Part shown: in pieces, positions 1 to 64,000 of the stretch | How positions within the stretch are numbered: the stretch's first letter is position 1 | Layout of the letters: each line of letters starts with the position of its first letter | Assembly (NCBI GenBank): GCA_963828495.1 | Contig: CAWHFJ010000022.1 | Span: 22,964-86,963 of the forward strand | Reading direction: 5' to 3' | Length of the DNA stretch: 64,000 nucleotides | DNA from: Candidatus Omnitrophota bacterium | GTDB lineage: Bacteria; Omnitrophota; Gorgyraeia; Zapsychrales; Fredricksoniimonadaceae | Translations under genes and position numbers: made by a program | Notes under the pieces: model-generated | The model's database searches: none | What the model saw: the letters and a program-made list of their open reading frames with translations, nothing else | Told to the model about the DNA's origin: nothing

Positions 1-16
1 CTCTTGGGAGAAACAA

Positions 17-1459
17 ATGAAAAAATTATTAGTAATAGCAATAGCAGTATTGATTGCTTCTCCTGCTTTCGCGGCTGTTCAAAACGTGAAAGTTAGTGGG
101 GACATTCAAACGACGTTCTTAGACCGCCAGGATTTCAGTCTTGGCTTAGTGGAGTCAGGAGTACCTGCAGGTTTAGTCCATCAGACCGGCGTTGCCGAAC
201 AAACCCGCTTGCGTGTTGATGCGGATTTGACTGACAATGTATCCGCCACTGTTCGTTTAATCAACGAAACAGCTTGGGGTGTAGGTGCTAATGAAATTGT
301 AGGCGGAGCTGGTAAAGACGTTGAGCTTGATTTGGCCTATGTCACTCTGCGTGAATTCTTATATTCACCGCTGACTTTGACAGTTGGTCGTCAAGAGTTC
401 TTTTTCGGCAATGGTCTTATCATCGGCGGTGGCCCGAATAATGTTACCTCGGGGCATTTCAACGGTCTTGCTAATGACCTTTCCGAAATAACTGCAGAAG
501 ATGGTATCAAGGCTGTGTTGGATTATAAGCCTTTGACGTTGACTGCGATTTATTTCAAGAATTCGCAGGGTTTTGATTCACTTAAAGGGGAATACGTATC
601 ATGGAATGATTCAGACAGTTCTGATGTTTATGGGTTAAACGCCAATTATCAATTAGGCGATGCCTATAACACGGTTGTGGAAGCCTACATGTTCAGCGAA
701 ATCAACGGCAGTGTTCTTACTGATCAAATTAACGGTAAGGGCGACAAGATCTATGTGCCTGGATTACGCGCGAGCACCAATCCTGTCAAGGGCTTGAATG
801 TGCAGGGCGAAGTAGCCTGGCAGCTTGGTAATCAAGTTGTGGCGAATGGCGCCGGTAAATCTGAATCTGAGCATCGTGATGCTATGGCCGCTCAATTAAT
901 GGCCACCTATTCATTGCCGGTGATGGAAAAATACAAACCGACTGTGAATGCTTCTTGGACCTATGTTTCCGGTGATAAGGACAGTCTTATGAATGGCAAT
1001 GATAGTGCCTCTAAGACTGCCAAGACCTACAGAGCTTGGGATCCGATGTTTGAAGCCCAGGGTGGTGGTACCATCTACAACTCCTTGTTTAATTTAACCG
1101 ACATGAACATCTTTGCTGTGGGTGGTTCAGTTAGCCCTCTGCAAGATGTGACTGCCGCGTTTACTTGGAGTGCTTTGACCGCTGCAGAAAAGTTTAATGG
1201 TCAAAATGGTCTGGCCGTTTTACAGCCTGATCAAGGTGGTGATGGTATCGTAGGTACCATCTACACTCCTGCCGGTTCCAAGAAAACAGGGTTGGGTAAT
1301 GAGTCTGATGTTAATATCAACTATGCTTATACCGAAGATGTTTCTTTTGGGTTAAGCTTAGGCTGGTTCGTTCCGGGCAATGTGTTTAAAGCCGGGAGTG
1401 ACGGTGAGATGGTCAAGACAGCCAGTCAAGCCATTGCTGATGTGAGGGTTGCGTTCTAA
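17..1459 (+). CDS. outer-membrane beta-barrel protein (alginate-export/porin-like)
   Basis: 480-aa ORF with a GGGAG RBS. Signal peptide MKKLLVIAIAVLIASPAFA/AV. Beta-strand-rich sequence with a GRQEFFFGNGLIIG motif as in alginate-export-type barrels. C-terminal ...DVRVAF aromatic end is typical of OM barrels. Confidence 0.6.
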   Translation: MKKLLVIAIAVLIASPAFAAVQNVKVSGDIQTTFLDRQDFSLGLVESGVPAGLVHQTGVAEQTRLRVDADLTDNVSATVRLINETAWGVGANEIVGGAGKDVELDLAYVTLREFLYSPLTLTVGRQEFFFGNGLIIGGGPNNVTSGHFNGLANDLSEITAEDGIKAVLDYKPLTLTAIYFKNSQGFDSLKGEYVSWNDSDSSDVYGLNANYQLGDAYNTVVEAYMFSEINGSVLTDQINGKGDKIYVPGLRASTNPVKGLNVQGEVAWQLGNQVVANGAGKSESEHRDAMAAQLMATYSLPVMEKYKPTVNASWTYVSGDKDSLMNGNDSASKTAKTYRAWDPMFEAQGGGTIYNSLFNLTDMNIFAVGGSVSPLQDVTAAFTWSALTAAEKFNGQNGLAVLQPDQGGDGIVGTIYTPAGSKKTGLGNESDVNINYAYTEDVSFGLSLGWFVPGNVFKAGSDGEMVKTASQAIADVRVAF

Positions 1460-1494
1460 CCTAAATATTGGTTGTGGTTTAGCTGTAAGTTTCA

Positions 1495-1533
1495 AAAACC
1501 CCCGTTCGATGTTGAACGGGGGTTTTCTTTTTG
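1495..1533 (+). terminator. rho-independent terminator after OMP gene
   Basis: Stem CCCCCGTTC (1499-1507) / GAACGGGGG (1514-1522), followed by a T-run at 1523-1532. Confidence 0.7.
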
Positions 1534-1536
1534 ATT

Positions 1537-1570
1537 CCTCCCCCTTGAGGGGGGAGGTTAGGTGGGGGTG
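1537..1570. repeat. G/C-rich hairpin repeat, copy 1
   Basis: CCTCCCCC-TTGA-GGGGGGAGG followed by TTAGGTGGGGGTG. The same architecture recurs at 15737-15771. Confidence 0.5.
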
Positions 1571-1645
1571 TTTTTTACTTGAATTTATGGTATAGAAAAG
1601 ATATTATTCCTGTAAGACGCTCAAGGCCGGAGGAGGTGGAATTAT

Positions 1646-1870
1646 ATGAAAGCTAAAGATTTTGATAAAAAGTTTGATGAGGGGGGAGATATTACACCGT
1701 TAGTCAATAAAAATCATGCCCGTCGTCTTAATCAGGACCAGAGACGAGTCAATGTTGATTTTCCACGATGGATGATCGACTCCTTAGACAAACGAGCCAA
1801 ACGTTTGGGAGTGACAAGGCAATCTGTTATTAAACTTTTTATAGCTGATCATTTAAAACAAGCTAATTAA
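1646..1870 (+). CDS. ribbon-helix-helix antitoxin, BrnA/CopG-like
   Basis: 74 aa. The text KDFDKKFDEGGDITP...RRVNVDFPRWMIDSLDKRAKRLGVTRQSVIKLFIADHL matches the BrnA/CopG antitoxin pattern as I remember it. GGAGG RBS at about 1630. Confidence 0.55.
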   Translation: MKAKDFDKKFDEGGDITPLVNKNHARRLNQDQRRVNVDFPRWMIDSLDKRAKRLGVTRQSVIKLFIADHLKQAN

Positions 1871-1898
1871 ACTAAGTTGTTTTTGTTTTTTCCCCATA

Positions 1899-1932
1899 GT
1901 GTCATTGCGAGCCCGAAGGGCGAAGCAATCTC
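1899..1932. repeat. short hairpin repeat, GTCATTGCGAGC..GAAGCAATC family, copy 1
   Basis: GTGTCATTGCGAGCCCGAAGGGCGAAGCAATCTC, with internal ATTGC/GCAAT stem. Related copies at 4119-4192 and 14650-14678. Confidence 0.6.
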
Positions 1933-1943
1933 CTTCCGTTGTT

Positions 1944-1963
1944 ATTCCCGCGAAAGCGGGAAT
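1944..1963. repeat. perfect hairpin ATTCCCGC-GAAA-GCGGGAAT
   Basis: 8-bp stem with a GAAA tetraloop, immediately after repeat copy 1, in an intergenic spacer. Confidence 0.5.
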
Positions 1964-2040
1964 CCAGTTATAAAAAATTTCTTACATTATCATTTGCATT
2001 TGTATTTAATTTGTTATGATACTTAAAAGGACGTGTCAGC

Positions 2041-2619
2041 ATGACTCGTGATGAAATATATGATCATCTTGCCAAGGTTTATTTAGGCAAGCGTGAGAGT
2101 TTTGTAGAAAAAAAACGTAAATTAAAACCGGTCAATCATTCATGGCTGGTGATTAACATAGTGATTACGGCGGTCATCGCTATTTGTACGGTGTACGGAT
2201 TTACGGCATTTTTAACCCATAGGGCAGATTTAAAGTCTCAGGTTTTTTACGCGCTGAATAATAACCCCATTCGTCTGACCTACGATCTGAATGACCCGTA
2301 TCCGGCGACAAAAACTTTTTCAATGACGCTGCCCAACAAGGATGTTTCCAAATACAAGGCCTTGAATGTCAGTTTGCGCGGGTTGGACGGCGCTTATCCG
2401 GGAATTGTGAAAGTCATCGTTGCTAACCAAAAAAATGAGAAGGCCAGTTATTATATTCAAAACGTGAATATGCAGTGGCGGACGGTCAACATTCCTTTTG
2501 AAAAATTAAATTTAACGGATTGGACTACAGTGACGGATGTGTCCTTTGTTCTGGAAGCATGGAACGTGGATTTTCGTAAAGGCGCACTGTTGATTGATGG
2601 GGTTAGCTTTTCAAACTGA
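2041..2619 (+). CDS. membrane-anchored protein with C-terminal beta-sandwich domain (CBM11/CIA30-like?)
   Basis: 192 aa. Single TM segment (WLVINIVITAVIAICTVYGFTAFL), then a beta-rich domain ending ...WTTVTDVSFVLEAWNVDFRKGALLIDGVSFSN, reminiscent of jelly-roll carbohydrate-binding modules. The product call is tentative. Confidence 0.45.
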   Translation: MTRDEIYDHLAKVYLGKRESFVEKKRKLKPVNHSWLVINIVITAVIAICTVYGFTAFLTHRADLKSQVFYALNNNPIRLTYDLNDPYPATKTFSMTLPNKDVSKYKALNVSLRGLDGAYPGIVKVIVANQKNEKASYYIQNVNMQWRTVNIPFEKLNLTDWTTVTDVSFVLEAWNVDFRKGALLIDGVSFSN

Positions 2620-2638
2620 CGAGGACGCAACGTCCGAA

Positions 2639-2666
2639 GTCATCCTGAGGCAACGGCCGAAGGATC
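2639..2666. repeat. short hairpin repeat GTCATCCTGAGG..GAAGGATC
   Basis: Same frame as the GTCATTGCGAGC family (GTC-stem-GAG...GAAG-stem-C), but the stem is ATCCT/AGGAT instead of ATTGC/GCAAT. Confidence 0.5.
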
Positions 2667-2687
2667 TTTTTTAGGAGATATGTTTTT

Positions 2688-3791
2688 ATGAAAATTATTT
2701 CGATTGCCAATCAAAAAGGCGGATGCGGGAAAACGACGACGGCCATCAATTTGGCCTCGACCTTGGCGTTTAACGGTCAAAAGACCTTGTTGATCGATTT
2801 AGACCCTCAGGCGCACGCCACCTTGGGGCTTAATGTGGAAGACCAAAACAGCCTTTATAATTGCATTTCCAAGTTGACCCCGCATAAATTAAAAATCAAA
2901 GACATTATCAAAAAAGTGAGCAACTCCTTTGATATCGTGCCGTCCAATGTTTTAGTCGGTACCCTCGAACAGGAATTGGCGGATGAGATCGGCCGTGAAC
3001 TTAAACTGACGGAAATTCTCAGTGAGATCAAAGACCTCTACGATTATATTTTGATTGATTGTCCTCCGAGCCTCGGGTTTTTGACCGTGAATGCGATTCG
3101 TGCCAGCGACGAGATCATCATACCGGTTGAGACCAGCCGTTTTTCCATGCAGGGGGTGGACCACCTGATGGATATTGCTAATTTGATCCGTGAGAGGCTC
3201 AATCACTCGGTTGACACTAAAGTGTTGATCACCATGTTTGACTCGCGCCTGCGCCATTCTTTTACTATGCTGGGGCACATGAAAGAAAAGTTCTCCGGGA
3301 TGCTGTTTGATACGATTGTGCATATCAATGTCAAGCTCAAAGAAGCCGCGGTCATGGGGGAAGCGGTCATCAAGTATGATAAATATTGCCGCGGTTCCAA
3401 AGATTATTTGAGTCTAGCGCGCGAGATTTTGAGTCTCAACCGTCCTGTGGCATCAGCAGAACAGACAGCGCCAGAGTATGAACCTTCAGAACGTATGCAG
3501 GAGTTAATCCAAACAGAAACCGAAGGATTTTTAAAGACGACGGCCTTTATCTTAAAGGCCCCGCAGGCCCAATGTGTTTATGTGACCGGATCTTTTAATG
3601 ACTGGTCCCTGGATGAAAATTGTCGTTTGAACAACAAGGACGGTCTCTGGACGTTGGACCTTAATTTAAAGCCGGGCGTCTATAGATATCAGTTTATCGT
3701 CGACGGTAAATGGCAGGAAGACCCCGCCAATACGCACACGGAGCGCAATTCATTCGGAGACATTAATTCTGTCATTGAGGTCAAGGCCTGA
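2688..3791 (+). CDS. ParA/MinD-family ATPase fused to C-terminal AMPK-beta/CBM48-like glycogen-binding domain
   Basis: 367 aa. Deviant Walker A NQKGGCGKTTT, then LLIDLDPQ and ILIDCPPSLG, as in ParA/Soj. C-terminal residues about 283-366 read VYVTGSFNDWS...DGLWTLDLNLKPGVYRYQFIVDGKWQEDP, the AMPK1_CBM/CBM48 signature. Confidence 0.75.
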   Translation: MKIISIANQKGGCGKTTTAINLASTLAFNGQKTLLIDLDPQAHATLGLNVEDQNSLYNCISKLTPHKLKIKDIIKKVSNSFDIVPSNVLVGTLEQELADEIGRELKLTEILSEIKDLYDYILIDCPPSLGFLTVNAIRASDEIIIPVETSRFSMQGVDHLMDIANLIRERLNHSVDTKVLITMFDSRLRHSFTMLGHMKEKFSGMLFDTIVHINVKLKEAAVMGEAVIKYDKYCRGSKDYLSLAREILSLNRPVASAEQTAPEYEPSERMQELIQTETEGFLKTTAFILKAPQAQCVYVTGSFNDWSLDENCRLNNKDGLWTLDLNLKPGVYRYQFIVDGKWQEDPANTHTERNSFGDINSVIEVKA

Positions 3792-4114
3792 TGTCCTCGA
3801 AGGGAAATTTCAGCAAAGCAGATATTTTGGATGGTAAAATGTACGCGGTTTTAGCGTACCTTTCCATCTTTTGTATTGTGCCTTTGATCTTCAGAAAAAA
3901 TAATGCTTTTGTTTTGAGTCATGGACGTCAAGGTTTGGTGCTTTTTGTGGGGGAAGTAGGGGCTTTGATCCTCAGCATTGTTTTTCCCTGGGTGTTGAGG
4001 CCTTTCTTGTTTATCCTTTTCGGATTTTCGTTTTGGGGAATGGTCACGGCCATTCTCGGTCAAGTTGTCGAATTTCCGGTCATTGCCCGTATTGCGGGAA
4101 AAATTACGTTGTAG
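3791..4114 (+). CDS. small integral membrane protein (DUF4870/Tic20-like)
   Basis: 107 aa. Its ATG overlaps the parA-like stop codon (TGATG), suggesting translational coupling. The text YAVLAYLSIFCIVPLIF..N.FV.SHGRQGLVLF resembles DUF4870-type proteins. About 3 TM segments. Confidence 0.5.
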   Translation: MSSKGNFSKADILDGKMYAVLAYLSIFCIVPLIFRKNNAFVLSHGRQGLVLFVGEVGALILSIVFPWVLRPFLFILFGFSFWGMVTAILGQVVEFPVIARIAGKITL

Positions 4115-4118
4115 AAGG

Positions 4119-4192
4119 GTGTCATTGCGAGCGAAGCGAAGCAATCCCGTTTTTTGAGATTGCTTCAGTCGCGTTGCTCCTTCGCAATGACA
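4119..4192. repeat. inverted pair of GTCATTGCGAGCGAAGCGAAGCAATC repeats
   Basis: The left arm (4119-4146) and the right arm GATTGCTTCAGTCGCGTTGCTCCTTCGCAATGAC (4158-4192) form a long imperfect palindrome in the spacer. Confidence 0.6.
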
Positions 4193-4202
4193 AACGCTGA
4201 CT

Positions 4203-4628
4203 ATGTTCCGTAAAATTGTGAATGTCCTTAAAGAGGTTTTTTGGATTAAACCGTCACGCAAGAAAGCCAAGCCTGCCAAAAAATCCGTCAAGAAATCCGT
4301 CAAGAAATCTGCTATTAAGAAGAAGATTGTCAAGAAAACCCCCCAAGCTCCCTTGAAGGTTAAGGCCCAACAACTGGATCCTTCACTGCGCGAAGCAGGG
4401 GTGATCACCCATTATTTTGATCGTATTAAAGTCTGTGTCGTCAAAGTCACCCAGGGCACTATTTTGATAGGAGATAAGCTTACGATTGTCGGGCCCAAGA
4501 CAAAATTCACCCAGAAGGTTTGGTCTATGCAGATCGAAAGTGAAGATGTCAAGGTTGCCAAGAAGGGGCAGCTTATTGGCCTTAAGGTGGACAAGATTGT
4601 AGCTGTAGGGGATAAGGTGTATAAATGA
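4203..4628 (+). CDS. Lys-rich protein with EF-Tu domain-2-like beta-barrel
   Basis: 141 aa. The N-terminus contains KKSVKKSVKKSAIKKKIVKK, encoded by a 12-nt tandem repeat. The C-terminus GVITHYFDRIKVCVVKV...GDKLTIVG...Q.V.SMQIE...V..A..G..IGLKV resembles 'translation elongation factor-like' small proteins. Confidence 0.5.
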   Translation: MFRKIVNVLKEVFWIKPSRKKAKPAKKSVKKSVKKSAIKKKIVKKTPQAPLKVKAQQLDPSLREAGVITHYFDRIKVCVVKVTQGTILIGDKLTIVGPKTKFTQKVWSMQIESEDVKVAKKGQLIGLKVDKIVAVGDKVYK

Positions 4629-4659
4629 CAAATTGTTTAAAATATGGTATATTTACACT

Positions 4660-4848
4660 ATGAGAGACTGTCAGGGGCAAAATATCATTGAATACGTCCT
4701 GTTCGTGGCCGCGGTGGTGATACTCTGCCTTGTTTTTTTAAAACCGCAAGCAGGTGGCCCCATGCATGATAGCATTAATGCCGCCCTTGGCAGTATGGTC
4801 ACTCAGATCAATAATGGCATAAGCGCAATCCAGTTTAATAGTAATTAA
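4660..4848 (+). CDS. Flp/Fap-type pilin-like protein
   Basis: MRDCQG/QNIIEYVLFVAAVVILCLVFL fits the Flp prepilin motif (G/xxxxEY followed by a hydrophobic helix). The start at 4660 is preferred over the ORF-track start at 4633. Confidence 0.45.
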   Translation: MRDCQGQNIIEYVLFVAAVVILCLVFLKPQAGGPMHDSINAALGSMVTQINNGISAIQFNSN

Positions 4849-4850
4849 TC

Positions 4851-5234
4851 ATGACAAAGAAAACAGCACTTTCTAAAGCCCACAAGGCTTTGGTTTTCCG
4901 TTATCTGCTTTGGGCGTATAAAACAACCAAAGAAAGTTTTGAACGCATTGAACGCAAAACCACGCAGTTGATGGTGGATGAATATATCGCACAGAGGGTG
5001 TCTTCGGAAGAATTTAAGGCTTACATCCAAGCCAAGCGGGCGGATGAATGTAAATTGAAATTTTCCGACGCAGACGGCAAAATTTTGCATCCGCAGTATG
5101 TGTATTTAAAGAAGCGTTTGGCAGCTATTGAAGCGGCGATTAAGTATTTTTTGGGCCCTAAGAAATTGCGTATCATCCAAGCCTTGTATGAAGAGGAATT
5201 TATCCGGCGTATTTTAGAGGCACGGGACCATTAA
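4851..5234 (+). CDS. hypothetical protein
   Basis: 127-aa ORF, helical and charged. I recognise no family. It is tightly packed against the upstream gene. Confidence 0.45.
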   Translation: MTKKTALSKAHKALVFRYLLWAYKTTKESFERIERKTTQLMVDEYIAQRVSSEEFKAYIQAKRADECKLKFSDADGKILHPQYVYLKKRLAAIEAAIKYFLGPKKLRIIQALYEEEFIRRILEARDH

Positions 5235-5461
5235 TATTTTTTATACCCGTCTCGGATTTTCTCTTTCATGTCCTCGATCATCTGCTTCTGTTTGTCTTTT
5301 GTATCGTCAATCGTCTTTTGTTCTTCGGTTTTGATAGCGGAAGAATCCATGGCCGCGGGTGGGCGCGAGAAAGTTTTGGATAATCCGGTAATGTACCCGA
5401 AAAATAGGCTCAAGACCCAACATACGCCAAAAATGATAATAAGGATGTACCCCAAGTTCAT
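5231..5461 (-). CDS. small membrane protein, hypothetical
   Basis: 76 aa. An N-terminal TM segment (ILIIIFGVCWVLSLFFGYI) followed by a Lys/Glu-rich tail. The competing plus-strand ORF here is only an unsupported N-terminal extension. Confidence 0.35.
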   Translation of the reverse strand: MNLGYILIIIFGVCWVLSLFFGYITGLSKTFSRPPAAMDSSAIKTEEQKTIDDTKDKQKQMIEDMKEKIRDGYKKY

Positions 5462-5486
5462 AAAAGTAGTATATAATAAATTGATT

Positions 5487-5891
5487 ATGATGAAAGCATT
5501 GTTTTTAATTTTGTTTTTATTTTTAGGTTTAGACGCCCCAGCACAGACACCGGTCGAAATTTATGCTAATGGCCATAAATATGATTCGCTGCAAGCGTAT
5601 GAAGCCTCAAAGAGCAAAACACTTAATGTCACTTCCAATCCATTATCTGAAGCGACCATGCATAAGTTATATATATTAAGTGTGGAAAAAGGGATGGTTG
5701 CGGCTTTGCAGAATTTTTACCGGACTTTTTGGGTAGGTTCTGATTTTACTCTGGGAGAGAGGATTGCCCCTGATCAAATGCAAGAGGCTATCAAAAAAGC
5801 AGTTACAGCTTCCGGATCCACCAAACTCCTGATTGCCGGATCAGGGAAAGTCCGCATTATGACTATAAACACGGATGAGGCGCAAAAATAA
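5487..5891 (+). CDS. secreted hypothetical protein
   Basis: The internal start MMKALFLILFLFLGLDAPAQ/T gives a clean signal peptide. The ORF-track start at 5268 is antisense to the small membrane protein gene. Confidence 0.5.
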   Translation: MMKALFLILFLFLGLDAPAQTPVEIYANGHKYDSLQAYEASKSKTLNVTSNPLSEATMHKLYILSVEKGMVAALQNFYRTFWVGSDFTLGERIAPDQMQEAIKKAVTASGSTKLLIAGSGKVRIMTINTDEAQK

Positions 5892-5923
5892 GGGGAAGGA
5901 CGGCCTGGGAGCGATTGTTTTGC

Positions 5924-5952
5924 TTGACTATTATGGGCGGCAATTGTATAAT
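5924..5952 (+). promoter_or_regulatory. sigma70-type promoter for rpsO
   Basis: TTGACT (5924-5929), 17-nt spacer, TATAAT (5947-5952), about 50 nt upstream of rpsO. Confidence 0.5.
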
Positions 5953-6000
5953 TTCACATTCTAAAAAGACAACATAAACCATGTAAGAAGGAGAAGTCAG

Positions 6001-6270
6001 TTGGCTATAGTTAAAGAAAAGAAAACAGAGGTCATCAACCGTTTTAAGACGCATGCGAAGGACACGGGCTCAGCCCCTGTCCAAATTGCGGTGTTGACAG
6101 AACAAATCAATCAACTCAACACGCATTTTCAAATCCACAAGAAGGATTATCATTCCCGCCGTGGCATGTTGATGCTCATCGGTCGGCGTCGCCGGCTTTT
6201 GGATTATCTCCAAAAGCAAGATCCCAAAAAATACGAAGAAACTATTAACAAGCTCGATTTGCGCAAGTAA
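6001..6270 (+). CDS. rpsO: 30S ribosomal protein S15
   Basis: 89 aa with a TTG start. Unmistakable S15 text: ...DTGSAPVQIAVLTEQINQLNTHF..HKKDYHSRRGMLMLIGRRRRLLDYL. Confidence 0.95.
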   Translation: MAIVKEKKTEVINRFKTHAKDTGSAPVQIAVLTEQINQLNTHFQIHKKDYHSRRGMLMLIGRRRRLLDYLQKQDPKKYEETINKLDLRK

Positions 6271-6294
6271 CCGGGGCTTAAGAAAGGGTCTATT

Positions 6295-8400
6295 ATGGCA
6301 CAAGGACGTGTGGAAATTCCTTTTGGAGCTTCCAATCTTATTATTGAATCAGGTAAAATCGCCAAGCAAGCCAACGGCGCTGTGACTTTGTCCGTCGGCG
6401 GCACGGTTGTTTTGGTCACGGCCTGTATGGCGAAAAAACCTAGAGAAGGGATTGATTTTTTCCCTTTGACGGTTGAATATCAGGAAAAAACTTATTCCGC
6501 AGGCAGGATCCCCGGCGGTTTCTTTAAGCGCGAAGGCCGTTCGACCGAACGCGAAATTTTAGTGTCCCGTTTGATCGACCGTTCCGTGCGTCCTTTATTC
6601 CCGCAAGGATGCTTGAATGAAGTGCAGATCGTGGCCTCTGTCTTAAGCCATGACGGTGAAAATGATCCGGATATTTTGGCGATGATCGGTGCTTCGGCGC
6701 TTTGATGGTTTCCGACATCCCTTATGACGGCCCTATCGGTGCCACCCGGGTATGTTTGATCGATGGAGAATTGGTGGCCAATCCTACTTTTGCCCAGCGC
6801 AAAGAAAAAAATACCATGGATTTGGTGGTGGCAGGTTGGGGTGATGGTATTGTCATGATCGAAGGCGAAGCCAATGAAGTCCCTGAAGCCAAGGTCTTGG
6901 AAGGATTAAAATTCGCCTTAAAAGATTTGCAGGCTTCCAAAGAAGCCCAGATGAAATTAGCCAAAGAAGATCGGCAAACCTAAAACACAAATGCCGATAA
7001 AAGAAGTCCATCCGGCTTTTGCGGCCCATGTGCGTCAATTAGCCTTAGGGCCTTTGAATGATGCTTATACAAAAATTGCGGACAAACAAAAGCGTGAAGA
7101 TGCGGTCAATGCGGTATTTGAAAAATTGACAGGTGATTTAAGCGCCTATGCTCAATTTAATACCGAAGAGCATGAAATTACGGCATCTGATGTGATTGCC
7201 CAATTTGAAGCCCTGCAATATGAAGTCATCCGCAACAATGTTTTTGATAAAGGTATCCGTGCCGACGGCCGTGGTTTAAAAGATATCCGTCAGCTTGATT
7301 GTGAAGTCAGTGTTCTGCCGCGTACCCATGGTTCAGCCTTGTTTACCCGCGGGCAAACCCAAAGTTTGGGGATCATCACACTTGGCACCAAGGACGATGA
7401 GCAATTAGTCGAAGGCCTGGAAGAAACAAGTTATAAGACCTTTATGCTGCATTATAATTTTCCTTCTTTTAGCGTGGGTGAAACCAAGCCCATGCGTGGT
7501 CCTGGCCGTCGTGAAATCGGCCATGGCGCGTTGGCTGCCAAGGCGATCAGAGCAGTGCTTCCTTCAAAAGATGATTTTCCTTACACCATCCGGGTGGTTT
7601 CTGAAATTTTGGAATCCAACGGTTCCTCATCCATGGCTTCTGTGTGTGCCGGTTGTTTGGCGCTGATGGATGCCGGTGTTCCTATCAAAGCGCCGGTGGC
7701 AGGTATTTCCATCGGACTTATTTCCGATGAGAAACGCACGGTTTTGATCACCGACATCATGGGCTTGGAAGATCATTTCGGGGACATGGATTTCAAAGTG
7801 GCGGGTTCCCGCGAAGGTGTTAATGCCATTCAGCTGGACCTTAAGATCAAACAATTATCCATCGAGCTTTTGGAAAAGGCCGTGGCCCAGGCCAGGGAAG
7901 CCCGCATGATCATTTTAGACAAAATGCATTCTGTGATGCCTGCGGTGCGTGCCGAGATGTCACCTTATGCGCCGCGCATCGTGACTTTGCAGATCCCGCA
8001 GGACAAGATCGGTGAGATCATCGGTCCCGGCGGCAAGAATATCCGCAGGATGATCGAAGAAAGCGGTGTTACTTCCATCGATATCGAAGAAGACGGCAAG
8101 GTGATCGTGGCGTCTCCTGATAAAGATGCTTTGGAAAAAGCCGTGGGCATGATAAAAGCTTTGACCGAAGAGCCGGAGGTTGGTAAAATTTATGAAGCAA
8201 CCGTCAAGAGGATCATGAATTTCGGCGCTTTTGTTGAATTTATTCCCGGACGCGAAGGCTTGGTGCATGTCTCCGAGCTTGCTAATAAATTCGTCAAAGA
8301 TGTTAATGAAGTCATTAAGGTCGGCGATAAATTTAAAGTCAAGCTCATGGAAAAAGACGAGATGGGCCGTTTTAACTTGAGCAAAAAACAAGCCGAATAA
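6295..8400 (+). pseudogene. pnp: polynucleotide phosphorylase, frame-disrupted in this sequence (2 shifts)
   Basis: The PNPase text runs across three ORFs: 6295-6705, 6702-6983 and 6991-8400 (RNase PH, KH and S1 domains, ...IYEATVKRIMNFGAFVEF). Single-nucleotide corrections restore the conserved text ...[18 protein letters not shown] (about 6697-6703) and ...KLAKEIGKPKTQMPIKEV (about 6961-6972). Confidence 0.9.
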
Positions 8401-8424
8401 TCTAAGTCGTAAAGGATTTGAGGA

Positions 8425-10672
8425 ATGAAGCTTGAACATCTCAATGAGATCAAGGGCATTGTGATTCTGGCCTTAAGCCTCATTCTGTTGGCGAGTCTGG
8501 TTTCTTTTACCCCTGATCGATCTTTCTTGGTTTACTTCTAAACCGAATCTCCATGCCCAAAATTGGATCGGGATTGCCGGCGCTTATGCGGCCGGCATTC
8601 TTTTTTTCCTAGTCGGCTTAAGCGCTTATTTCTTGGTGGGCATCGGCGTATTTTTCAGCTGGAATAAATTTACCTCCCGTGATCTGCCTTTCAATTTTTT
8701 TAAATTCTTAAGCATCCTGATCTTATTTACCGTCGCGGCCGGCTTGTTTAGTTTTTTTGCCGGGGACAACGGGGGCTCGCGTTTTACCAGCGGGGGCATC
8801 ATCGGTGTTGTTTTTAGCGGTTTTTTGGTCGGATATTTTCAGCCTTTGGGGGCTTTGATCATTTTGTTTACCTTGGGGGCTTTGGCCTTGATTGTGACCG
8901 GTGAATTTTTGGTTTCGCCTTTTTTTATATGGCTGGGCAGAGGCATTATGCAGGCTTTCCAAAGGATTTTTAAAGGGGTGCCTATACCAACAGCTTTGCA
9001 AGCGTCATTTCGACGAGTGAAGAGTATGCAGAAGCACGTAAGAATCTAAGGCGCCGAAGAGATCTTCGAATGACAAAGCCTGTAAGAATGAGAAATTTAG
9101 AAGTACGGTGCTGCCTAAAGCCCCGGAAGTAAAACAAGCCTGCACCTGCAGCTGTGAAGCCTAATATCCATATTGTAGCTGCTCCTAAAACTGAAAATGT
9201 GACGCCTGAGCCGCAAAGCTCCTAAAACAGTAGGGGAGTATCATTTGCCCAGTGTGGATTTGCTTAAAGACCCGCCGATAGTTTCAGATAATAAGATCCA
9301 GGAAAGGCTCATGAGCGGGGCTAAGATCCTGGAAGAAACCTTGAGCGATTTTGGGGTCAATGTCAAGGTGGTGGATATTGAGCGCGGGCCTGTGATCACC
9401 CGTTATGAATTGCAGCCTGCGCCCGGAGTCAAGATCCAGAGCATTTCCAGTTTAACAGATGATTTGGCCCTGGCTTTAAGCGCTTCGGCCGTGCGTATTT
9501 TGGCACCTATCCCCGGTAAAAACAGGGTGGGTATTGAAGTGCCTAACGGATCTTCAGCCGCGGTATTTTTAAAAGATGTCCTGACCCAAAAACATTTGCG
9601 ACCGTCGATTCAAAATTGGATTTGGCCATCGGTAAAGACACTTCCGGTAAAGCCATTGTGACGGATCTGGCGGACATGCCGCATTTATTGGTGGCGGGAA
9701 CAACAGGCTCAGGTAAAACAGTTTGTTTAAACAGTTTGATCATGTCTATTCTTTTTAATGCTTCACCGTCAGAAGTCAAATTCATCATGATCGACCCTAA
9801 GATGGTGGAGCTTGTTCCTTATAATGATTTGCCGCATCTGTTTTGCCCTGTCATCACTGATGCCAAGAAAGCGGCTCCCGCGCTTAATTGGATCGTCATG
9901 GAGATGGAATCCCGTTATAAATTATTTAATAAAGAAGCGGTGCGTAATATTAAAGGCTATCATGCCAAAGGGCTTTTGATGCCTTATATTGTGGTCGTGG
10001 TTGATGAGTTGGCAGATCTGATGCAGGTTTCCGCCAAAACAGTCGAAGGGGCCATTGCCCGTTTGGCGCAATTGGCACGTGCGGCAGGCATCCATTTGAT
10101 CTTGGCCACCCAGCGTCCGTCGGTGGATGTTATTACCGGGGTCATCAAGGCCAATTTTTCTTCCCGGATTTCTTTTAAAGTCGCCTCCAAGGTGGATTCA
10201 CGCACCGTGCTGGATACCAATGGTGCGGAGACACTCTTGGCAAGGGTGATTTTCTTTTTATGAAAACAGGGGACCCCAAACCATCCGCGGGCAATGCTGT
10301 TATGTGTCTGATGAAGAGATCAATCCGGGTCATTGATTTTATCAAAAAACAGGGCCAACCGGAGTATAATGAAAGCGTGCTTAAAGCCCAGCCGTCCAGC
10401 AGGCATGGGATCCAATGATGAAAAAGATGAAATGTATGATGAGGCCGTGCGGGTGGTGATTGAAACCAACCAGGCTTCGGTGACGATTTTACAGCGCCGC
10501 TTGCGTTTGGGGTATTCCCGGGCCGCGCGCTTGATTGATATGATGGAGCAACACGGGCTGGTGGGCCCTTACGCGGGCAGCAAAGGCAAGGGACATTTTG
10601 GTGGACCGTGAAAAATGGCTTTTAGAGAATATGGGAGAAGTAAAAACGAATGCCGCCGACGGACAGCAATAG
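8425..10672 (+). pseudogene. ftsK: DNA translocase FtsK/SpoIIIE, frame-disrupted (many shifts)
   Basis: N-terminal TM region (8425-9049), linker, motor domain with Walker A GTTGSGKT (9616-10263), and gamma domain [45 protein letters not shown] (10333-10611). The C-terminus ...[14 protein letters not shown] continues in another frame to the TAG stop at 10670-10672. Confidence 0.85.
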
Positions 10673-11465
10673 CGATAAACCTTCTATTTTAAAAAGCACC
10701 CGTGAAGCCAAGGGCTTGACCCTTGAGATCGTGCACGAGGCCACCAAGATCCCCATGGATGCTCTTAAGGGCCATTGAAGAAGGCTATTCGGTGCGTATT
10801 TTGTCGCCTTTTTATTATCGCGGCTTTATCAAGATTTACGCGGAATTTTTAGGGCTGGATGTTGGGGAAATGTATAGGCAATATGGCCTTGATCAAGCCG
10901 CCTAAGCCCGCAGCTCGTCAGCGACAGTTATCTGCCAAACCCAAGCCGCGAGAAGTCGGGCCCAATGTGATTTTAGAACAGATGCAAGAATGGTTCTTCG
11001 TTTTTTTAAACCTAAAACGTTAAAGTAATTTTAAAAGTTATTGGATTTTTGGTATTGCTATTTTTGTTTTTCAAGATGGCAGGGTGTGTTGCTTCGCATA
11101 TGAATAAGAAAGCAGTGCCTGCATGCAAGAGCTATCAGCCGTTCGTGTGAAAGACACGAACACCTGTACAAGGTAAACATCGAATCTGTTCAAGCCCAAA
11201 GCCAGGATAATAAAGTTGAAGTAGCGGTCAGGGCGTCCGGAACTGCTTCGGGTCAAGACGGATGATAAGGTGGTATTTCAAACGACCTTAAGCAAAGGTT
11301 CCATGGAAAACTGGAGCGCGGATAATCGTATTGAATTATCCGGCCGTGATATTGAGCAATTGGACATGGAAGTCAACGGCAAGCAAATCGGTTCTTTAGG
11401 CGGCGGTGACCGCAGGATCAAGAAGAGTGTTGATTACCAAGGAAGGATTGACGGTAAAAAAGTGA
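10649..11465 (+). pseudogene. rodZ: RodZ-like HTH/DUF4115 cytoskeletal protein, frame-disrupted
   Basis: The N-terminal HTH reads ...AKGLTLEIVHEATKIPMDALKAIEEGY if one G of the GGG run at 10769-10771 is dropped. The C-terminal beta domain (...ELSGRDIEQLDMEVNGKQIGSLG...) ends VLITKEGLTVKK* in another frame. Confidence 0.6.
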
Positions 11466-11495
11466 GGACCACGACAGGATTTCCAGAAGGAGCGC

Positions 11496-12790
11496 TTGAG
11501 CGCCGGCCAGAAGGTCGGCGTTATTAATTTAGGCTGCGCCCGCAATTTGGTGGATGCGCAGATGATGCTGGGGCGTCTGAAGAAAAACGGCCACCGCATT
11601 GTCGAGGCTCGAGAAGCGCAAACAGTGATCGTCAATACCTGTTCTTTTATCGAAGAGGCGCGCAAGGAATCCATTGATACCATCCTTGATCTTATTGAAC
11701 TTAAAAAAGAAGGGCAAGATCAAGAAAGTGATCGTGGCCGGATGCTTGGCCCAGCGCTACGGCAAAGATTTGGCCAAAGAATTTCCCGGAAGTGGATGCT
11801 TTTGTGGGGACACCCACTCTTAACCGTGAAGAAATGCCCCAGCCAGGTGCAGTTGACGCCTAAACATTTTGCTTATGTCAAAATTTGTGAAAGCTGTTTT
11901 AATGCCTGTTCGTTTTGCGCTATCCCTAAAATAAAGGGTAAGTTTATCTCGCGCACCATTGAATCCATTGTCAAAGAAGTCAAGGAATTGGATGCCCAAG
12001 GTGTTAAGGAAATCAATATCATCGGCCAGGACATCACGGCCTATGGCATGGATATTTACCGTCAGAAATCATTGGCACGCCTTCTTAAAGAGCTTGTTAA
12101 GGTTATGTAAGAATATTGAATGGATACGTTTATTATACGCGTTTCCCTCCCATGTCACTGATGAGCTGATTGAGGTGATGGCCCAAGAACCTAAAATTTG
12201 TAAGTATATCGATATGCCTTTACAGCATATCAGTGACCATATTTTGCATGAACAAAACCGTAATATCACAACCCAGCAGACAATTGAATTGATCCAAAAA
12301 ATCCGTCAGGCCATGCCGCAAGGATTTATCCGTACGACTTTTATTCGGCCTTCCGGGAGAAACACCAGGAAGATTTTGAGCAATTGCGGCTTTTATGAAA
12401 GATTTTCGTTTTGAGCGTGTCGGTGTTTTTGTTTATTCGAAAGAAGAAGGGACACAGGCCGCGAAGATGAAGGGCCAGGTGCCGGAAAAAACCAAAAAAG
12501 CCCGTCTGGATACCTTGATGCAGGACCAGCAGGCTATTTCTGCAGAAATCCAGCAGTCTTTTGTGGGGCGTACGCTCAAGGTTTTGATTGAGGAAGAGAA
12601 AAGCATCCCCGACAGAAGGAGTTCAGGGCGACGTCGGACATACCTATATCGGCCGCAGTGAATATGATGCTCCTGATGTGGATGGGGTGGTGTATGTGCG
12701 TTCAAAGAAACCCTTAAAGCCGGTGATTTTGTCCAGGTGAAGATCACCGATGCCTATGAATATGATTTAGCAGGGGTAGGTCATGAATGA
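11496..12790 (+). pseudogene. rimO: ribosomal protein S12 methylthiotransferase RimO (radical SAM), frame-disrupted
   Basis: TTG start after an AGGAG RBS. Recognisable elements: VGVINLGCARNLVDAQMMLGRL, the radical-SAM cluster motif CFNACSFCAIP, and the TRAM end ...GDFVQVKITDAYEYDL. The text hops among ORFs 11496-12110, 11959-12414, 12395-12661 and others. Confidence 0.75.
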
Positions 12791-13360
12791 ATTTGCCGAA
12801 TATTTTAACCCTGTCACGCATTGTTTTGGCCGTTGTCCTGGTTTTTCTTCTGGAACAAAGGTCTTCGAGCGGGTAATATTTTGGCGGTAGTTGTTTTTAC
12901 GATCGCTTCCTTGACGGATTTTTATGATGGCCATTTGGCCAAAACAGAGGGTTTGGTCAGTGATTTTGGCAAGATCATGGACCCTATTGCGGACAAGATA
13001 TTGCTTTTGTCCACTTTTGGGGTCTTGGCCCATATCGGCATGATGGCCTGGTGGATGTTTATAGTGATTGCCATCCGTGAAATTCTGGTGACTGCATCCA
13101 GGCTTTGCGTCATGCGTCAAGGGCCAAGTGTTGGCGGCGGAACGCGCCGGTAAGATCAAGACCGTGATCCAAATCATTGCGGTGTCGGTGATTTTGCTGT
13201 ATTTGGTGGCCCAGCAAAGCGAATTTTGTTCGTTTTGGTTTTATAATGTGCAAAGAATTTGGCTTGGTCTGATTATGTATTAATGTGGGCCGCGGTAATT
13301 TTGACATTGTATTCCGGGGTAGAGTATTTTCGCAATAAGAGGCAATTTCCGGTGAGATAG
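12787..13360 (+). pseudogene. pgsA: CDP-diacylglycerol--glycerol-3-phosphate 3-phosphatidyltransferase, frame-disrupted
   Basis: MNLPNILTLSRIVLAVV... in one frame, then the CDP-alcohol transferase motif DFYDGHLAK..(8)..G..MDPIADK in the 12821 frame. The C-terminus ...AERAGKIKTVIQ... and ...WAAVILTLYSGVEYF lie in other frames. Confidence 0.8.
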
Positions 13361-13376
13361 AAGAGTTCAGTAAATT

Positions 13377-13832
13377 ATGAGAAATTTTTTAATTAAATCT
13401 ATAGCACAGTTTTTGGTGTCGGATATTTTCCGGCGGCTCCGGGCACTGCGGCGACTGTGGTCGGGGTGGTGATTGCTTATTTTTTAGGCAATAATTTGCC
13501 GCTTATTACCATTCTTTTAGTGGTTTTATTGATCTTAGGGATTGTGACAACCGGTATGATGGAAAAGCTATTGAATCAGAAAGATCCGTCGATCGCGTGC
13601 ATTGATGAGGTGGTGGGGGTGATGATCGCCTTGTGGGGCCTGCCGTTGATGTGGCCGGTCATGATTATGCGGATTTTTCTTGTTTCGGGCCTTTGATATG
13701 TTTAAAATATACCCTATTAACAAGCTGGAAGCCCAACCCGGCGGCTGGGGGATTATGCTTGATGATTGCATGGCCGGGGTGTATACTAATATCATCTTGC
13801 GCATTGCTTTGCGGTGCGCAGGTTTTTTTTAA
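13377..13832 (+). pseudogene. pgpA: phosphatidylglycerophosphatase A, frame-disrupted
   Basis: PgpA text VFGVGYFPAAPGTAATVVGVVIAY..., then CIDEVVGVMIALWGLP, then ...PGGWGIMLDDCMAGVYTNIILRI, read across at least 3 frames. Confidence 0.7.
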
Positions 13833-13893
13833 GTTAAATAATTGCCCCGCTGGTTAAGGCGCAAGCTTATGGTAATGCTAGGAGAGAGTAAAA

Positions 13894-14641
13894 ATGGAAA
13901 GCAGTAATCCGACATTAAATGAAAGAACGTTTGGCGCAGCCCGGGTGGGTGTGGGCGAACCGGCGATGACTATGCAAGGAACGGTCAATAAGACTTTTAT
14001 TTTGCTGGCTATTTTGGTGGCCACAGCCGCGTGGACTTGGTCCAAAACATCTGATCCCCAGCAGTGCTGGATTTTTAGGCATTACGTTTATGGTGTCCAT
14101 GATCGGTGGTTTAATTTTGGCCATTGCCACTTCTTTTAAGCCGAAATGGTCTCCGATCACAGCGCCTTTGTATGCGGCTTGTGAAGGCTTGCTTTTGGGT
14201 ATTCTTTCCGCGTATTTTGAAATGCGTTATCCTGGCATTGTCATGCAGGCCGTAGGTTTGACCTTTGCCGTGACATTCGCCATGCTGATGGGCTATAAAG
14301 CCGGCTGGTTGCAGGCCACCCCCGGACTGCGTAAAGGGCTTATGATCGCCATGGGCGGGTTGATGTTGTTTTATGTGGTGGTCTGGATCGCCTCTATGTT
14401 CGGCATTCATCCGCCGGGATTTATCAATGGCGGCGGACCGCTGGGCATTGCGTTTAGTTTGTTTGTGGTTGGTATTGCCTCCATGTCCTTGGTGCTGGAT
14501 TTTGATTTTATCGAATCAGCTTCCCGCGAAGGTTTAGAAATGTACATGGAATGGTATGGCGCCTTTGCCCTGATGGTGACTTTAGTCTGGCTTTATATGG
14601 AAATTTTGCGCTTGCTGTCAAAAGTCAGCCGCCGCAATTAA
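13894..14641 (+). pseudogene. Bax-inhibitor-1/YccA-family membrane protein, frame-disrupted (1 shift near 14060-14100)
   Basis: Two ORFs (13894-14139 and 14090-14641) together give a roughly 7-TM protein. The N-terminus MESSNPTLNERTF... and a multi-pass hydrophobic core are typical of the BI-1/YccA family. Confidence 0.6.
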
Positions 14642-14649
14642 GGGTAGCA

Positions 14650-14678
14650 GTGTCATTGCGAGCGAAGCGAAGCAATCT
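14650..14678. repeat. GTCATTGCGAGCGAAGCGAAGCAATC repeat, copy 3
   Basis: GTGTCATTGCGAGCGAAGCGAAGCAATCT, identical to the left arm at 4119-4146. Confidence 0.6.
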
Positions 14679-14700
14679 CTGAAAGAACAACGCATTCTAC

Positions 14701-14731
14701 AGCCCCGTTAGCAATAACGGGGCTTTTTTTT
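14701..14731 (+). terminator. rho-independent terminator
   Basis: AGCCCCGTTA-GCAA-TAACGGGGCT stem-loop followed by T8. Confidence 0.75.
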
Positions 14732-14797
14732 AGCTTTTGAGTTGTTGCCTCTCTGTTTTTATGGTAACTTAAGCTGCAACGAAAGGAGACTTTGTCA

Positions 14798-15721
14798 ATG
14801 AGTGAAGGCAGGGATGTAGGCTATGCGATATTTGGTTTTGGTTTTGGCGTCTGGTCTTTTTTTCATGGCCTTAAGGTCATGCAAGAGAAAAGACTTATTG
14901 AAAGTATTCCCAGATCTACTGTACGCGGTCTTGCGATTGGTCTGGTAGAGCTTACCGGAAAAGCCAAAAAGACTAAAACACTTCAATCTCCTCTGACCGG
15001 GACTGAATGCACATTTTATCGTTATACAGTAGAACGCTATGAAAGCAGCGGCCGTTCAGGCCGGTGGGTTATGATTGCCCATGGGGACAGCGTCTTTTGT
15101 CCGTTTTGTTTGGATGATAGTACCGGTCAAGTATTGGTGCTGCCCAAGGGGGCGGAGTTTGTTATGCCGGCTGATTACACATTTACGACAGGATTGGGTA
15201 AAACATTACCGGATAATCTTATTAATTTTATGGAAAAGAATGGGGTGCAGTATAAGGGATTCTTCGGCAATTATACGCTGCGTTTTAATGAATGGTATAT
15301 CAGGCCTGATGAGCCGGTGTTTGTGGTGGGGACAGCCCAAAAAAATACGACACAGTTAGATGAACATAGGGAAAAATTAGCTGACCGCATCAGTGAGTTA
15401 AGACAAAATTTTCAGCAGACATCCGAACTTAATCTAAGTAAGGAAGGGGGGCTTGGTCTTGAAGGATGGGATAAAGCCGTAGCCAATGCAGAGCATGGAC
15501 TCCTGCAAGAGGAGATCAAATCAGACCCGCAGGAAGATGCATCGGACGTTATTATTGCTAAGGGGGATGGTCAAATCTTTATTGTTTCAGATGAAAGCCA
15601 AACAGATGTTGTTAAGACCTTTTCCTGGCAGGCTTTTTGCGGGGTTTGGGGAGGGGCAGCCTTAAGTTTAGCGACACTTGCGTATTTGTTGTTCCGTTTT
15701 GGGGTATGGGCAAGGTTTTAA
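14798..15721 (+). CDS. GIDE-domain (E3-ligase-like) membrane protein
   Basis: N-terminal TM segment, then ...LAIGLVELTGKAK....SPLTGTECTFYRYTVERY......W..........PF.LDD.TG.V.V.P.GAE, as in the bacterial GIDE family. C-terminal TM segment. ATG at 14798 lies 9 nt after an AGGAG RBS. Confidence 0.5.
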   Translation: MSEGRDVGYAIFGFGFGVWSFFHGLKVMQEKRLIESIPRSTVRGLAIGLVELTGKAKKTKTLQSPLTGTECTFYRYTVERYESSGRSGRWVMIAHGDSVFCPFCLDDSTGQVLVLPKGAEFVMPADYTFTTGLGKTLPDNLINFMEKNGVQYKGFFGNYTLRFNEWYIRPDEPVFVVGTAQKNTTQLDEHREKLADRISELRQNFQQTSELNLSKEGGLGLEGWDKAVANAEHGLLQEEIKSDPQEDASDVIIAKGDGQIFIVSDESQTDVVKTFSWQAFCGVWGGAALSLATLAYLLFRFGVWARF

Positions 15722-15736
15722 TTTGAGCAACAGATT

Positions 15737-15771
15737 CCCCTCCCCTCGTGGGAGGGGTTAGGGGAGGGGGC
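15737..15771. repeat. G/C-rich hairpin repeat, copy 2
   Basis: CCCCTCCCC-TCGTG-GGAGGGG followed by TTAGGGGAGGGGGC and then CTTTTT. It lies between the GIDE and LemA genes. Confidence 0.5.
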
Positions 15772-15776
15772 TTTTT

Positions 15777-16346
15777 ATGTCGATTGTTATTCTAGTGGCT
15801 TTAATTTTTTTAATTATCGGTACGGGATTTTATTTTGTATCTGTTTATAACGGCCTTATTGTGGTATCGCGCAACATCGATAAGGCCTGGGCGAACATAG
15901 ACGTGCTCTTAAAACAACGTCACGATGAGATCCCTAAATTAATCAGCGTCTGCGAAGGGTATATGAAATATGAGCGTGAGACCCTTGAAAAGATCACCGC
16001 GGCGCGTACTTCCTGTATCCAGGCCAAGACTGTGGGGGAGTCGTCTCAAGCGGAAGGGGATTTAGCCAAATCATTGAAGACGCTTTTTGCGGTTGCGGAA
16101 AATTATCCGGATTTGAAGGCCAACCAGAATTTTACCCAGCTGCAGGGGCGTGTCAGTTATCTGGAAAGTCAAATTGCCGACAGGCGCGAATTTTATAACG
16201 ATTCAGTGAATATTTATAACATCAGGATCAATGAAATACCGGATTTATTTGTCGCCCGTCAGCTTAACATGCAGCCCAGGGAGCTCTTTAAGGTTTCCGA
16301 GGAAGATCAAAAAGATGTGGATATAAAATTTGATTTTCCGAAATGA
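15777..16346 (+). CDS. lemA: LemA family protein
   Basis: 189 aa. N-terminal TM segment, then YNGLIVVSRNIDKAWANIDVLLKQRHDEIPKLI...ENYPDLKANQNFTQLQ..L...E..IA..R..YN..V..YN, the classic LemA text. Confidence 0.85.
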   Translation: MSIVILVALIFLIIGTGFYFVSVYNGLIVVSRNIDKAWANIDVLLKQRHDEIPKLISVCEGYMKYERETLEKITAARTSCIQAKTVGESSQAEGDLAKSLKTLFAVAENYPDLKANQNFTQLQGRVSYLESQIADRREFYNDSVNIYNIRINEIPDLFVARQLNMQPRELFKVSEEDQKDVDIKFDFPK

Positions 16347-16349
16347 CCT

Positions 16350-17030
16350 TTACTTGACTTGGAATCTTTTCTTATTGAATTCGTAAATGATATCGAGGGC
16401 GATGAGGCATAAGCTTAAAATCACAAGGGCCATGGATTTGTGGGTTAATGGCTTGTGCTCGATGAGTACCCTGGTTTTAACATGAAAAGCCACCAGCAGG
16501 ATAAAAATCCAGAATACGGGTTTATGTTCTTTACTGTTGATAAGCTTTTGTAAACTAAAAGGCCATTTTTCGCCTTTGCTGTAGGGCACCAGACACGGGA
16601 TTATGGCAGGTACTTTTTGGCAGTAGTCGCGGTAAGCATCACCAAATTTTGCTGATAACATGCCTTGTTCGCATTTTATCGTGCGGTAATACATTAGACT
16701 TAAAGCCAACATAAATAAACCGCCTACCACCCATTCCAACCAGACTTTTTCACTCTTTAAGACAATAACAAAGCCGATGGCAATCAGGAATGTGCCTAAG
16801 TATAGGGGGTTACGCACAAAAGCATAAGGACCGCAGGTGCTTAATTTGTCATTTTTAATGGCATAACCGTTGGACCATAAACGGATGAGCATGCCGGCAA
16901 TAATATAGAACATGCCGGCACTGAGGGCATTTTCGTTGAGCGAGCAGAAAAACAGGACGAAAACCCCGAATGGGTAGATGACGGCAAAGCGTGGTTTAAA
17001 AGAACGTTTAAGGCGTTCGGTAATATTCAT
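16350..17030 (-). CDS. isoprenylcysteine carboxyl methyltransferase (ICMT)/PEMT-like membrane methyltransferase
   Basis: 226 aa, polytopic. The motif L.T.GPYAFVRNPLYLGTFL is characteristic of the ICMT/phospholipid methyltransferase family. Confidence 0.55.
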   Translation of the reverse strand: MNITERLKRSFKPRFAVIYPFGVFVLFFCSLNENALSAGMFYIIAGMLIRLWSNGYAIKNDKLSTCGPYAFVRNPLYLGTFLIAIGFVIVLKSEKVWLEWVVGGLFMLALSLMYYRTIKCEQGMLSAKFGDAYRDYCQKVPAIIPCLVPYSKGEKWPFSLQKLINSKEHKPVFWIFILLVAFHVKTRVLIEHKPLTHKSMALVILSLCLIALDIIYEFNKKRFQVK

Positions 17031-17056
17031 AAGTCGACATTATACCTTAATAGTCT

Positions 17057-17515
17057 TTACTTAGCCAGCATTTTCAGAGCTGTTTGGGCGGCTTGTTTTT
17101 TGATGACTTTCCGGCTGCCTTTAAAGAGGCATTTTTTAACGATGGTCTTTTGGGGAAGGCTTATCGCTATAAATACCAATCCTACGGGTTTATTTTTGCT
17201 GCCACCGCCGGGGCCGGCAATGCCGGTTACACTAAGACCATAATCAGTTTTAAGGATTTTACGTACCCCCTGGGCCATGGCCGCGGCCACTTTTGAGCTG
17301 ACAGCACCGTGTTTTTTTAACAGCAGTGGGGAGACTTTCAGGATTTTGGTTTTGGCACAATTAGCATAAGCGATAATGCCTAACATAAAGAATTCCGATG
17401 ATCCTGCCATATTGGTCAAAAGGTTGCTGATAAGGCCGCCGGTACAGGATTCAGCTATGCTCAATGTTTTTGGCCCGTGCATAAATTTTTGAAAGACTTT
17501 TTGTTCAAGACGCAT
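17057..17515 (-). CDS. pncC: CinA-family nicotinamide-nucleotide amidohydrolase (PncC-like)
   Basis: LSIAESCTGGLISNLLTNMAGSSEFF..GIIAY.N..K...L.V....L..HGAVS...A..MA.G......D.GLSVTGIAGPGGG. The start MRLEQK at 17515 is preferred over 17581. Confidence 0.8.
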   Translation of the reverse strand: MRLEQKVFQKFMHGPKTLSIAESCTGGLISNLLTNMAGSSEFFMLGIIAYANCAKTKILKVSPLLLKKHGAVSSKVAAAMAQGVRKILKTDYGLSVTGIAGPGGGSKNKPVGLVFIAISLPQKTIVKKCLFKGSRKVIKKQAAQTALKMLAK

Positions 17516-17574
17516 ACTATTAGTAATATTAGGGTTATGAAATTTAATGACCATTATAGGCACGGGGAAATCAA

Positions 17575-17603
17575 TTGACAAGGCCTATTTTTCGGCATAT
17601 ACT
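17575..17603 (+). promoter_or_regulatory. sigma70-type promoter for ribBA
   Basis: TTGACA (17575-17580), 17-nt spacer, TATACT (17598-17603). AAGGAG RBS at 17621-17626. Confidence 0.5.
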
Positions 17604-17633
17604 TCCCCAATAAAATTATGAAGGAGAAAATAG

Positions 17634-18867
17634 ATGTTTAATCCTATTCCTGAAATTTTAGAAGAACTCAAAGCCGGCCGCATGGTCATTGTGATGGACG
17701 ATGAAGGCCGTGAAAATGAGGGAGACGTCCTGATTGCCGCTCAATTTATCAGCGCGGAGGCCATCAACTTTATGGCGAAGCACGCCCGCGGACTCATTTG
17801 TGTCCCCATGGAAGACAGCCTCTTGAATAATCTGGATTTGCATCCCATGAAAGAAGATTTAAATTCTAAACATCAGCGCTGTAATACGGCATGGACTGTG
17901 TCCGTGGATGCGGCGTATGGGGTCACCACCGGTATTTCAGCCGCGGACCGCGCGAAAACAATAAGGGTCCTGATTGACCCTAAATCTAAACCCGGTGATT
18001 TAGTGACCCCCGGGCATCTTTTTCCTCTGCGTGCTCGGCGGGGAGGGGTGTTGGTGCGTGCCGGACATACCGAGGCTTCCGTTGATTTAATGCATTTGGC
18101 AGGGCTTTTCCCTACCGGTGTTATTTGCGAGATCATGAATGATGACGGCACCATGGCCCGTACGCAGGATTTGATCCAATTTGCCCAGACCCATCAGTTA
18201 AAAATTTGCACGATCGACAGCCTCATCAAATATCGCCGCGAGACGGAAAAGTTGATCAAGCGCGTCGAAGAAGACGGTGCTTCCCACCGAATACGGGGAA
18301 TTTAAGATGGTGGCGTATGAGTCTTTGGTTGACGGCGTGATCCATATGGCCTTAGTCAAGGGAGACTGTTAACGGGGAAGATCCGGTATTGGTGCGTGCC
18401 CAGTCGGAATGTTTGACCGGCGATGTGTTTGGCTCGCTGCGTTGCGACTGCAATTCTCAGCTAAGGCCGCCATGAAATCCATTAGTAAGACGGGTCAAGG
18501 GGTTGTGTTATATATCCGTCAGCATGAAGGCCGCGGTATTGGTTTGGTCAATAAGATGAAAGCCTATAATTTGCAGGATGAAGGCATGGACACCGTTGAG
18601 GCCAATCAGGCTTTGGGATTTGCGGCGGATTTGCGCGATTACGGGATCGGGGCCCAGATTTTGGTGGACTTAGGGGTCAAAAAGATCCGTCTATTGACGA
18701 ATAATCCCCGTAAAATTATCGGTTTAGAGGGCTATGGCCTGTGTGTCGTTGAGAGGGTCCCTATTCAAATTCCGCATAATTCCCAGAATGAACATTATTT
18801 AAAAACCAAAAAAGATAAATTAGGGCATATTTTATCATCCATTCTAGTAAAGACATATGAAAAATAA
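17634..18867 (+). pseudogene. ribBA: bifunctional 3,4-dihydroxy-2-butanone-4-phosphate synthase / GTP cyclohydrolase II, frame-disrupted
   Basis: The RibB half is intact (17634-18305: ...[16 protein letters not shown]...GHTEASVDL). The RibA half reads ...[16 protein letters not shown]... then [20 protein letters not shown]... then ...[27 protein letters not shown], across at least 3 frames (18300-18867). Confidence 0.85.
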
Positions 18868-19308
18868 TCCATATCGGCATTGTGGCCTCCGGCTTTAATG
18901 ATTTTATTACCAAGAGATTGCTCAATGCCTGTTTGATGGAATTGCGCAAGCAAGGGCTGAGGAGACAGTCAGATGACTATCGTCTGGGTGCCCGGTTCTT
19001 TGGAAATTCCGGTGACGGCCTTAAAGCTGGCCCGTAGAAAAAATATCAATGCCGTCATTGCCTTAGGCGCGGTCATTCGGGGAGAAACCTATCATTTTGA
19101 AGTGGTGGCCAATGAATGTGCCCGCGGCATTATGGAAGCCTCCCTTTTGACAGGCAAGCCCGTGATCATGGGGGTATTGACGACGGATACAGTGGCCCAG
19201 GCCCAGGCCCGTAGCCGGGATAAAGGCGGCGATAATAAAGGCCGCGATTGTGCCACCGCTGCTTTGGCCATGATTGCTCTTTTTAAACGCTATAGTATAA
19301 GCCTAAAT
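18857..19308 (+). pseudogene. ribH: 6,7-dimethyl-8-ribityllumazine synthase, frame-disrupted; 3' end uncertain
   Basis: ATG at 18857. [32 protein letters not shown] lies in one frame and TIVWVPGSLEIPVTALKLA...ALGAVIRGETYHFEVVANE in the 18973 frame. As sequenced, no stop codon separates it from nusB. Confidence 0.75.
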
Positions 19309-19732
19309 ATGAGACGCCGCACACTCGCACGTGAACACGCCTTAAAGATTCTTCTACCAGTTTGATATCATCAAGCATCCTATGGAAGCGGTGATTGAAT
19401 CTTATTGGCAAGCGGAACAGACCCGTGACCAGGAGATTATCAGTTATGCGAATCTCTTGTCTGCGGGTGTCAGCCAGCATATGGAAGCCATCGATCAAAA
19501 GATTTCTGACTATGCTACCAATTGGCAGATCCGACGCATGGCCATCATCGACCGCAATATCATGCGCATAGGGTTGTATGAATTAAAATACACCACGGAT
19601 ATTCCTCCGAAAGTGGCCATTAATGAGGCCGTGGAATTAGCCAAAAAATACGGTGATTTGGAATCCAGCAAATTCGTCAACGGCATTCTTGATAAAATCC
19701 ACAAAAAAGAAATCGTTGAGCCGCAAAACTAA
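19309..19732 (+). pseudogene. nusB: transcription antitermination factor NusB, frame-disrupted (1 shift near 19355)
   Basis: [15 protein letters not shown](YQ) then, after a shift, FDIIKHP...[35 protein letters not shown]....S.KFVNGILD. Confidence 0.8.
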
Positions 19733-19735
19733 ATC

Positions 19736-20575
19736 ATGGCTTCCAGCGCAGATTTACACGTCCATACGTATTTTTCCGACAGTTCGTCGTCTCCGCAGGA
19801 AGTTGTTGACGACGCGCTTAAGGCGGGGCTTTCTTGTATCGCCATCACAGACCATGATATTGTGGAAGGGGTGCTGCCTGCGATAGAAGCGGCGCGCGGG
19901 TGCGCGCTTGAAGTTGTGCCGGGCATTGAATTATCTTCCGAGTTTGAGGCCTGCGACATTCATATCCTGGGCTATTTTATCGATTACCAACAAGGTCCCT
20001 TGCTGGAGAGGATCGAAATTTTTTTAGATGCGCGTCTGGAGCGCATGAAGCAGATGCTTGTCAATTTGAAAGCGGTTGGCATTGACAATATCGAATTTGA
20101 AGAAGTGTGCGCGTTGACCCAATCCCGTGCCGTGGGCCGTTCGCATCTGGCGGTATTGTTGCAACAAAAAGGGTGGGTTTCAAACATCAAAGGCGCTTTT
20201 GAAAAATATTTAGGCCCCGGATGTCCGGGGTATGCGCCTAAATACAAGCAGACGCCTTTTGAAGCCATTGATTTGATCCGATCTTGCGGCGGGGTGGCGG
20301 TCATGGCGCATCCGATGTTGACCCAAAAAGACGAATTGATCCCCAGTTTCGTCAAGGCGGGTTTAAAGGGGCTTGAAGTGTATTATCCGAATTGCACGGA
20401 TACAGTGACCGAGTTTTATGAGCGTATTGCCCAAAAGCACGGTCTGATTGCCACGGGCGGTTCAGACGACCATGGCAGAGCCAAAGGGTATACGTATGTA
20501 GGCAAGAAAACCGTACCGTATGCAACAGTCGAGCAACTGCGCCAAGCTGCAAATCTTGGACCGTTTCCAAGTTGA
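19736..20575 (+). CDS. PHP-domain metal-dependent phosphoesterase (TrpH/YciV-like)
   Basis: 279 aa. ADLHVHTYFSD...AITDHD...GIE.S.......HILGY...HP motifs of the PHP family. Confidence 0.75.
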   Translation: MASSADLHVHTYFSDSSSSPQEVVDDALKAGLSCIAITDHDIVEGVLPAIEAARGCALEVVPGIELSSEFEACDIHILGYFIDYQQGPLLERIEIFLDARLERMKQMLVNLKAVGIDNIEFEEVCALTQSRAVGRSHLAVLLQQKGWVSNIKGAFEKYLGPGCPGYAPKYKQTPFEAIDLIRSCGGVAVMAHPMLTQKDELIPSFVKAGLKGLEVYYPNCTDTVTEFYERIAQKHGLIATGGSDDHGRAKGYTYVGKKTVPYATVEQLRQAANLGPFPS

Positions 20576-20612
20576 GCTTAGAAAAATATAGAGTTATGAT
20601 GGAAGTGTCCCT

Positions 20613-21673
20613 ATGAACAATGATTTTATTTACATGAATCGCGCCTGGGAGTTGGCCTTGAAAGGCTGGGGCAGGACATCGCCTAATCCCATGGTGGGGG
20701 CTGTGCTGGTCAAGTCGGGTAAGATTATCGCTGAAGGTTATCATCATTATTGCGGCGGTGATCATGCGGAAGTGGATGCCTTAAAAAAAGCAGGCGCTAA
20801 GGCTCGTGGGGCCACTTTGTATGTGACCCTTGAACCCTGTTCCCATTTAGGGCGAACACCGCCCTGTACGCAAGCTATTTTGAAGGCGGGGATTAAAAAA
20901 GTCATTGTCGGGGCGATAGACCCTCATCGAGTCAATAATGGTAAATCCTTGAAGATGTTGAGAAGCCAAGGTATTGAGGTAGAGCAGGGCTGTTGGCCGA
21001 TGAATTAACACGTATGAACGAAGCCTTTAACCGCTGGATCACCACGGGGCGAGTTTTTGTGACCGCTAAAGTTGCCCAAACTTTAGACGGTAAAATGGCC
21101 CGCCTTTCGGGTGAATCGAAATGGATCACCTCAAAGGTGACAAGGGACTACGCGCATCGTTTGAGATATGGGTTTGATGCCATTATGGTGGGTATCAATA
21201 CGGTCCTCAAAGATAATCCACAGTTAAAGACACGTCCCCTCAAACGCATCAAGAAAATTATTTTAGATACGCATGGCAAAATATCGCCTCACGCCAAATT
21301 ATTTGAAGGGACAAAGCCCGAAGATGTTTTTATATTTACAGCACATCCTTCGGGAAAGAAAATCAAGGGCCAGGTGATAGAATCTCCTGTATTTAGAGGC
21401 AAAATTGATTTAAAATGGGTTTTAGAGTTCCTTGGAAAAAGAGAAATAATCAGTGTGCTCATTGAGGGTGGCGGCAGGGTGGTGGGAGGGGCCTTAGAGC
21501 GGGGGTTGGTTGATAAAATGATGATTTATACCGCGCCTAAAATCATGGGAGAAGGGATCCCCAGCGTGCGCGGTTTGCATGGCAAGACACTTGCGGATAT
21601 GATTCAGCTTCACCACATGACGATCGATAAAATAGGCGAAGATATTTTAATCCAGGGGTATCCCAAAAAATAA
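20613..21673 (+). pseudogene. ribD: bifunctional riboflavin-biosynthesis deaminase/reductase RibD, frame-disrupted (1 shift near 21000)
   Basis: Deaminase half with the HAEVDAL...TLEPCSHLGRTPPC zinc motif (20613-21008). Reductase half ...VTAKVAQTLDGK.A...GESKWITS... (20993-21673). Confidence 0.85.
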
Positions 21674-21679
21674 AATCAT

Positions 21680-22258
21680 ATGTTTACCGGAATTGTCGAA
21701 CAGACAGGCACGATCAAAACCATGGATTCCAAAAAGAATTTATTGGTGCTCGGCATTGATTTGGGCCCATTGTCCAAAAAGGTAAAGTTGGGAGACAGTG
21801 TATCTGTCAGCGGGGTTTGTTTGACGAGCACTTCAAGAAAAAACAGAATAGCCCAATTTGATCTGATGAAAGAAACCATTGAGAGGACCTCATTAGGGTT
21901 TTTGGGTATAGGGAGTCATGTGAACCTTGAGTTGGCCCTACGAGCGAATGGTCGTTTAGGCGGTCATTTTGTGACCGGTCATGTGGATGAGGTGGGACTC
22001 ATTAAAAATATCACTCGAGAAAAGAATTGGGTATCGATGACAATCGGTATTTCCAAGGCCAATCGAAGATATATAGTGCCCAAAGGGTCCGCAACGATTG
22101 AAGGGATCAGTTTGACCGTAGGCCGTGTCGGCAGAAATGATTTCGAAGTGTATTTGATCCCTTACACGCTTAAAGTAACGAATCTCAGGTTTAAAAAACC
22201 GGGGGATCCTGTTAATATTGAAACGGATATTTTAGCTAAATATATTTTGGGGGAATAG
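21680..22258 (+). CDS. ribE: riboflavin synthase
   Basis: 192 aa. MFTGIVEQTGTI... plus the second lumazine-binding repeat ...GGHFVTGHVD..G.I. Confidence 0.9.
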   Translation: MFTGIVEQTGTIKTMDSKKNLLVLGIDLGPLSKKVKLGDSVSVSGVCLTSTSRKNRIAQFDLMKETIERTSLGFLGIGSHVNLELALRANGRLGGHFVTGHVDEVGLIKNITREKNWVSMTIGISKANRRYIVPKGSATIEGISLTVGRVGRNDFEVYLIPYTLKVTNLRFKKPGDPVNIETDILAKYILGE

Positions 22259-22259
22259 T

Positions 22260-22694
22260 ATGAAACTTGAAATCGCCGACATCCAAAAAATCATTCCGCA
22301 CCGTTTTCCGTTTTTGATGATCGACCGCATCCTGGAATGCCAGCCCAATAAAAAATTGGTGGCTATCAAAAATGTGTCCGTTAATGAGCATTATTTCTCG
22401 GGGCATTTTCCCGGTGAGAAGGTGATGCCCGGGGTTTTGATCATTGAAGCCATGGCCCAGGCCGGTTGTATTTATTTTTATTACAGTAAAAATCTGCAAG
22501 GGAAAAGCCTGATTTATTATCTGGCCAAGACTGAGGCGAGTTTTCATCATCCCGTCATGCCTGGCGATCAGTTGACCATCGAGGTCTCATCGGTCAAATT
22601 ATTACCTAAAGCCGGTTTCATCAACTGCAGGGCCCTTGTCGGTGAAAAATTAGTAGCTGAGGCGAAAATAGGTTTTGGCATTAAAGAAGTATAG
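22260..22694 (+). CDS. fabZ: 3-hydroxyacyl-ACP dehydratase FabZ
   Basis: 144 aa. IQKIIPHRFPFLMIDRI......A.KNVS.NE.YF.GHFPG..VMPGVLIIEAMAQ. Confidence 0.9.
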   Translation: MKLEIADIQKIIPHRFPFLMIDRILECQPNKKLVAIKNVSVNEHYFSGHFPGEKVMPGVLIIEAMAQAGCIYFYYSKNLQGKSLIYYLAKTEASFHHPVMPGDQLTIEVSSVKLLPKAGFINCRALVGEKLVAEAKIGFGIKEV

Positions 22695-22776
22695 TTTTTC
22701 TACAGGAAAGCGCTTCCTCAACACAACCCCCCAGCCCTTGTTTTTCTTATATTTATATGGCATATTTATAGTAAGT

Positions 22777-25700
22777 ATGAGAAAAACCCCATATATCCAT
22801 ATAGCTATTTTGATAGCTTTTCTGGTTAATACGTTTGGGCCGTTACCTATGGCCCAAGCCCAACTGGCCTCACAGGCAAGCGGGGATTTTCGTTTGCCGG
22901 CACCCGGGGTCATGGTTCATTTAAGCCCTAAGTTTAATCCGCCAATCCTTAAAGGTATTAAAGTCCATCCGGACAATCCATTCCGTTTTGATTTTATTTT
23001 AGATCGGGGTGATGCATACAAAGGACCTCAACAAGAACAACTAAAAACCGAAGCCACCAAACTCATCAAATATTTCCTAGCCAGCCTAACTATCCCGGAA
23101 AAAGACTTATGGGTCAATCTAAGCCCTTATGAAAAAGACCGCATTATTCCACAAAGCTTTGGTTTAACCCAGATGGGCAGAGATTTGCTGGCAGAAGATT
23201 ATATGCTCAAGCAGATAACGGCCTCATTGATTTATCCGGAAGACGAGATAGGCAAGAAGTTCTGGCAGCGGGTGTACGCAGAAGCCCAGCAGAAGTTCGG
23301 CACAACCAATATTCCGGTCAATACGTTTAACAAGGTATGGATAGTACCAGAAAAAGCAGTGGTTTATGAAAATGCCAAGGCAGGGACGGCGTATGTAGTG
23401 GAAAGTAAATTAAAGGTGATGTTGGAAGAGGATTATTTATCCATGAGTAAACATGCTGATGTTGGGCAGGTCTCCAACATCAATCGTCTGGGCTCCCAAA
23501 TCATCCGCGAGATTGTCATACCCGAATTAACCAAAGAGGTCAACGAAGACAAAAATTTCACTCAACTGCGACAAGTCTACAACAGCCTTATTCTGGCCAC
23601 ATGGTACAAGAAGAAAGTCAAGGATAGCCTCCTAGCCCAGGTTTATGAGAATAAGAAAAAAGTCGTTGGGGTGGAATATCAATCTCAAACCAACGACGTC
23701 GAAGCTATCTATCAGCGCTATTTACAGGCATTTAGGAAGGGTGTTTATAACTATATTAAAGAAGAACAGGATCCGATCATCAATCAAGCTGTTCCGAGAA
23801 AATATTTTTCCGGGGGAGTGCGATTATCCGATTTAGTCATAAATGCCGACAAAGCCATGCAATATACTCGTAACATACCTTCCAACCCTGAGAATGCCGT
23901 GGAAGTAACAACCGACTTGGCCATGTTAACCGGGCAGGAAGGGGGAGGCTCTTTTTTTGACACAAGCCATCGCTATTATTTGGCATTTAAAGATTTAATC
24001 GATCATATCCCGACTGAAGAAATCAGTAGTCCCCAGAAAGCGATGGAATATTATGATCAACATAAAAACGAATTCCCTTATTTGAGAGACCGCCAGAAGC
24101 CGATGGGAGAACGGGCATCCATCGGGAGGAGTTATTTTGTAGATGTCATCGGCCATCGGGAAGATTTTGATCCGGCTAAACAGTCATCATTTCGAAGTTT
24201 TGCGGCTACTTTAAATTATTACGAACAGTTTCAAGGGATCATTAATGCCATTGCCTCTGTAGAGATCAGCACTCCGCAGAAGGCGATGGAGTATTATGAC
24301 CAACACAAAGCAGATTTTCCTCAAATAGAGGATCGCAATAAGCCAATAGCAGAACAAAAGCCTATTGGTCGGTCGTATTTCATAGGCGTCATCAGCCACC
24401 GCGCAGATTTTGATCGATTAAGACACCAAGATTTTGCGCGTTTTGCAACCAGTCTGCGGTATTACGAAGAGTTTCAAAGCCAAATTGATGCCATCCCGGC
24501 CGCAGACATCAGCAGCCCTGAAAAAACGATGGCCTATTATAATGAGCACAAAGGAGAATTCCCTCAGTTGAATGATAGGATAAAACCGATCTCTGAACAG
24601 CGACCTATTAGTAGGAATTATTTTATAACAGTTCTTACCCATCGGAAAGATTTTGACCAATCTAAACATCAGGCATTTGCGCGTTTTATAATGGGGTTAC
24701 GGTATTACGAAGAATTTCAAAGCAAAATTGATGCCATCCCAGCCGCAGACATCAGTAGTCCTGAGCAGGCCATGGACTATTATGATCGCCACAAGAGAGA
24801 ATTTCCTCAGTTAGAGGATGTCCAGAAGCCGGCTGAAGAACAAACTCCTGTTAGTAGGGGTAATTTTATAGCTATCATCAGCTGGCGGGCAGATTTTGAC
24901 GACACCAAAGAGCAGGCATTTCAGCGTTTTGCCGGTAGCCTGAGGTATTACGAACAGTTTCAAACGATCATTGATGCGATATCCGAAGAAGAAATCAGCA
25001 ATCCTGAGAATGCGATGGAGTATTATGATCAACACAAAAATGCATTTCCTCAACTGGATGATCAGGACAAACCGGTTGCAGAACAAACGCCTATTGGCAG
25101 AGCGTATTTTATAAACGTCATTAGCCATAGAGCCAATTTTGATCAGTCTAGACATCAAACATTTGCACGTTTTGCGGCCAGTTTGCGGTATTACGAAGAG
25201 TTTCAAGAGAAGATTGATGCGATTGCGGCTATAGACATCAGCAGTCCTGAAAAAGCGATGGAGTATTATGATCAGTACAAAGAAGATTTTCCTCAGTTGA
25301 AAGATCTAAACAAGCCGATGGCTCAACAAACACCCATCGGAAGGGCTTATTTTATCAGTGTCATCAGCCACCGCGATGATTTTGACCTGGCCAGAGAACA
25401 GAAATTCGATCGATTTGCCACTAGCTTAAGCTACTACGAAGAGTTTCAAGGCAGGATTGATGCGATTGCGGCTATAGACATCAGCAGTCCTGAAAAAGCG
25501 ATGGAGTATTATGATCAATACAAAGGAGATTTTCCCCAGTTAGACGATCGCCATAAGCCAATGGCCCAACAGACCCCGATCGGTAGGGGTTACTTTATAG
25601 ATGTCATCAGTCATCGTGGCGATTTTGATCAATTAAGGCATCAAGCATTTGTACGTTTTGCGGGTAGTTTGCGGTATTATGAGGAGTTTCAGGAAAGGAT

Positions 25701-28700
25701 CGATGCGATCCCGGCCGCCCAGATCGGCACTCCTGAGGAGGCGATGGCGTATTATAGTCAACACAAGGGAGAATATCCTCGGCTAAACGACCGTAAGAAG
25801 CCTGTTTCACAACGAACCCCCATTAGCTGGGGGTATTTTATAGATATCATCAGCCACCGCAAAGATTTTGACAAAGAAAGTAAATGGAGATTCGAACGTT
25901 TTAAAATGGGTTTGCACTACTATGAAGAATTTAAAGAAAAGATTGATGCCATCCCATCCGCAGAAATCGACAGTCCTAAAAAAGCGATGGAGTATTATGA
26001 TCAACATAAGCAGGAATTCCCTCAGTTAGAGGACCGAAGGAAACCCATTGCAGAACAAACGCCCATCGGCAGGGGTTATTTTGTCAGCATCATCAGCCTT
26101 CGAAAAGATTTAGATAAATTTAAAGAGTCGTTATTTGGACACTTTGCAACCAGTCTAACCTATTACGAAGAGTTTCAAGAGGGCATTGATGCAATCCCCT
26201 TTGGAGATATCAGCACGCCTGAGAAAGCGATGGAGTATTACGATCAGCACAAAGGAGAATTTCCTCAAATTGAAGATCAAGATAAGCCACTGGCAGAACA
26301 AACGCCTATTAGCAGATCGTATTTTATAAACATCATCAACCACAGGACAGACTTTGATCAATCAAAGCATCAAACATTCGTTTTTTTCGCCACTAGTTTG
26401 CGGTATTACGAAGAGTTTCAAGGGGTGATTGATGCCATACCTTCTGAAGATATCAGTACTCCTGAAAAAGTGATGGCGTATTACGATCAACATAAGGGGG
26501 AATTGCCTCAAATAGAAGATCAAAATAAGCCGATGGCAGAACAAGCGCCCATTAGCAGGGCGTATTTCATAAGCGTCATCAGCCATAGAGCAGATTTTGA
26601 TAAATCCAAACATCAGGCATTTGCGCGTTTTGCTACCAGTTTACGGTATTATGAAGAATTTCAAACGGTCATTGATGCGATTGCGGCCAGAGACATCAGC
26701 AGTCCTGAAAAAGCAATGGAGTATTATGATATGCATAAAATGGCATTTCCCATGCTGGAAGATAGGGAAAAACCGGTTGCCCAACAGACTCCGATCAGTA
26801 GGGGCTACTTTATAGATGTCATCGGTCATCGCAGCGATTTTGATAAACAGCGGCAACAGAGTTTTACTCGCTTTGCGAACAGTTTGAATTATTATGAAGA
26901 AAATCAAAATATGACCGATGCTATCCCGACAGAATATATTAGTACTCCGGAAAAAGCCATGGAATATTACGATCAGCATAAGCAGGAATTCCCCCTGCTA
27001 GAGGATCGGGAAAAACCGATAGCAGAACAAACTCCGATAAGCCGGGCTTATTATGTGCAGATTATCAGTCATCGGAAAGATTTTGATAAAGTCAAGCAGA
27101 GGGCATTTACTAATTTTGCGGTCAGTCTGCATTATTATGAATTACATCAAGAGATCATTGATCGCTATGTCAGAGAATTGTTTGTCAATGGACTCCCGCA
27201 GGAGAATGAAGACATGCTGAAGCTGTATTTACAATTAGCCCCCTATTTGTCACGTATAGATAAACCTCAGTTTACTATTTCCATCATTTATTTTAGAGAA
27301 ATTTTGCACGCGGCCCGTCTTATTTCATTGCAAAGATATCAGAGAAGCCAAAAATTTATTGCAGGAGTTCATTACGCTTTAAAGATGCAGGGTAGGATCG
27401 TAGGTCTTTTCAAAGAAGCCTATGGGAAATTGGTTAATCTAAGACAGATGGATTTGGAAGAAGTAAAAGCGCGTGTCTATAAGCTGTTCATAACAGATAT
27501 TAATAGAGGAGGATTAAGAGAGAAGTTCGTGAGGATCAATCGTCCTAAGGGGGCATTAGAGGATAGGCCGCTTTCTCTCTCGATTTTGAAAAGCTATTTG
27601 CCTCCCCTAAAGCTTGTTTATGGAGATCAACTTCTTGAGGCTTTACAGACAGATCAAGTGCCAGAATTTCTGGATGCATTAAAATCAAGGCTGCAAAACA
27701 TAAGGCTGGCTGGCTCTATAGAAGAAGGGGAACAGGAAGATCCGAATGAAGCGATGATTACCGCTCAAGAAAATTTGGAGGGCGTTTCCGGGAAAACCAT
27801 GCCCTTTAAAGATTTTATAAAAAATCAATTGCTGTTAGATTATTGGAAAGTTACGAGACAAGCATTTTTAGCCCACTTTGATAAACAACAGGCAGAACTG
27901 ATCTGGGGCGAATTAAAAGATAAAGGTTATATTAGAAAAGGCACGTTGGAATTTTTTGATGGTGAATTTTCTGAATTTTCAAAGGGTCCATCTAATGAGT
28001 TCATGACGCCGGAGGAGGCGGAGAAAGCCTTAATAGAGGCTATACAAAAAAGTGGCATTGACATTCCCCCTGCTGATACGCCTATTGACTCATTGGCAAA
28101 GTTGATAGAAAGTAGAATTTTATATAAAGCTATGCCCATACGGCCTGATGAAGTTAGTGAGCGAATTAATCGATTAGAACATGGGGGGAAACCATTAAAT
28201 TCTTGGGAGATTAAAGATTTAAACAGGATTCTAATAGAGGCCAACTACTCACAAGCTCCTAAAAGGCTCAATTATGATAGCGTCATTCAGGACGCATTCC
28301 GTGCACTTGAAAATTATTCACAGTTGGATTTGCCTGGAATATCTGATACTCAGAAAAAACAAATTTATGACATTATTCAACAGGCTCATTGGTTTAATAG
28401 GATTGATTTCAAATTAGAGGGCTCATTAAATCTTCATTTTGAGGATGAATCCCAATTTGATGAGTTGACAGTCGTATTAGATGAGGTCATAGCCAATGCG
28501 CTCCAAGCACAAAAAGAAGGGAAGATAAGGATTACTGTTGAGGGGAATAAAATTTTGATACAGAATGATGGTGAAATACCTTGGGATGTTATGCAAAAGA
28601 AATATAATGAACTTATTCGTGAACACGATCTGTATGTGATTCGTCAAGCAGATGGATCCATTGAAGATCTGGGCTCCAAAGATTTTTTCGCCCAATCGTT

Positions 28701-31700
28701 AATTAAATCAAATAAAATTACAGAAGCCACTCAAAAAGACATTGAGGATTTATTTGCCAGTAAAGAGGGGCGGGAGAGATTGTTCTTTGATCATCGAGGG
28801 GTTTCATTTGGACCAAATAAAGGAACAGCCATACAGCGCAATGGTGGCGTGGGTTTGTATATGGCTAAAGCCTATAGTGGATTATTAGGAGCTCAGCTTA
28901 GGATAGCGGATGATGGGAAAGAAACTAGGGGAGTCTCATTAGAGATTGATTTTCTTAATGCATCGCCATTTATTTCTGCACCTTCTGAAGGCAATCCGGC
29001 GATGCTGGCAGAAGTGGCGGAGGAAGGCGTTTCATACGAGATCCCCATTATTGATTTGCTTGGTAATGGTATCGTGCCAGATGCGTATCAAAGGGATTAC
29101 GATGGTACTTTGATGGATATTTTGTTATTTTTTATGGATATAGGACTGAAGAAAAAATCGTTAGCTGTCCCCCCAGTGTCGAATATTTTATTGATAGGCG
29201 GATCAGTGAAGGATGTGGCTATTTTATATAAGCGGTTTCCTAAGGCCATGATCACAGTAGTCAATTTAGACGGACCTTATTTGGCGCAGATCCAGCGGCA
29301 ATATGAAAATAAGCCGGGACATCTATTGCGGTTGTTTCAGGCAGATGCAACGAAGCTTTCTGCTTATCAAACACAAGGCGGGGAATCCTATTTTTCCGAT
29401 GGTATTTTTGATTTGATCGCAGCTCCGGGGGTGGATGAAAGCTGCTTTCCTAAGAATGGCCCGGCGATCTTGCAAAGGATCGCTCAGGAGGAAGTTCGTT
29501 TGGTTAAGAAGGGGGGATTGATCTTACACGATCTTCATGAAGATACTCAGGGATCAATGGGGTATCATAGGGAGGCTATCCAACAAGGAGTCTTGGAGTT
29601 CGTTGGTGATAGCAATGCACATAATATCCCCAGCATTTTTTATAGAACAGACCTTGCGATGCTGGCGCACGTTGGTTATATTGAGGAAGTTTTTCGAAGA
29701 GTCAAGGAGGGCCATAAAGTTACTATTAGCGCAGTCATACCTGATCCCCAAGAGGCGGGAGAATATGAGGTGTTTCTCCATTCCAATCGAGATGGCAGTT
29801 GGAAAACTGACCCCACTCCTTTACAAAAGAGAGAAGAGGATGGGAAAGTCTTTTTTGATGACACGGTCACAGCAGAAAGGAGTTTTCAATACACTTTTGT
29901 ATTTAAAAAGGCCGATGGTACCCAGGTATGGGCAGATAGACCCTACGGAGATGGGCAGGTTTTTGTTGACCGCGATTTCAAAGGCACACTCGTTTTTGCT
30001 GGAATGGAATTTGGACCTTTGGCTAAGAAGGGTGGACAGGCGGATGTTATGTACGAACTGCCACGCAATCTAGTCAGAGGTGGTAATGAAGTGAGGGTTG
30101 TTATTCCCTATTATAAAGAGTTAGCAGAGAAGTATGCCGGTCAAGGATTTAAGATCGAGGATGTTAATGGGATTACAATAAACATTGATTTTAAGCGTCG
30201 AGCTAATGAGATTTTAAAAGTCAAGAAAGTCGTTATTGATGGGATAACGGTGTATATGTTGGATGCGCAAAGCAACGATCTTTTTAGAAAACCGTATCCT
30301 GGTCCCTATGCAGAGTTTTATGAATCGATCCTTTTATCAAGAGGGACCTCAGAACTGTTATATCAATTGAGTCAGAATTTTGGAGACAAAAAACCAGATG
30401 CTGTCGTATTTAGTGATCATCATGCCGCTTTAACGCCTCTTTATATGCATGAAGAGCATCCAGATTTTTATGCTAAAACAGGGAGAGTGTTTACCATCCA
30501 TAATATCGGCTATCAAGGCGAGTATGAAGACACCGGCTTGATCGAAGAGTTTGGCCTGAAACGAACGCCTCAATTAGAGCAGTTAGTCATTCAGTCAGGG
30601 AAATTAAATTTTATGTCTGTACCGCCGGGTCTGGCCGAATTGGAAGGGTATAAAGGCTGGTATGCTGGGACCGTCAGCCCGACCTATGCCAACGAGATCA
30701 GGGGGACTGCATTTCAACTAGATAAGAAATTTCAGAGAATGCAAGAGCATTTTGGGGGTATTTTAAACGGTATTGATTATGAAGTTAATAATCCTGAAAC
30801 TGATCCGTTATTAGCCGAGCTTGCAGTTAGATATCCTGGTTTTGGTTTAAGCAATTATAGTTTAGACAGGGATGGGATTGAAGGCGTGATGGCGGCCAGA
30901 CAAAAATTCAAACATTTTATCCGATTTGTTTTTAGCCATAGCGGAATCCCTGAATGGGAAAGTAAACAAATTACAAAAACCGGGAACTTGGAAGAAAATT
31001 CAAATCATATGTTAGTGGGCATGATTGGCCGCGTGACACAACAAAAGCAGATCGATATTGTGGCTGATATGATCGAAGAAATGGCTAATGGTCAGCGGCC
31101 TAAGATTGGGATCGATTTTTTGCTTGCGGGATCTGGAGATGCGTATACGCAGGATAGTGTGAGACGATTAGAAGGGGTAGCCAAAAGATCTGGAATAGAG
31201 TTTAATACGGTTGTTCTTAACGGATTTATCAGTGAAATGACGGCTAGGTTGATGTATGCCGGATGTGATGTTATTTTGATGCCTTCTGACTTTGAACCCT
31301 CCGGCATAGTACAACAGATTGCCAAACGTTATGGCAGCTTACCGCTGGTTCGCAAGACGGGGGGCTTGGCAGATACGGTTTTTGAAACAGGACAGAATAA
31401 TAATGGTTTTATCTTTACGGGAACATTTCGTAGGATGAATACAGCAGAGGACCCGGCAGCGAGAAGACAGAATACGGATGAATTATATGAAAAAGTTAGA
31501 GAGGCCGATGAAGTTTATCATCAAGATCAAAATCTTTGGCAGACAAAAATGATCAACGGCATGAGGGATAATAGCAGCTGGGATCTGCGCATGCGGGATT
31601 ATTTAAATGTATTTGCTTGGCTGGGTGATCAATTAAATGATAGGGGTATGATCACGCATACAGGTGGTATCGATCTGACCCCTGCCAATATGAATTTGCA

Positions 31701-31875
31701 GACTCAAAATAACGGCGGCTCAATCCAATTCCATCTTGACTCCGCACAACTGCAGCAGCTACAAAACGCTTCCGGCTTTGTGCCGGTTATTATCAATATC
31801 CAGCCGATGACGAATCTTAGGGTGTTTTTGGGCTTGACGGATAATCCAGTTGTTGACGCCGTCGCATCGGGCTGA
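22777..31875 (+). CDS. giant (3,032-aa) multidomain protein carrying a complete GT5 glycogen/starch synthase
   Basis: Single uninterrupted ORF. Domain order:
- Signal-like start MRKTPYIHIAILIAFLVNTFGPLPMAQA/Q.
- Conserved N-domain (about 22860-23900).
- 13 x 81-aa repeats (23974-27132).
- GHKL-like module (about 28400-28960: EVIANALQA, IQNDGEI, GGVGLYMAKAYSGLLGAQL).
- Rossmann module (about 29180-29540: NILLIGGS...FDLIAAPG).
- CBM-like domain (about 29718-29975).
- GT5 domain (about 29985-31620: KKGGQADV, FTIHNIGYQG, TVSPTYANEI, GILNGID, FEPSGIVQQIA..YGSLPLVRKTGGLADTV).
The ORF-track start at 22675 (TTG, overlapping fabZ) is less likely. Confidence 0.85.
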   Translation: MRKTPYIHIAILIAFLVNTFGPLPMAQAQLASQASGDFRLPAPGVMVHLSPKFNPPILKGIKVHPDNPFRFDFILDRGDAYKGPQQEQLKTEATKLIKYFLASLTIPEKDLWVNLSPYEKDRIIPQSFGLTQMGRDLLAEDYMLKQITASLIYPEDEIGKKFWQRVYAEAQQKFGTTNIPVNTFNKVWIVPEKAVVYENAKAGTAYVVESKLKVMLEEDYLSMSKHADVGQVSNINRLGSQIIREIVIPELTKEVNEDKNFTQLRQVYNSLILATWYKKKVKDSLLAQVYENKKKVVGVEYQSQTNDVEAIYQRYLQAFRKGVYNYIKEEQDPIINQAVPRKYFSGGVRLSDLVINADKAMQYTRNIPSNPENAVEVTTDLAMLTGQEGGGSFFDTSHRYYLAFKDLIDHIPTEEISSPQKAMEYYDQHKNEFPYLRDRQKPMGERASIGRSYFVDVIGHREDFDPAKQSSFRSFAATLNYYEQFQGIINAIASVEISTPQKAMEYYDQHKADFPQIEDRNKPIAEQKPIGRSYFIGVISHRADFDRLRHQDFARFATSLRYYEEFQSQIDAIPAADISSPEKTMAYYNEHKGEFPQLNDRIKPISEQRPISRNYFITVLTHRKDFDQSKHQAFARFIMGLRYYEEFQSKIDAIPAADISSPEQAMDYYDRHKREFPQLEDVQKPAEEQTPVSRGNFIAIISWRADFDDTKEQAFQRFAGSLRYYEQFQTIIDAISEEEISNPENAMEYYDQHKNAFPQLDDQDKPVAEQTPIGRAYFINVISHRANFDQSRHQTFARFAASLRYYEEFQEKIDAIAAIDISSPEKAMEYYDQYKEDFPQLKDLNKPMAQQTPIGRAYFISVISHRDDFDLAREQKFDRFATSLSYYEEFQGRIDAIAAIDISSPEKAMEYYDQYKGDFPQLDDRHKPMAQQTPIGRGYFIDVISHRGDFDQLRHQAFVRFAGSLRYYEEFQERIDAIPAAQIGTPEEAMAYYSQHKGEYPRLNDRKKPVSQRTPISWGYFIDIISHRKDFDKESKWRFERFKMGLHYYEEFKEKIDAIPSAEIDSPKKAMEYYDQHKQEFPQLEDRRKPIAEQTPIGRGYFVSIISLRKDLDKFKESLFGHFATSLTYYEEFQEGIDAIPFGDISTPEKAMEYYDQHKGEFPQIEDQDKPLAEQTPISRSYFINIINHRTDFDQSKHQTFVFFATSLRYYEEFQGVIDAIPSEDISTPEKVMAYYDQHKGELPQIEDQNKPMAEQAPISRAYFISVISHRADFDKSKHQAFARFATSLRYYEEFQTVIDAIAARDISSPEKAMEYYDMHKMAFPMLEDREKPVAQQTPISRGYFIDVIGHRSDFDKQRQQSFTRFANSLNYYEENQNMTDAIPTEYISTPEKAMEYYDQHKQEFPLLEDREKPIAEQTPISRAYYVQIISHRKDFDKVKQRAFTNFAVSLHYYELHQEIIDRYVRELFVNGLPQENEDMLKLYLQLAPYLSRIDKPQFTISIIYFREILHAARLISLQRYQRSQKFIAGVHYALKMQGRIVGLFKEAYGKLVNLRQMDLEEVKARVYKLFITDINRGGLREKFVRINRPKGALEDRPLSLSILKSYLPPLKLVYGDQLLEALQTDQVPEFLDALKSRLQNIRLAGSIEEGEQEDPNEAMITAQENLEGVSGKTMPFKDFIKNQLLLDYWKVTRQAFLAHFDKQQAELIWGELKDKGYIRKGTLEFFDGEFSEFSKGPSNEFMTPEEAEKALIEAIQKSGIDIPPADTPIDSLAKLIESRILYKAMPIRPDEVSERINRLEHGGKPLNSWEIKDLNRILIEANYSQAPKRLNYDSVIQDAFRALENYSQLDLPGISDTQKKQIYDIIQQAHWFNRIDFKLEGSLNLHFEDESQFDELTVVLDEVIANALQAQKEGKIRITVEGNKILIQNDGEIPWDVMQKKYNELIREHDLYVIRQADGSIEDLGSKDFFAQSLIKSNKITEATQKDIEDLFASKEGRERLFFDHRGVSFGPNKGTAIQRNGGVGLYMAKAYSGLLGAQLRIADDGKETRGVSLEIDFLNASPFISAPSEGNPAMLAEVAEEGVSYEIPIIDLLGNGIVPDAYQRDYDGTLMDILLFFMDIGLKKKSLAVPPVSNILLIGGSVKDVAILYKRFPKAMITVVNLDGPYLAQIQRQYENKPGHLLRLFQADATKLSAYQTQGGESYFSDGIFDLIAAPGVDESCFPKNGPAILQRIAQEEVRLVKKGGLILHDLHEDTQGSMGYHREAIQQGVLEFVGDSNAHNIPSIFYRTDLAMLAHVGYIEEVFRRVKEGHKVTISAVIPDPQEAGEYEVFLHSNRDGSWKTDPTPLQKREEDGKVFFDDTVTAERSFQYTFVFKKADGTQVWADRPYGDGQVFVDRDFKGTLVFAGMEFGPLAKKGGQADVMYELPRNLVRGGNEVRVVIPYYKELAEKYAGQGFKIEDVNGITINIDFKRRANEILKVKKVVIDGITVYMLDAQSNDLFRKPYPGPYAEFYESILLSRGTSELLYQLSQNFGDKKPDAVVFSDHHAALTPLYMHEEHPDFYAKTGRVFTIHNIGYQGEYEDTGLIEEFGLKRTPQLEQLVIQSGKLNFMSVPPGLAELEGYKGWYAGTVSPTYANEIRGTAFQLDKKFQRMQEHFGGILNGIDYEVNNPETDPLLAELAVRYPGFGLSNYSLDRDGIEGVMAARQKFKHFIRFVFSHSGIPEWESKQITKTGNLEENSNHMLVGMIGRVTQQKQIDIVADMIEEMANGQRPKIGIDFLLAGSGDAYTQDSVRRLEGVAKRSGIEFNTVVLNGFISEMTARLMYAGCDVILMPSDFEPSGIVQQIAKRYGSLPLVRKTGGLADTVFETGQNNNGFIFTGTFRRMNTAEDPAARRQNTDELYEKVREADEVYHQDQNLWQTKMINGMRDNSSWDLRMRDYLNVFAWLGDQLNDRGMITHTGGIDLTPANMNLQTQNNGGSIQFHLDSAQLQQLQNASGFVPVIINIQPMTNLRVFLGLTDNPVVDAVASG
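23974..27132 (+). repeat. in-frame tandem array, 13 units of exactly 243 nt (81 aa)
   Basis: The unit phase marker TAT-TAY (YY of YYEEFQ) recurs at 23974, 24217, 24460 ... 26890, 27133, always 243 nt apart. Consensus: YYEEFQxxIDAIPAxDISSPEKAMEYYDQHKxEFPQLEDRxKPxAEQTPIGRxYFIxVISHRxDFDxxKHQAFARFAxSLR. Confidence 0.9.
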
Positions 31876-32014
31876 TAAAATATCGCGCTTATAGATGTTC
31901 TTTTAAATTTTGAGGAAGCGCATACGGAAGGCAAACTTTCTGGAAGAAACTTAAGGAAGTTTGCACCTCTCCCGAAACTTCCTCAGAGTTGTTCTATAAT
32001 ATTTTAGGAAGTTT

Positions 32015-32088
32015 CGGGAAGTAGCGCAGCTGGCTAGCGCGCTTCGTTCGGGACGAAGAGGTCGTGGGTTCAAATCCCGCCTTCCCGA
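32015..32088 (+). tRNA. tRNA-Pro (anticodon CGG)
   Basis: Cloverleaf: acceptor CGGGAAG/CTTCCCG, D stem GCGC/GCGC, anticodon stem CTTCG/CGAAG with loop TTCGGGA, T arm GTGGG-TTCAAAT-CCCGC, discriminator A. No CCA is encoded. Confidence 0.9.
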
Positions 32089-32180
32089 CTTTAATATTAT
32101 ATTCGTCGGGATTTGAAGCCGACCCCGAGCGCCATTGGTCCGAGCGAGGGGCGGCCGGCTTCGGAGGAGCCCCGACGAAT

Positions 32181-32222
32181 GTCGGGGCGGGGGAGAAGAA
32201 ATCCCGCCTTCCCGACTTTTTT
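32181..32222 (+). terminator. terminator built from a duplicated tRNA-Pro 3' end
   Basis: GTCGG-GGCGGG ... CCCGCC-TT-CCCGAC stem followed by T6 (32217-32222). Its 3' arm is the 21-nt repeat of 32072-32092. Confidence 0.5.
32199..32219 (+). repeat. 21-nt direct repeat of the tRNA-Pro 3' end
   Basis: AAATCCCGCCTTCCCGACTTT is identical at 32072-32092 and 32199-32219. Confidence 0.9.
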
Positions 32223-32246
32223 ATTCGTCATTTTTTCATTCATCCC

Positions 32247-34507
<2,261 letters not shown>

Positions 34508-34572
34508 ATTAAGGAAATGGCACCTCACTGTAGCTATTTGAGAAATAGAAATTTTTGTGGGAGGGATTATAC

Positions 34573-35097
34573 ATGGTTAATGCGATACGGTACAAAAGGG
34601 AGGTGTTCCTCCTGATGGGGATTCTGGTGTTAAGCATGTCTTTGAGTTCATGTGAAACATTGCGTAAGAAATTCACCCGTCATAAAAAACAGGCGGAAGA
34701 AGATCAAAGTGTTATTCCGGTCCTCGAACCCGAAGAATACCCATCGCCGGAACATAACCCCCAACAAAATTATCAAGGGCATTATGATCTGATCAAGGCC
34801 TGGTACAATGATCTGTGGAGCGCCCTTCATGATAAAAGTTCTGAAAAATATCTCCATTATATTATTGGGGAAGTCGCTAATCATATTACGGCCATGCAAA
34901 AATTAGTGGACGCTCCCACGCAGGCGGATTTAGTGAAGTTGAACGGTTTTCTGGATTATTACAGATCTTCTTTGGATGACCCGTGGCCTGCGCGTAATGT
35001 GTCGCGCATTGAAAGCGATTTGCGTGCTTTTGACCGCTTTCTACGCCACTATTTGCGTGCGGACAAGATCCAAGGGCATTTTGTTAAAGCCAACTGA
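34573..35097 (+). CDS. lipoprotein, hypothetical
   Basis: Signal peptide with lipobox LSMSLSS/C. No recognisable family. Confidence 0.5.
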   Translation: MVNAIRYKREVFLLMGILVLSMSLSSCETLRKKFTRHKKQAEEDQSVIPVLEPEEYPSPEHNPQQNYQGHYDLIKAWYNDLWSALHDKSSEKYLHYIIGEVANHITAMQKLVDAPTQADLVKLNGFLDYYRSSLDDPWPARNVSRIESDLRAFDRFLRHYLRADKIQGHFVKAN

Positions 35098-35984
35098 TGA
35101 AAGCATTTATCGATGAGTTCATGAATTATATGTCCGTCGAACGCGGGCTGGCCTCAAACACCCTTTTAGCCTACCGGCGTGACCTTAATAAGTACACGGA
35201 TTATCTTTCCCAAAAAGGTATTCAATCCTCAGCGAAGGTCACTCGTGAACATGTGGCTTCGTTTATGTTCGATTTAAAAAAACAGAACATGTCGGCCACC
35301 AGCATTTGCCGGAATTTGGCAGCGGTCAAAATGTTCCACCGTTTTTTATTACGGGAAAATTTAGCCGAAGCCGACCCGACCACCTTGGTGGACACTCCGA
35401 AATTGTGGCAACGCATGCCATCGGTGTTAACTCAAAGTGAAATCGAAGCTATGATCAAGGCCGCCTCGGGCAAAAAGTCTCAGCAGATCAGGGACCAGGC
35501 CATATTGGAGATTTTTTATGCCAGCGGCCTGCGGGTTTCCGAATTAGCGGATTTAAAGACCACCAGCGTTAATTTTGATGCGGGTTTTGTGCGGGCGGTG
35601 GGCAAGGGCAGCAAAGAGCGGATCATTCCTCTGGGGAAAAAAGCCAGGGACGCTTTACAGAAATATTTGGACCATGTGCGTCCTAAATTATTAAAAGGAC
35701 AAACGAGCGATGTTTTGTTTTTAAGCCGTTTAGGCAAAAGGATCAGCCGCCAGAGCTTATGGGCGGTGATTAAATTTTATGCGCGAAAGGCCAATATAAA
35801 GAAAACAATTAAACCGCATACTTTGCGTCACACCTTTGCCACGCATTTATTGGAACACGGAGCGGATTTGCGTTCTGTTCAGGAAATGTTGGGGCATGCG
35901 GACATTGCTACGACCCAGATTTATACGCATGTGGACCGGGAACGGTTAAAGATCGTGCATAAACAGTTTCATCCCAGGGGCTAG
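35097..35984 (+). CDS. xerD: site-specific tyrosine recombinase XerD
   Basis: 295 aa. ...ERGLASNTLLAYRRDL... N-terminus, catalytic R...HTLRHTFATHLLEHGADLRSVQEMLGHADIATTQIYTHV. Confidence 0.75.
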   Translation: MKAFIDEFMNYMSVERGLASNTLLAYRRDLNKYTDYLSQKGIQSSAKVTREHVASFMFDLKKQNMSATSICRNLAAVKMFHRFLLRENLAEADPTTLVDTPKLWQRMPSVLTQSEIEAMIKAASGKKSQQIRDQAILEIFYASGLRVSELADLKTTSVNFDAGFVRAVGKGSKERIIPLGKKARDALQKYLDHVRPKLLKGQTSDVLFLSRLGKRISRQSLWAVIKFYARKANIKKTIKPHTLRHTFATHLLEHGADLRSVQEMLGHADIATTQIYTHVDRERLKIVHKQFHPRG

Positions 35985-35998
35985 GAGAGGCGGACATT

Positions 35999-37591
35999 TT
36001 GAAAACACATCATGAACATATACCTTGGGGACTATGGGCCGTATTGTTGCTGGAATATCTTTTTATATTCTTTTTCCTGTTGAATTATTATTTTGCGTTC
36101 ATGCAACATGAAACTGTCGCTATACATTCGTGGATATTGAGCAACGGTAAAGCATGGCATTGGGAGGATTTCAGCCGATCGTTAAACATTGACGTTTTGG
36201 AGGAAAACGGCAGCAGACTTTCCAGACCGATATCCAACCTTTTCGATGTCATCGATACCAAATTTCGGGCGTACTGCTGGAATTTTATTCCGCCTCATCC
36301 GTCTTTGTCCTGTTTGTGGCCGCTATTGTTTATAGGCCTACCGGTTTTTTTGTTTAAGTTTTTTAAGAACATGGGCTGTTATTCCGCTGTTGCCTTTGGC
36401 GGGACATGTTTATATTTGAGTTCCATCGGGTTTTTAGGCCCCGTGGTCATGATGTTCCGCTCTTCTAAAAACCTTGTTAATTTTTTGGCTGTTTTAAGTT
36501 TGTTTTTAGGGTCACGGATTTATAAGAAAATGATTAATCAAAACCGGGGCTGTTCGGTCAAGGACATGCCTCATTTTGGGCGGGATTTCGCGTTGTTTTT
36601 ATGTTCGATTTTTTTGGGATTTTTTTGTGATGAGACGGGCTTATTTGTTTATATCATGGGGGCGATGGTTTTATATCCGGTCTTTTTTATGTGTAAAGAG
36701 CGATGGGCTGTTTTAAGTGCTTTTCTATTGCTTCCCATTGCCTACATCGGCTTTATAGACGGTCTTTTGCCGTATATACATTTGTCTGTGCGCGGGCATA
36801 TGGTTAGCTTGGGCAACTACGGCAATCTTTCATCCTTGGCCAGTATTTCTGTGCAAGGCGTTATGACCAACTTAGTATGGTTATTTGCCGACCATCCTCA
36901 TATGCAATTGAATATCGCTAATTTATGGCCCTTTAATCCTCTCCTTTTTTTGTTGCAATTAATGTATTCGCTGAGCATGTGTTGGCTATTATTTTTATTC
37001 CTAACGGCTGCGTGTCGGGACCATTTGAAAATGCGGATGATGCAGATTGCCGCCTGCGGGGTGTTATTATTTGTATTTGTCCTTTTTCAGTCACTTTTAT
37101 TGTCGAGATTCTGGTATACCTCTTGGGGGGTATGGTGGTACGGGAGTCTATTTTCTTTATTATATTTTCTTTTTTTTACGTTTGTTTTGCAGTTGATAGC
37201 GGAAGGCAAATCCGGCGAATTCTTTAGGCGTTTTTTTATTTTCATTATTTTTTTGGGGGTGGCCCAAGGCTTGGCGTTTTGCGTTTACCGTGTGGATATT
37301 ATTGAAGAGAACCGCCAAGGGTATAACCCTCTTAAGGGAAAGGAGGGCGGATACACTGTTGAAGAGATTTTTAACGGCCGGATAGGCCCCTATTACAAAT
37401 CCCTGAACTGGTTTGATATCGTTGAAAAAAGTCAATGCAGGCGTATGTTCACCGTTTTAAGATGGAATGAGGTAAAACAAAAAAACATGAATCATCCCAT
37501 CACGCCAGGGCAGATTGATTATTGTAAAGAAAAATTGTCGGATGACTATTCTTTTTTGAAAGATGCTCAATATTTGTTTGAAGAACTATAG
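35999..37591 (+). CDS. polytopic membrane protein, hypothetical (glycosyltransferase-C-like?)
   Basis: 530 aa with at least 10 TM segments. TTG start 8 nt after AGGAGAGG. No family recognised. Confidence 0.5.
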   Translation: MKTHHEHIPWGLWAVLLLEYLFIFFFLLNYYFAFMQHETVAIHSWILSNGKAWHWEDFSRSLNIDVLEENGSRLSRPISNLFDVIDTKFRAYCWNFIPPHPSLSCLWPLLFIGLPVFLFKFFKNMGCYSAVAFGGTCLYLSSIGFLGPVVMMFRSSKNLVNFLAVLSLFLGSRIYKKMINQNRGCSVKDMPHFGRDFALFLCSIFLGFFCDETGLFVYIMGAMVLYPVFFMCKERWAVLSAFLLLPIAYIGFIDGLLPYIHLSVRGHMVSLGNYGNLSSLASISVQGVMTNLVWLFADHPHMQLNIANLWPFNPLLFLLQLMYSLSMCWLLFLFLTAACRDHLKMRMMQIAACGVLLFVFVLFQSLLLSRFWYTSWGVWWYGSLFSLLYFLFFTFVLQLIAEGKSGEFFRRFFIFIIFLGVAQGLAFCVYRVDIIEENRQGYNPLKGKEGGYTVEEIFNGRIGPYYKSLNWFDIVEKSQCRRMFTVLRWNEVKQKNMNHPITPGQIDYCKEKLSDDYSFLKDAQYLFEEL

Positions 37592-37610
37592 GGAGTGAGC
37601 ACTTATTTAT

Positions 37611-38339
37611 ATGAAAAATTACTTATCGCGGTTAAACCCGGATTCTTTAGCTTTGCTGCGTTCTATTGGCCTGCTGGCCCAAGCCCAGGGCGTTGCGGCT
37701 TATCTGGTCGGCGGACCGGTTAGAGATTTGATATTAAAACGTCCTTGTACTGATTTGGACATTGTTGTGGAAGGCAACGGTATCCGTTTGGCGGAACATT
37801 TTGCCGCGGCCATCAGCGGGGCTCACCTGGTGCGTTATCCGGCTTTTAGGACAGCAACGGTCCATTTACCCGACACTCGCTTGGTTGATTTTGCTACGGC
37901 CCGCCAGGAAACATACACGCGGGGCGGCGCTTTTCCGGCGGTTAGACCTTCAGGTATTAAACATGATCTTGGACGTCGGGATTTTACCATCAATGCCATG
38001 GCTATTGCCATTAATCCTAAAACTTGGGGTAAAATCATAGATCCTTTTGCGGGAAGAGTTGATCTGCGTTTGCGCAGGATCCGCATTCTGCATGCCAAAA
38101 GTTTTTTGGATGATCCCACGCGTATTCTGCGTGCGGCCCGGTTTAAAGCACGGCTTGCCTTCAGGATGGAGGCCTCGACATTGAAAATTTTAAAATCCGC
38201 CATAAAAATTAAAGTGCTTGATACAATCAAGCCGCAGAGGTATCTTAAGGACTTTAATAAAATCCTTAAAGAGCCCAGATCGCAAGAAGCGATTCAATGT
38301 TTAAAAGCTTGGAATGCCTATCATCAAAGGAGTATTTAG
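37611..38339 (+). CDS. tRNA nucleotidyltransferase/poly(A) polymerase family protein (short form)
   Basis: 242 aa. Head-domain motifs YLVGGPVRDLIL....DLDIVV and RRDFTINAMA, then RILRAARF. It lacks the long C-terminal body of typical CCA-adding enzymes. Confidence 0.7.
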   Translation: MKNYLSRLNPDSLALLRSIGLLAQAQGVAAYLVGGPVRDLILKRPCTDLDIVVEGNGIRLAEHFAAAISGAHLVRYPAFRTATVHLPDTRLVDFATARQETYTRGGAFPAVRPSGIKHDLGRRDFTINAMAIAINPKTWGKIIDPFAGRVDLRLRRIRILHAKSFLDDPTRILRAARFKARLAFRMEASTLKILKSAIKIKVLDTIKPQRYLKDFNKILKEPRSQEAIQCLKAWNAYHQRSI

Positions 38340-38693
38340 ATGCGTATCGAGAAGGTCAATTCATCAATTAAACGGGAGCTTGGAGTCATGCTTGAGTTGG
38401 GAGAAATCAGCGACCCGAGGATTTCTTTTGTGACTATTATGAGTGTTGATGTCAGCAAAGATTTGCAACATGCCCGGGTCAAGTTTAGCACGCTTTCCGA
38501 TGCTCCCAAGGACATCCAGGCCGCGGTCAAAGGTTTCGAGAGCTGCCGTGGGTATATCCGCAAGCTGATCAGCCAGCGCCTGGAGCTGCGCTACACGCCG
38601 GAATTTCATTTTATTTATGACAAGAGCGTCAAGTATGCGGCGGATATTGATAAAACTTTGGAAGAAATTAAACAACTGAAAAGTCATATTTAA
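38340..38693 (+). CDS. rbfA: ribosome-binding factor A
   Basis: 117 aa. R..KV...I.RELG..L...I.DPR...VTI..V.VS.DL..A.V.FS. Confidence 0.85.
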   Translation: MRIEKVNSSIKRELGVMLELGEISDPRISFVTIMSVDVSKDLQHARVKFSTLSDAPKDIQAAVKGFESCRGYIRKLISQRLELRYTPEFHFIYDKSVKYAADIDKTLEEIKQLKSHI

Positions 38694-38710
38694 GCAGGGA
38701 GGCCAAGGGG

Positions 38711-39673
38711 ATGAGAGCTTTTAACGCGGTTTTAAATGTCATCCGGCACAACCGGAAATTTTTAGTGACCACCCATCATAACCCCGATGCTGATGCCTTG
38801 TCTGCGGCGCTGGCGATGAGTCTATTTTTAAAAAGTCAGGGTAAGCAGGTTTATGTACTCAATGAAGACGCGTGTCCTGATTGGCTTAAGTTTTTGCCGG
38901 CCATCTCCAGTCTCAAAAAGGCGAGTGACGTTAGAGGCTTGGATTATGATGCGGCTATTGTACTCGATTGCGGCGACTTAAAGCGCATTGGCGGGGTCAG
39001 GCGATTGATTCAAGAAGACAAACCTTTAGTCAATATCGATCATCATCTGACTAACGAGCGCTTTGGCAGTATCAATGTCGTTGACACCAAAGCTTCTTCC
39101 TCCTGCGAGATGATATTCGATTTCTTTAAAGAAGCCGGGTATCCTTTGAACCGGAATTTGGCACGCCTGTTGTATGCGGGCATTATGACCGATACAGGTT
39201 CATTCCGTTGGGAGAATACTTCCGTATCTTGCCATCATAAGATAGCCGAGCTTATGTCCTATCAGATTTCAGCGCCCCAGATGTATGACCGTCTTTACGT
39301 CGGTATACCGGTGGCGGATATGAAACTTTTTACGCAAGTGATTCATGATGCCCGTTTGCTTTATGGCAATAAAGTTTATTGTGTAACTTTACCTAAAAAA
39401 ATAGAATCCCGTTTTTCCAAGAGTTTTGATTTAAAAGAAAAACTGTTCACCTTCTTGCGTTCGGTGGATGGCATTGAAGTGATCATTATTTTAACGCAGT
39501 TAAATTCTAAAGAAACGAGGGTCAATTTGCGCAGCCAAGGACATGTTAACGTGGCCCGGTTGTCCCAACAATTTGACGGCGGAGGTCATCGTAAAGCGGC
39601 CGGCTGTAAAATCTATCAGCCGTTAGCTGTTGCCCAAAAAACGATTTGTCGGGCTGTGGGTAAAGTCTTATGA
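38711..39673 (+). CDS. nrnA: DHH/DHHA1 phosphoesterase (NrnA-like oligoribonuclease/pAp phosphatase)
   Basis: 320 aa. HHNPDADALSAALA, VNIDHH, and C-terminal GGGH.KAAG. Confidence 0.8.
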   Translation: MRAFNAVLNVIRHNRKFLVTTHHNPDADALSAALAMSLFLKSQGKQVYVLNEDACPDWLKFLPAISSLKKASDVRGLDYDAAIVLDCGDLKRIGGVRRLIQEDKPLVNIDHHLTNERFGSINVVDTKASSSCEMIFDFFKEAGYPLNRNLARLLYAGIMTDTGSFRWENTSVSCHHKIAELMSYQISAPQMYDRLYVGIPVADMKLFTQVIHDARLLYGNKVYCVTLPKKIESRFSKSFDLKEKLFTFLRSVDGIEVIIILTQLNSKETRVNLRSQGHVNVARLSQQFDGGGHRKAAGCKIYQPLAVAQKTICRAVGKVL

Positions 39674-40359
39674 GTTCTGCGACTATAGAAAATTCACTGC
39701 AAGGCATTATGCTGGTTAACAAACCTTTGGGCATCACGTCTCACGACGTGGTGGCCACGGTCCGCCGTAAGTTTAAAATACGACGCGTAGGGCATGCGGG
39801 TACGCTTGACCCTTTGGCTACCGGCGTGCTGGTTATTTTGCTAGGCAAGTCCACCCGGCTTTTTGATAAATTTGTGGCTTTTGATAAATCCTACCGGGCG
39901 ACTTTGCGCTTAGGTGTCAAGACTACAACTGCGGATATCATGGGGCAGGTATTATTGGAAAGGCCGTATGCGGACATTGACGAGACAAAGATTAAGGATG
40001 TTTTCGCGCGTTTTACCGGTGCCCTCGAGCAAAAGCCGCCCATGGTTTCCGCGGTCAAGTATAAAGGAGAGCGTTTGTATAAAATAGCCCGCCAGGGCAA
40101 GGAAGTACAACGTGCGGCTCGCAAGATTCGTATCGATGAATTAAGGATTTTGCAATGCCGTCTGCCTGATGTGGAATTTTTGATGAGTTGCTCGAAAGGG
40201 ACTTATGTGCGCCAATTAGCCGAGGATGTGGGGGAAGTTTTAGGCTGCGGAGCGTGTATTGCCCAAATCGAACGCATTAAGGTCGGCCCTTTTGAAATAC
40301 AAGATGCTGTGATGTTGAAAGATCTCAATGAAAGTCATATCCTTAAATGGCCGCTCTAA
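39670..40359 (+). CDS. truB: tRNA pseudouridine(55) synthase
   Basis: GIMLVNKPLGITSHDVV...R......KVGHAGTLDPLATGVL.ILLGK.TRL. Confidence 0.9.
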   Translation: MSSATIENSLQGIMLVNKPLGITSHDVVATVRRKFKIRRVGHAGTLDPLATGVLVILLGKSTRLFDKFVAFDKSYRATLRLGVKTTTADIMGQVLLERPYADIDETKIKDVFARFTGALEQKPPMVSAVKYKGERLYKIARQGKEVQRAARKIRIDELRILQCRLPDVEFLMSCSKGTYVRQLAEDVGEVLGCGACIAQIERIKVGPFEIQDAVMLKDLNESHILKWPL

Positions 40360-41254
40360 ACTGCATTTGAAAAAGACCTGTGTAGCCATCGGTATTTTCG
40401 ACGGGATGCACTGCGGGCATCGGTATTTGATCCAACAGATGCTATCGACGGCCCAACGCCTTAGCGCCCAACCTATAGTGATGACTTTTTTCCCCCATCC
40501 GGTCCATGTGTTGCGGCCCGATGTGAAATTGGCGTATTTATCTTCGTTACGGGACCGTTTGAGTGTGTTGGATGATTGGGGTGTGAAGGTTTGTTTGGTG
40601 GTACGTTTTAATCTTCGGTTTGCCCACATCGATCCGCAGAAATTTATTAAAAATATTTTAGTTGAAAAATTAGGGGTTAAAGCGGTGTTTGTCGGTGAGG
40701 ATTTTCATTTTGGTAAGGATAGACGCGGGGATATTGCTTTGTTTCAAAAACTGAGTGCCCTATACGGCTATGAAATGCATGCGGTGCCTCAGCTTAAACA
40801 GGGGAGAATGATTATCAGCAGCACGCGTATACGCCAATTGGTGCGTGAAGGCCAACTAAACCAGGCCGCGCGCCTGTTAGGCCGCGGCGTGTCTGTTTCC
40901 GGGACTGTAGTAAAAGGCTCACAGCGCGGTAAGAGCTTGGGTTATCCAACAGCCAATATCGCGTATGAGGCGGACATTCTTCCGCCGCAGGGGGTGTATA
41001 TCGTTCGCGCCTTGCTTGGCAAAAAAAGTTATCCCGCTATAGCCGATATAGGCACACGGCCTTCGTTTGAAAAACAGAATTCTCAATTGTATCTGGAAGT
41101 CTATATCCTTGATTTTTCCAGGGATATTTATGGTCAGCACATGCAGGTGGAATTTTTGAAGAAAATCCGCAATGAAAAGACCTTCGCCAGTCCTCAAAAT
41201 TTGATCCGTCAAATCCAAAAAGACGAATCCCTCTCCCGCAGATACTTCGCTTAA
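40328..41254 (+). CDS. ribF: bifunctional riboflavin kinase / FAD synthetase
   Basis: 308 aa. AIGIFDGMHCGHRYLI, then the kinase half G.V..G...G..LGYPTANI. Confidence 0.9.
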   Translation: MKVISLNGRSKLHLKKTCVAIGIFDGMHCGHRYLIQQMLSTAQRLSAQPIVMTFFPHPVHVLRPDVKLAYLSSLRDRLSVLDDWGVKVCLVVRFNLRFAHIDPQKFIKNILVEKLGVKAVFVGEDFHFGKDRRGDIALFQKLSALYGYEMHAVPQLKQGRMIISSTRIRQLVREGQLNQAARLLGRGVSVSGTVVKGSQRGKSLGYPTANIAYEADILPPQGVYIVRALLGKKSYPAIADIGTRPSFEKQNSQLYLEVYILDFSRDIYGQHMQVEFLKKIRNEKTFASPQNLIRQIQKDESLSRRYFA

Positions 41255-41278
41255 AACTATTGCACGTGTCTATTCGGC

Positions 41279-41748
41279 CATTGTATTTCCTTCTCAGGCA
41301 CGCTCGCCCATCGAGCTGAAAACTATTATGTATTCGGCACGGAATATTTTCGCCGTTTGCTTCGGTTTACATCAAAAATATTCTAAAGATTCTCTTCATT
41401 TGGAATATTTTTGATGTAAAGCCTCGCAAACATTTGGCGAGAAATTCCTTATTGTGCCTCACACATAATAGCTTTTCAGCTCTAGACGCGTGCATTGTAA
41501 GGGATAAATTTGTTCTTTGAAGCGACACTGTCGATTTTAGCCAAAGCAGCTCATGCTTCGAGGGAATCCCGAGGCTTTTAGGCCGAGGGATGGCTGAACT
41601 TGTTTGAGCCTTCAGCTTCCAGAGAAGCTGAAGGCGAGTTGTTCAGCCACCGAAGAAGCATGAGACCTTTGGCGTTAAAAAATCGACCAGTGAAGCGAAA
41701 AGAATAAATTTATTCCTTACAATGCGTGCCTGAGAAGGAAATACAATG
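41279..41748 (+). repeat. 470-nt nested inverted-repeat element (MITE-like or structured RNA), non-coding
   Basis: Perfect 25-nt outer arms CATTGTATTTCCTTCTCAGGCACGC (41279-41303) and their reverse complement (41724-41748) enclose two long imperfect hairpins, at 41313-41482 and 41488-41729. No credible ORF inside. Confidence 0.7.
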
Positions 41749-41793
41749 TCCTCATAAACTTGGAAAGGACTTGGAAAGAACCTATTTTGTGTA

Positions 41794-41822
41794 TTGACAA
41801 GGCCTTTAGCGAGGTTTATACT
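41794..41822 (+). promoter_or_regulatory. sigma70-type promoter of the dcw cluster (Pmra-like)
   Basis: TTGACA (41794-41799), 17-nt spacer, TATACT (41817-41822), about 40 nt upstream of the mraZ ATG. Confidence 0.55.
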
Positions 41823-41830
41823 TGCCATTA

Positions 41831-41860
41831 AGTGGAGTAAAGTGGAGGAAGGTGGAGTAA
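41831..41860 (+). promoter_or_regulatory. three 10-nt-phased GTGGAG direct repeats, putative MraZ operator
   Basis: aGTGGAGtaa / aGTGGAGgaa / gGTGGAGtaa are contiguous and end at the mraZ ATG. Position and phasing match the known MraZ-box layout. Confidence 0.45.
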
Positions 41861-42301
41861 ATGTTTTACGGTGAATACAGTCATGGTATTGACAATAAAG
41901 GCCGTTTGATTTTGCCTGCCCGGTTTCGCGAGGTGGCCCGTGAAAACGGCATTGAGAAGTTTTTTGTCACCCGCGGCTTGGATAAATGTATTTTTATGTT
42001 CGCGGAAGGCGAATGGCGTATGCAGGAGCAGCGGTTTAAGAACCTCCCCTTTACCAAAGGGGAGGCGCGTTCTTTTAACCGTATGTTTTTCTCCGGTGCC
42101 GTCGAAGTGTCGCCCGATAAACAGGGGCGTTTCATTATCCCTCAGTATCTGAAAGATTTTGCCGGCATCAAAAAAGATGCGGTGGTCATAGGCATTTCCA
42201 ATCGTATCGAAATTTGGGAAACGGCTTTGTGGCGGGAATTCTTTAGTAAATCCAGCGGGGATTTTGAGAAAACCGCGGAACATATGCTGGATGTGGATTA
42301 A
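41861..42301 (+). CDS. mraZ: transcriptional regulator MraZ
   Basis: 146 aa. MFYGEYSHGIDNKGRLILPARFRE... plus a second SpoVT/AbrB-like repeat ...VSPDKQGRFIIPQYL. Confidence 0.9.
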   Translation: MFYGEYSHGIDNKGRLILPARFREVARENGIEKFFVTRGLDKCIFMFAEGEWRMQEQRFKNLPFTKGEARSFNRMFFSGAVEVSPDKQGRFIIPQYLKDFAGIKKDAVVIGISNRIEIWETALWREFFSKSSGDFEKTAEHMLDVD

Positions 42302-42303
42302 AC

Positions 42304-43210
42304 ATGGCAACTGGCGATGACGTCCATATACCCGTCATGCCCAAGCAGGCTCTTGAATTATTGCGTTTGCCTGTCGGTGGGGTGGCGGTCGACGGGACAT
42401 TGGGTTTAGCCGGACACGCTGTGTTGATGGCCCAGGCACTGGGAGTGCACGGGCATTTGATTGGCATAGACCGCGACAGCGCCTCTTTGGCGCAGGCTAA
42501 AATACGGTTGGCTTCTCTGGGCTTAAGGGTTGATTTGTTGCAGGGGAGCTTTAGTAGCCTTGATCAAATTTTGATTACACTTCAAGTTAGCGCTGTCGAC
42601 GGAATTCTTTTAGATTTGGGGATATCGAGTTTTCAGCTGGATGATCAAAGTCGCGGGTTCGCCTTTAGATATGACGGACCTCTGGATATGAGGATGGACC
42701 CCGATGGCGGGTGCTCCAACAGCCGCGGATTTGGTCAATACTCTTAAAGAAGCCCAGCTTGAAGACATGATCAGTGAATTTGGCGAAGAACGCTTCGCCA
42801 GAAGGATTGCCGCGGCCATTGTAATGAACAGAGCCCAGGCGAAGATTACGACCACAAAAGCTTTGGCGGATATTATTTTGCGCGCTTTGCCTCATGGTTA
42901 TACGCGCGGGCGTATTCATCCGGCGACCAGGACATTTCAGGCCCTGCGTATCGCCGTTAACGAGGAATTGGAAGTTTTGGCTCAAGGGTTGGATGTGTGC
43001 TTCAAGGCACTTAAAAGCGGCGGGCGGCTATGTGTGATTTCATTTCATTCTCTGGAAGACCGCCTTGTGAAAAATAAATTTCGCGCCTGGGGCATGGCTG
43101 ACGAAGGCATAATTTTGACTAAAAAGCCTTTGGTGGCTGATAACCAGGAGTGTACGCATAACCCACGCAGCCGTAGCGCTAAGATGCGAGTCATTGAAAG
43201 GGTTCGATGA
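42304..43210 (+). pseudogene. rsmH: 16S rRNA (cytosine1402-N4)-methyltransferase RsmH, frame-disrupted (1 shift at about 42700-42745)
   Basis: HIPVM..E.L......G...D.T.G.GGH......LIGIDRD (42304-42747), then ...AADLVN.....L..I...GEERFA..IA..IV..R....ITTT..L...I... and SFHSLEDR.VK (42704-43210). Confidence 0.85.
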
Positions 43211-43590
43211 GTTTAAAAACTTATTTTAAAGTTGCCGTCTTTGCCACCATCATGTCTTTGCTGTATATTCATATGCAGATGAAAATTTTTGAATTAGCGT
43301 ATAATGGTAAAGATAAAGAAAAAATCATCCATGAATTAGCCGATACCAACGGAGCGCTGACCCATCAAATTTTGACACTCAAATCCGCTAACAATTTGGG
43401 CAATCAACTTTTGGAAAAAGAGAATAGTTTGCAGTTTATGGATCGCGGCCGTGTGATGACGGTGGTATCGTCTGCGGCATCAAGAGTGCCGGGGCTGGCA
43501 GCGCCTAAGGTTAAAGTTGAAAATCCCATTTGGAATTTATTTTCTTTTTTGGGGGCTCAGGAAGCCAAGGCCTGGGACCAAAATAATTAG
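43207..43590 (+). CDS. ftsL: cell division protein FtsL-like
   Basis: 127 aa. One TM segment followed by a coiled-coil. The position between rsmH and ftsI is canonical for ftsL. Confidence 0.55.
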   Translation: MSLKTYFKVAVFATIMSLLYIHMQMKIFELAYNGKDKEKIIHELADTNGALTHQILTLKSANNLGNQLLEKENSLQFMDRGRVMTVVSSAASRVPGLAAPKVKVENPIWNLFSFLGAQEAKAWDQNN

Positions 43591-43606
43591 ATAAACAGAG
43601 GCTAAA

Positions 43607-45316
43607 TTGTATCTGCGTAAGTATCCCCTTCGATTTGCGGTGGTGTGCATATTTTTGTTTACAGGGTTTGCATACTCCGTTGGTTTTTTGATTTTTATCC
43701 AGATTTTCCGCAGCGCCTATCTCAGCCATCTAGCCCAACGACAACATGAACATTCCATTATTCTTGAACCTAAGCGCGGGACTATATATGAGCGCAATTT
43801 GAGGGCCCTGGCGATTAATTTGCCGGTTTATTCTGTTTATGCGAATGCCCGCGCCATGCGCCAGCAACGTGATACCGATCTTGTGGTAGAAGGATTATCC
43901 AGGATTTTGAAAGTCGATGGTCAACAGATCCGTGCCAAATTAGATAAAGATAAATATTTCGTTTGGATCGCGCGCAAGGTGCCGGAAGGCATTTACCGCC
44001 AGATCAGGGATTTAAAATTACAGGGTATTGGCTTTATTAAAGAAAGCAAACGCTTTTATCCCAACCAAAGTTTGGCTGCGCATTTGGTCGGTTTTGCCGG
44101 AATGGATAATAACGGTTTGGACGGCCTTGAGCGTGATTACGATAAATATCTTAAAGGACAACCCGGTGCCGCGATTATTTTGCGCGATGCCCGCCAGAGG
44201 GAATTGATGTTTGATAAGGGTTATGTCCCGGCCGTGGATGGCTTTAGCGTGGTTTTGACCATTGATGAAACGATTCAATTTATTGCCGAGCGGGCTTTGG
44301 ATAAAATGTATAAGAAATACAACGCCAAGGGGGCGAGCATTATTGTGATGAATCCCAAGACCGGAGAAATTCTGGCTTTTGCCAACCGTCCCACTTATAA
44401 TTTGGAAGAAGCCTCTAAAAGCACGCCGGAGTCACGGACCAATCGCGCGATTGTTTTTACTTATGAACCGGGCTCAGCATTTAAAATTGTTACGGCTTCA
44501 GCGGCTTTGCAGGAGGGGGTTATCAAAGAGGGGGATATGATCAATTGCGAGCATGGTGCCTATCGCGTGGCCAATCATATTCTCCATGATCATGAGCCTT
44601 TAGGGACGATTACCTTTAAACAGGTCATTGAGCAGTCGAGCAATATCGGGACGACCAAGGTGGCCCAGCGTTTAGGTCCGCAGAGGGTGTATGATTATGC
44701 GCATCATTTTCGTTTCGGTATGAAAACCGGCATTGATTTACCCGGCGAAGCACGCGGCATGTTAAAACCCGTCAGACAATGGTCCAAAACTTCTATCGGA
44801 GCGGTTCCTATCGGGCAAGAAGTGACGGTCACGCCTATTCAGTTGCTCGGCGCTATTTCTGCTATTGCTAATGACGGGGTTTATATGCGCCCCTTTGTGG
44901 TCAAGAGTGTCAAGGACTCTCAAGGTCAAATCATCTTTCAGAATGCGCCTAAGATTTTGGATAAGGTCATTTCTAAGGCAACGTCCAGACGCATGAAAGC
45001 TATTTTGTATGGTGTCGTTCAGGAAGGGACCGGTACGAAAGCGGCCATTAAGGGAGTTACTGTCGCGGGAAAAACCGGGACAGCGCAAAAGGTGGTTGGC
45101 GGTATCTATTCACATGCACATTTTTATGCGACCTTTATCGGTTTTGCTCCGGTAGACAATCCTCAGCTGGCGGCTGTCGTAGTTTTTGATGAGCCCCACC
45201 CGGCTTATTACGGCGGCACGGTCGCAGCACCGGTTTTTGCTGAAGTGGTGGGGGATTCTTTAAAATACCTTAATGCCGGGCAGATGCCTGACATGGATGA
45301 TGATAGTGTAAGATAA
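43607..45316 (+). CDS. ftsI: peptidoglycan D,D-transpeptidase FtsI (class B PBP)
   Basis: 569 aa. N-terminal TM segment, PBP dimer domain, SxxK (GSAFK), SxN (SSN), KTG (GKTGTAQK). Confidence 0.9.
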   Translation: MYLRKYPLRFAVVCIFLFTGFAYSVGFLIFIQIFRSAYLSHLAQRQHEHSIILEPKRGTIYERNLRALAINLPVYSVYANARAMRQQRDTDLVVEGLSRILKVDGQQIRAKLDKDKYFVWIARKVPEGIYRQIRDLKLQGIGFIKESKRFYPNQSLAAHLVGFAGMDNNGLDGLERDYDKYLKGQPGAAIILRDARQRELMFDKGYVPAVDGFSVVLTIDETIQFIAERALDKMYKKYNAKGASIIVMNPKTGEILAFANRPTYNLEEASKSTPESRTNRAIVFTYEPGSAFKIVTASAALQEGVIKEGDMINCEHGAYRVANHILHDHEPLGTITFKQVIEQSSNIGTTKVAQRLGPQRVYDYAHHFRFGMKTGIDLPGEARGMLKPVRQWSKTSIGAVPIGQEVTVTPIQLLGAISAIANDGVYMRPFVVKSVKDSQGQIIFQNAPKILDKVISKATSRRMKAILYGVVQEGTGTKAAIKGVTVAGKTGTAQKVVGGIYSHAHFYATFIGFAPVDNPQLAAVVVFDEPHPAYYGGTVAAPVFAEVVGDSLKYLNAGQMPDMDDDSVR

Positions 45317-45330
45317 GAAAGAATAAAGTC

Positions 45331-46803
45331 ATGCGTTTAGGCGATTTGGTTGATGGTATTTATACCAAACCCTTACTCGGGGGTTGGGCTGATTTTGAAG
45401 TCCGTACTATTTCTTGTGATTCACGAGAGCTAGAGGCAGGCGGTTTGTTTGTCGCTTTGTCAGGAGCCAAGTTCGATGGACAGGATTTTATCGAGGATGC
45501 GATTGCCCGAGGGGCTAAAATTATAGTTAAAACGAGCGACAAGCGTGCAGGTGTGTCCAAGCCATTGGCAGGGGATGTGTGTGTGTTGGTGGTGGATGAC
45601 CCTAAATCTTTTTTGCATGGTATAGGGGGCCGTTTCTATGACAATCCATCCGGAAAAATCAAGACCATCGGCGTCACCGGCACTAACGGCAAGACCACCA
45701 TCACCTTTCTTATTGAATCTATCATTCATGCGGCCGGGCAGCGTTGCGGGGTCGTCGGCACAATCAATTCCCGCATCAATGATCAAATTATCCCCTCTAA
45801 AAATACCACTCCCGGATTTTTGGACAACCAACGCTTCCTGTCGCAATTAGTTTCCCTGCATGCGGATTATTGTGTCATGGAGGTTTCTTCCCATGCCCTC
45901 CATCAGGGTAGGGTCGACGGTATTAATTTTTCAGCGGGTATTTTTACCAATTTGACCCAGGACCATTTGGATTATCACAAGACCATGGAGAATTATTTTA
46001 AAACCAAGTCGTTATTGTTTAAGGGGCTTTCACCCGGCGCGGTGGCTGTGATCAATGCGGATGACCCTTATGGACAGCGACTTGTGCCGATGATTCAAAG
46101 TCCGATTCTGACCTATGCTATCGATCATCCGGCGGATGTGCGCGCCGAAAATATAACCTATCATTTAGACGGCAGTCACTGTGCTATTGTTTTTCCGTCA
46201 GGTCAGATCAGTGTTCATACCCGTTTTATAGGCCGACATAACATGTATAATATTTTGGCGGCATTTGCCTGGGGGGTGTCCCAAGGGTTGGATGCGGAAA
46301 CTATTCGTCGAGGCATTGAACATTTGACTCATGTGGTAGGGCGTCTTGAACCGATCGATAATAAACAAGGGTTTTTTATTTTTATCGATTACGCGCATAC
46401 CGAGGATGGTTTATTCAATGTGTTAAGGTCATTAAAAGCGGTAAGTCCTGAAAAAATTATTCTGGTTTTCGGATGCGGGGGCGACCGTGACCGTACCAAA
46501 CGTCCTAAAATGGCGCAGGTGGCCTGTGCGTTGGCGGATTACTCTATTGTCACCAGCGATAACCCGCGCAGCGAGGACCCCCAAGCCATCATTGATGAAG
46601 TGATTATGGGTTTTTCAAAGGATAATTATGAAATCTGCGTTGATCGCCGCCAGGCGATTGGACGGGCGTTAAAACTGGCCCAAAAGAATCAAATTGTTTT
46701 GATCGCCGGCAAAGGCCATGAAGATTATCAGATTTTTAAGGATCACACGATTGGGTTTAACGAGCGGGAAATTGTGAAGGGATTTCTCAATGTTTACGAT
46801 TAG
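45331..46803 (+). CDS. murE: UDP-N-acetylmuramoyl-L-alanyl-D-glutamate--2,6-diaminopimelate ligase
   Basis: 490 aa. GVTGTNGKTT P-loop, DNPR motif (TSDNPRSEDP), position in the dcw cluster. Confidence 0.9.
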   Translation: MRLGDLVDGIYTKPLLGGWADFEVRTISCDSRELEAGGLFVALSGAKFDGQDFIEDAIARGAKIIVKTSDKRAGVSKPLAGDVCVLVVDDPKSFLHGIGGRFYDNPSGKIKTIGVTGTNGKTTITFLIESIIHAAGQRCGVVGTINSRINDQIIPSKNTTPGFLDNQRFLSQLVSLHADYCVMEVSSHALHQGRVDGINFSAGIFTNLTQDHLDYHKTMENYFKTKSLLFKGLSPGAVAVINADDPYGQRLVPMIQSPILTYAIDHPADVRAENITYHLDGSHCAIVFPSGQISVHTRFIGRHNMYNILAAFAWGVSQGLDAETIRRGIEHLTHVVGRLEPIDNKQGFFIFIDYAHTEDGLFNVLRSLKAVSPEKIILVFGCGGDRDRTKRPKMAQVACALADYSIVTSDNPRSEDPQAIIDEVIMGFSKDNYEICVDRRQAIGRALKLAQKNQIVLIAGKGHEDYQIFKDHTIGFNEREIVKGFLNVYD

Positions 46804-48256
46804 CGAAATTGTAGAAGCCACGAAGGGCACCTTGGTGCAGGGGCCGGCCCGTGCTCGAGTGCGCTGTGTCTGCATTGATTCACGCACGATCAAAAAAGGG
46901 GAATTGTTCATTGCGGTCAAAGGGGACGTTTTTGACGGGCATGATTTTATTGATGATGTCATCGCTCGGGGTGTCCGCGTCATTATGGTGCATAAGCCGG
47001 TGGCTATCAGCAATCCTAAAATCAGCGTCATCCGTATTAAAAATACTACCCGCGCTTTGGGGGACATCGCCCGTTTCCATCGTTTGCGTTTTAAGGTGCC
47101 GGTGGTCGCTTTGACCGGAAGTGCCGGCAAGACCACGACCAAGGAAATGATCTTTGCTGTTTTAAGCCGTAAATATAAGGTCTTAAAAAATGAAGGGACC
47201 CAGAATAATCATATCGGCGTTCCGTTGACCTTGCTTAAGTTAAAGCCTCATCACAGCATAGTTGTTTTGGAATGCGGTACGAATCAGCCTGGGGACATCG
47301 GTTGGTTGGCCGACGTGGCGCGCCCACAGGTGGCGATCATGACCAATATCGGCGAATCGCACTTGGAAAAATTAAAGACCCCCGGGGGTGTTTTAAAAGA
47401 AAAATGGACCCTGACCTCTTTTATGGGGCATCGAGATACGGTTGTTCTTAATGCCGATGATCCGCTTTTATCCGGTAAAATCCGTCAAAGGCATCCTTTT
47501 AAAATTATGACTTATGGGACTAAGCCACCAGCCCGCTGGCGGGCATCGGGGGTCAGGGTCCATGCGGGCCGTTATCTGCGTTTTATGGTAAACGGTCCTC
47601 ATGGTCGTATTGACCGACACTCACAGTTGTTCGCCGGACACTCCGTCCTCTTACCGGACACTCGCCATAGCTCGCAGTTGTTCGGGAAAAGTGTTGAATT
47701 GAATTCCTGTGGGGTTGATAATGTTTATAACGCTATGGCAGCATTTGTCTGCGGCGTATTTTTTAAAGTGCCTGTGGCGGATATTGTCCGAACGCTCAAA
47801 ACTTTTGAATTTCCTCAAGGGCGAGGGCAAATTGTCCGTTTAGGCAAAGGGTGGCTGGTCAATGATACGTATAATGCCAATCCGGTGTCCATGAGATTGG
47901 CTTTGCAAACCCTGCAGACCATTGAAACTCAGGGGCAAAGGATATTGGTCGCGGCCAATATGCTGGAATTAGGCAGTCGCTCGCCAGCATTGCACCGTCA
48001 GCTGGGCACGATTATTGCCGCGGGGAATACGGATGTTTTGATCACCGTGGGCCATTTGGCCCGGCTGATGGCCACACAAGTACAGCGGCGCAATAAAAAA
48101 ATCCGGGTATTTGCTTGCAAGGATGTTGAGTCTGCGCAAAAATGTTTGACAAAAGTTTTTCATAACGGGGATGCTGTCTTGATTAAAGGTTCCCGGCGGA
48201 TGAGGATGGAACAAGTGGCTGAATTCTTATTGGCCTCACCTAAAGGAGGGATTTAA
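46790..48256 (+). CDS. murF: UDP-N-acetylmuramoyl-tripeptide--D-alanyl-D-alanine ligase
   Basis: 488 aa. ALTGSAGKTTTKEM P-loop, ...NDTYNANP. Contains an apparent insertion of about 29 aa at 47606-47692. Confidence 0.9.
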   Translation: MFTISEIVEATKGTLVQGPARARVRCVCIDSRTIKKGELFIAVKGDVFDGHDFIDDVIARGVRVIMVHKPVAISNPKISVIRIKNTTRALGDIARFHRLRFKVPVVALTGSAGKTTTKEMIFAVLSRKYKVLKNEGTQNNHIGVPLTLLKLKPHHSIVVLECGTNQPGDIGWLADVARPQVAIMTNIGESHLEKLKTPGGVLKEKWTLTSFMGHRDTVVLNADDPLLSGKIRQRHPFKIMTYGTKPPARWRASGVRVHAGRYLRFMVNGPHGRIDRHSQLFAGHSVLLPDTRHSSQLFGKSVELNSCGVDNVYNAMAAFVCGVFFKVPVADIVRTLKTFEFPQGRGQIVRLGKGWLVNDTYNANPVSMRLALQTLQTIETQGQRILVAANMLELGSRSPALHRQLGTIIAAGNTDVLITVGHLARLMATQVQRRNKKIRVFACKDVESAQKCLTKVFHNGDAVLIKGSRRMRMEQVAEFLLASPKGGI

Positions 48257-48262
48257 GTCTAT

Positions 48263-49351
48263 ATGTTTTATTTTTTAACACAGTGGGCTCCTCATTTCAC
48301 CTATTTTAATATTTTTCGTTATATCACCTTTCGCGCCGGCATGGCCGCGGTCACGGCTTTTTTGCTGTGCATGATATTCGGGCCTATCTTTATTAATTTA
48401 TCTAAAGAACGCCGTATTCGTGAATTAGCCAAACGTCAGGACGCTCCGGGCTTAGACCAGTTTCAGGTTAAAAAAGAAGGCACCCCCACCATGGGCGGGG
48501 TCTTTATCGTCGGAAGCATTTTGCTCTCGGTGGGCTTATGGGGTAATTGGTCTAATATGTTTATTATCATGACGTCTTGGGTGTGTCTCGCTTTAGCTGT
48601 AGTGGGAGGTGTCGATGATTATGTGAAGTTAAAAGGCATCGGCTCCCACCGCGGCATTTCTGTCCGTGCTAAATTTTTTTGGCAGGTCCTGATTGCTTTT
48701 ATTGTCGGGATCTTCGTGTATTTATATCCGGACATCACGACCAATCTGGATGTGCCGTTTTTTAAGAATCTGATCATCAATGTGGGGCCGTTTTTTGTGT
48801 TTTGGGTCGTTTTAGTGGTGGTCGGTTCTTGTAATGCCGTTAATCTGACCGACGGTCTTGATGGTTTGGCTATTGGGAGCACTTTGATGGTCGCTTTTAC
48901 CCTGGGGGCTTTAAGTTATGTGACGGGCAACGTGCGTATGAGCGAGTATTTGTTTATTCCCCATGTGCCGGGCTCAGGTGAATTGACCGTGTTCTGTGCT
49001 GCCATCGTCGGATCAAGTCTGGGGTTTTTATGGTTTAATTGTTATCCGGCCACTGTTTTTATGGGCGATGTGGGGTCTTTGGCGTTAGGCGGCAGTTTGG
49101 GCATGGTTGCTGTTTTAATCAAAAAGGAATTGTGGCTGATGGTTTTAGGCGGGGTTTTTGTCATTGAAGCCGGGTCAGTGATCCTGCAGGTGTTGTCTTT
49201 TAAATTGACCGGCAAGCGTATTTTTAAAATGTCACCGTTCCATCACCATTTGCAATTATCAGGCTGGAATGAAAATAAAATTATCGTCCGTTTCTGGATT
49301 CTGGCCATCATACTGGCGATGCTGACGTTGACGACGTTGAAAATCCGGTAA
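48263..49351 (+). CDS. mraY: phospho-N-acetylmuramoyl-pentapeptide transferase
   Basis: 362 aa. ...K.GTPTMGG..., NAVNLTDGLDGLA, ...MGDVGSLALGG..., HHH. Confidence 0.95.
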   Translation: MFYFLTQWAPHFTYFNIFRYITFRAGMAAVTAFLLCMIFGPIFINLSKERRIRELAKRQDAPGLDQFQVKKEGTPTMGGVFIVGSILLSVGLWGNWSNMFIIMTSWVCLALAVVGGVDDYVKLKGIGSHRGISVRAKFFWQVLIAFIVGIFVYLYPDITTNLDVPFFKNLIINVGPFFVFWVVLVVVGSCNAVNLTDGLDGLAIGSTLMVAFTLGALSYVTGNVRMSEYLFIPHVPGSGELTVFCAAIVGSSLGFLWFNCYPATVFMGDVGSLALGGSLGMVAVLIKKELWLMVLGGVFVIEAGSVILQVLSFKLTGKRIFKMSPFHHHLQLSGWNENKIIVRFWILAIILAMLTLTTLKIR

Positions 49352-49352
49352 C

Positions 49353-50633
49353 ATGTCTTTTAATCTTAAGAACAAAAAAGTAACCATCATCGGCGCGGCG
49401 AGAAGCGGGATTGCTGTGGCTAATGCTGTTTTACGGCTGGGAGGGCATCCTAAGATTTCGGAGAATAAACCGCTGGATGGGTTTAGTCCTCAGCTTAAAG
49501 AATTATCTGAGCCTGCCGGTGTGACCGTTGAAGCCGGGGGGCATACCCAGGACTTTTATTCAAGATAGTGATTATGTGGTGTTGAGTCCCGGCGTGCGTC
49601 TTGATGCTTCACCGGTCGTGTGGGCCAGAACAGCGCGGTATTGAAGTCATGGGTGAGGTGGAATTGGCGTTTCGTTTATGCCCATGCCCTGTGGTGGCTG
49701 TCACCGGCAGTAATGGAAAGACAACGACATCAACCGTCATTGCGGAAATTCTTAAATACGCGGGGCGCCCCGTGTGCTTATGCGGTAACATCGGCAGTCC
49801 ATTTTCCAAGCACGTGCTGGATTTAAAACCCACGGACACGGTGGTTTTGGAAATCAGTTCTTTTCAATTAGAGAGCACCATTCATTTTAAGCCGCATGTG
49901 GCGGTATGGACGAATTTTAGTCAGAACCATTTAGACCGGCATAAGGATTTGGAAGAATATTTTCAGGCCAAATGCAAGATTTTTGCGAATCAGGATAGCG
50001 CAGGATTTCGCTGTTCTTAATTATTTTAGATCCTTGAGCTCTAAGACAGTGGCGGGAGCAAATTAAAGGCTCAGGTGCGTTTTTTTAATAGACCTGATAA
50101 GCCGGCGGGAGTGGATAATCCGAATTATTTGGCAGCGATGGAGGCGGCCCAGGCCTTGGGCATTAGCGATGAAATTTGTTTTAAGACATTTGCGGCATTT
50201 AAAGGGGTGGAACATCGCCTGGAATTCGTGCGTCGATTTAAAGGGTGTGGATTTTATTAATGATTCTAAATCAACGACGGTGGAAGCCGGGCGATGGGCC
50301 TTGGAGCGGGCCGCAAAGCCAATGGTGATGATTTGCGGGGGATTAGACAAGCATTTGGATTATTCGCCTTTAAAATCTTTGGTGGCCCAAAAAGTCAGAC
50401 ATATGATTGCCATCGGCCAGGCGCGTGACATTATGAAATCAACATTTGGTGATGTCGTGCCGTGGATACCGTGAATTCTTTACAAGAAGCGGTTAAGGCT
50501 GCGCGCAGGACGCCAGATCAGGCGAATGCGTATTACTGTCCCCGATGTGCGCCAGTTTTGATATGTTTAAAGATTATGAACACAGGGGAGGGTGTTTAAA
50601 GAAATTGTTAATAGTTTAAAGGGGCACACGTAA
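49353..50633 (+). pseudogene. murD: UDP-N-acetylmuramoylalanine--D-glutamate ligase MurD, frame-disrupted (at least 4 shifts)
   Basis: KKVTIIGAARSGIA (49353-49568), VAVTGSNGKTTT P-loop (49601-20), ...FKGVEHRLEFV... (50075-260), ...INDSKSTT... (50169-474). The tail ...[19 protein letters not shown]... ends at the TAA stop at 50631-50633. Confidence 0.85.
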
Positions 50634-50637
50634 TAAT

Positions 50638-51728
50638 ATGCGTGAACAACGGGTTGCTTTAACGATGACTGTGTTGACCTTGATTTGTGTGGGCATTGTG
50701 ATGATTTACTCTGCCAGCTGTGTCAATGCCATGCAAACTTATGGTGACAGCCTGTATTATCTCAAACGCCATATGCTATTTTTGGTTTTGGGTCTAGTGG
50801 CCTCTTTTTTTATTTTACGTCTTTGATTATCGTCAGATCCAACCGCATGCCCGCCTCTTGATAGGGATAAGTGTTGTCCTTTTAGTTCTGGTTTTGATCC
50901 CGCATATCGGTCGTGAAAGCTACGGGGCCCGCCGGTGGTTTAAGATCGGGGTTTTTCATTTTCAGCCCTCCGAAATGGCTAAGCTCGCGATGATCATTTA
51001 CACCGCGGATTTTTTGGACCGCAAACAGCAGGTCATTAAGAGTTTTAAGAACGGGTTTTTGCCGCCGCTTTTAGTGATGGGCTTGGTCTGTGCCTTGACC
51101 GTGAAACAGCCGGATTTGGGGACGACCGTTGAAATCGCCGTGGTGACATTGACGCATGTTGTTTTTGGCCGGTGCCAGGCTTTGGCATTTGGCGCTTATT
51201 TTTTGTTCGGCCGTCCCTTTGGTGGCTTATTTAATTGTCAAAGAACCTTATCGTGTGGCGCGTATCATTGCTTTTTTGGATCCCTGGCAAGACAGCCAGG
51301 GTATCGGTTTTCAATTGACCCAGTCACAAATTGCTTTGGGGTCCGGCGGTATTTTCGGCATCGGTCTGGGGCATAGTCAGCAAAAACTTTTTTATCTGCC
51401 GGCGGCGCATACGGATTTTATCCTCTCGATCATCGGTGAGGAATTGGGATTGATAGGCACATTGTCGGTTATTTGTCTTTTTGGTATTTTTATCTGGCAG
51501 GGCACCCGCATTGTCCGTCAGACTAATCATGCTTTCGGGTATTTTTTAGGGATGGGGATCGTTATGATGATGGGACTTCAGGCTGTGGTCAATGTGGGGG
51601 TGAGCATAGGCGCTTTTCCCACCAAAGGCCTGCCTTTGCCGTTTATCAGTTACGGCGGTTCAGCTTTGATTTTTTACTTAATAGCCATTGCTTTGTTGTT
51701 AAATATTTCTAAGACTCAGGATTATTAA
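50638..51728 (+). pseudogene. ftsW: peptidoglycan glycosyltransferase FtsW (SEDS family), frame-disrupted (at least 2 shifts)
   Basis: Three ORFs (50638-826, 50858-1376, 51156-1728) join into SEDS text: ...MIYSAS..., ...RRWF.IG...FQPSE.AKLA..., ...LPAAHTDFI.S.IGEELG..G..., ...KGLPLPFISYGGS. Confidence 0.85.
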
Positions 51729-52792
51729 TGAATGTACTGATCGCGACCGGAGGCACGGGCGGGCATATTTTTCCGGCCATCCAGACAGCTAAAGCCTTGA
51801 AGGTCAGAGGACATACAGTCACCTTTGCCGGGGTTTTGGGACGTTCAGAGGATAAAATCAGGGCTTTGGGTTTTCCTTTCTATTCTTTGGCGGCCCATGG
51901 TCTTGATGACCGTTCTTTTAAGGGTTGGCTTGAATTTGTGACAATGATGTCAGGGGCGGTATGCCGTTCTTTTGACGTCGTACACAAAAGCGCACCGGAT
52001 AAAATCATCGGTTTCGGCAGCTATGGGGCATTTCCTGTGGTCATGGCGGGAATTTTAATGCGACGGCCGACGATGATCCATGAACAAAATGTTGTTCCGG
52101 GGCGTGCCAATATTTTTCTTTCGAAGTTTGTTAAAAAAGTGGCGATCAGTTTTGAAGCCAGCCGCAAATATTTTAGTCGGGCAAAAGCCGTGTGGACCGG
52201 CTGCCCTTGTCACAGCAGTGTTGTGATTAGTCAGCCGGAGGCGCGCGCGAGGTTTAACCTTGCCCCGGATAAAAAAATTTTGCTGCTTTTAGGCGGGAGC
52301 CAGGGCAGTCAGAAATTAAATGAAGTATTTTACCAACTGATGGAGGGCCTGCCTGCTGTTAATTTTCAGGCCATTCATATGACCGGCCCCAAGGAGTATA
52401 CATTGTATCAAGAGCGTTACAGTAAAGCTCATTTACCGGTTGTGGTGTATGCGTTTATTGATGATATCAGTCAGGCCTATGCCGCAGCGGATGTGGTCAT
52501 TGCCCGTGCGGGCGCGGCGACCGTTACCGAATTGGGTCTCTTGGGGTTAGCGGCTGTTTTGGTCCCGTATCCTTTTGCCGGTAACCATCAAAAATATAAC
52601 GCAGATGTTTTAGCGGCCTGTGGGGCTGCTATTGTTATTGAGCAGAAAAATTTGACCAAAGATTCATTGCAAGAGGCTGTCAGGCGCCTGCTCAAGGGTG
52701 ACACCTCAAGAAAAGATTTACAGACCAAGACCAGAGGGTTATTGCAAGAGGATGCGGCACGGCAATTGGCTTTAGTCGCGGAAGGATTATGA
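51728..52792 (+). CDS. murG: undecaprenyldiphospho-muramoylpentapeptide beta-N-acetylglucosaminyltransferase
   Basis: 354 aa. IATGGTGGHIFPA..., ...ARAGA.TV.EL. Confidence 0.9.
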   Translation: MNVLIATGGTGGHIFPAIQTAKALKVRGHTVTFAGVLGRSEDKIRALGFPFYSLAAHGLDDRSFKGWLEFVTMMSGAVCRSFDVVHKSAPDKIIGFGSYGAFPVVMAGILMRRPTMIHEQNVVPGRANIFLSKFVKKVAISFEASRKYFSRAKAVWTGCPCHSSVVISQPEARARFNLAPDKKILLLLGGSQGSQKLNEVFYQLMEGLPAVNFQAIHMTGPKEYTLYQERYSKAHLPVVVYAFIDDISQAYAAADVVIARAGAATVTELGLLGLAAVLVPYPFAGNHQKYNADVLAACGAAIVIEQKNLTKDSLQEAVRRLLKGDTSRKDLQTKTRGLLQEDAARQLALVAEGL

Positions 52793-53589
52793 GAAATACG
52801 GAAAAAATAATGCCGCCTTTGCTATGTATGGGGATGTTGGTATTCATCCATCCTTCATTCGCGGATGTGGTTGAAGACCACTGGCAGCAAATGCAGGGAG
52901 AGGATTTTATCGTTTATTACCGTGCCGATGTCCCCGAAGATTTTGTCCAAACTACGATGGATTGCGCTGAAGATGAATTCAAGAGGGTCACGGATAATTT
53001 AGGCATGACCCGCTATGAACACTGGTCTTTGGACAAGCGGGCCTCTATTTATATTTACAGCGACCAGGAAGATTTTGTTAAAAATGCTCATCAGGCCCTC
53101 TGGTCGCACGGGGTTGCTTTTGCGCGCGCCAAGGTGATTAAAACATTTCCGGAGGCCCAAGGGTTCTTTGATTCGATCCTGCCGCATGAGTTGGGGCATA
53201 TTATTTTTAGAGAATTGGTAGGGACGACGATCAATATACCTTTATGGTTTGAAGAAGGGGTGGCCGTGTACCAGGAAAAAGCTAAACGTTTGGGGGCCAA
53301 AAAAGCAGTTAAAGAGGCCATTGAAAATGGTCAATTTATTCCTTTATCTAAACTGTCACATATGCGATTATATATAAATTCCCAGCAAGAGCTGGTGCAA
53401 CTGTTTTATGCCGAATCTGCCAGTCTTGTCTATTTTATGATTACGGAATTAGGCGAGGCGCCATTTTTTATGTTTTGCCGTGAACTTAAAAATAATACGC
53501 CTTTTGATAAGGCGTTGGAAAAAGTGTATGCGAGATTTAAGAATTTAGACGAGTTGAATCAGGCCTGGGTTGATTATTTGCAGGGGTAG
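52789..53589 (+). CDS. secreted HExxH metallopeptidase-like protein (peptidase-MA-like)
   Basis: 266 aa. Signal-like N-terminus ...LLCMGMLVFIHPSFA/D. ILPHELGHIIF followed by WFEEGVAVYQE (HExxH plus a downstream Glu). Its start overlaps the murG stop codon. Confidence 0.45.
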   Translation: MRNTEKIMPPLLCMGMLVFIHPSFADVVEDHWQQMQGEDFIVYYRADVPEDFVQTTMDCAEDEFKRVTDNLGMTRYEHWSLDKRASIYIYSDQEDFVKNAHQALWSHGVAFARAKVIKTFPEAQGFFDSILPHELGHIIFRELVGTTINIPLWFEEGVAVYQEKAKRLGAKKAVKEAIENGQFIPLSKLSHMRLYINSQQELVQLFYAESASLVYFMITELGEAPFFMFCRELKNNTPFDKALEKVYARFKNLDELNQAWVDYLQG

Positions 53590-53594
53590 AGGTC

Positions 53595-54978
53595 ATGGGC
53601 AAACATTATCATTTGATCGGTATCGGCGGCATCGGTATGGGGACGTTGGCGTTCTCTCTTTTGGCCAAAGGGCATACGGTCAGCGGTTCTGATTTGAAGG
53701 ACAATGAATTAACGGCAGAGCTTCGTAAAAGAGGAGCGCACATCGTCATCGGCCATCATACCAGCAATGTCAAGGGCGCGGATTATGTGGTTTATTCATC
53801 GGCTGTCCGTGTTAATAATTCTGAACTGATTGAAGCGGTCAGCCGCAATATGGTGGTCTTACGCCGGGCCGAGGTATTGGCCCAGTTGGTCAATGAACAA
53901 ATGGGGATTACCATTGCCGGAGCGCACGGTAAGACCACGACCACCTCTATGGTTTCAAGCCTCCTGATTAATGCCGGCCTTCACCCCACTACTGCTATCG
54001 GAGGGATCATCAACGGGGAGGCTTACAATGCCAATTTAGGGGAGGGGAAATATTTTGTCGCTGAAGTGGATGAGAGCGACGGCACCTTTCTTTATTTTAA
54101 GGCGCATTATTCGATTATTACTAACATGGATTTTGAGCATGTGGATTTTTATAAAAATTGGGAGGCCATCACCGACGCGTATGCCAAATTTATCCGGTGT
54201 ACGGCCAAAGGCGGGAAGGTGATTGTCTGCGGGGAAGATACCAGACTGCTGGGGCTTGTGCGCGCGCAAAATGTGTCCGCGATCAGTTATGGCCTTAGTG
54301 ATCGGCAGGATGTGTATGCCACTGCTATTGAAAGTCAAGGATTTCATTCTTCTTTTGCTTGCCATACCCGTCGTGGCAAGTTGGGAGACTTCGAGCTTAA
54401 TGTCCCGGGGCGTCATAATATTCTAAACGCCCTGGCCTGTATTACTTTAGGCTTAGAGTTGGGTATTTCTAACCAAGTCATGCATAAGACACTTAAAAAT
54501 TTTACAGGAGTCAAACGCCGTTTTCAATTGAAGGGGCGTGTGGATGATGTGATGGTGGTTGATGATTACGGCCATCATCCGGCTGAAATCGAGGCGACAC
54601 TAAAGGCCGCCCGTTTATTTGGGCCCAAACGTCTGATTGTGGTGTTTCAACCTCATCGGTATTCCAGGACCAAATTTCTTTTGAATGAAATTGCCGAAAG
54701 CCTTAAGAGCTCTCGATCAATTGATATTGACGGATATTTATTCAGCAGGCGAGAAGATTTCCCAGGGAGTGGGGGTGAGGGCATTACTTGAAAAAGTGGA
54801 AGCTGTTTTGGGGCCCAAAGTTACTTTCCTCAAAAAAGAAGATATTCTAAAACATTTACAGACCCTTGTGTGCTGTGGGGACATGGTCCTTTTTTTAGGG
54901 GCCGGAGATATTTATCATCTGTCGGACGAACTGGTTAAAAATTTAAAGACAATAAAGCATCTGGAGGAAGTTTCATGA
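53595..54978 (+). pseudogene. murC: UDP-N-acetylmuramate--L-alanine ligase MurC, frame-disrupted (1 shift at about 54690-54790)
   Basis: HLIGIGGIGM, GAHGKTTTTSM P-loop, DDYGHHP (53595-54791). The C-terminus ...LILTDIYSAGE... lies in the 54685-54978 frame. Confidence 0.85.
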
Positions 54979-55955
54979 GTCAATATAACTTCGGGACCAT
55001 AGGGGTGTTAATGGGCGGGTATTCCTCGGAGAGGGAGATTTCTTTGCGTTCCGGTGGGGCTGTGGCGGATGCTTTAGCACAAGAAGGTTATCGTGTGAAG
55101 ATTTTGGATATACTTAGCGATGATGTCCCCCGCATTATCCGGCAAATACAAGAAACGCCGCTGGATATTGCTTTCATAGCTTTGCACGGCCGCCTGGGAG
55201 AGGATGGGGTCATTCAGGGTATTTTGGAAAATCTCGATATTCCTTATACCGGCTCAGGAGTAAGGGCAAGTCAAATGGCTTTTAATAAAATTTTGACCCA
55301 AAAGGCCTTACAATCAGCCGGTTTGCCTGTGGCAGAGAATTATTTCATTACCGACGGTAAGGATGTGGATTTTAAAACGGTATGGGGCTGTTTAAAATCG
55401 ACACCCGTCGTGGTTAAGCCCGCGTGCGAAGGCTCAAGCATCGGTGTCCATATAGTACGCCACCCCTCCGAGTGGGACGCAGCGTTCAAAGATGCGTTAG
55501 GTTACGGGCCGCAGGTTATCGTTGAACAGTTTATTAAAGGCCGTGAATTCACCGCCGGGCTTTTTGACGGGGAGGCTTTGCCTTTGGTGGAAATTTGTCC
55601 TCAAGAGAATTTTTTTACCTTTACCGCTAAATATCAAAAAGGGGCCACTCGCTATATATGCCCGGCGGACATTGCTGAGGGTTTGACTAAAGACATTCAA
55701 GCCGTGTCACGGCGTGCGTATGAAGTTTTGGGTTGTGAAGGGTTTGCCCGGGTCGATTTACGTGTGGATGACAATGAGCAACCTTTCATTTTGGAAGTCA
55801 ATACCATTCCTGGCTTTACCGGGACAAGCCTTTTTCCCAAAGCCGCCCATGCGGCGGGGTATAGCTTTCTGCAAGTGTGTGAAAAACTTTTAGACCTGGC
55901 GTATGGCAAAAAAATCCGGCAGTTAATATATCCACCATTGCGGTCCTCCGCGTGA
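54975..55955 (+). CDS. ddl: D-alanine--D-alanine ligase
   Basis: 326 aa. GVLMGGYSSEREISL.SG..., ALHG..GEDG..QG.LE, ATP-grasp ...EVNT.PG.T..S..P. Confidence 0.9.
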   Translation: MSQYNFGTIGVLMGGYSSEREISLRSGGAVADALAQEGYRVKILDILSDDVPRIIRQIQETPLDIAFIALHGRLGEDGVIQGILENLDIPYTGSGVRASQMAFNKILTQKALQSAGLPVAENYFITDGKDVDFKTVWGCLKSTPVVVKPACEGSSIGVHIVRHPSEWDAAFKDALGYGPQVIVEQFIKGREFTAGLFDGEALPLVEICPQENFFTFTAKYQKGATRYICPADIAEGLTKDIQAVSRRAYEVLGCEGFARVDLRVDDNEQPFILEVNTIPGFTGTSLFPKAAHAAGYSFLQVCEKLLDLAYGKKIRQLIYPPLRSSA

Positions 55956-56670
55956 TTGTTTTTTTATTCATGGGTTTGGTCTTTTTTACGCTTTGGGTCA
56001 ATACCATTGAGTTCCTGACGAGTTCCCCGTTGTTTGCCGTCAAAGATGTGATGATCGATAAATCCATTCAGTTTATCAATTTGCGCGCATTAAAACAGCT
56101 TAAAGGGAGCAATATTTTTAAGATTGATATTAAGAAACTTGATCGTCAAATCACCCAAGAGTATCCCTATATTGCTCAATTAAGGGTGGTGCGCCAATTG
56201 CCGGATCGCATCATGATTTTGGCTAAAAAAAGAGAACCTTTAATGCAGATTTATTTTAAAGGGAAATTTTTGTTAGTGGACAAGGAAGGGGTGGCGCTGT
56301 ATTATTCCGCGCAGCCGGCAGACTTGCCGCAGGTGCACGGCATTCCTCTGGAAAGAAACTGGCCGGTTTTGGGAGAACATATTCACACAAAGAGCTGACA
56401 GAGGCGCTGGAGATCCTTAATAGTTTTAAGCTTTCTGTTTATTTAAAACGATGGCAACTGACTGCCATGGAAGTAGGCAATCTTTCGAGGATCGATATGA
56501 CGACACGTGAGAATATGCATGTCATCCTTGACCAGGATGATACAAAGGATAAGATAGAGTTATTGCAGATGTTAATAGCCGGCAATAAAATTGATCTCAA
56601 CAAGGTCAAATATATTGATTTACGTTTTAAGGAGCCCGTGATCGCCAACGAATCTTACAGATGTCCCTAA
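55952..56670 (+). pseudogene. ftsQ: cell division protein FtsQ (POTRA), frame-disrupted
   Basis: GTG start overlapping the ddl stop codon. TM segment plus POTRA domain (55952-56398). The C-terminal part ...KYIDLRFKEPVI lies in the 56467-56670 frame. Confidence 0.7.
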
Positions 56671-56680
56671 GGAATGATGT

Positions 56681-57943
56681 ATGCTTAAAAAAATGAAACA
56701 ATTGGCCCGTATGCCGGGCACGCGTAGTCGTTCGCCATATTTTTGCGGCCTGGATTTAGGTACGCATACGATGAAGGCGAGCATAGTCCGCGCCAAAGAC
56801 GAGGAGAACCTGGATTTGCTGGGCGTTTTTGACACCCGGGCGTCTGGTTTTAAGGAAGCGTCTATTAGCGATATTACGGAATTGGCGGATTGCATTAATC
56901 GCACTATCCAGGGAGTTATGCAAAAGACCGGTGTGCGTGTGCATGCGGTACAATTGGGAATCAGCGGTAATATTTTGACAGCCCGTCGCACATCTTCTGT
57001 TATCCCTTTGATCGACAGCGGGACTAAGGTGATTTCCCAATTCGATTTACGTAAAGTCAACCATCAGGCCAAGCTGTTGGGGGTCAGTTTAGAAGAAGAA
57101 GTCATCCATGACTTTCCCCAATGGTATAAAGTCGATGATGTGAACTCTTCGATTAATCCCACGGGTTTGATCGGCCGTAAAATAGAATCCAGTCTTTTAT
57201 TATTGACGGCCAATACGTTGCGGGTGCGCAATTTAACCAAAGCGGTGCATCAGGCCGGTTTTGAGGTCAGCCATGTCGCTTTTAGCGGTTTCGCGGCCAG
57301 TGACGTGGCCATAGGTCCCCAAGATAGACAGCAAGGCTGCGCTTTGATGGATATCGGCGCCGATATTACCAGTGTGATATTTTTTAAAAATGGCATTGTA
57401 GGGGATGTGCAGTTTATTCCCTGGGGAGGCAATTATGTCACCCAGAACATTGCCCAACGTTTGAGTCTGACCGTTGATTTGGCCGAAGAGATCAAAAAAA
57501 CGCACGCGGTGGCCATTCAAAGTAATCCCCAGCAGGTCCACGGCGAGATTTTAGTTAAACGGGAGAAAGGGTACATCCCTATCCGTCGGGAATCTGTGTA
57601 TGAAGTGGTCAATTGGGAAATTGAAAATTTTCTCACCCATCTGGAAGCCGTTGTGAAGGGGTCCTATTTGTATCATCAATTAAATAAAGGGATTGTGATG
57701 GTCGGGGGAGGCGCTTTATTGCCGGGTTTGATCGAGCGTATCGAAGAGCGGGTCAATACGACGGTGCGTATGGGGGTGGCGACCCAGGGGTTGAATAACG
57801 CGGCCATCTACGCGGCGAGTATAGGTTTGGGACGTATGCATTACTTGAAAAAGAAACAAGAGGCCATTGGCATCAAAACCCCGCGCCATCTCAAAGACAA
57901 AATCGTCACCAGTGTTAAGGAATTATGCCAGGAGTATTTTTAA
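56681..57943 (+). CDS. ftsA: cell division protein FtsA
   Basis: 420 aa, actin-like fold. GLDLGTH..K..., ...DIGA..T......G......IP.GG......IA, ...GIV.VGGGALLPG. Confidence 0.9.
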   Translation: MLKKMKQLARMPGTRSRSPYFCGLDLGTHTMKASIVRAKDEENLDLLGVFDTRASGFKEASISDITELADCINRTIQGVMQKTGVRVHAVQLGISGNILTARRTSSVIPLIDSGTKVISQFDLRKVNHQAKLLGVSLEEEVIHDFPQWYKVDDVNSSINPTGLIGRKIESSLLLLTANTLRVRNLTKAVHQAGFEVSHVAFSGFAASDVAIGPQDRQQGCALMDIGADITSVIFFKNGIVGDVQFIPWGGNYVTQNIAQRLSLTVDLAEEIKKTHAVAIQSNPQQVHGEILVKREKGYIPIRRESVYEVVNWEIENFLTHLEAVVKGSYLYHQLNKGIVMVGGGALLPGLIERIEERVNTTVRMGVATQGLNNAAIYAASIGLGRMHYLKKKQEAIGIKTPRHLKDKIVTSVKELCQEYF

Positions 57944-58296
57944 TCTTCCGGTTTATTGTCTGAGCGGCGTCTGCTTAAATTGAATTCTATGTTTTTAAGC
58001 ACGCTGCGGAATCGGGCGTTGCTATTAATAATATTGAGAACCCCTAAGGCTATTAATAATAGCAGCATAACAATCAGTGAAGTATTGGTTGATTGGATCA
58101 ATAATAACCGCTCAAGGGTATTATTTTTATGAATATCAAAACTGGTGTTAAGGATTTTTAAGACGTTAATAAAAGCCAGTAGGAAGATAATAGCTAAGAT
58201 AATTTCAAATAAAATGATATAAAAATGGCGGGACATCCATTGCGCGGCACGATTGTCCCATTGCTTGACTTTATTCATGAAATCATTGTAAGCCAT
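57940..58296 (-). CDS. small membrane protein, hypothetical
   Basis: 118 aa with 2 TM segments. Convergent with ftsA, with a 4-nt overlap. Confidence 0.4.
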   Translation of the reverse strand: MAYNDFMNKVKQWDNRAAQWMSRHFYIILFEIILAIIFLLAFINVLKILNTSFDIHKNNTLERLLLIQSTNTSLIVMLLLLIALGVLNIINSNARFRSVLKNIEFNLSRRRSDNKPED

Positions 58297-58357
58297 AGTC
58301 GTAACCTTTCGTCAATTCTATTGTATGAGTCCTTCATTTGAAAGCAACATATTTTTT

Positions 58358-58861
58358 ATGAACGTCAATCGGTTGTACCTATTGAGTTTAATAGTCTGTT
58401 GGGTCTTTCCCGGATGTATCACGGGGCCGGGTGCCATTGGCAATTTGGGCACGAGTAATGACCGCCGTGTAGTCATTGTGGGCGAGAAGGTTTCAGCGGA
58501 CATTGCTCTCTATTATCAGCGCCGGTATGATGCGATGGTATGGTTTACACCCACTAGAGGCATGATGGATGACTCGAGTGACGTTATCTTTAAAGGTTTT
58601 GGGCCTTCCCATGCGATGAGAACTTTGATCAATGAGCTTAAAAGCATCAATTACACAGTTCGCCGCTGGGAAATTATCGTCCCCAAGATCGGGGAAGGAT
58701 ATTTTTTAGCGACACTTAAAGATATGGACACGGCGTCTTTGGCGCACGCCCGCGGCAATATTGTGCTCATCGACTCCAAGGGCAATAAAGATATCGAATC
58801 CCAAGTCGCACGTGTGACCCAGGGAAGCTTCTTTGTGACCTACGAATTTCAAAAGTATTAA
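58358..58861 (+). CDS. lipoprotein, hypothetical
   Basis: The start MNVNRLYLLSLIVCWVFPG/C gives a lipobox. 167 aa. No family recognised. Confidence 0.45.
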   Translation: MNVNRLYLLSLIVCWVFPGCITGPGAIGNLGTSNDRRVVIVGEKVSADIALYYQRRYDAMVWFTPTRGMMDDSSDVIFKGFGPSHAMRTLINELKSINYTVRRWEIIVPKIGEGYFLATLKDMDTASLAHARGNIVLIDSKGNKDIESQVARVTQGSFFVTYEFQKY

Positions 58862-58872
58862 ATTCCCCCCAA

Positions 58873-59157
58873 TTATCCGCCGGAAGGTTTTGGATGCGCG
58901 GCTTTCCATGCTTGGGCACGGGTACGGGCCAATGTACGCATTTGATTAAGGTAAGCTTGCACATCCGGATTCGCTTTCAAGAAAGCCTTTTTGTCAGCAT
59001 TTAACTGCTGGTAGAAAGCCGTGAGTTTAGCTTTCTGTTGTTGCTGGAAAGCAACCCATGAAGCCGGTGCTTGTGGGACCGTTTGTGTCGTCTGCGCGAA
59101 AGAAATGGCAGGCCAGAGTATCCATACGGCCATTAACCCTGCAGTCATTCGTTTCAT
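58873..59157 (-). CDS. secreted helical protein, hypothetical
   Basis: 94 aa. Signal peptide MKRMTAGLMAVWILWPAISFA/Q. Gln/Ala/Lys-rich helical mature part. Confidence 0.5.
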   Translation of the reverse strand: MKRMTAGLMAVWILWPAISFAQTTQTVPQAPASWVAFQQQQKAKLTAFYQQLNADKKAFLKANPDVQAYLNQMRTLARTRAQAWKAAHPKPSGG

Positions 59158-59320
59158 AGTATTTCTCCCTTCTTCAAAAATTGCTTTCTCAAATAATTCT
59201 TGGATTTGTGCCGTTTCCTTAATTTAACATATTAGAAATTGGCCTTTTCTAATATTAGCATACTCTATTTTATCCGAATGTTTAGAAAAAAAATAATTTT
59301 AATAGTATACTAAACTCATT

Positions 59321-59393
59321 GCGCCTGTAGCTCAATGGATAGAGCATTAGTCTTCGGAACTAAGGGTTGCAGGTTCGAGTCCTGTCAGGCGCG
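59321..59393 (+). tRNA. tRNA-Arg (anticodon TCG)
   Basis: Acceptor GCGCCTG/CAGGCGC, D arm GCTC-AATGGATA-GAGC, anticodon stem TTAGT/ACTAA with loop CTTCGGA, T arm GCAGG-TTCGAGT-CCTGT, discriminator G. No CCA is encoded. Confidence 0.9.
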
Positions 59394-59523
59394 TTTTAAA
59401 TATTGCTGAGGGACTCGAAAGGAGCCCTGTTTATAAAGTCCGACCGAATAGGGAGGACTTTATAGGGCGGGTGGCCGACCTGGAGCGAGCTCCTGCCGCA
59501 GATGAGGCAGGGGCAAGCGGAAG

Positions 59524-59551
59524 GCGCCGAGTCCTGTCAGGCGCGTTTTTT
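59524..59551 (+). terminator. terminator built from a duplicated tRNA-Arg 3' end
   Basis: GCGCC (59524-28) / GGCGC (59540-44) stem with an 11-nt loop, then G and T6 (59546-51). Confidence 0.4.
59528..59549 (+). repeat. 22-nt direct repeat of the tRNA-Arg 3' end
   Basis: CGAGTCCTGTCAGGCGCGTTTT is identical at 59376-59397 and 59528-59549. Confidence 0.9.
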
Positions 59552-59575
59552 AAAATAAAAAGCGGAGATCAGAAT

Positions 59576-61261
59576 GTGAAGGACTTTCTTTTTCTTATTT
59601 TGCTGGGTAGTATTATTATTTTTTTCTTAGCTATCAATCTTGAATCCTTCCCGACCGACTATGCGACGGTTTTAGCCATATTCTTTTTGATTTTAGGTGT
59701 TCTTTTTTTGACTCGGGTTTTTCGCTTATCCCGCCTATCACTAATGCCGTTTTTGATACTTCTTCTGTTAATTCCTTATAAGTTTTTTTATGCTCAGATG
59801 CAAGGCCTGCAATCGTTGGGTGTCTTGGGTGTCCTCTTTGTCGGTGTGATCATCTTGAATACACTATTAACAAGGGATATCCCTAGAGCGGTTTCATCAT
59901 GGTTGAGCGTTTGGGTTGTCGTAGTGATTTATGCTGTTTATTTTAGCGTCCTTACTGTTTTACGCCATCTGAACTATCAAGACGCCAGCTCATTTGATGT
60001 GGCCATATCCAGCCAAATTCAATGGAATAATATTCACGGACATTTTTTCCACAGCTCCTGTAGCGGTTCCAACTTTGTCACTCACAATTCACCTTTTCTT
60101 ATTCTTTTGTCTGGTTTTTATTTCATTTATCCTCATCCGGAGACTTTACTCATTCTCAAAACACTGTTCCTGGCTTTTTCGGCTATACCTTTTTATTTGA
60201 TTTTACAACGTTACGTCAATGACAGGTCCATTCTCCCTTTGACACTCGGCTATTTATTCTTCCCATTTATCGTGGGTCAGAATTTTAATGCGCCCCATGA
60301 AGTTTGCTTTTTACCGCCGCTTCTTTTATTTTCGTTGTATTTCTATCTTAACAATCGTTTTAAAAGTTTTTTGATTTTTTTATTGCTTTCTTTATCCGTC
60401 AAAGAACATATCGCCCTCGTAGCTATTATGTATGGTTTGTATGCGCTTTATCTGAAAAAGGAAAAACGTTGGGTTATCGTGCCGCTTCTCTTGGGGGTGG
60501 CTTGGGGCATTTTTTCCATGGGAATTATCTATCATTTCCAGAAAATCTATCATGTTGACCCTTATCCGGCATGGCTGATTGATAATATTAAAAGGCGTTT
60601 TCTGCGCCCGGATTATCCCGTTTGGTCGAATGTGATATGGGGCCTGCAAACATCGAATTTGGGGCATTGGTGCAATTTCCGTTCTGTGTATTTGCTTTTA
60701 TCTCCCCTGGGGATTATTTACCCTTTTTTTTCTTCCGTCTGGATCCTTGGCCTGCCGGAACTGATGATCAATTTTTTGGCCAATCTCCCGTTATCTTATC
60801 CCACATGGCATTACGATATCGTTGCGGCCATTTTTTTACTGGTTGCTTGTGCCGGTGCCATCAAAAAATTCTCCTCTAATATATGCCTGTGTCAATGGGG
60901 CTTGCCTCCTGATAAAATCCAGGAAATTCTCTCTTGGTTTTTATGTATTTGTATTTTGAGTCATTTTTTCCTTTGGTGGGATTATACCTATATCAAAAGA
61001 GACCCTCGTTATGTGCAAACAATGAATACGGCGATCCGATTAATTCCTCAGGAAGCCTCCGTAAGCCTGACCAAACACCTGGTGGCGTATGTTTCAGATA
61101 AAAAAGATTATTTTCTTTGTGAAGATAAGCGTAAAGGTGATTATATTGTTCTCGATAAAAATGAAAACATGGGGGACTGTTTTACAGATATCAAACAAGC
61201 GGATCATTATGTCCCCATATTCCAAAAAGATGGCATAAGAGTTTACAAACACACCATTTAA
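59576..61261 (+). CDS. polytopic membrane protein, DUF2079-like
   Basis: GTG start 8 nt after GGAG. The ORF-track start at 59471 runs over the tRNA-repeat spacer. At least 12 TM segments. ...FDVAISSQIQWN...G.......NF..HNSPFLILLSGFY...P.PETLLILKTLFLAFSAIPFYL resembles DUF2079. Confidence 0.55.
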   Translation: MKDFLFLILLGSIIIFFLAINLESFPTDYATVLAIFFLILGVLFLTRVFRLSRLSLMPFLILLLLIPYKFFYAQMQGLQSLGVLGVLFVGVIILNTLLTRDIPRAVSSWLSVWVVVVIYAVYFSVLTVLRHLNYQDASSFDVAISSQIQWNNIHGHFFHSSCSGSNFVTHNSPFLILLSGFYFIYPHPETLLILKTLFLAFSAIPFYLILQRYVNDRSILPLTLGYLFFPFIVGQNFNAPHEVCFLPPLLLFSLYFYLNNRFKSFLIFLLLSLSVKEHIALVAIMYGLYALYLKKEKRWVIVPLLLGVAWGIFSMGIIYHFQKIYHVDPYPAWLIDNIKRRFLRPDYPVWSNVIWGLQTSNLGHWCNFRSVYLLLSPLGIIYPFFSSVWILGLPELMINFLANLPLSYPTWHYDIVAAIFLLVACAGAIKKFSSNICLCQWGLPPDKIQEILSWFLCICILSHFFLWWDYTYIKRDPRYVQTMNTAIRLIPQEASVSLTKHLVAYVSDKKDYFLCEDKRKGDYIVLDKNENMGDCFTDIKQADHYVPIFQKDGIRVYKHTI

Positions 61262-61307
61262 TCATTTTTATCTTTACTTTAAAATAATTTTTGATTATAG
61301 TTTGGCG

Positions 61308-62399
61308 ATGGCTGTAGAAACCTCTCTTCATCGTACTCCTTTAGCGGATGAACATATGGCTTTGGGTGCCAAAATGGTCGGTTTTGGCGGATGGTTTATG
61401 CCTTTGCAATATGAAAGCATCCTTGCCGAGTGGGAGTATAATCGTAAAATAGTCTCTATTTTTGATTGTTCCCATATGGGGGAATTTCTCATCAAAGGGG
61501 ACGCGGTCAAATGCGGTTTGGACAGCATTTTAATCCAACCTATCGCGGACATGCCGCTGAAAACCTGCCGTTATGGGGCCATGCTTAATGATTCCGGCGG
61601 TGTCGTTGATGACCTGATTGTCTATCGCAAGGCCGCGCAGGAATGGATGATTGTAGTCAATGCCGCTAATATAGAGAAGGATGCCCGGCATTTTCGTGCC
61701 TCTTTGAATGCCCGTGCCCATTTTGAAGATGTTTCTTTTAAAACGGCCAAGTTAGACCTGCAGGGGCCGCAATCCCGCGATGTATTAAGGCCTTGGGTGG
61801 GGGGTATAGAAAAATTAACTTATTATACTTTTGATCAATTTCAACTATCAGGCATCCCTTGTTTGATCAGCCGCACCGGATATACCGGTGAGTTAGGCTA
61901 TGAAATTTACTGCCCTTGGGAAAAGTGTAAAGAAATCTGGAAAACGATTTTGAATAATGCTACAGTAAAACCTACCGGTTTAGGCGTGCGTGATGTTTTG
62001 CGTATAGAGATGTGTTACAGCCTTTACGGCCACGAATTAGAAGAAAATATTTCTCCGCTGGAAGCTGGTTTAGACAAATTTATTGACGGGCAAAAAGATT
62101 TTATAGGGCGTCAAGCTTTGTTATCCCGGAGGCCCGAGAGAAGAATCGGTTTTTTTGTCAGTACCTCGCGCAAAAGTCCGAGGGCAGGGCATAAAATTTT
62201 TGACGGTGAGGATCAAGAAATAGGGATTGTCACCAGCGGTAGTTTTTCACCGGCATTACAACTCGGTATCGGTATCGGGTTTATGAGCACACCCCTTAAG
62301 GCTGTGGGGTCCAAGATTTTCTTTGGTGATGACACCAATAAAGCGGCGGCAACGGTTGCCCAAAGGCCTTTTTATAAAAACGGATCTTTAAAAGCGTAA
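61308..62399 (+). CDS. gcvT: glycine cleavage system aminomethyltransferase T
   Basis: ...RTPL...H..LGAKMV.FGGW.MP.QY.SI..E....R....IFD.SHMGE... and ISRTGYTGE.GYEI. Either ATG 61308 or TTG 61302 could be the start. Confidence 0.9.
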   Translation: MAVETSLHRTPLADEHMALGAKMVGFGGWFMPLQYESILAEWEYNRKIVSIFDCSHMGEFLIKGDAVKCGLDSILIQPIADMPLKTCRYGAMLNDSGGVVDDLIVYRKAAQEWMIVVNAANIEKDARHFRASLNARAHFEDVSFKTAKLDLQGPQSRDVLRPWVGGIEKLTYYTFDQFQLSGIPCLISRTGYTGELGYEIYCPWEKCKEIWKTILNNATVKPTGLGVRDVLRIEMCYSLYGHELEENISPLEAGLDKFIDGQKDFIGRQALLSRRPERRIGFFVSTSRKSPRAGHKIFDGEDQEIGIVTSGSFSPALQLGIGIGFMSTPLKAVGSKIFFGDDTNKAAATVAQRPFYKNGSLKA

Positions 62400-62501
62400 T
62401 CAATAATTTTTTAACCGCGCCGATTTTTTAGTATAGAAATTAAGGTATCGGCACTTCTCTAGAAATTATTTTAAAAATAATGTTTATTGAAGGAGCAGAG
62501 T

Positions 62502-62891
62502 ATGGAAATCGAAGACAATTATCTTTACACTAAAGAACATGAGTGGGTTTCCATTGAGGATAATATAGCGACTATGGGGATATCTGATTATGCTCAGGAA
62601 GCTTTGGGTGATGTGACCTATGTGGAGCTGCCGCAGGAAGAAGAGGAAGTAGAACAGTTTGAGCAGTTCGTATCCGTCGAGTCAGTCAAAGCGGCCAGCG
62701 ACATTTATGCGCCTATGGGCGGGAAGGTCACGGAAGTCAATCGCAAACTGGAGGACACCCCTGCGCTGATCAACAAGGATTGTTACGGTAAAGGCTGGAT
62801 TGCCAAAATCGAAGTCCGCGACATGGACGAAAGTACTAATCTGATGAGCGCGGAAGAATATCGCAGTTATTTAGAGTCCCTGGAGACTTGA
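62502..62891 (+). CDS. gcvH: glycine cleavage system protein H
   Basis: 129 aa. ATG lies 6 nt after AAGGAG. YTKEHEWV......A.MGISDYAQE.LGDV.YVELP and the lipoyl-Lys motif SVESVKAASD. Confidence 0.9.
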   Translation: MEIEDNYLYTKEHEWVSIEDNIATMGISDYAQEALGDVTYVELPQEEEEVEQFEQFVSVESVKAASDIYAPMGGKVTEVNRKLEDTPALINKDCYGKGWIAKIEVRDMDESTNLMSAEEYRSYLESLET

Positions 62892-62904
62892 TTAGGATTT
62901 TTCA

Positions 62905-64000
62905 TTGAACCCTTATATCACCAACACCCCTTACGAAGTCGGGCAAATGCTTGAAAGTATCGGCGTCGAAAATATCGACGCCCTTTTTGCGGACATCAAA
63001 TTTCAGCATAGGCCTCAATCATTTGATTTACCCGTCGGCCTCTCGGAATATGAAGTCTTCCGCCGTGTGACTGCAATTGGCTTTAAAAAATAATGTACAT
63101 GTCGTGCCTTTTATCGGCGGGGGTTATTACGACCATTATATCCCGACGGTCGTGGGGGCCTTAACTTCCAGGGGAGAATTCTATACGGCCTACACGCCTT
63201 ATCAGCCCGAATGTTCTCAGGGGACCTTGCAGGCTCTTTTCGAATATCAAAGTGCGATGTGTGCGTTGACCGGCATGGAAGTGTCCAATGCCTCGTTGTA
63301 TGACGGGGGGACAGCTCTTTATGAAGCGATGATGATGGCCATCCGTATGACCGGACGCCGTAAAGTGATTATGGACGGCGGGGTGAGTCCCATTTATCGC
63401 AAGATTTTAAAAACATATACGCATCATCTGTCGTATCAATTTGAAGAAACGCCGGTAGTGCACGGACAAAGTAGCCGTGAAGAAATAGACCGGCTTTTAG
63501 ACCGCAACACCGCTGTTATTATTTTGCAAAATCCTAATTTTTTCGGGGCCGTCGATGATTTTACCGATATCATCAAGAAAGCGCACAGCGTAGGCGCATT
63601 AGCGATTGTAAGTGTCTATCCCATTTCTCTGGGATTATTGAAGACGCCCGCCCAAATGGGTGCTGATATAGTGACCGGAGAAGGGCAGTCCTTGGGATTA
63701 CCGCTTAATTTCGGCGGTCCTTATTTGGGATTACTGTGCACGCACAAGAAATATGTGCGTAAAATGCCCGGACGCATCGTCGGCCAGACGCTGGATGCTA
63801 AGGGGAGACGTTGTTTTGTGAATACGTTACAGGCGCGCGAACAGCACATCCGACGGGATAAGGCCACATCCAATATTTGTACCAATGTGTCCTTGTGCGC
63901 CCTGCAGGCGGCGATTTTTATGGCGGTGGTCGGTAAAAATGGTCTCAAAGAAATGGCGCAATTGAATTTAGATAAAGCCGAATTTGCCAAACAGCTATTG
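62905..64000 (+). pseudogene. gcvPA: glycine dehydrogenase (aminomethyl-transferring) subunit 1, frame-disrupted near 63090; 3' end outside the window
   Basis: The N-terminal 62 aa (62905-63093) are followed, in another frame, by ...[41 protein letters not shown]......TGM.V.NAS.YDG.TA..EA..., running to the end of the window. Confidence 0.85.

Follow-up and report, generated by a model that had tools for sequence, protein, structure and literature searches.

The spatial organisation of bacterial cells depends mainly on ATPases of the ParA/MinD family. Chromosomes and plasmids are among their known cargos, as are the divisome, flagella, chemoreceptor arrays, conjugation machines, and microcompartments such as carboxysomes. 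The locus considered here raises the question of whether a storage polysaccharide could also be handled by such an ATPase, and by what means. It lies in a 64,000-nucleotide stretch of DNA (the window, meaning the whole stretch analysed) from a member of the Omnitrophota, an uncultured phylum of ultra-small cells, and one of its genes encodes a Soj/ParA-type ATPase followed, after a linker, by a domain that resembles the glycogen-binding module of the AMPK beta subunits (Table 1). A first-pass annotation had read this product as a ParA ATPase carrying its own alpha-glucan-binding cargo domain in place of an adaptor protein. The domain assignments, the predicted alpha-glucan ligand, and the description of the neighbouring genes all stand in the present analysis, whereas the idea of an adaptor-less system and the view of the fusion as a one-off do not.

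Table 1. Features of the ParA-CBM locus, in window coordinates.
Feature	Position	Strand	Basis or remark
Strong terminator at the end of the preceding porin gene	1495-1526		Consensus scan only
Promoter-like site before the c0 / ParA-CBM / c3 unit	1993..2020	+	Consensus scan only
Candidate partner c0, 192 aa	2041..2619	+	Bitopic membrane protein, N-terminal conserved helix, CBM-like jelly roll
c0 conserved N-terminal helix, residues 3-15, RDEIYDHLAKVYLGKR	2041-2094	+	Most conserved part of c0; followed by a Lys-rich linker
c0 TM helix, residues 33-65	2137-2235	+	AF2
c0 extracytoplasmic CBM-like beta-jelly-roll, residues 77-191	2269-2613	+	AF2; Foldseek CBM11/CBM4/CBM30, E down to 4e-7
ParA-CBM fusion gene, 367 aa plus stop	2688..3791	+	ORF; Pfam AAA_31 and AMPK1_CBM; AF2; identical protein in two independent assemblies
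Soj/ParA-type ATPase domain, residues 1-250	2688..3437	+	PDB sequence matches, Foldseek, column conservation
Walker A NQKGGCGKTT, residues 8-17	2709-2738	+	Motif
Linker, residues 251-282	3438..3533	+	Low-confidence 251-267, short helix 268-279 (AF2 per-residue confidence, DSSP)
AMPK-beta/CBM48-type alpha-glucan-binding module (predicted), residues 283-367	3534..3788	+	Pfam, PDB alignment, conservation
W306 codon	3603-3605	+	Counterpart of AMPK beta1 W100
W342 codon	3711-3713	+	Counterpart of AMPK beta1 W133
c3, small 3-TM membrane protein, 107 aa	3791..4114	+	Start overlaps the fusion stop (TGATG); at +1 in 18 loci
c1, 141 aa	4203..4628	+	Variable Lys-rich N-terminal tail and EF-Tu-domain-2-like beta-barrel; at +1/+2 in 23 Omnitrophota loci

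The fusion of a Soj/ParA-type ATPase to an AMPK-beta-type module is genuine and widely conserved. The open reading frame opens with an ATG preceded, 9 nt upstream, by the Shine-Dalgarno sequence AGGAG, and every motif quoted in the first-pass annotation is found in its product: NQKGGCGKTT (residues 8-17), DLDPQ (37-41), IDCPP (123-127), VYVTGSFNDW (297-306), and YRYQFIVDGKW (332-342). The AlphaFold2 (AF2) model, with a mean pLDDT of 93.4, repeats the proposed layout, in which the ATPase (1-250) is followed by a low-confidence linker (251-267), a helix (268-279), and a beta-sandwich (283-365), the linker measuring 24-69 aa in the various family members. Two independent read-set assemblies encode exactly this 367-aa protein, and full-length proteins with both domains make up more than 120 clusters at 70-97% identity. 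An assembly or frameshift chimera, or two genes artificially fused, is thereby ruled out, since the fusion recurs in independent assemblies and as full-length orthologues in hundreds of genomes.

Far from being a one-off, the protein belongs to a large family: at least 591 stretches that encode a relative were counted in genomes representing species, and clusters at 50% identity number more than 100. Full-length fusions occur in more than ten bacterial phyla, among which Omnitrophota, Planctomycetota, Myxococcota, Desulfobacterota, Gammaproteobacteria, and others. The named matches are all MAGs, among which neither a cultured carrier nor a specific database name was found, and in the annotations examined their public names are generic, either "AAA family ATPase" or "chromosome partitioning protein". 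A set of 82 species-level proteins was used to evaluate conservation.

Regarding the N-terminal part, Pfam recognises AAA_31 at residues 1-175 (188 bits) as well as CbiA (62 bits), and the best sequence matches among solved structures are ParA/Soj 8RAY (1e-48), HpSoj (6e-37), and TtSoj (9e-36). In the same line, a Foldseek search with the model returns Soj/ParA structures (9A6N, 8RAY, 6IUB, 2BEK) at TM 0.92-0.93 and an rmsd of 1.4-2.0 Å. The deviant Walker A motif with the signature lysine of the ParA/MinD superfamily is present, K10 and K15 being found in 82/82 proteins, as are C13, D37 and D39 (Walker A'), and D124 (Walker B), each without exception; R187, the counterpart of B. subtilis Soj R189, is kept in 78/82. 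The invariant Walker A cysteine is specific to the family and forms part of a signature, KGGCGKT / DPQxH, that is common to all phyla, whereas canonical Soj proteins (8RAY, HpSoj) display KGGVGKT / DPQGN. NCBIfam models of other members of the superfamily stay below their thresholds, with 59-81 bits for minD (cut-offs >200), 69 for TIGR03371 (BcsQ; cut-off 158), and 52 for eps_fam (cut-off 108).

Whether such an ATPase could bind the nucleoid was considered with reference to the known DNA-binding residues R189 of BsSoj and K199, K227, K230, and K247 of HpSoj. Besides R187, the basic residue K216 (equivalent to HpSoj K230) is kept. In the clade to which the window belongs, the DNA face otherwise shows Phe at position 192 (equivalent to K199), His and Ile at 212/213, and Tyr at 233 (equivalent to K247), with K218, K232, and R235 nearby. 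F192, H212, and Y233 are fixed in this clade, and the corresponding region touches DNA in the H. pylori Soj; in other lineages, 192 is mostly Arg or Lys, while 212 and 233 are mostly Arg or another polar residue. Because these three residues replace DNA-face positions, nucleoid binding by the fusion ATPase seems less certain in the window clade.

As for the C-terminal domain, HMM searches place both relevant Pfam models above their cut-offs: AMPK1_CBM (PF16561) matches residues 293-366 with 61 bits against a gathering cut-off of 26.8 (65 bits and E 6e-18 for the isolated domain), and CBM_48 (PF02922) scores 23.5-26.3 bits against 22.4. The top PDB sequence matches are the rat and human AMPK beta1/beta2 modules 1Z0N, 1Z0M, and 2F15 (E 2e-9), further top matches being SEX4, LSF1, pullulanase, and branching-enzyme CBM48s. 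The fold search with the full model gave matches for the ATPase only and no separate structural match for the CBM, whose assignment rests on the sequence profiles and on residue mapping; the AF2 model nevertheless depicts the C-terminus as a folded beta-sandwich and not as an amphipathic membrane-targeting helix of the MinD type. Taken together, the Pfam and solved-structure matches uphold both the ParA and the AMPK-beta/CBM48 assignments.

The alignment to 1Z0N/1Z0M/2F15 further pairs Q335, F356, and N360 with K126, L146, and N150 of AMPK beta1. Among the sugar-contacting positions, W306, W342, F356, and N360 are thus kept, and the window protein departs at the K126 position. The carbohydrate-binding aromatic residues, the lack of which had been named as grounds for rejecting the assignment, are therefore in place: W306 and W342 are found in 82/82 proteins, as is G357, S361 is near-invariant, position 360 is Asn or Asp in 80/82, and position 335 is Lys or Arg in 71/82 but Gln in the window protein. 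In proteins that diverge to ~35% identity, this pattern points to strong purifying selection on the sugar-contact positions.

The prediction of an alpha-glucan as ligand also receives independent support from the genomic context. In 15-16 related loci, a gene for a GH57 alpha-glucan enzyme is located two genes upstream of the fusion on the same strand, and this GH57 has no signal peptide and is read as cytoplasmic; a GlgA-like domain is encoded in the window (TIGR02095, 280 bits), and a PGM/PMM gene lies convergent downstream in two Myxococcota loci. On the other hand, no alpha-glucan gene was found near the fusion in the window, in loci L088 and L089, or in a sample of other loci, and the large neighbours sampled outside the GH57 sub-clade encode TPR, ManC, HAD, and unknown proteins. 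GH57 is absent from the 64-kb window, and no GT5 gene was found near the fusion in other loci. The giant GT5 protein noticed at first points to a probable capacity for alpha-1,4-glucan synthesis in this organism; its link to the fusion is speculation.

Does the fused module replace an adaptor, as had been proposed? The neighbouring genes argue otherwise. In most phyla, the gene downstream of the fusion encodes a protein that starts with (K/R)xLG(R/K)GLx(D/E)(I/V)SH(L/I)FLS and continues with a degenerate MinD-like domain. This LGRGLxD(I/V)SHLFLS-type peptide is found in 25 loci from more than ten phyla, and 17 of 22 downstream partners are homologous beyond the peptide, with a common CbiA-like domain. 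The corresponding regular expression gives 25 matches just downstream of the fusion and 1 elsewhere in 871 kb x 6 frames; as the peptide patterns were written post hoc from the same loci, such enrichment figures are descriptive and do not constitute tests. In addition, a conserved N-terminal peptide is present in the upstream genes (c0 or c7) of 35 loci, their shared core motif being ~90-fold enriched in adjacent N-terminal zones (a pattern likewise defined post hoc). Partners of the ParA/MinD ATPases are known to devote an N-terminal peptide to the ATPase and their remainder to the cargo (PMC10241942), and an interaction with the fusion is predicted for both the 25 downstream and the 35 upstream genes. 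The adjacent partner peptide in 25 loci and the conserved c0 N-terminus thus contradict a fused cargo domain that would do away with the adaptor.

In the window clade, the LGRGL-type partner was found neither in the 29 loci nor in the 64-kb window (the latter searched by tblastn and motif), and the two types of partner are mutually exclusive across loci. The gene at -1 on the same strand is c0 in 29/29 loci of the clade, and all source-named members of its 437 homologues come from Omnitrophota. The description of c0 as a membrane-anchored protein with a CBM-like beta-sandwich is borne out by the transmembrane helix and sandwich of the AF2 model and by the Foldseek CBM matches. Its N-terminal helix is conserved in the manner of the LGRGL-type peptide, with the same seven-residue core L-A-K-V-Y-L-G, making c0 the candidate partner of the fusion in this clade. 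Downstream, the TGATG stop/start overlap with c3 is present as described, and the likeness of c3 to DUF4870 comes from its orthologues, which match PF09685 (MamF_MmsF, formerly DUF4870), the 107-aa protein itself having no Pfam match. The place of c1 in the system is uncertain, its match to GTP_EFTU_D2 (26 bits) falling below the Pfam cut-off. Further upstream, an Alginate_exp-type outer-membrane porin gene is found in 21 loci. Finally, a scan for ParB box II/III motifs found none within +/-6 kb of the fusion in the 82 loci and none in the 64-kb window, and the seven Pfam-annotated loci show no ParBc domain; in the loci covered, the fusion family thus does not display the adjacent ParB/parS arrangement of a ParABS system.

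In the light of these data, the chances appear about even that the fusion works as a cytoplasmic ATP switch of the ParA/MinD class, which together with its partner would act as a bivalent glycogen tether or positioner. ATP binding would produce a sandwich dimer, as in Soj/ParA, and the dimer would be bivalent for glycogen because it pairs two CBMs, each on a flexible tether. It would sit on nucleoid DNA via the retained basic face (R187, R189, K216, K218, K232, and R235), so that glycogen particles would be tethered to, and spread over, the nucleoid instead of being condensed at a pole. The partner encoded by the adjacent gene would bind the dimer through its N-terminal peptide and trigger ATP hydrolysis, thereby giving back monovalent, low-avidity monomers, and the cycle would yield positioning or partitioning as in McdAB or ParABS. 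The lack of the LGRGL-type partner in the clade and the bitopic nature of c0 with its conserved N-terminal helix make it probable that, in this organism, the cytoplasmic membrane is coupled to the cycle. Besides the three replaced DNA-face positions, several observations weigh against this nucleoid-glycogen model: its simple version does not explain why the partner of the clade is membrane-anchored and has a periplasmic domain; Q335 of the window protein stands in for the sugar-contacting K126 of AMPK beta1; and alpha-glucan genes adjoin the fusion only in some lineages.

Other explanations deserve to be weighed against the glycogen tether. Classical systems divide the work, the ATPase attaching to the matrix and its partner to the cargo, and a CBM carried by the ATPase could mean that glycogen is matrix or regulator rather than cargo. 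The C-terminal CBM may then confer an ATP-dimer-dependent avidity for the glycogen surface, as in MinD, the real cargo being what the partner holds (c0 here, the MinD-like pseudo-ATPase elsewhere), or it may report the glycogen state, as in AMPK, to an ATPase that positions something else. The CBM indeed sits at the same end of the protein as the membrane-targeting sequence of MinD, some of the basic DNA-facing residues are lost in the window clade, the partner of this clade is membrane-anchored, and the dedicated partner possesses its own large C-terminal region, the part that binds cargo in known systems (PMC10241942). However, the ATPase is structurally nearest to the nucleoid-binding Soj/ParA and not to MinD, the conserved Soj R189-equivalent arginine and several other basic residues suggest that DNA binding is kept, and nothing found indicates another cargo; we therefore regard this explanation as rather unlikely. 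The doubt concerning the module itself goes further, in that the C-terminal domain might be an Ig-like/E-set module for protein-protein interaction that binds no sugar. E-set domains do serve protein contacts, the AMPK CBM itself docking also on the kinase domain, NCBIfam shows a weak likeness to a T9SS plug protein, and the K126 position is Gln in the window protein. Such a reading has to contend with both stacking tryptophans being invariant, and G357, S361, and N/D360 near-invariant, over the 82 proteins, with top matches that are experimentally sugar-binding AMPK beta modules, SEX4, LSF1, pullulanase, and branching-enzyme CBM48s, and with the GH57 adjacency, all of which make it very improbable.

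The operon also invites comparison with BcsQ or BY-kinases, the fusion being in that case a cytoplasmic organiser of envelope polysaccharide synthesis or export, with the ATPase docking on the c0 tail in company with c3 and the Alginate_exp-type porin, and the CBM holding the nascent glucan. Such a role would fit an operon with two membrane proteins, one of which bears a periplasmic CBM-like jelly roll, the upstream porin gene in 21 loci, and the similarities to Pfam CBP_BcsQ (39 bits), to eps_fam/Wzc (weak), and to BcsQ among the fold matches. Nevertheless, these neighbours are restricted to one Omnitrophota clade, while the fusion occurs in more than ten phyla with other neighbours, and a strong terminator separates the porin from the operon. 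BcsQ, moreover, reaches only TM ~0.8 and 19-20% identity (0.92 and 33-38% for Soj), the scores against the NCBIfam models of BcsQ and eps_fam fall far short of the thresholds, a C-terminal tyrosine cluster is missing, no bcs or wz genes are nearby, and the associated GH57 has no signal peptide, so that this role is improbable. It remains to consider that the fusion might simply be the chromosome-partition ParA (Soj) of the organism with an accessory domain, its ParB/parS being encoded elsewhere, as would accord with the chromosomal ParA/Soj proteins being its nearest solved relatives by both sequence and structure and with the name "chromosome partitioning protein" given by some sources. Canonical ParABS is present in Myxococcota and Gammaproteobacteria, and the fusion occurs in these phyla as well. 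With, in addition, no adjacent ParB in the 82 loci or the window, a non-ParB partner of its own, and the KGGCGKT / DPQxH signature in place of KGGVGKT / DPQGN, a canonical chromosomal ParA is considered highly unlikely.

Returning to the glycogen tether, a broader version holds that glycogen is actively positioned or partitioned in more than ten phyla by a CBM48-bearing ParA whose cycle depends on partners of a new class, namely MinD-like pseudo-ATPases that carry an LGRGL-SHLFLS peptide or, in Omnitrophota, a membrane protein acting through its cytoplasmic tail; to this generalisation we give somewhat less than an even chance. If true, glycogen would be the first ParA/MinD cargo that is neither protein nor DNA, and the fusion the first ATP-switched glycogen tether in any organism. 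Functional handles on how Omnitrophota cells are organised are few, and the fusion would be one of them; the family, with its recognisable partner peptide, would also lend itself to synthetic positioning as an "ATPase plus tag" module that comes with its own polysaccharide handle. A literature search, noisy because "para" matches many words, found no paper on a ParA fused to CBM48/AMPK1_CBM or on ParA-positioned glycogen, and the family is apparently unstudied. Polysaccharides and storage granules are missing from the cargos listed in the 2023 and 2024 benchmark papers on ParA/MinD, one of which is PMC10241942. In E. coli, glycogen that is not positioned forms a condensate at the old pole, which makes division as well as inheritance asymmetric (PMC12706056); the question of how other bacteria escape this polar asymmetry, or turn it to use, would find a direct and testable answer in a conserved ParA that binds glycogen.

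Compared with known systems, the ATPase is closest to the chromosomal Soj/ParA proteins (B. subtilis Soj, TtSoj 1WCV/2BEK, HpSoj 6IUB, 8RAY), with which it shares the fold (TM 0.92-0.93, 33-38% identity in structural alignment), the deviant Walker A with its signature lysine, the Walker A'/B aspartates, and the R189-equivalent arginine. It differs from them by the lack of a nearby ParB/parS, the Cys in Walker A and the His after DPQ, the C-terminal linker and CBM48, another partner peptide, and, in the window clade, Phe, His, and Tyr at three DNA-face positions. With McdA/McdB, it would have in common an orphan ParA-type ATPase devoted to a metabolic storage or organelle-like body (for the fusion, a prediction), a neighbouring gene for a partner whose N-terminal region serves the interaction, and an expected nucleoid-based distribution with equal inheritance. 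Unlike McdA, however, to which it is related at TM 0.84-0.86 and 24% identity, the fusion carries the cargo-recognition domain on the ATPase itself, its predicted cargo is a polysaccharide and not a protein shell, its partners are unrelated to McdB, and no carboxysome or McdB-like genes occur in any annotated locus.

MinD belongs to the same superfamily and provides another parallel, in the form of a C-terminal appendage whose effective surface affinity would double upon ATP dimerisation and of a partner peptide that would trigger release; the appendage of the fusion is nonetheless a predicted 85-aa folded sugar-binding domain instead of an amphipathic helix, its ATPase core is nearer to Soj, and no min genes (MinC/MinE) were found in its neighbourhood in the annotated loci. 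The module itself is of the type found in AMPK-beta and other CBM48 proteins (SEX4, LSF1, PTST, the GlgB N-domain), as reflected by Pfam scores above threshold and by the kept equivalents of W100, W133, N150, and L146, and in eukaryotes such modules bring non-glycosidase proteins to glycogen or starch. In the fusion, by contrast, it is attached to a P-loop positioning ATPase and not to a kinase scaffold, a phosphatase, or a coiled coil, the protein is bacterial and cytoplasmic, and the K126 equivalent is Gln in the window protein and Lys/Arg in most of the family. Finally, PhaM ties PHB granules to the nucleoid in Ralstonia and Stbd1 ties glycogen to membranes in mammals; while these are passive tethers lacking an NTPase switch and have no sequence relationship to the fusion, they share with it the principle of a bifunctional link between a storage polymer and a cellular scaffold, in the service of positioning or inheritance.

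The 367-aa product of the ParA-CBM fusion gene, whose ORF is preceded by a good Shine-Dalgarno sequence, consists of two folded domains in an AlphaFold2 model computed from a family alignment of 61 sequences (mean pLDDT 93.4), with a low-confidence segment (residues 251-267) and then a short helix (268-279) between them. A signal peptide is absent, the N-terminus being beta-strand 1 itself, followed by the loop of Walker A. By sequence, the closest solved relatives of the ATPase domain are ParA 8RAY (E 1e-48) and the Soj proteins of H. pylori and T. thermophilus, and it matches Soj/ParA structures with a TM of 0.92-0.93 and an rmsd of 1.4-2.0 A, the match being weaker for McdA (TM about 0.85) and for BcsQ or MinD (about 0.8). 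For the C-terminal domain, the glycogen-binding modules of AMPK beta1/beta2 come first (E 2e-9) and the CBM48s of pullulanase, SEX4, LSF1, SIP2, and GlgB next. The motifs quoted in the first-pass annotation were all found in place, and the profile comparison that it proposed for the C-terminal domain came out above the cut-off for both AMPK1_CBM (65 bits when scanned alone, cut-off 26.8) and CBM48.

Residue conservation was assessed in the proteins that the retrieved loci encode, 82 at species level. The Walker A lysines K10 and K15 as well as D37, D39, and D124 are invariant (82/82), as is the family-specific Walker A cysteine (KGGCGKT), and H43 (DPQxH) is kept in 81 of the 82; canonical Soj reads KGGVGKT and DPQGN at these sites. 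One relative, P0151, carries a canonical Soj-like N-terminus (KGGVGKT, DPQAN) ahead of a family-type C-terminal half and CBM, and could stem from recombination or from a separate fusion event. Within the CBM, W306 and W342, which align with AMPK beta1 W100 and W133 that stack on sugar, are invariant in 82/82, so that the lack of carbohydrate-binding aromatics named in the first-pass annotation as fatal to its reading is the opposite of what was found. G357 is likewise invariant, S361 is present in 78/82, N360 (N150 of AMPK beta1) is N or D in 80/82, and position 335 (K126) is K/R in 71/82, the window's own sub-clade alone having Q. Purifying selection on sugar binding would produce such a pattern. 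Four database proteins of 1337-1812 aa (P0122, P0140, P0157, and P0260) contain 7-18 tandem AMPK-beta-like CBM stretches and have no relation to ParA.

As regards DNA binding, R187 (R189 of B. subtilis Soj) is kept in 78/82 proteins and the K216 and K218 positions are mostly basic. F192, H212, and Y233 are fixed in the window's clade; in other lineages, position 192 is mostly Arg/Lys, and positions 212 and 233 are mostly Arg or another polar residue. The counterpart region of H. pylori Soj (K199, around K227, and K247) faces DNA, so that for the window's protein DNA binding can be called plausible but not secure.

Two independent read-set assemblies encode the same protein, 100% identical and flanked by the same pair of neighbours, which argues against two genes having been joined artificially. 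More than 120 clusters at 70-97% identity have both domains in a full-length protein, all those with a name being Omnitrophota, and an exhaustive HMMER search of 1.8 billion cluster representatives added dozens of end-to-end matches at 33-48% identity. In a one-genome-per-species scan, at least 591 of at least 600 pattern matches encode a relative. The best 80 of these relatives all cover residues 1-365 and come from Omnitrophota, Planctomycetota (Phycisphaerae, Tepidisphaerales, Pirellulales, Sedimentisphaerales), Myxococcota, Desulfobacterota, Gammaproteobacteria (Thiogranum, Thiohalobacter), Rokubacteria, Zixibacteria, Eisenbacteria, Margulisbacteria, Auribacter, and one spirochaete. Carriers among the matches listed are MAGs throughout, none being cultured, and the only source names are "AAA family ATPase" or "chromosome partitioning protein". 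The distribution and neighbourhood survey suggested at first pass reveals a fusion spread over many phyla, with clade-specific synteny.

The first-pass annotation also implied that fusing the CBM does away with an adaptor, which is contradicted by conserved adjacent partner genes with an N-terminal peptide. Outside the window's clade, a same-strand ORF starting at most 400 nt downstream of the fusion opens with (K/R)xLG(R/K)GLx(D/E)(I/V)SH(L/I)FLS, a pattern matched 25 times just downstream of a fusion versus once elsewhere (871 kb, six frames). Its LGRGL part is akin to the ParB N-terminal peptide that activates ParA. These LGRGL-type partners are a new family: 17 of 22 are homologous past the peptide, where a degenerate CbiA/MinD-like domain of about 300 aa, detected in a representative, follows, with a longer form of ~500 aa in Phycisphaerae. 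They lie at +1 of the fusion in loci L036, L044, L061, L067, L079, and L085, and also in L039, L048, L049, L056, and L072; a conserved protein of ~225 aa without Pfam match (c12) is often encoded next. No such gene is found in the 64-kb window. In the window's clade, the upstream membrane protein c0, the candidate partner, carries at residues 1-16 the peptide M-x-R/K-D/K-E/D-I-Y-D/E-H-L-A-x-V/I-Y-L-G/D, by far its best-conserved part. The c0 model comprises an N-terminal helix, a disordered, Lys-rich stretch, a TM helix, and a jelly roll like CBM11/CBM4/CBM30; on the positive-inside rule, the peptide is cytoplasmic and the jelly roll external. In deeper-branching Omnitrophota, a remote c0 homologue (c7) at the same position has the pre-TM peptide QLAD(I/V)YFS. 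The three peptide types share the core hydrophobic-[S/A]-x-hydrophobic-[F/Y]-[L/F]-[S/G], which, as a pattern defined post hoc, occurs in the N-terminal zones of neighbouring genes at ~90 times its density in the rest of the loci, and c0-type and LGRGL-type partners are mutually exclusive across loci. An adjacent partner with such a peptide fits the established rule, as stated in PMC10241942, that ParA/MinD partners use an N-terminal peptide for the ATPase and the remainder for cargo.

ORFs were called in 82 loci and the neighbours clustered. In the syntenic clade (Omnitrophota whose fusion protein is at least 51% identical to that of the window), the gene order is an Alginate_exp-type porin, a GH57 protein (in 15-16 loci), c0, the fusion, c3, and c1. 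The GH57 protein (226 bits) has its catalytic HxHQP motif right at the start and no signal peptide, and is therefore a cytoplasmic alpha-glucan enzyme. It is absent from that position in the window's own sub-clade and from the whole 64 kb; an antitoxin-like gene lies there in the window, where the sister sub-clade has GH57. Protein c1 joins a variable, very Lys-rich (histone-H1-like) N-terminal tail to an EF-Tu-domain-2-like beta-barrel and is possibly a nucleic-acid or polyanion binder. A strong terminator after the porin gene and a promoter-like site before c0 make c0, fusion, and c3 a likely transcription unit, and the fusion and c3 genes overlap by one base (stop/start). The C-terminal GT5 + GT1 domain of the giant ORF scores 280 bits with TIGR02095, below the cut-off of 328, and in the first ~2400 residues of this ORF no Pfam domain exceeds its threshold. 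Two Myxococcota loci have a phosphoglucomutase gene convergent downstream and ppx divergent upstream. The fusion has polyphosphate/phosphate genes (pst/phoU, ppx, ppk) close by in L003, L004, L006, and L087 (Omnitrophota, Myxococcota), and a PHB_acc/phasin-like gene ~7 kb downstream in the Myxococcota loci. This may reflect storage-polymer gene clustering, or synteny only.

Features of the fusion protein and of the window
Feature	Position	Strand	Length	Description
CopG/RHH antitoxin-like gene	1646-1870	+	74 aa	between porin and c0
c0	2041-2619	+	192 aa (clade: ~190 aa)	-1 of fusion, 29/29 clade loci
Fusion	2688-3791	+	367 aa	
ATPase domain	residues 1-250			ParA/Soj-type P-loop ATPase; Pfam AAA_31 188 bits, CbiA 62 bits
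CBM	residues 283-366			AMPK-beta/CBM48 module; Pfam AMPK1_CBM 61 bits, CBM_48 above own cut-off
c3	3791-4114	+	107 aa (clade: ~108 aa)	membrane protein, +1 of fusion, 18 loci
c1	4203-4628	+	141 aa (clade: ~140 aa)	+1/+2 of fusion, 23 Omnitrophota loci
pnp (PNPase) ORFs	6295-6705, 6702-6983, 6991-8400			three consecutive ORFs
ftsK	9616-10263			seemingly fragmented
Giant ORF	22675-31875	+	3066 aa	last ~640 residues: GlgA-like ADP-glucose glycogen/starch synthase
Repeated element	1901, 4121-4191, 14652			GTCATTGCGAGC...

Elsewhere in the window, pnp is split in three, relatives having a single 700-aa gene, and ftsK seems fragmented too, which suggests assembly frameshift errors or pseudogenes. 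The repeated element GTCATTGCGAGC has four copies within one mismatch versus about 1 expected by chance, and its inverted pair at 4121/4181 forms a long hairpin between c3 and the next gene.

In the protein, a flexible linker joins an intact Soj-like ATPase to a CBM48 whose sugar-contact residues are conserved. For its function as a whole, we infer that ATP-dependent sandwich dimerisation would turn it into a bivalent glycogen binder that can also bind DNA, and that the dimer would tether glycogen particles to the nucleoid until a partner peptide triggers hydrolysis and release, repeated cycles thereby distributing and partitioning glycogen. For the window's clade, with its membrane-anchored partner, membrane coupling of the cycle is probable. 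In E. coli, glycogen condenses at the old pole, leading to asymmetric inheritance and division (PMC12706056), which gives the proposed function a clear selective rationale; E. coli has no such protein.

The main rival to glycogen as cargo is that it would serve as matrix or regulatory input, by analogy with the C-terminal membrane-targeting helix of MinD or with AMPK, the partner then holding the true cargo. A role like that of BcsQ, in organising envelope polysaccharide machinery, is less likely, the relevant neighbours being clade-restricted and the BcsQ similarity weak. An ordinary chromosomal ParA, as the close match to Soj/ParA might suggest, is also a less likely reading; ParB is encoded near none of the fusion genes (82 loci) and nowhere in the 64-kb window, and membership of a ParABS system was rejected on this ground. 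An E-set domain without sugar binding is less likely as well. By profile and contact residues, the C-terminal domain belongs to CBM48/AMPK1_CBM.

No description of a ParA-CBM48 fusion was found in the literature, whose coverage was incomplete, and this silence is absence of evidence rather than proof of novelty; the field's benchmark papers name neither glycogen nor storage granules as a cargo of ParA/MinD proteins. The family is large and of broad phylogenetic range, goes by generic names only, and is mechanistically suggestive and directly testable. The system that would be most alike in working is McdAB, where the cargo of an orphan ParA and its dedicated partner is a metabolic body, whereas the fusion carries the cargo-recognition domain on the ATPase itself and its predicted cargo is a polysaccharide.

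Follow-up and report, generated by a model that had tools for sequence, protein, structure and literature searches.

In the window, the 64-kb stretch of Omnitrophota DNA analysed here, ribF and mraZ are separated by a spacer of 606 nt that contains a 470-base feature built of nested hairpins. Regarding the genes on the two sides, ribF (40328-41254, plus strand) encodes a bifunctional riboflavin kinase/FAD synthetase, as judged from the Pfam FAD_syn and Flavokinase domains of an identical protein, and its neighbours on that side are a polyA polymerase-like gene, rbfA, a DHH phosphoesterase gene and truB; mraZ (41861-42301, plus strand; Pfam MraZ, E = 3e-38) stands with rsmH, an ftsL-like gene, a PBP gene and murE. 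The mraZ/dcw promoter, TTGACA-17-TATACT (41794-41822, plus strand; 11 of 12 matches), lies outside the repeat cluster and is kept in all strains. The first-pass annotation had seen no credible open reading frame or reverse transcriptase in this region, and indeed the two short ORFs inside the feature have no Pfam match, while no reverse transcriptase is found among the neighbours listed above, so that the gene expected beside a retron (msr-msd) is missing.

The feature is bounded by an outer inverted repeat of 36 nt (41268-41303 with 41724-41759; 89% complementary) with a perfect core of 25 nt (41279-41303 and 41724-41748), and this repeat surrounds two long hairpins, P2 and P3. The nested architecture described in the first-pass annotation is real and folds strongly on either strand, with −259.9 kcal/mol for the plus strand (z = −21.4 against shuffled sequence) and −250.6 kcal/mol for the minus strand (z = −19.6). 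Its helices also held on remeasurement: the P2 arms, reported as about 80% complementary, come to 76-85% in the measured segments; the P3 basal helix, returned by the inverted-repeat search as 27 nt (41492-41518 with 41699-41725, 93%), reads out in the sequence to the 31 bp claimed, with exactly four non-Watson-Crick pairs, all of them G·U on the plus strand; and both the nested helix GGCTGAAC (41592-41599)/GTTCAGCC (41641-41648) and the perfect 12-bp tip (41608-41635) of P3 are present. Likewise, the hexamer GCGTGC at 41724-41729 has the two pairing options ascribed to it, perfectly with GCACGC at 41298-41303, or with GCGTGC at 41488-41493 through two G·U pairs. Elsewhere in the 64 kb there is no long inverted repeat of this kind; the 24-mer of the arm core has only two sites in the window, where chance predicts 0.00. 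No T-run comes after any of the three large hairpins, hence the combination of GC-rich hairpin and U-tract that makes an intrinsic terminator is absent, and neither a promoter nor a terminator was found inside the repeat cluster. The Rfam covariance-model search that had been proposed gave no match at gathering thresholds for the window and for L001, L002 and L009-L011 (L-numbers denote the related loci or contigs compared with the window, 447 kb of related DNA in all); in E-value mode, the window and the related loci had chance-level matches only, those in the window being long-hairpin noise of the miRNA type.

As for its composition, the feature can be divided into pieces of three repeat families, called X, P2core and P3, and of the shells that enclose them. 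The series opens with a P2L-like shell fragment, GCTTAAAACTATTGCACGT (41249-41267, plus strand), which is a direct repeat of 41315-41327 (92%) and contributes the stop codon of ribF; a motif of the same GCTTAAAACTATTGCACGT type also stands ahead of X in L025 and L006. The left outer arm (41268-41308, plus strand) corresponds to positions 2-46 of the nhmmer X profile, and it is an X-left terminus, cut off after GCACGCTCGCC, with exactly the sequence that opens full copies of X (L010, L025 and others). P2 (41309-41487, plus strand) consists of a shell hairpin (41309-41338 and 41456-41487) around P2core (41339-41455, plus strand), a 117-nt repeat with a conserved apical loop, TTCTAAAGATTCTCTTCATTTGGAA. 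P3 (41488-41729, plus strand) is a rod-like repeat of ∼240 nt with an nhmmer score of 251 bits, made of shell arms (41488-41518 and 41699-41729) and a core (41519-41698) that carries a side hairpin and the tip. Finally, the right outer arm (41724-41759, minus strand) matches positions 2-36 of the X profile, and is a second X-left terminus in inverted orientation. Judging from these profile positions, the outer stem is formed by two truncated X copies placed head to head, both of them the ∼40-nt X-left terminus, and not by the two termini of one element. A GCRYGC hexamer occurs at every module junction of the window (41262, 41298, 41488 and 41724), and no second X, P2 or P3 cluster was found by BLAST and nhmmer in its 64 kb.

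Outside the window, the same modules are dispersed. The search pattern for X was a 21-mer from inside the arm core (X-left), the invariance of which is given by construction; among Candidatus Omnitrophota genomes it matched three MAGs, in places unconnected with ribF-mraZ, and a further 51 matching stretches came from metagenomes of peat, bog and freshwater; taken together, the MAG and metagenome matches fall in about 40 distinct intergenic flanking contexts. The 24-mer of the arm core recurs whole in many of these contexts, its three extra bases, which were not selected for, being unchanged as well; the perfect identity of the two arms in the window is thus unremarkable because the block recurs verbatim across the X family. 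P3 is represented by 12 distinct copies, and P2core by copies in L009/L030, L018, L034, L045 and L051, about six contexts in all. According to BLAST and nhmmer, the three families are placed at separate loci and in varying combinations. Four long contigs have two separate 21-mer loci each (L023 and L031, L013 and L058, L022 and L054, L038 and L052), and second clusters were located by the same programs within single loci such as L028, L038 and L058; the density on long contigs is roughly one cluster per 50-100 kb. Between neighbouring repeat copies there are housekeeping genes only, for example mnmG, cysK and a helicase gene, and no mobile-element genes were found in these intervals; viral contigs scanned for X and the P2core loop had no matches. 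The distance from X copies to a stop or start codon is 0-25 nt, and the copies face either way with respect to the neighbouring genes (24 convergent and 14 co-directional placements by crude ORF calls). From this distribution, the modules are inferred to be mobile.

Each family has a characteristic fold. X is a rod of ∼160 nt with a small side hairpin, the CAGC loop of which is constant; in complete copies the two ends differ, the left one containing CATTGTATTTCCTTCTCAGGCACGCTCGCC and the right one CTACTACCTTCGAAGAAAACACAATG, and the latter sequence is also, with TTCGCTAGTC, among the constant blocks of the family. TA stands at both extremes of the constant termini, TATTCGG...CCGAATA. P3 has constant loop blocks that include AGCGAC, TTTTTAGCC, CACCGA and GGCGTTAARAAA, and it occurs with two alternative shell types. 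Many compensatory changes were seen among the homologues: 19 of the 48 consensus pairs of X changed on both sides with very few pairs broken, 43 of the 81 consensus pairs of P3 (12 distinct copies) changed on both sides, and both P3 shell types covary. In P2core, an invariant apical loop stands over covarying stems that differ completely between copies.

The modules are combined as in a mosaic, and copies are often truncated or nested. When near-full P3 hits with a near-full X within 200 nt were counted, X preceded P3 on the same strand, 12-51 nt apart, in all 14 hits (about 10 contexts; 10 of 10). In L010, L031, L038 and L055, X is nested in a P3-type shell, with one shell arm on either side; the P2 shell arms flank X, and not P2core, in L025, L031 and L002. 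At several loci an element of ∼55 nt takes the place of the long hairpin of X, and between L018 and L036, which are orthologous, this hairpin core was swapped, the ∼55-nt element being present in one of the two.

Covariation of this strength, together with conserved unpaired blocks, could mean that Omnitrophota have new ncRNA families, structured and present in many copies, namely X* (the reverse strand of X), P2core and P3, in which case the window would hold one P3 gene, one P2core gene and fragments of X, and the conserved loops would be functional. The folding energies agree with such a reading in that every copy is asymmetric: X is ∼17 kcal/mol more stable on the reverse strand (29 of 29 copies) and P3 is ∼17 kcal/mol more stable on the plus strand of the window (12 of 12). 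The same holds for the conserved wobble of X, which reads as G·U on X* only (three frequent columns versus none), and for the raw counts of G·U versus A·C cells, 73 versus 6 for X and 43 versus 8 for P3. However, these raw counts collapse to a few inherited columns, and the columns with sporadic mismatches have no strand bias (6 versus 7 for X, 16 versus 10 for P3); the strand-specific G·U bias was rejected as proof of RNA. For the same reason, the four G·U pairs of the P3 basal helix, from which the first-pass annotation had drawn a weak preference for a plus-strand RNA, are correct but of little weight, since the conserved wobble columns of the P3 family are balanced (three versus four). Furthermore, in their fixed doublet X and P3 prefer opposite strands. 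Helices of 25-30 nearly perfect base pairs would be substrates of RNase III, which also counts against a dedicated RNA. Covariation by itself is not decisive because palindromic DNA repeats give the same signal, and several further points count against RNA genes: there are dozens of copies in either orientation relative to genes and abutting stop and start codons, with frequent truncation, nesting and core swapping, with no promoter or terminator of their own, no consistent gene orientation and no Rfam match. The structured ncRNA or leader proposed for this region has covariation in its favour, and is nonetheless judged unlikely.

The comparison of the same spacer between strains is informative on how the cluster came about. 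L001-L006 are contigs with a MraZ protein 100% identical to that of the window, yet they have different sequence between ribF and mraZ. In L001/L012, ribF is followed by P3 in the opposite orientation, a complete X of ∼160 nt and the mraZ promoter; in L002, the order is X-left fragment, inverted P3, inverted right P2 arm, complete inverted X and inverted left P2 arm. P3, together with the right P2 arm (P2R), is therefore inverted relative to the window in strains with identical MraZ. In L001, it is the promoter-proximal end of the complete X to which the right arm of the window aligns; on the strength of this alignment, the arm is best described as the remnant of an X copy that is complete at the same position in L001/L012; the right arm is also present in L004, where the contig stops inside it. 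In the same strain, short-read contigs stop within X-left and within P3 (L007/L008 at 41295, L003/L005 from 41659), that is, they break at the repeat cluster because repeats do so to such assemblies. In some strains, the last residues of RibF and its stop codon are supplied by the repeats.

The closest repeat-free relative, L066 (RibF 84% identical), has a spacer of 143 nt in which a canonical intrinsic terminator (GGGGACAC-TTTAAA-GTGTCCTC with TTTTT after it) precedes a promoter region shared with the window; homology of the window with repeat-free relatives is resumed at 41775. L063 (76% identical) has a spacer of 121 nt with a solo 24-nt X-terminal scar beside the promoter, and the spacer of L065 contains another gene and another kind of palindrome. 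Given the lengths of the L066 and L063 spacers, the 606-nt spacer of the window is derived. The empty site of L066 differs from the window by replacement of the terminator and not by a clean insertion, and no clean pair of empty and filled sites was found for a single module. L002 is exactly the isomer that results when the canonical P2L-X-P2R-P3 unit of L025/L031, plus a terminal inverted X-left, is flipped between its two X-left copies; this arrangement indicates that the X-left inverted repeats do mediate inversion over evolutionary time.

Inversion between strains raises the case of an inverton, namely a programmed switch ahead of the dcw promoter with the 25-36-nt inverted repeats as the sites of a site-specific recombinase. 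The segment is indeed flanked by inverted repeats, its interior is in the opposite orientation in L002 and L001, and a gene for a tyrosine recombinase is found by Pfam at 35097-35984. Nevertheless, this recombinase, the only one within reach, is Xer-like and has the same syntenic position in relatives without repeats, so it is probably a housekeeping enzyme, and no dedicated invertase accompanies the feature; the mraZ promoter is outside the repeats, and no promoter is inside. Moreover, the strains differ in module content and not in orientation alone, and the same repeats are dispersed genome-wide and exist at dozens of unrelated loci; a programmed switch is highly improbable.

Another candidate of the first-pass annotation is a one-time insertion ahead of the dcw promoter by a single MITE of 470 nt whose terminal inverted repeats measure 25 nt. 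It would account for the perfect terminal inverted repeat, the intergenic position, the lack of ORFs and the empty spacer of one relative, and a short X-terminal fragment follows P3 in three other contexts as well (L031, L024 and L053). When related MAGs were searched for copies, as had been suggested, the component modules turned out to be dispersed, but no second copy of the whole unit (41268-41759) turned up, either in the 447 kb of related DNA or in the scanned collections. Its interior is built of repeats that disperse independently (X in about 40 contexts, P3 in about 12, P2core in about 6), and its arms are two X-left ends, whereas a complete X has unlike left and right ends, the right arm being what is left of the X still complete in L001. 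No direct repeat is visible at the flanks of X that would indicate a target-site duplication; here a duplication of TA would be indistinguishable from the inverted repeat because the X termini begin and end with TA. The MITE proposal comes nearest among the three explanations of the first-pass annotation, and what stands of it is that these are dispersed non-coding hairpin repeats acquired relative to a repeat-free relative; a one-time insertion of a single 470-nt element is very unlikely.

The last candidate, a DNA site specific to this locus that acts through its structure, such as a cruciform or a signal for replication or segregation, would fit the high self-complementarity of both strands. 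Nothing specific was found in support of the cruciform. Arms 420 nt apart are not known to extrude as such. In addition, the content of the locus varies between near-identical strains and is absent in relatives, the modules are present at many unrelated loci, and the exact arrangement is not conserved across the lineage; a structural site is hardly credible.

Instead, the feature is probably a patchwork, a REP/BIME- or MITE-like mosaic whose pieces come from three or more families of non-autonomous, non-coding interspersed repeats that form hairpins and populate the intergenic spacers of an Omnitrophota lineage; selfish DNA, or DNA carried along passively, is a likelier description of it than a dedicated RNA gene. 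Regarding its history, the cluster would now stand where ribF once had the intrinsic terminator that is retained in the nearest repeat-free relative, and recombination between inverted copies, together with the exchange of hairpin cores, would since have rearranged it. The families may propagate or persist via a folded single strand, more likely ssDNA, with RNA as a possibility; such a mode would account for helices preserved through compensatory changes beside some loops and termini that remain constant, as in REP/REPIN/BIME and palindromic MITEs. It is concluded that the folded single strand matters for the X, P2core and P3 families, with ssDNA during propagation as the more economical reading. 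At the ribF-mraZ locus, the cluster probably has side effects only: an RNA reading through from ribF would fold into very stable hairpins (−260 kcal/mol), and these might protect the 3' end of ribF or hinder read-through into the separately promoted dcw operon.

As for a partner, no transposase, RAYT or other mobilising gene was found in the 447 kb of loci, nor any long element with X-type ends; tblastn of the same 447 kb with IS200 TnpA and E. coli RAYT gave no match, which is a weak test. A more specific variant, which is entertained here as a doubtful possibility, regards X, P2core and P3 not as junk in decay but as long-lived, strand-specific folded elements with conserved loops, covarying rods and a fixed head-to-head X-P3 doublet; they would be hairpin-directed replicators without a recognisable RAYT or IS partner that insert into, or swap, the tips of other hairpins, or else a new class of multi-copy structured RNA.

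Among known systems, REP/REPIN/BIME elements, described in proteobacteria and associated with RAYT, share many traits with the mosaic: they are extragenic, non-coding and hairpin-forming, with conserved ends and compensated stems; they occur as inverted doublets and as mosaic clusters with alternating orientation and short linkers; and they are located just after genes, REPs being often transcribed as 3' UTRs, and attract other insertions (PMC3116915, PMC2817692, PMC3333891, PMC1525189). In REPINs, the compensatory changes of the stems were ascribed to a hairpin in ssDNA or mRNA, and clusters of elements were also reported (PMC3116915). The Omnitrophota families possess the inverted hairpin doublets, conserved ends and compensated stems of that group (19 of 48 and 43 of 81 pairs; doublet in 10 of 10 contexts), with some differences: the units are rods of 117-240 nt instead of REPs of 20-40 nt or REPINs of ∼70-110 nt, they have side branches and conserved internal loops, they belong to another phylum, and their copy density is apparently lower, versus hundreds of copies, with no RAYT found. 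Unlike REPs, which are short GC-rich tagged units, they have no clear GTAG/CGTC tag; GTAGTAG is present inside X, and not as a terminal tag.

The palindromic MITEs (Correia/NEMIS, ERIC/IRU, RUP, BOX and nested MITEs) are similar in other respects, as they are non-coding elements of 100-250 nt with inverted termini and long hairpins, intergenic, near or overlapping gene ends, with size variants by internal insertion and with presence or absence varying between strains; in particular, the TA at both ends of X recalls MITEs that target TA. In contrast with these elements, no parent insertion sequence was found for the families and no target-site duplication is demonstrable, the copies diverged with compensatory changes and are not near-identical young amplifications, and cores are exchanged within constant shells. 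The PATEs derived from IS200/IS605 and other systems based on ssDNA hairpins, such as the integron attC, offer a further parallel, for recognition of a folded strand would explain the maintained complementarity, the absent target-site duplications and the strand asymmetry of X and P3; yet no Y1 transposase or TnpB was found nearby (a weak test), no Rfam omega-RNA or HEARO matched, and the opposite preferred strands of X and P3 in the doublet are unlike the left and right ends of IS200/IS605 elements. Thus membership in REP/REPIN/BIME or in the palindromic MITEs cannot be claimed, and by analogy the way of working of the families is most like theirs.

The compact genomes of the uncultivated phylum Omnitrophota carry REP/BIME-like hairpin repeats that are apparently undescribed there in the searched literature, where no paper on repeats in Omnitrophota was found. 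In practice, the ribF-mraZ region should be labelled as a repeat cluster, and not as an RNA gene or a regulatory leader of dcw, and the cluster also explains why the short-read assemblies of this organism break exactly there. Repeats of this sort can overwrite a terminator, provide ribF with stop codons and with residues at its C-terminus, and change their arrangement from one near-identical strain to the next; as a consequence, they are useful as strain markers and are a source of local rearrangement. Should selection on a folded single strand prove to maintain the modules, with no known transposase involved, they would be a tractable case for the study of replicator persistence.

Some minor features of the repeats and of the adjoining promoter region complete the description. 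The hammerhead-like motif CUGAGA...GAAA of X was rejected by inspection, as it is without stem II; the idea of a type I toxin-antitoxin system, suggested by small toxin-like ORFs, was discarded because peptide lengths are not conserved between copies; and inspection of the module borders for dif/Xer-like 28-mers gave no convincing match. The repeat cluster and the promoter are separated by two tandem 11-mers, ACTTGGAAAGG and ACTTGGAAAGA (41758-41779, plus strand). From the −10 element to the mraZ start codon there are three GTGGAG boxes that recur every 10 nt (41830-41859, plus strand); they are no part of the repeat cluster, are conserved in L001, L002, L063, L065 and L066, and, from what is known of MraZ in E. 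coli and mycoplasmas, are candidate MraZ operator repeats.

Regarding the 3′ end of ribF, it is made of repeat-derived sequence and varies between strains, as seen at 3458-3473 of L001 and 3325-3347 of L002, two strains whose MraZ is identical to that of the window, and on the reverse strand of the related locus L019 (~704-686). The RibF C-terminus reads ...RRYFA* in the window and ...RRYFCKG* in L001, where the final codons and the stop codon fall within a P3-type shell arm; in L002, the ribF frame continues through a fragment resembling P2L, the left shell arm of P2. In L066, the closest repeat-free relative, a canonical intrinsic terminator, GGGGACAC-TTTAAA-GTGTCCTC followed by TTTTT, lies directly 3′ of ribF (1238-1290); no canonical terminator of this kind is present in the window across the whole ribF-mraZ spacer.

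As for the relatives with little or no repeat sequence, the mraZ promoter of L063 is adjoined by a solo 24-nt X-terminal fragment, GAGAAACACAATGTCCTCATAAGC (3937-3962), this relative being otherwise devoid of the repeats of the cluster, and a similar sequence, AATGTCCTCATAG, stands upstream of mraZ in the related locus L065. These fragments are either scars of past occupancy or marks of a preferred insertion point. Within some X copies, a further small palindromic element of ~55 nt, ATTCCCTGTTCCTTGCT...AGCAAG.AACAGGGGAT, replaces or interrupts internal hairpins of X; it was found at the related loci L021/L024, L036, L041/L043/L053, L047/L048 and L040/L042, and, in the orthologous pair L018/L036, it occurs in L036 only. 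Unrelated long palindromic sequences occupy intergenic positions at other Omnitrophota loci (L010 541-700; L065 5040-5140; L017 ~3355-3500), and one of them has the motif TCATCCTGAGCCCTAAGGGCGAAGGATC; the genomes carrying them seem to contain multiple hairpin-repeat families.

Immediately upstream of the -35 region of the mraZ promoter, two tandem 11-mers, ACTTGGAAAGG and ACTTGGAAAGA (41758-41779), are retained in part in L001 and missing from L002, L066 and the related locus L006. Downstream of the -10 element and ahead of the mraZ start codon (ATG), the motifs AAGTGGAGTA, AAGTGGAGGA and AGGTGGAGTA (41830-41859) form a series of three direct repeats with a 10-nt period, the last overlapping the ribosome-binding site; they are kept in all relatives examined, with one additional GGAAGG unit in L066, and they resemble the known MraZ operator boxes of E. 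coli and mycoplasmas.

Downstream of mraZ, rsmH (MraW methylase) is split in the window into two overlapping ORFs, 42304-42747 and 42704-43210, which match Pfam positions 3-131 and 133-308, respectively; in the 99.8% identical L003 the gene is unbroken and encodes 301 aa. The split is due to a frameshift or, alternatively, to an error in the assembly of the window.

Elsewhere in the window, nearly all ORFs are on the plus strand, with very short spacers, and a single ORF of 3066 aa spans 22675-31875. The same-strain short-read contigs L067 and L068 also end near ~1568 and ~4146, and these ends may point to additional repeats, or to differences between strains, in the spacers 1459-2041 and 4408-4851, in which no long inverted repeat was seen. 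Finally, a XerC/XerD-type tyrosine recombinase (35097-35984; Pfam Phage_integrase and a SAM-like N-terminal domain) is encoded upstream of a polyA-polymerase-like gene and has the same syntenic position in the related loci L063-L065.
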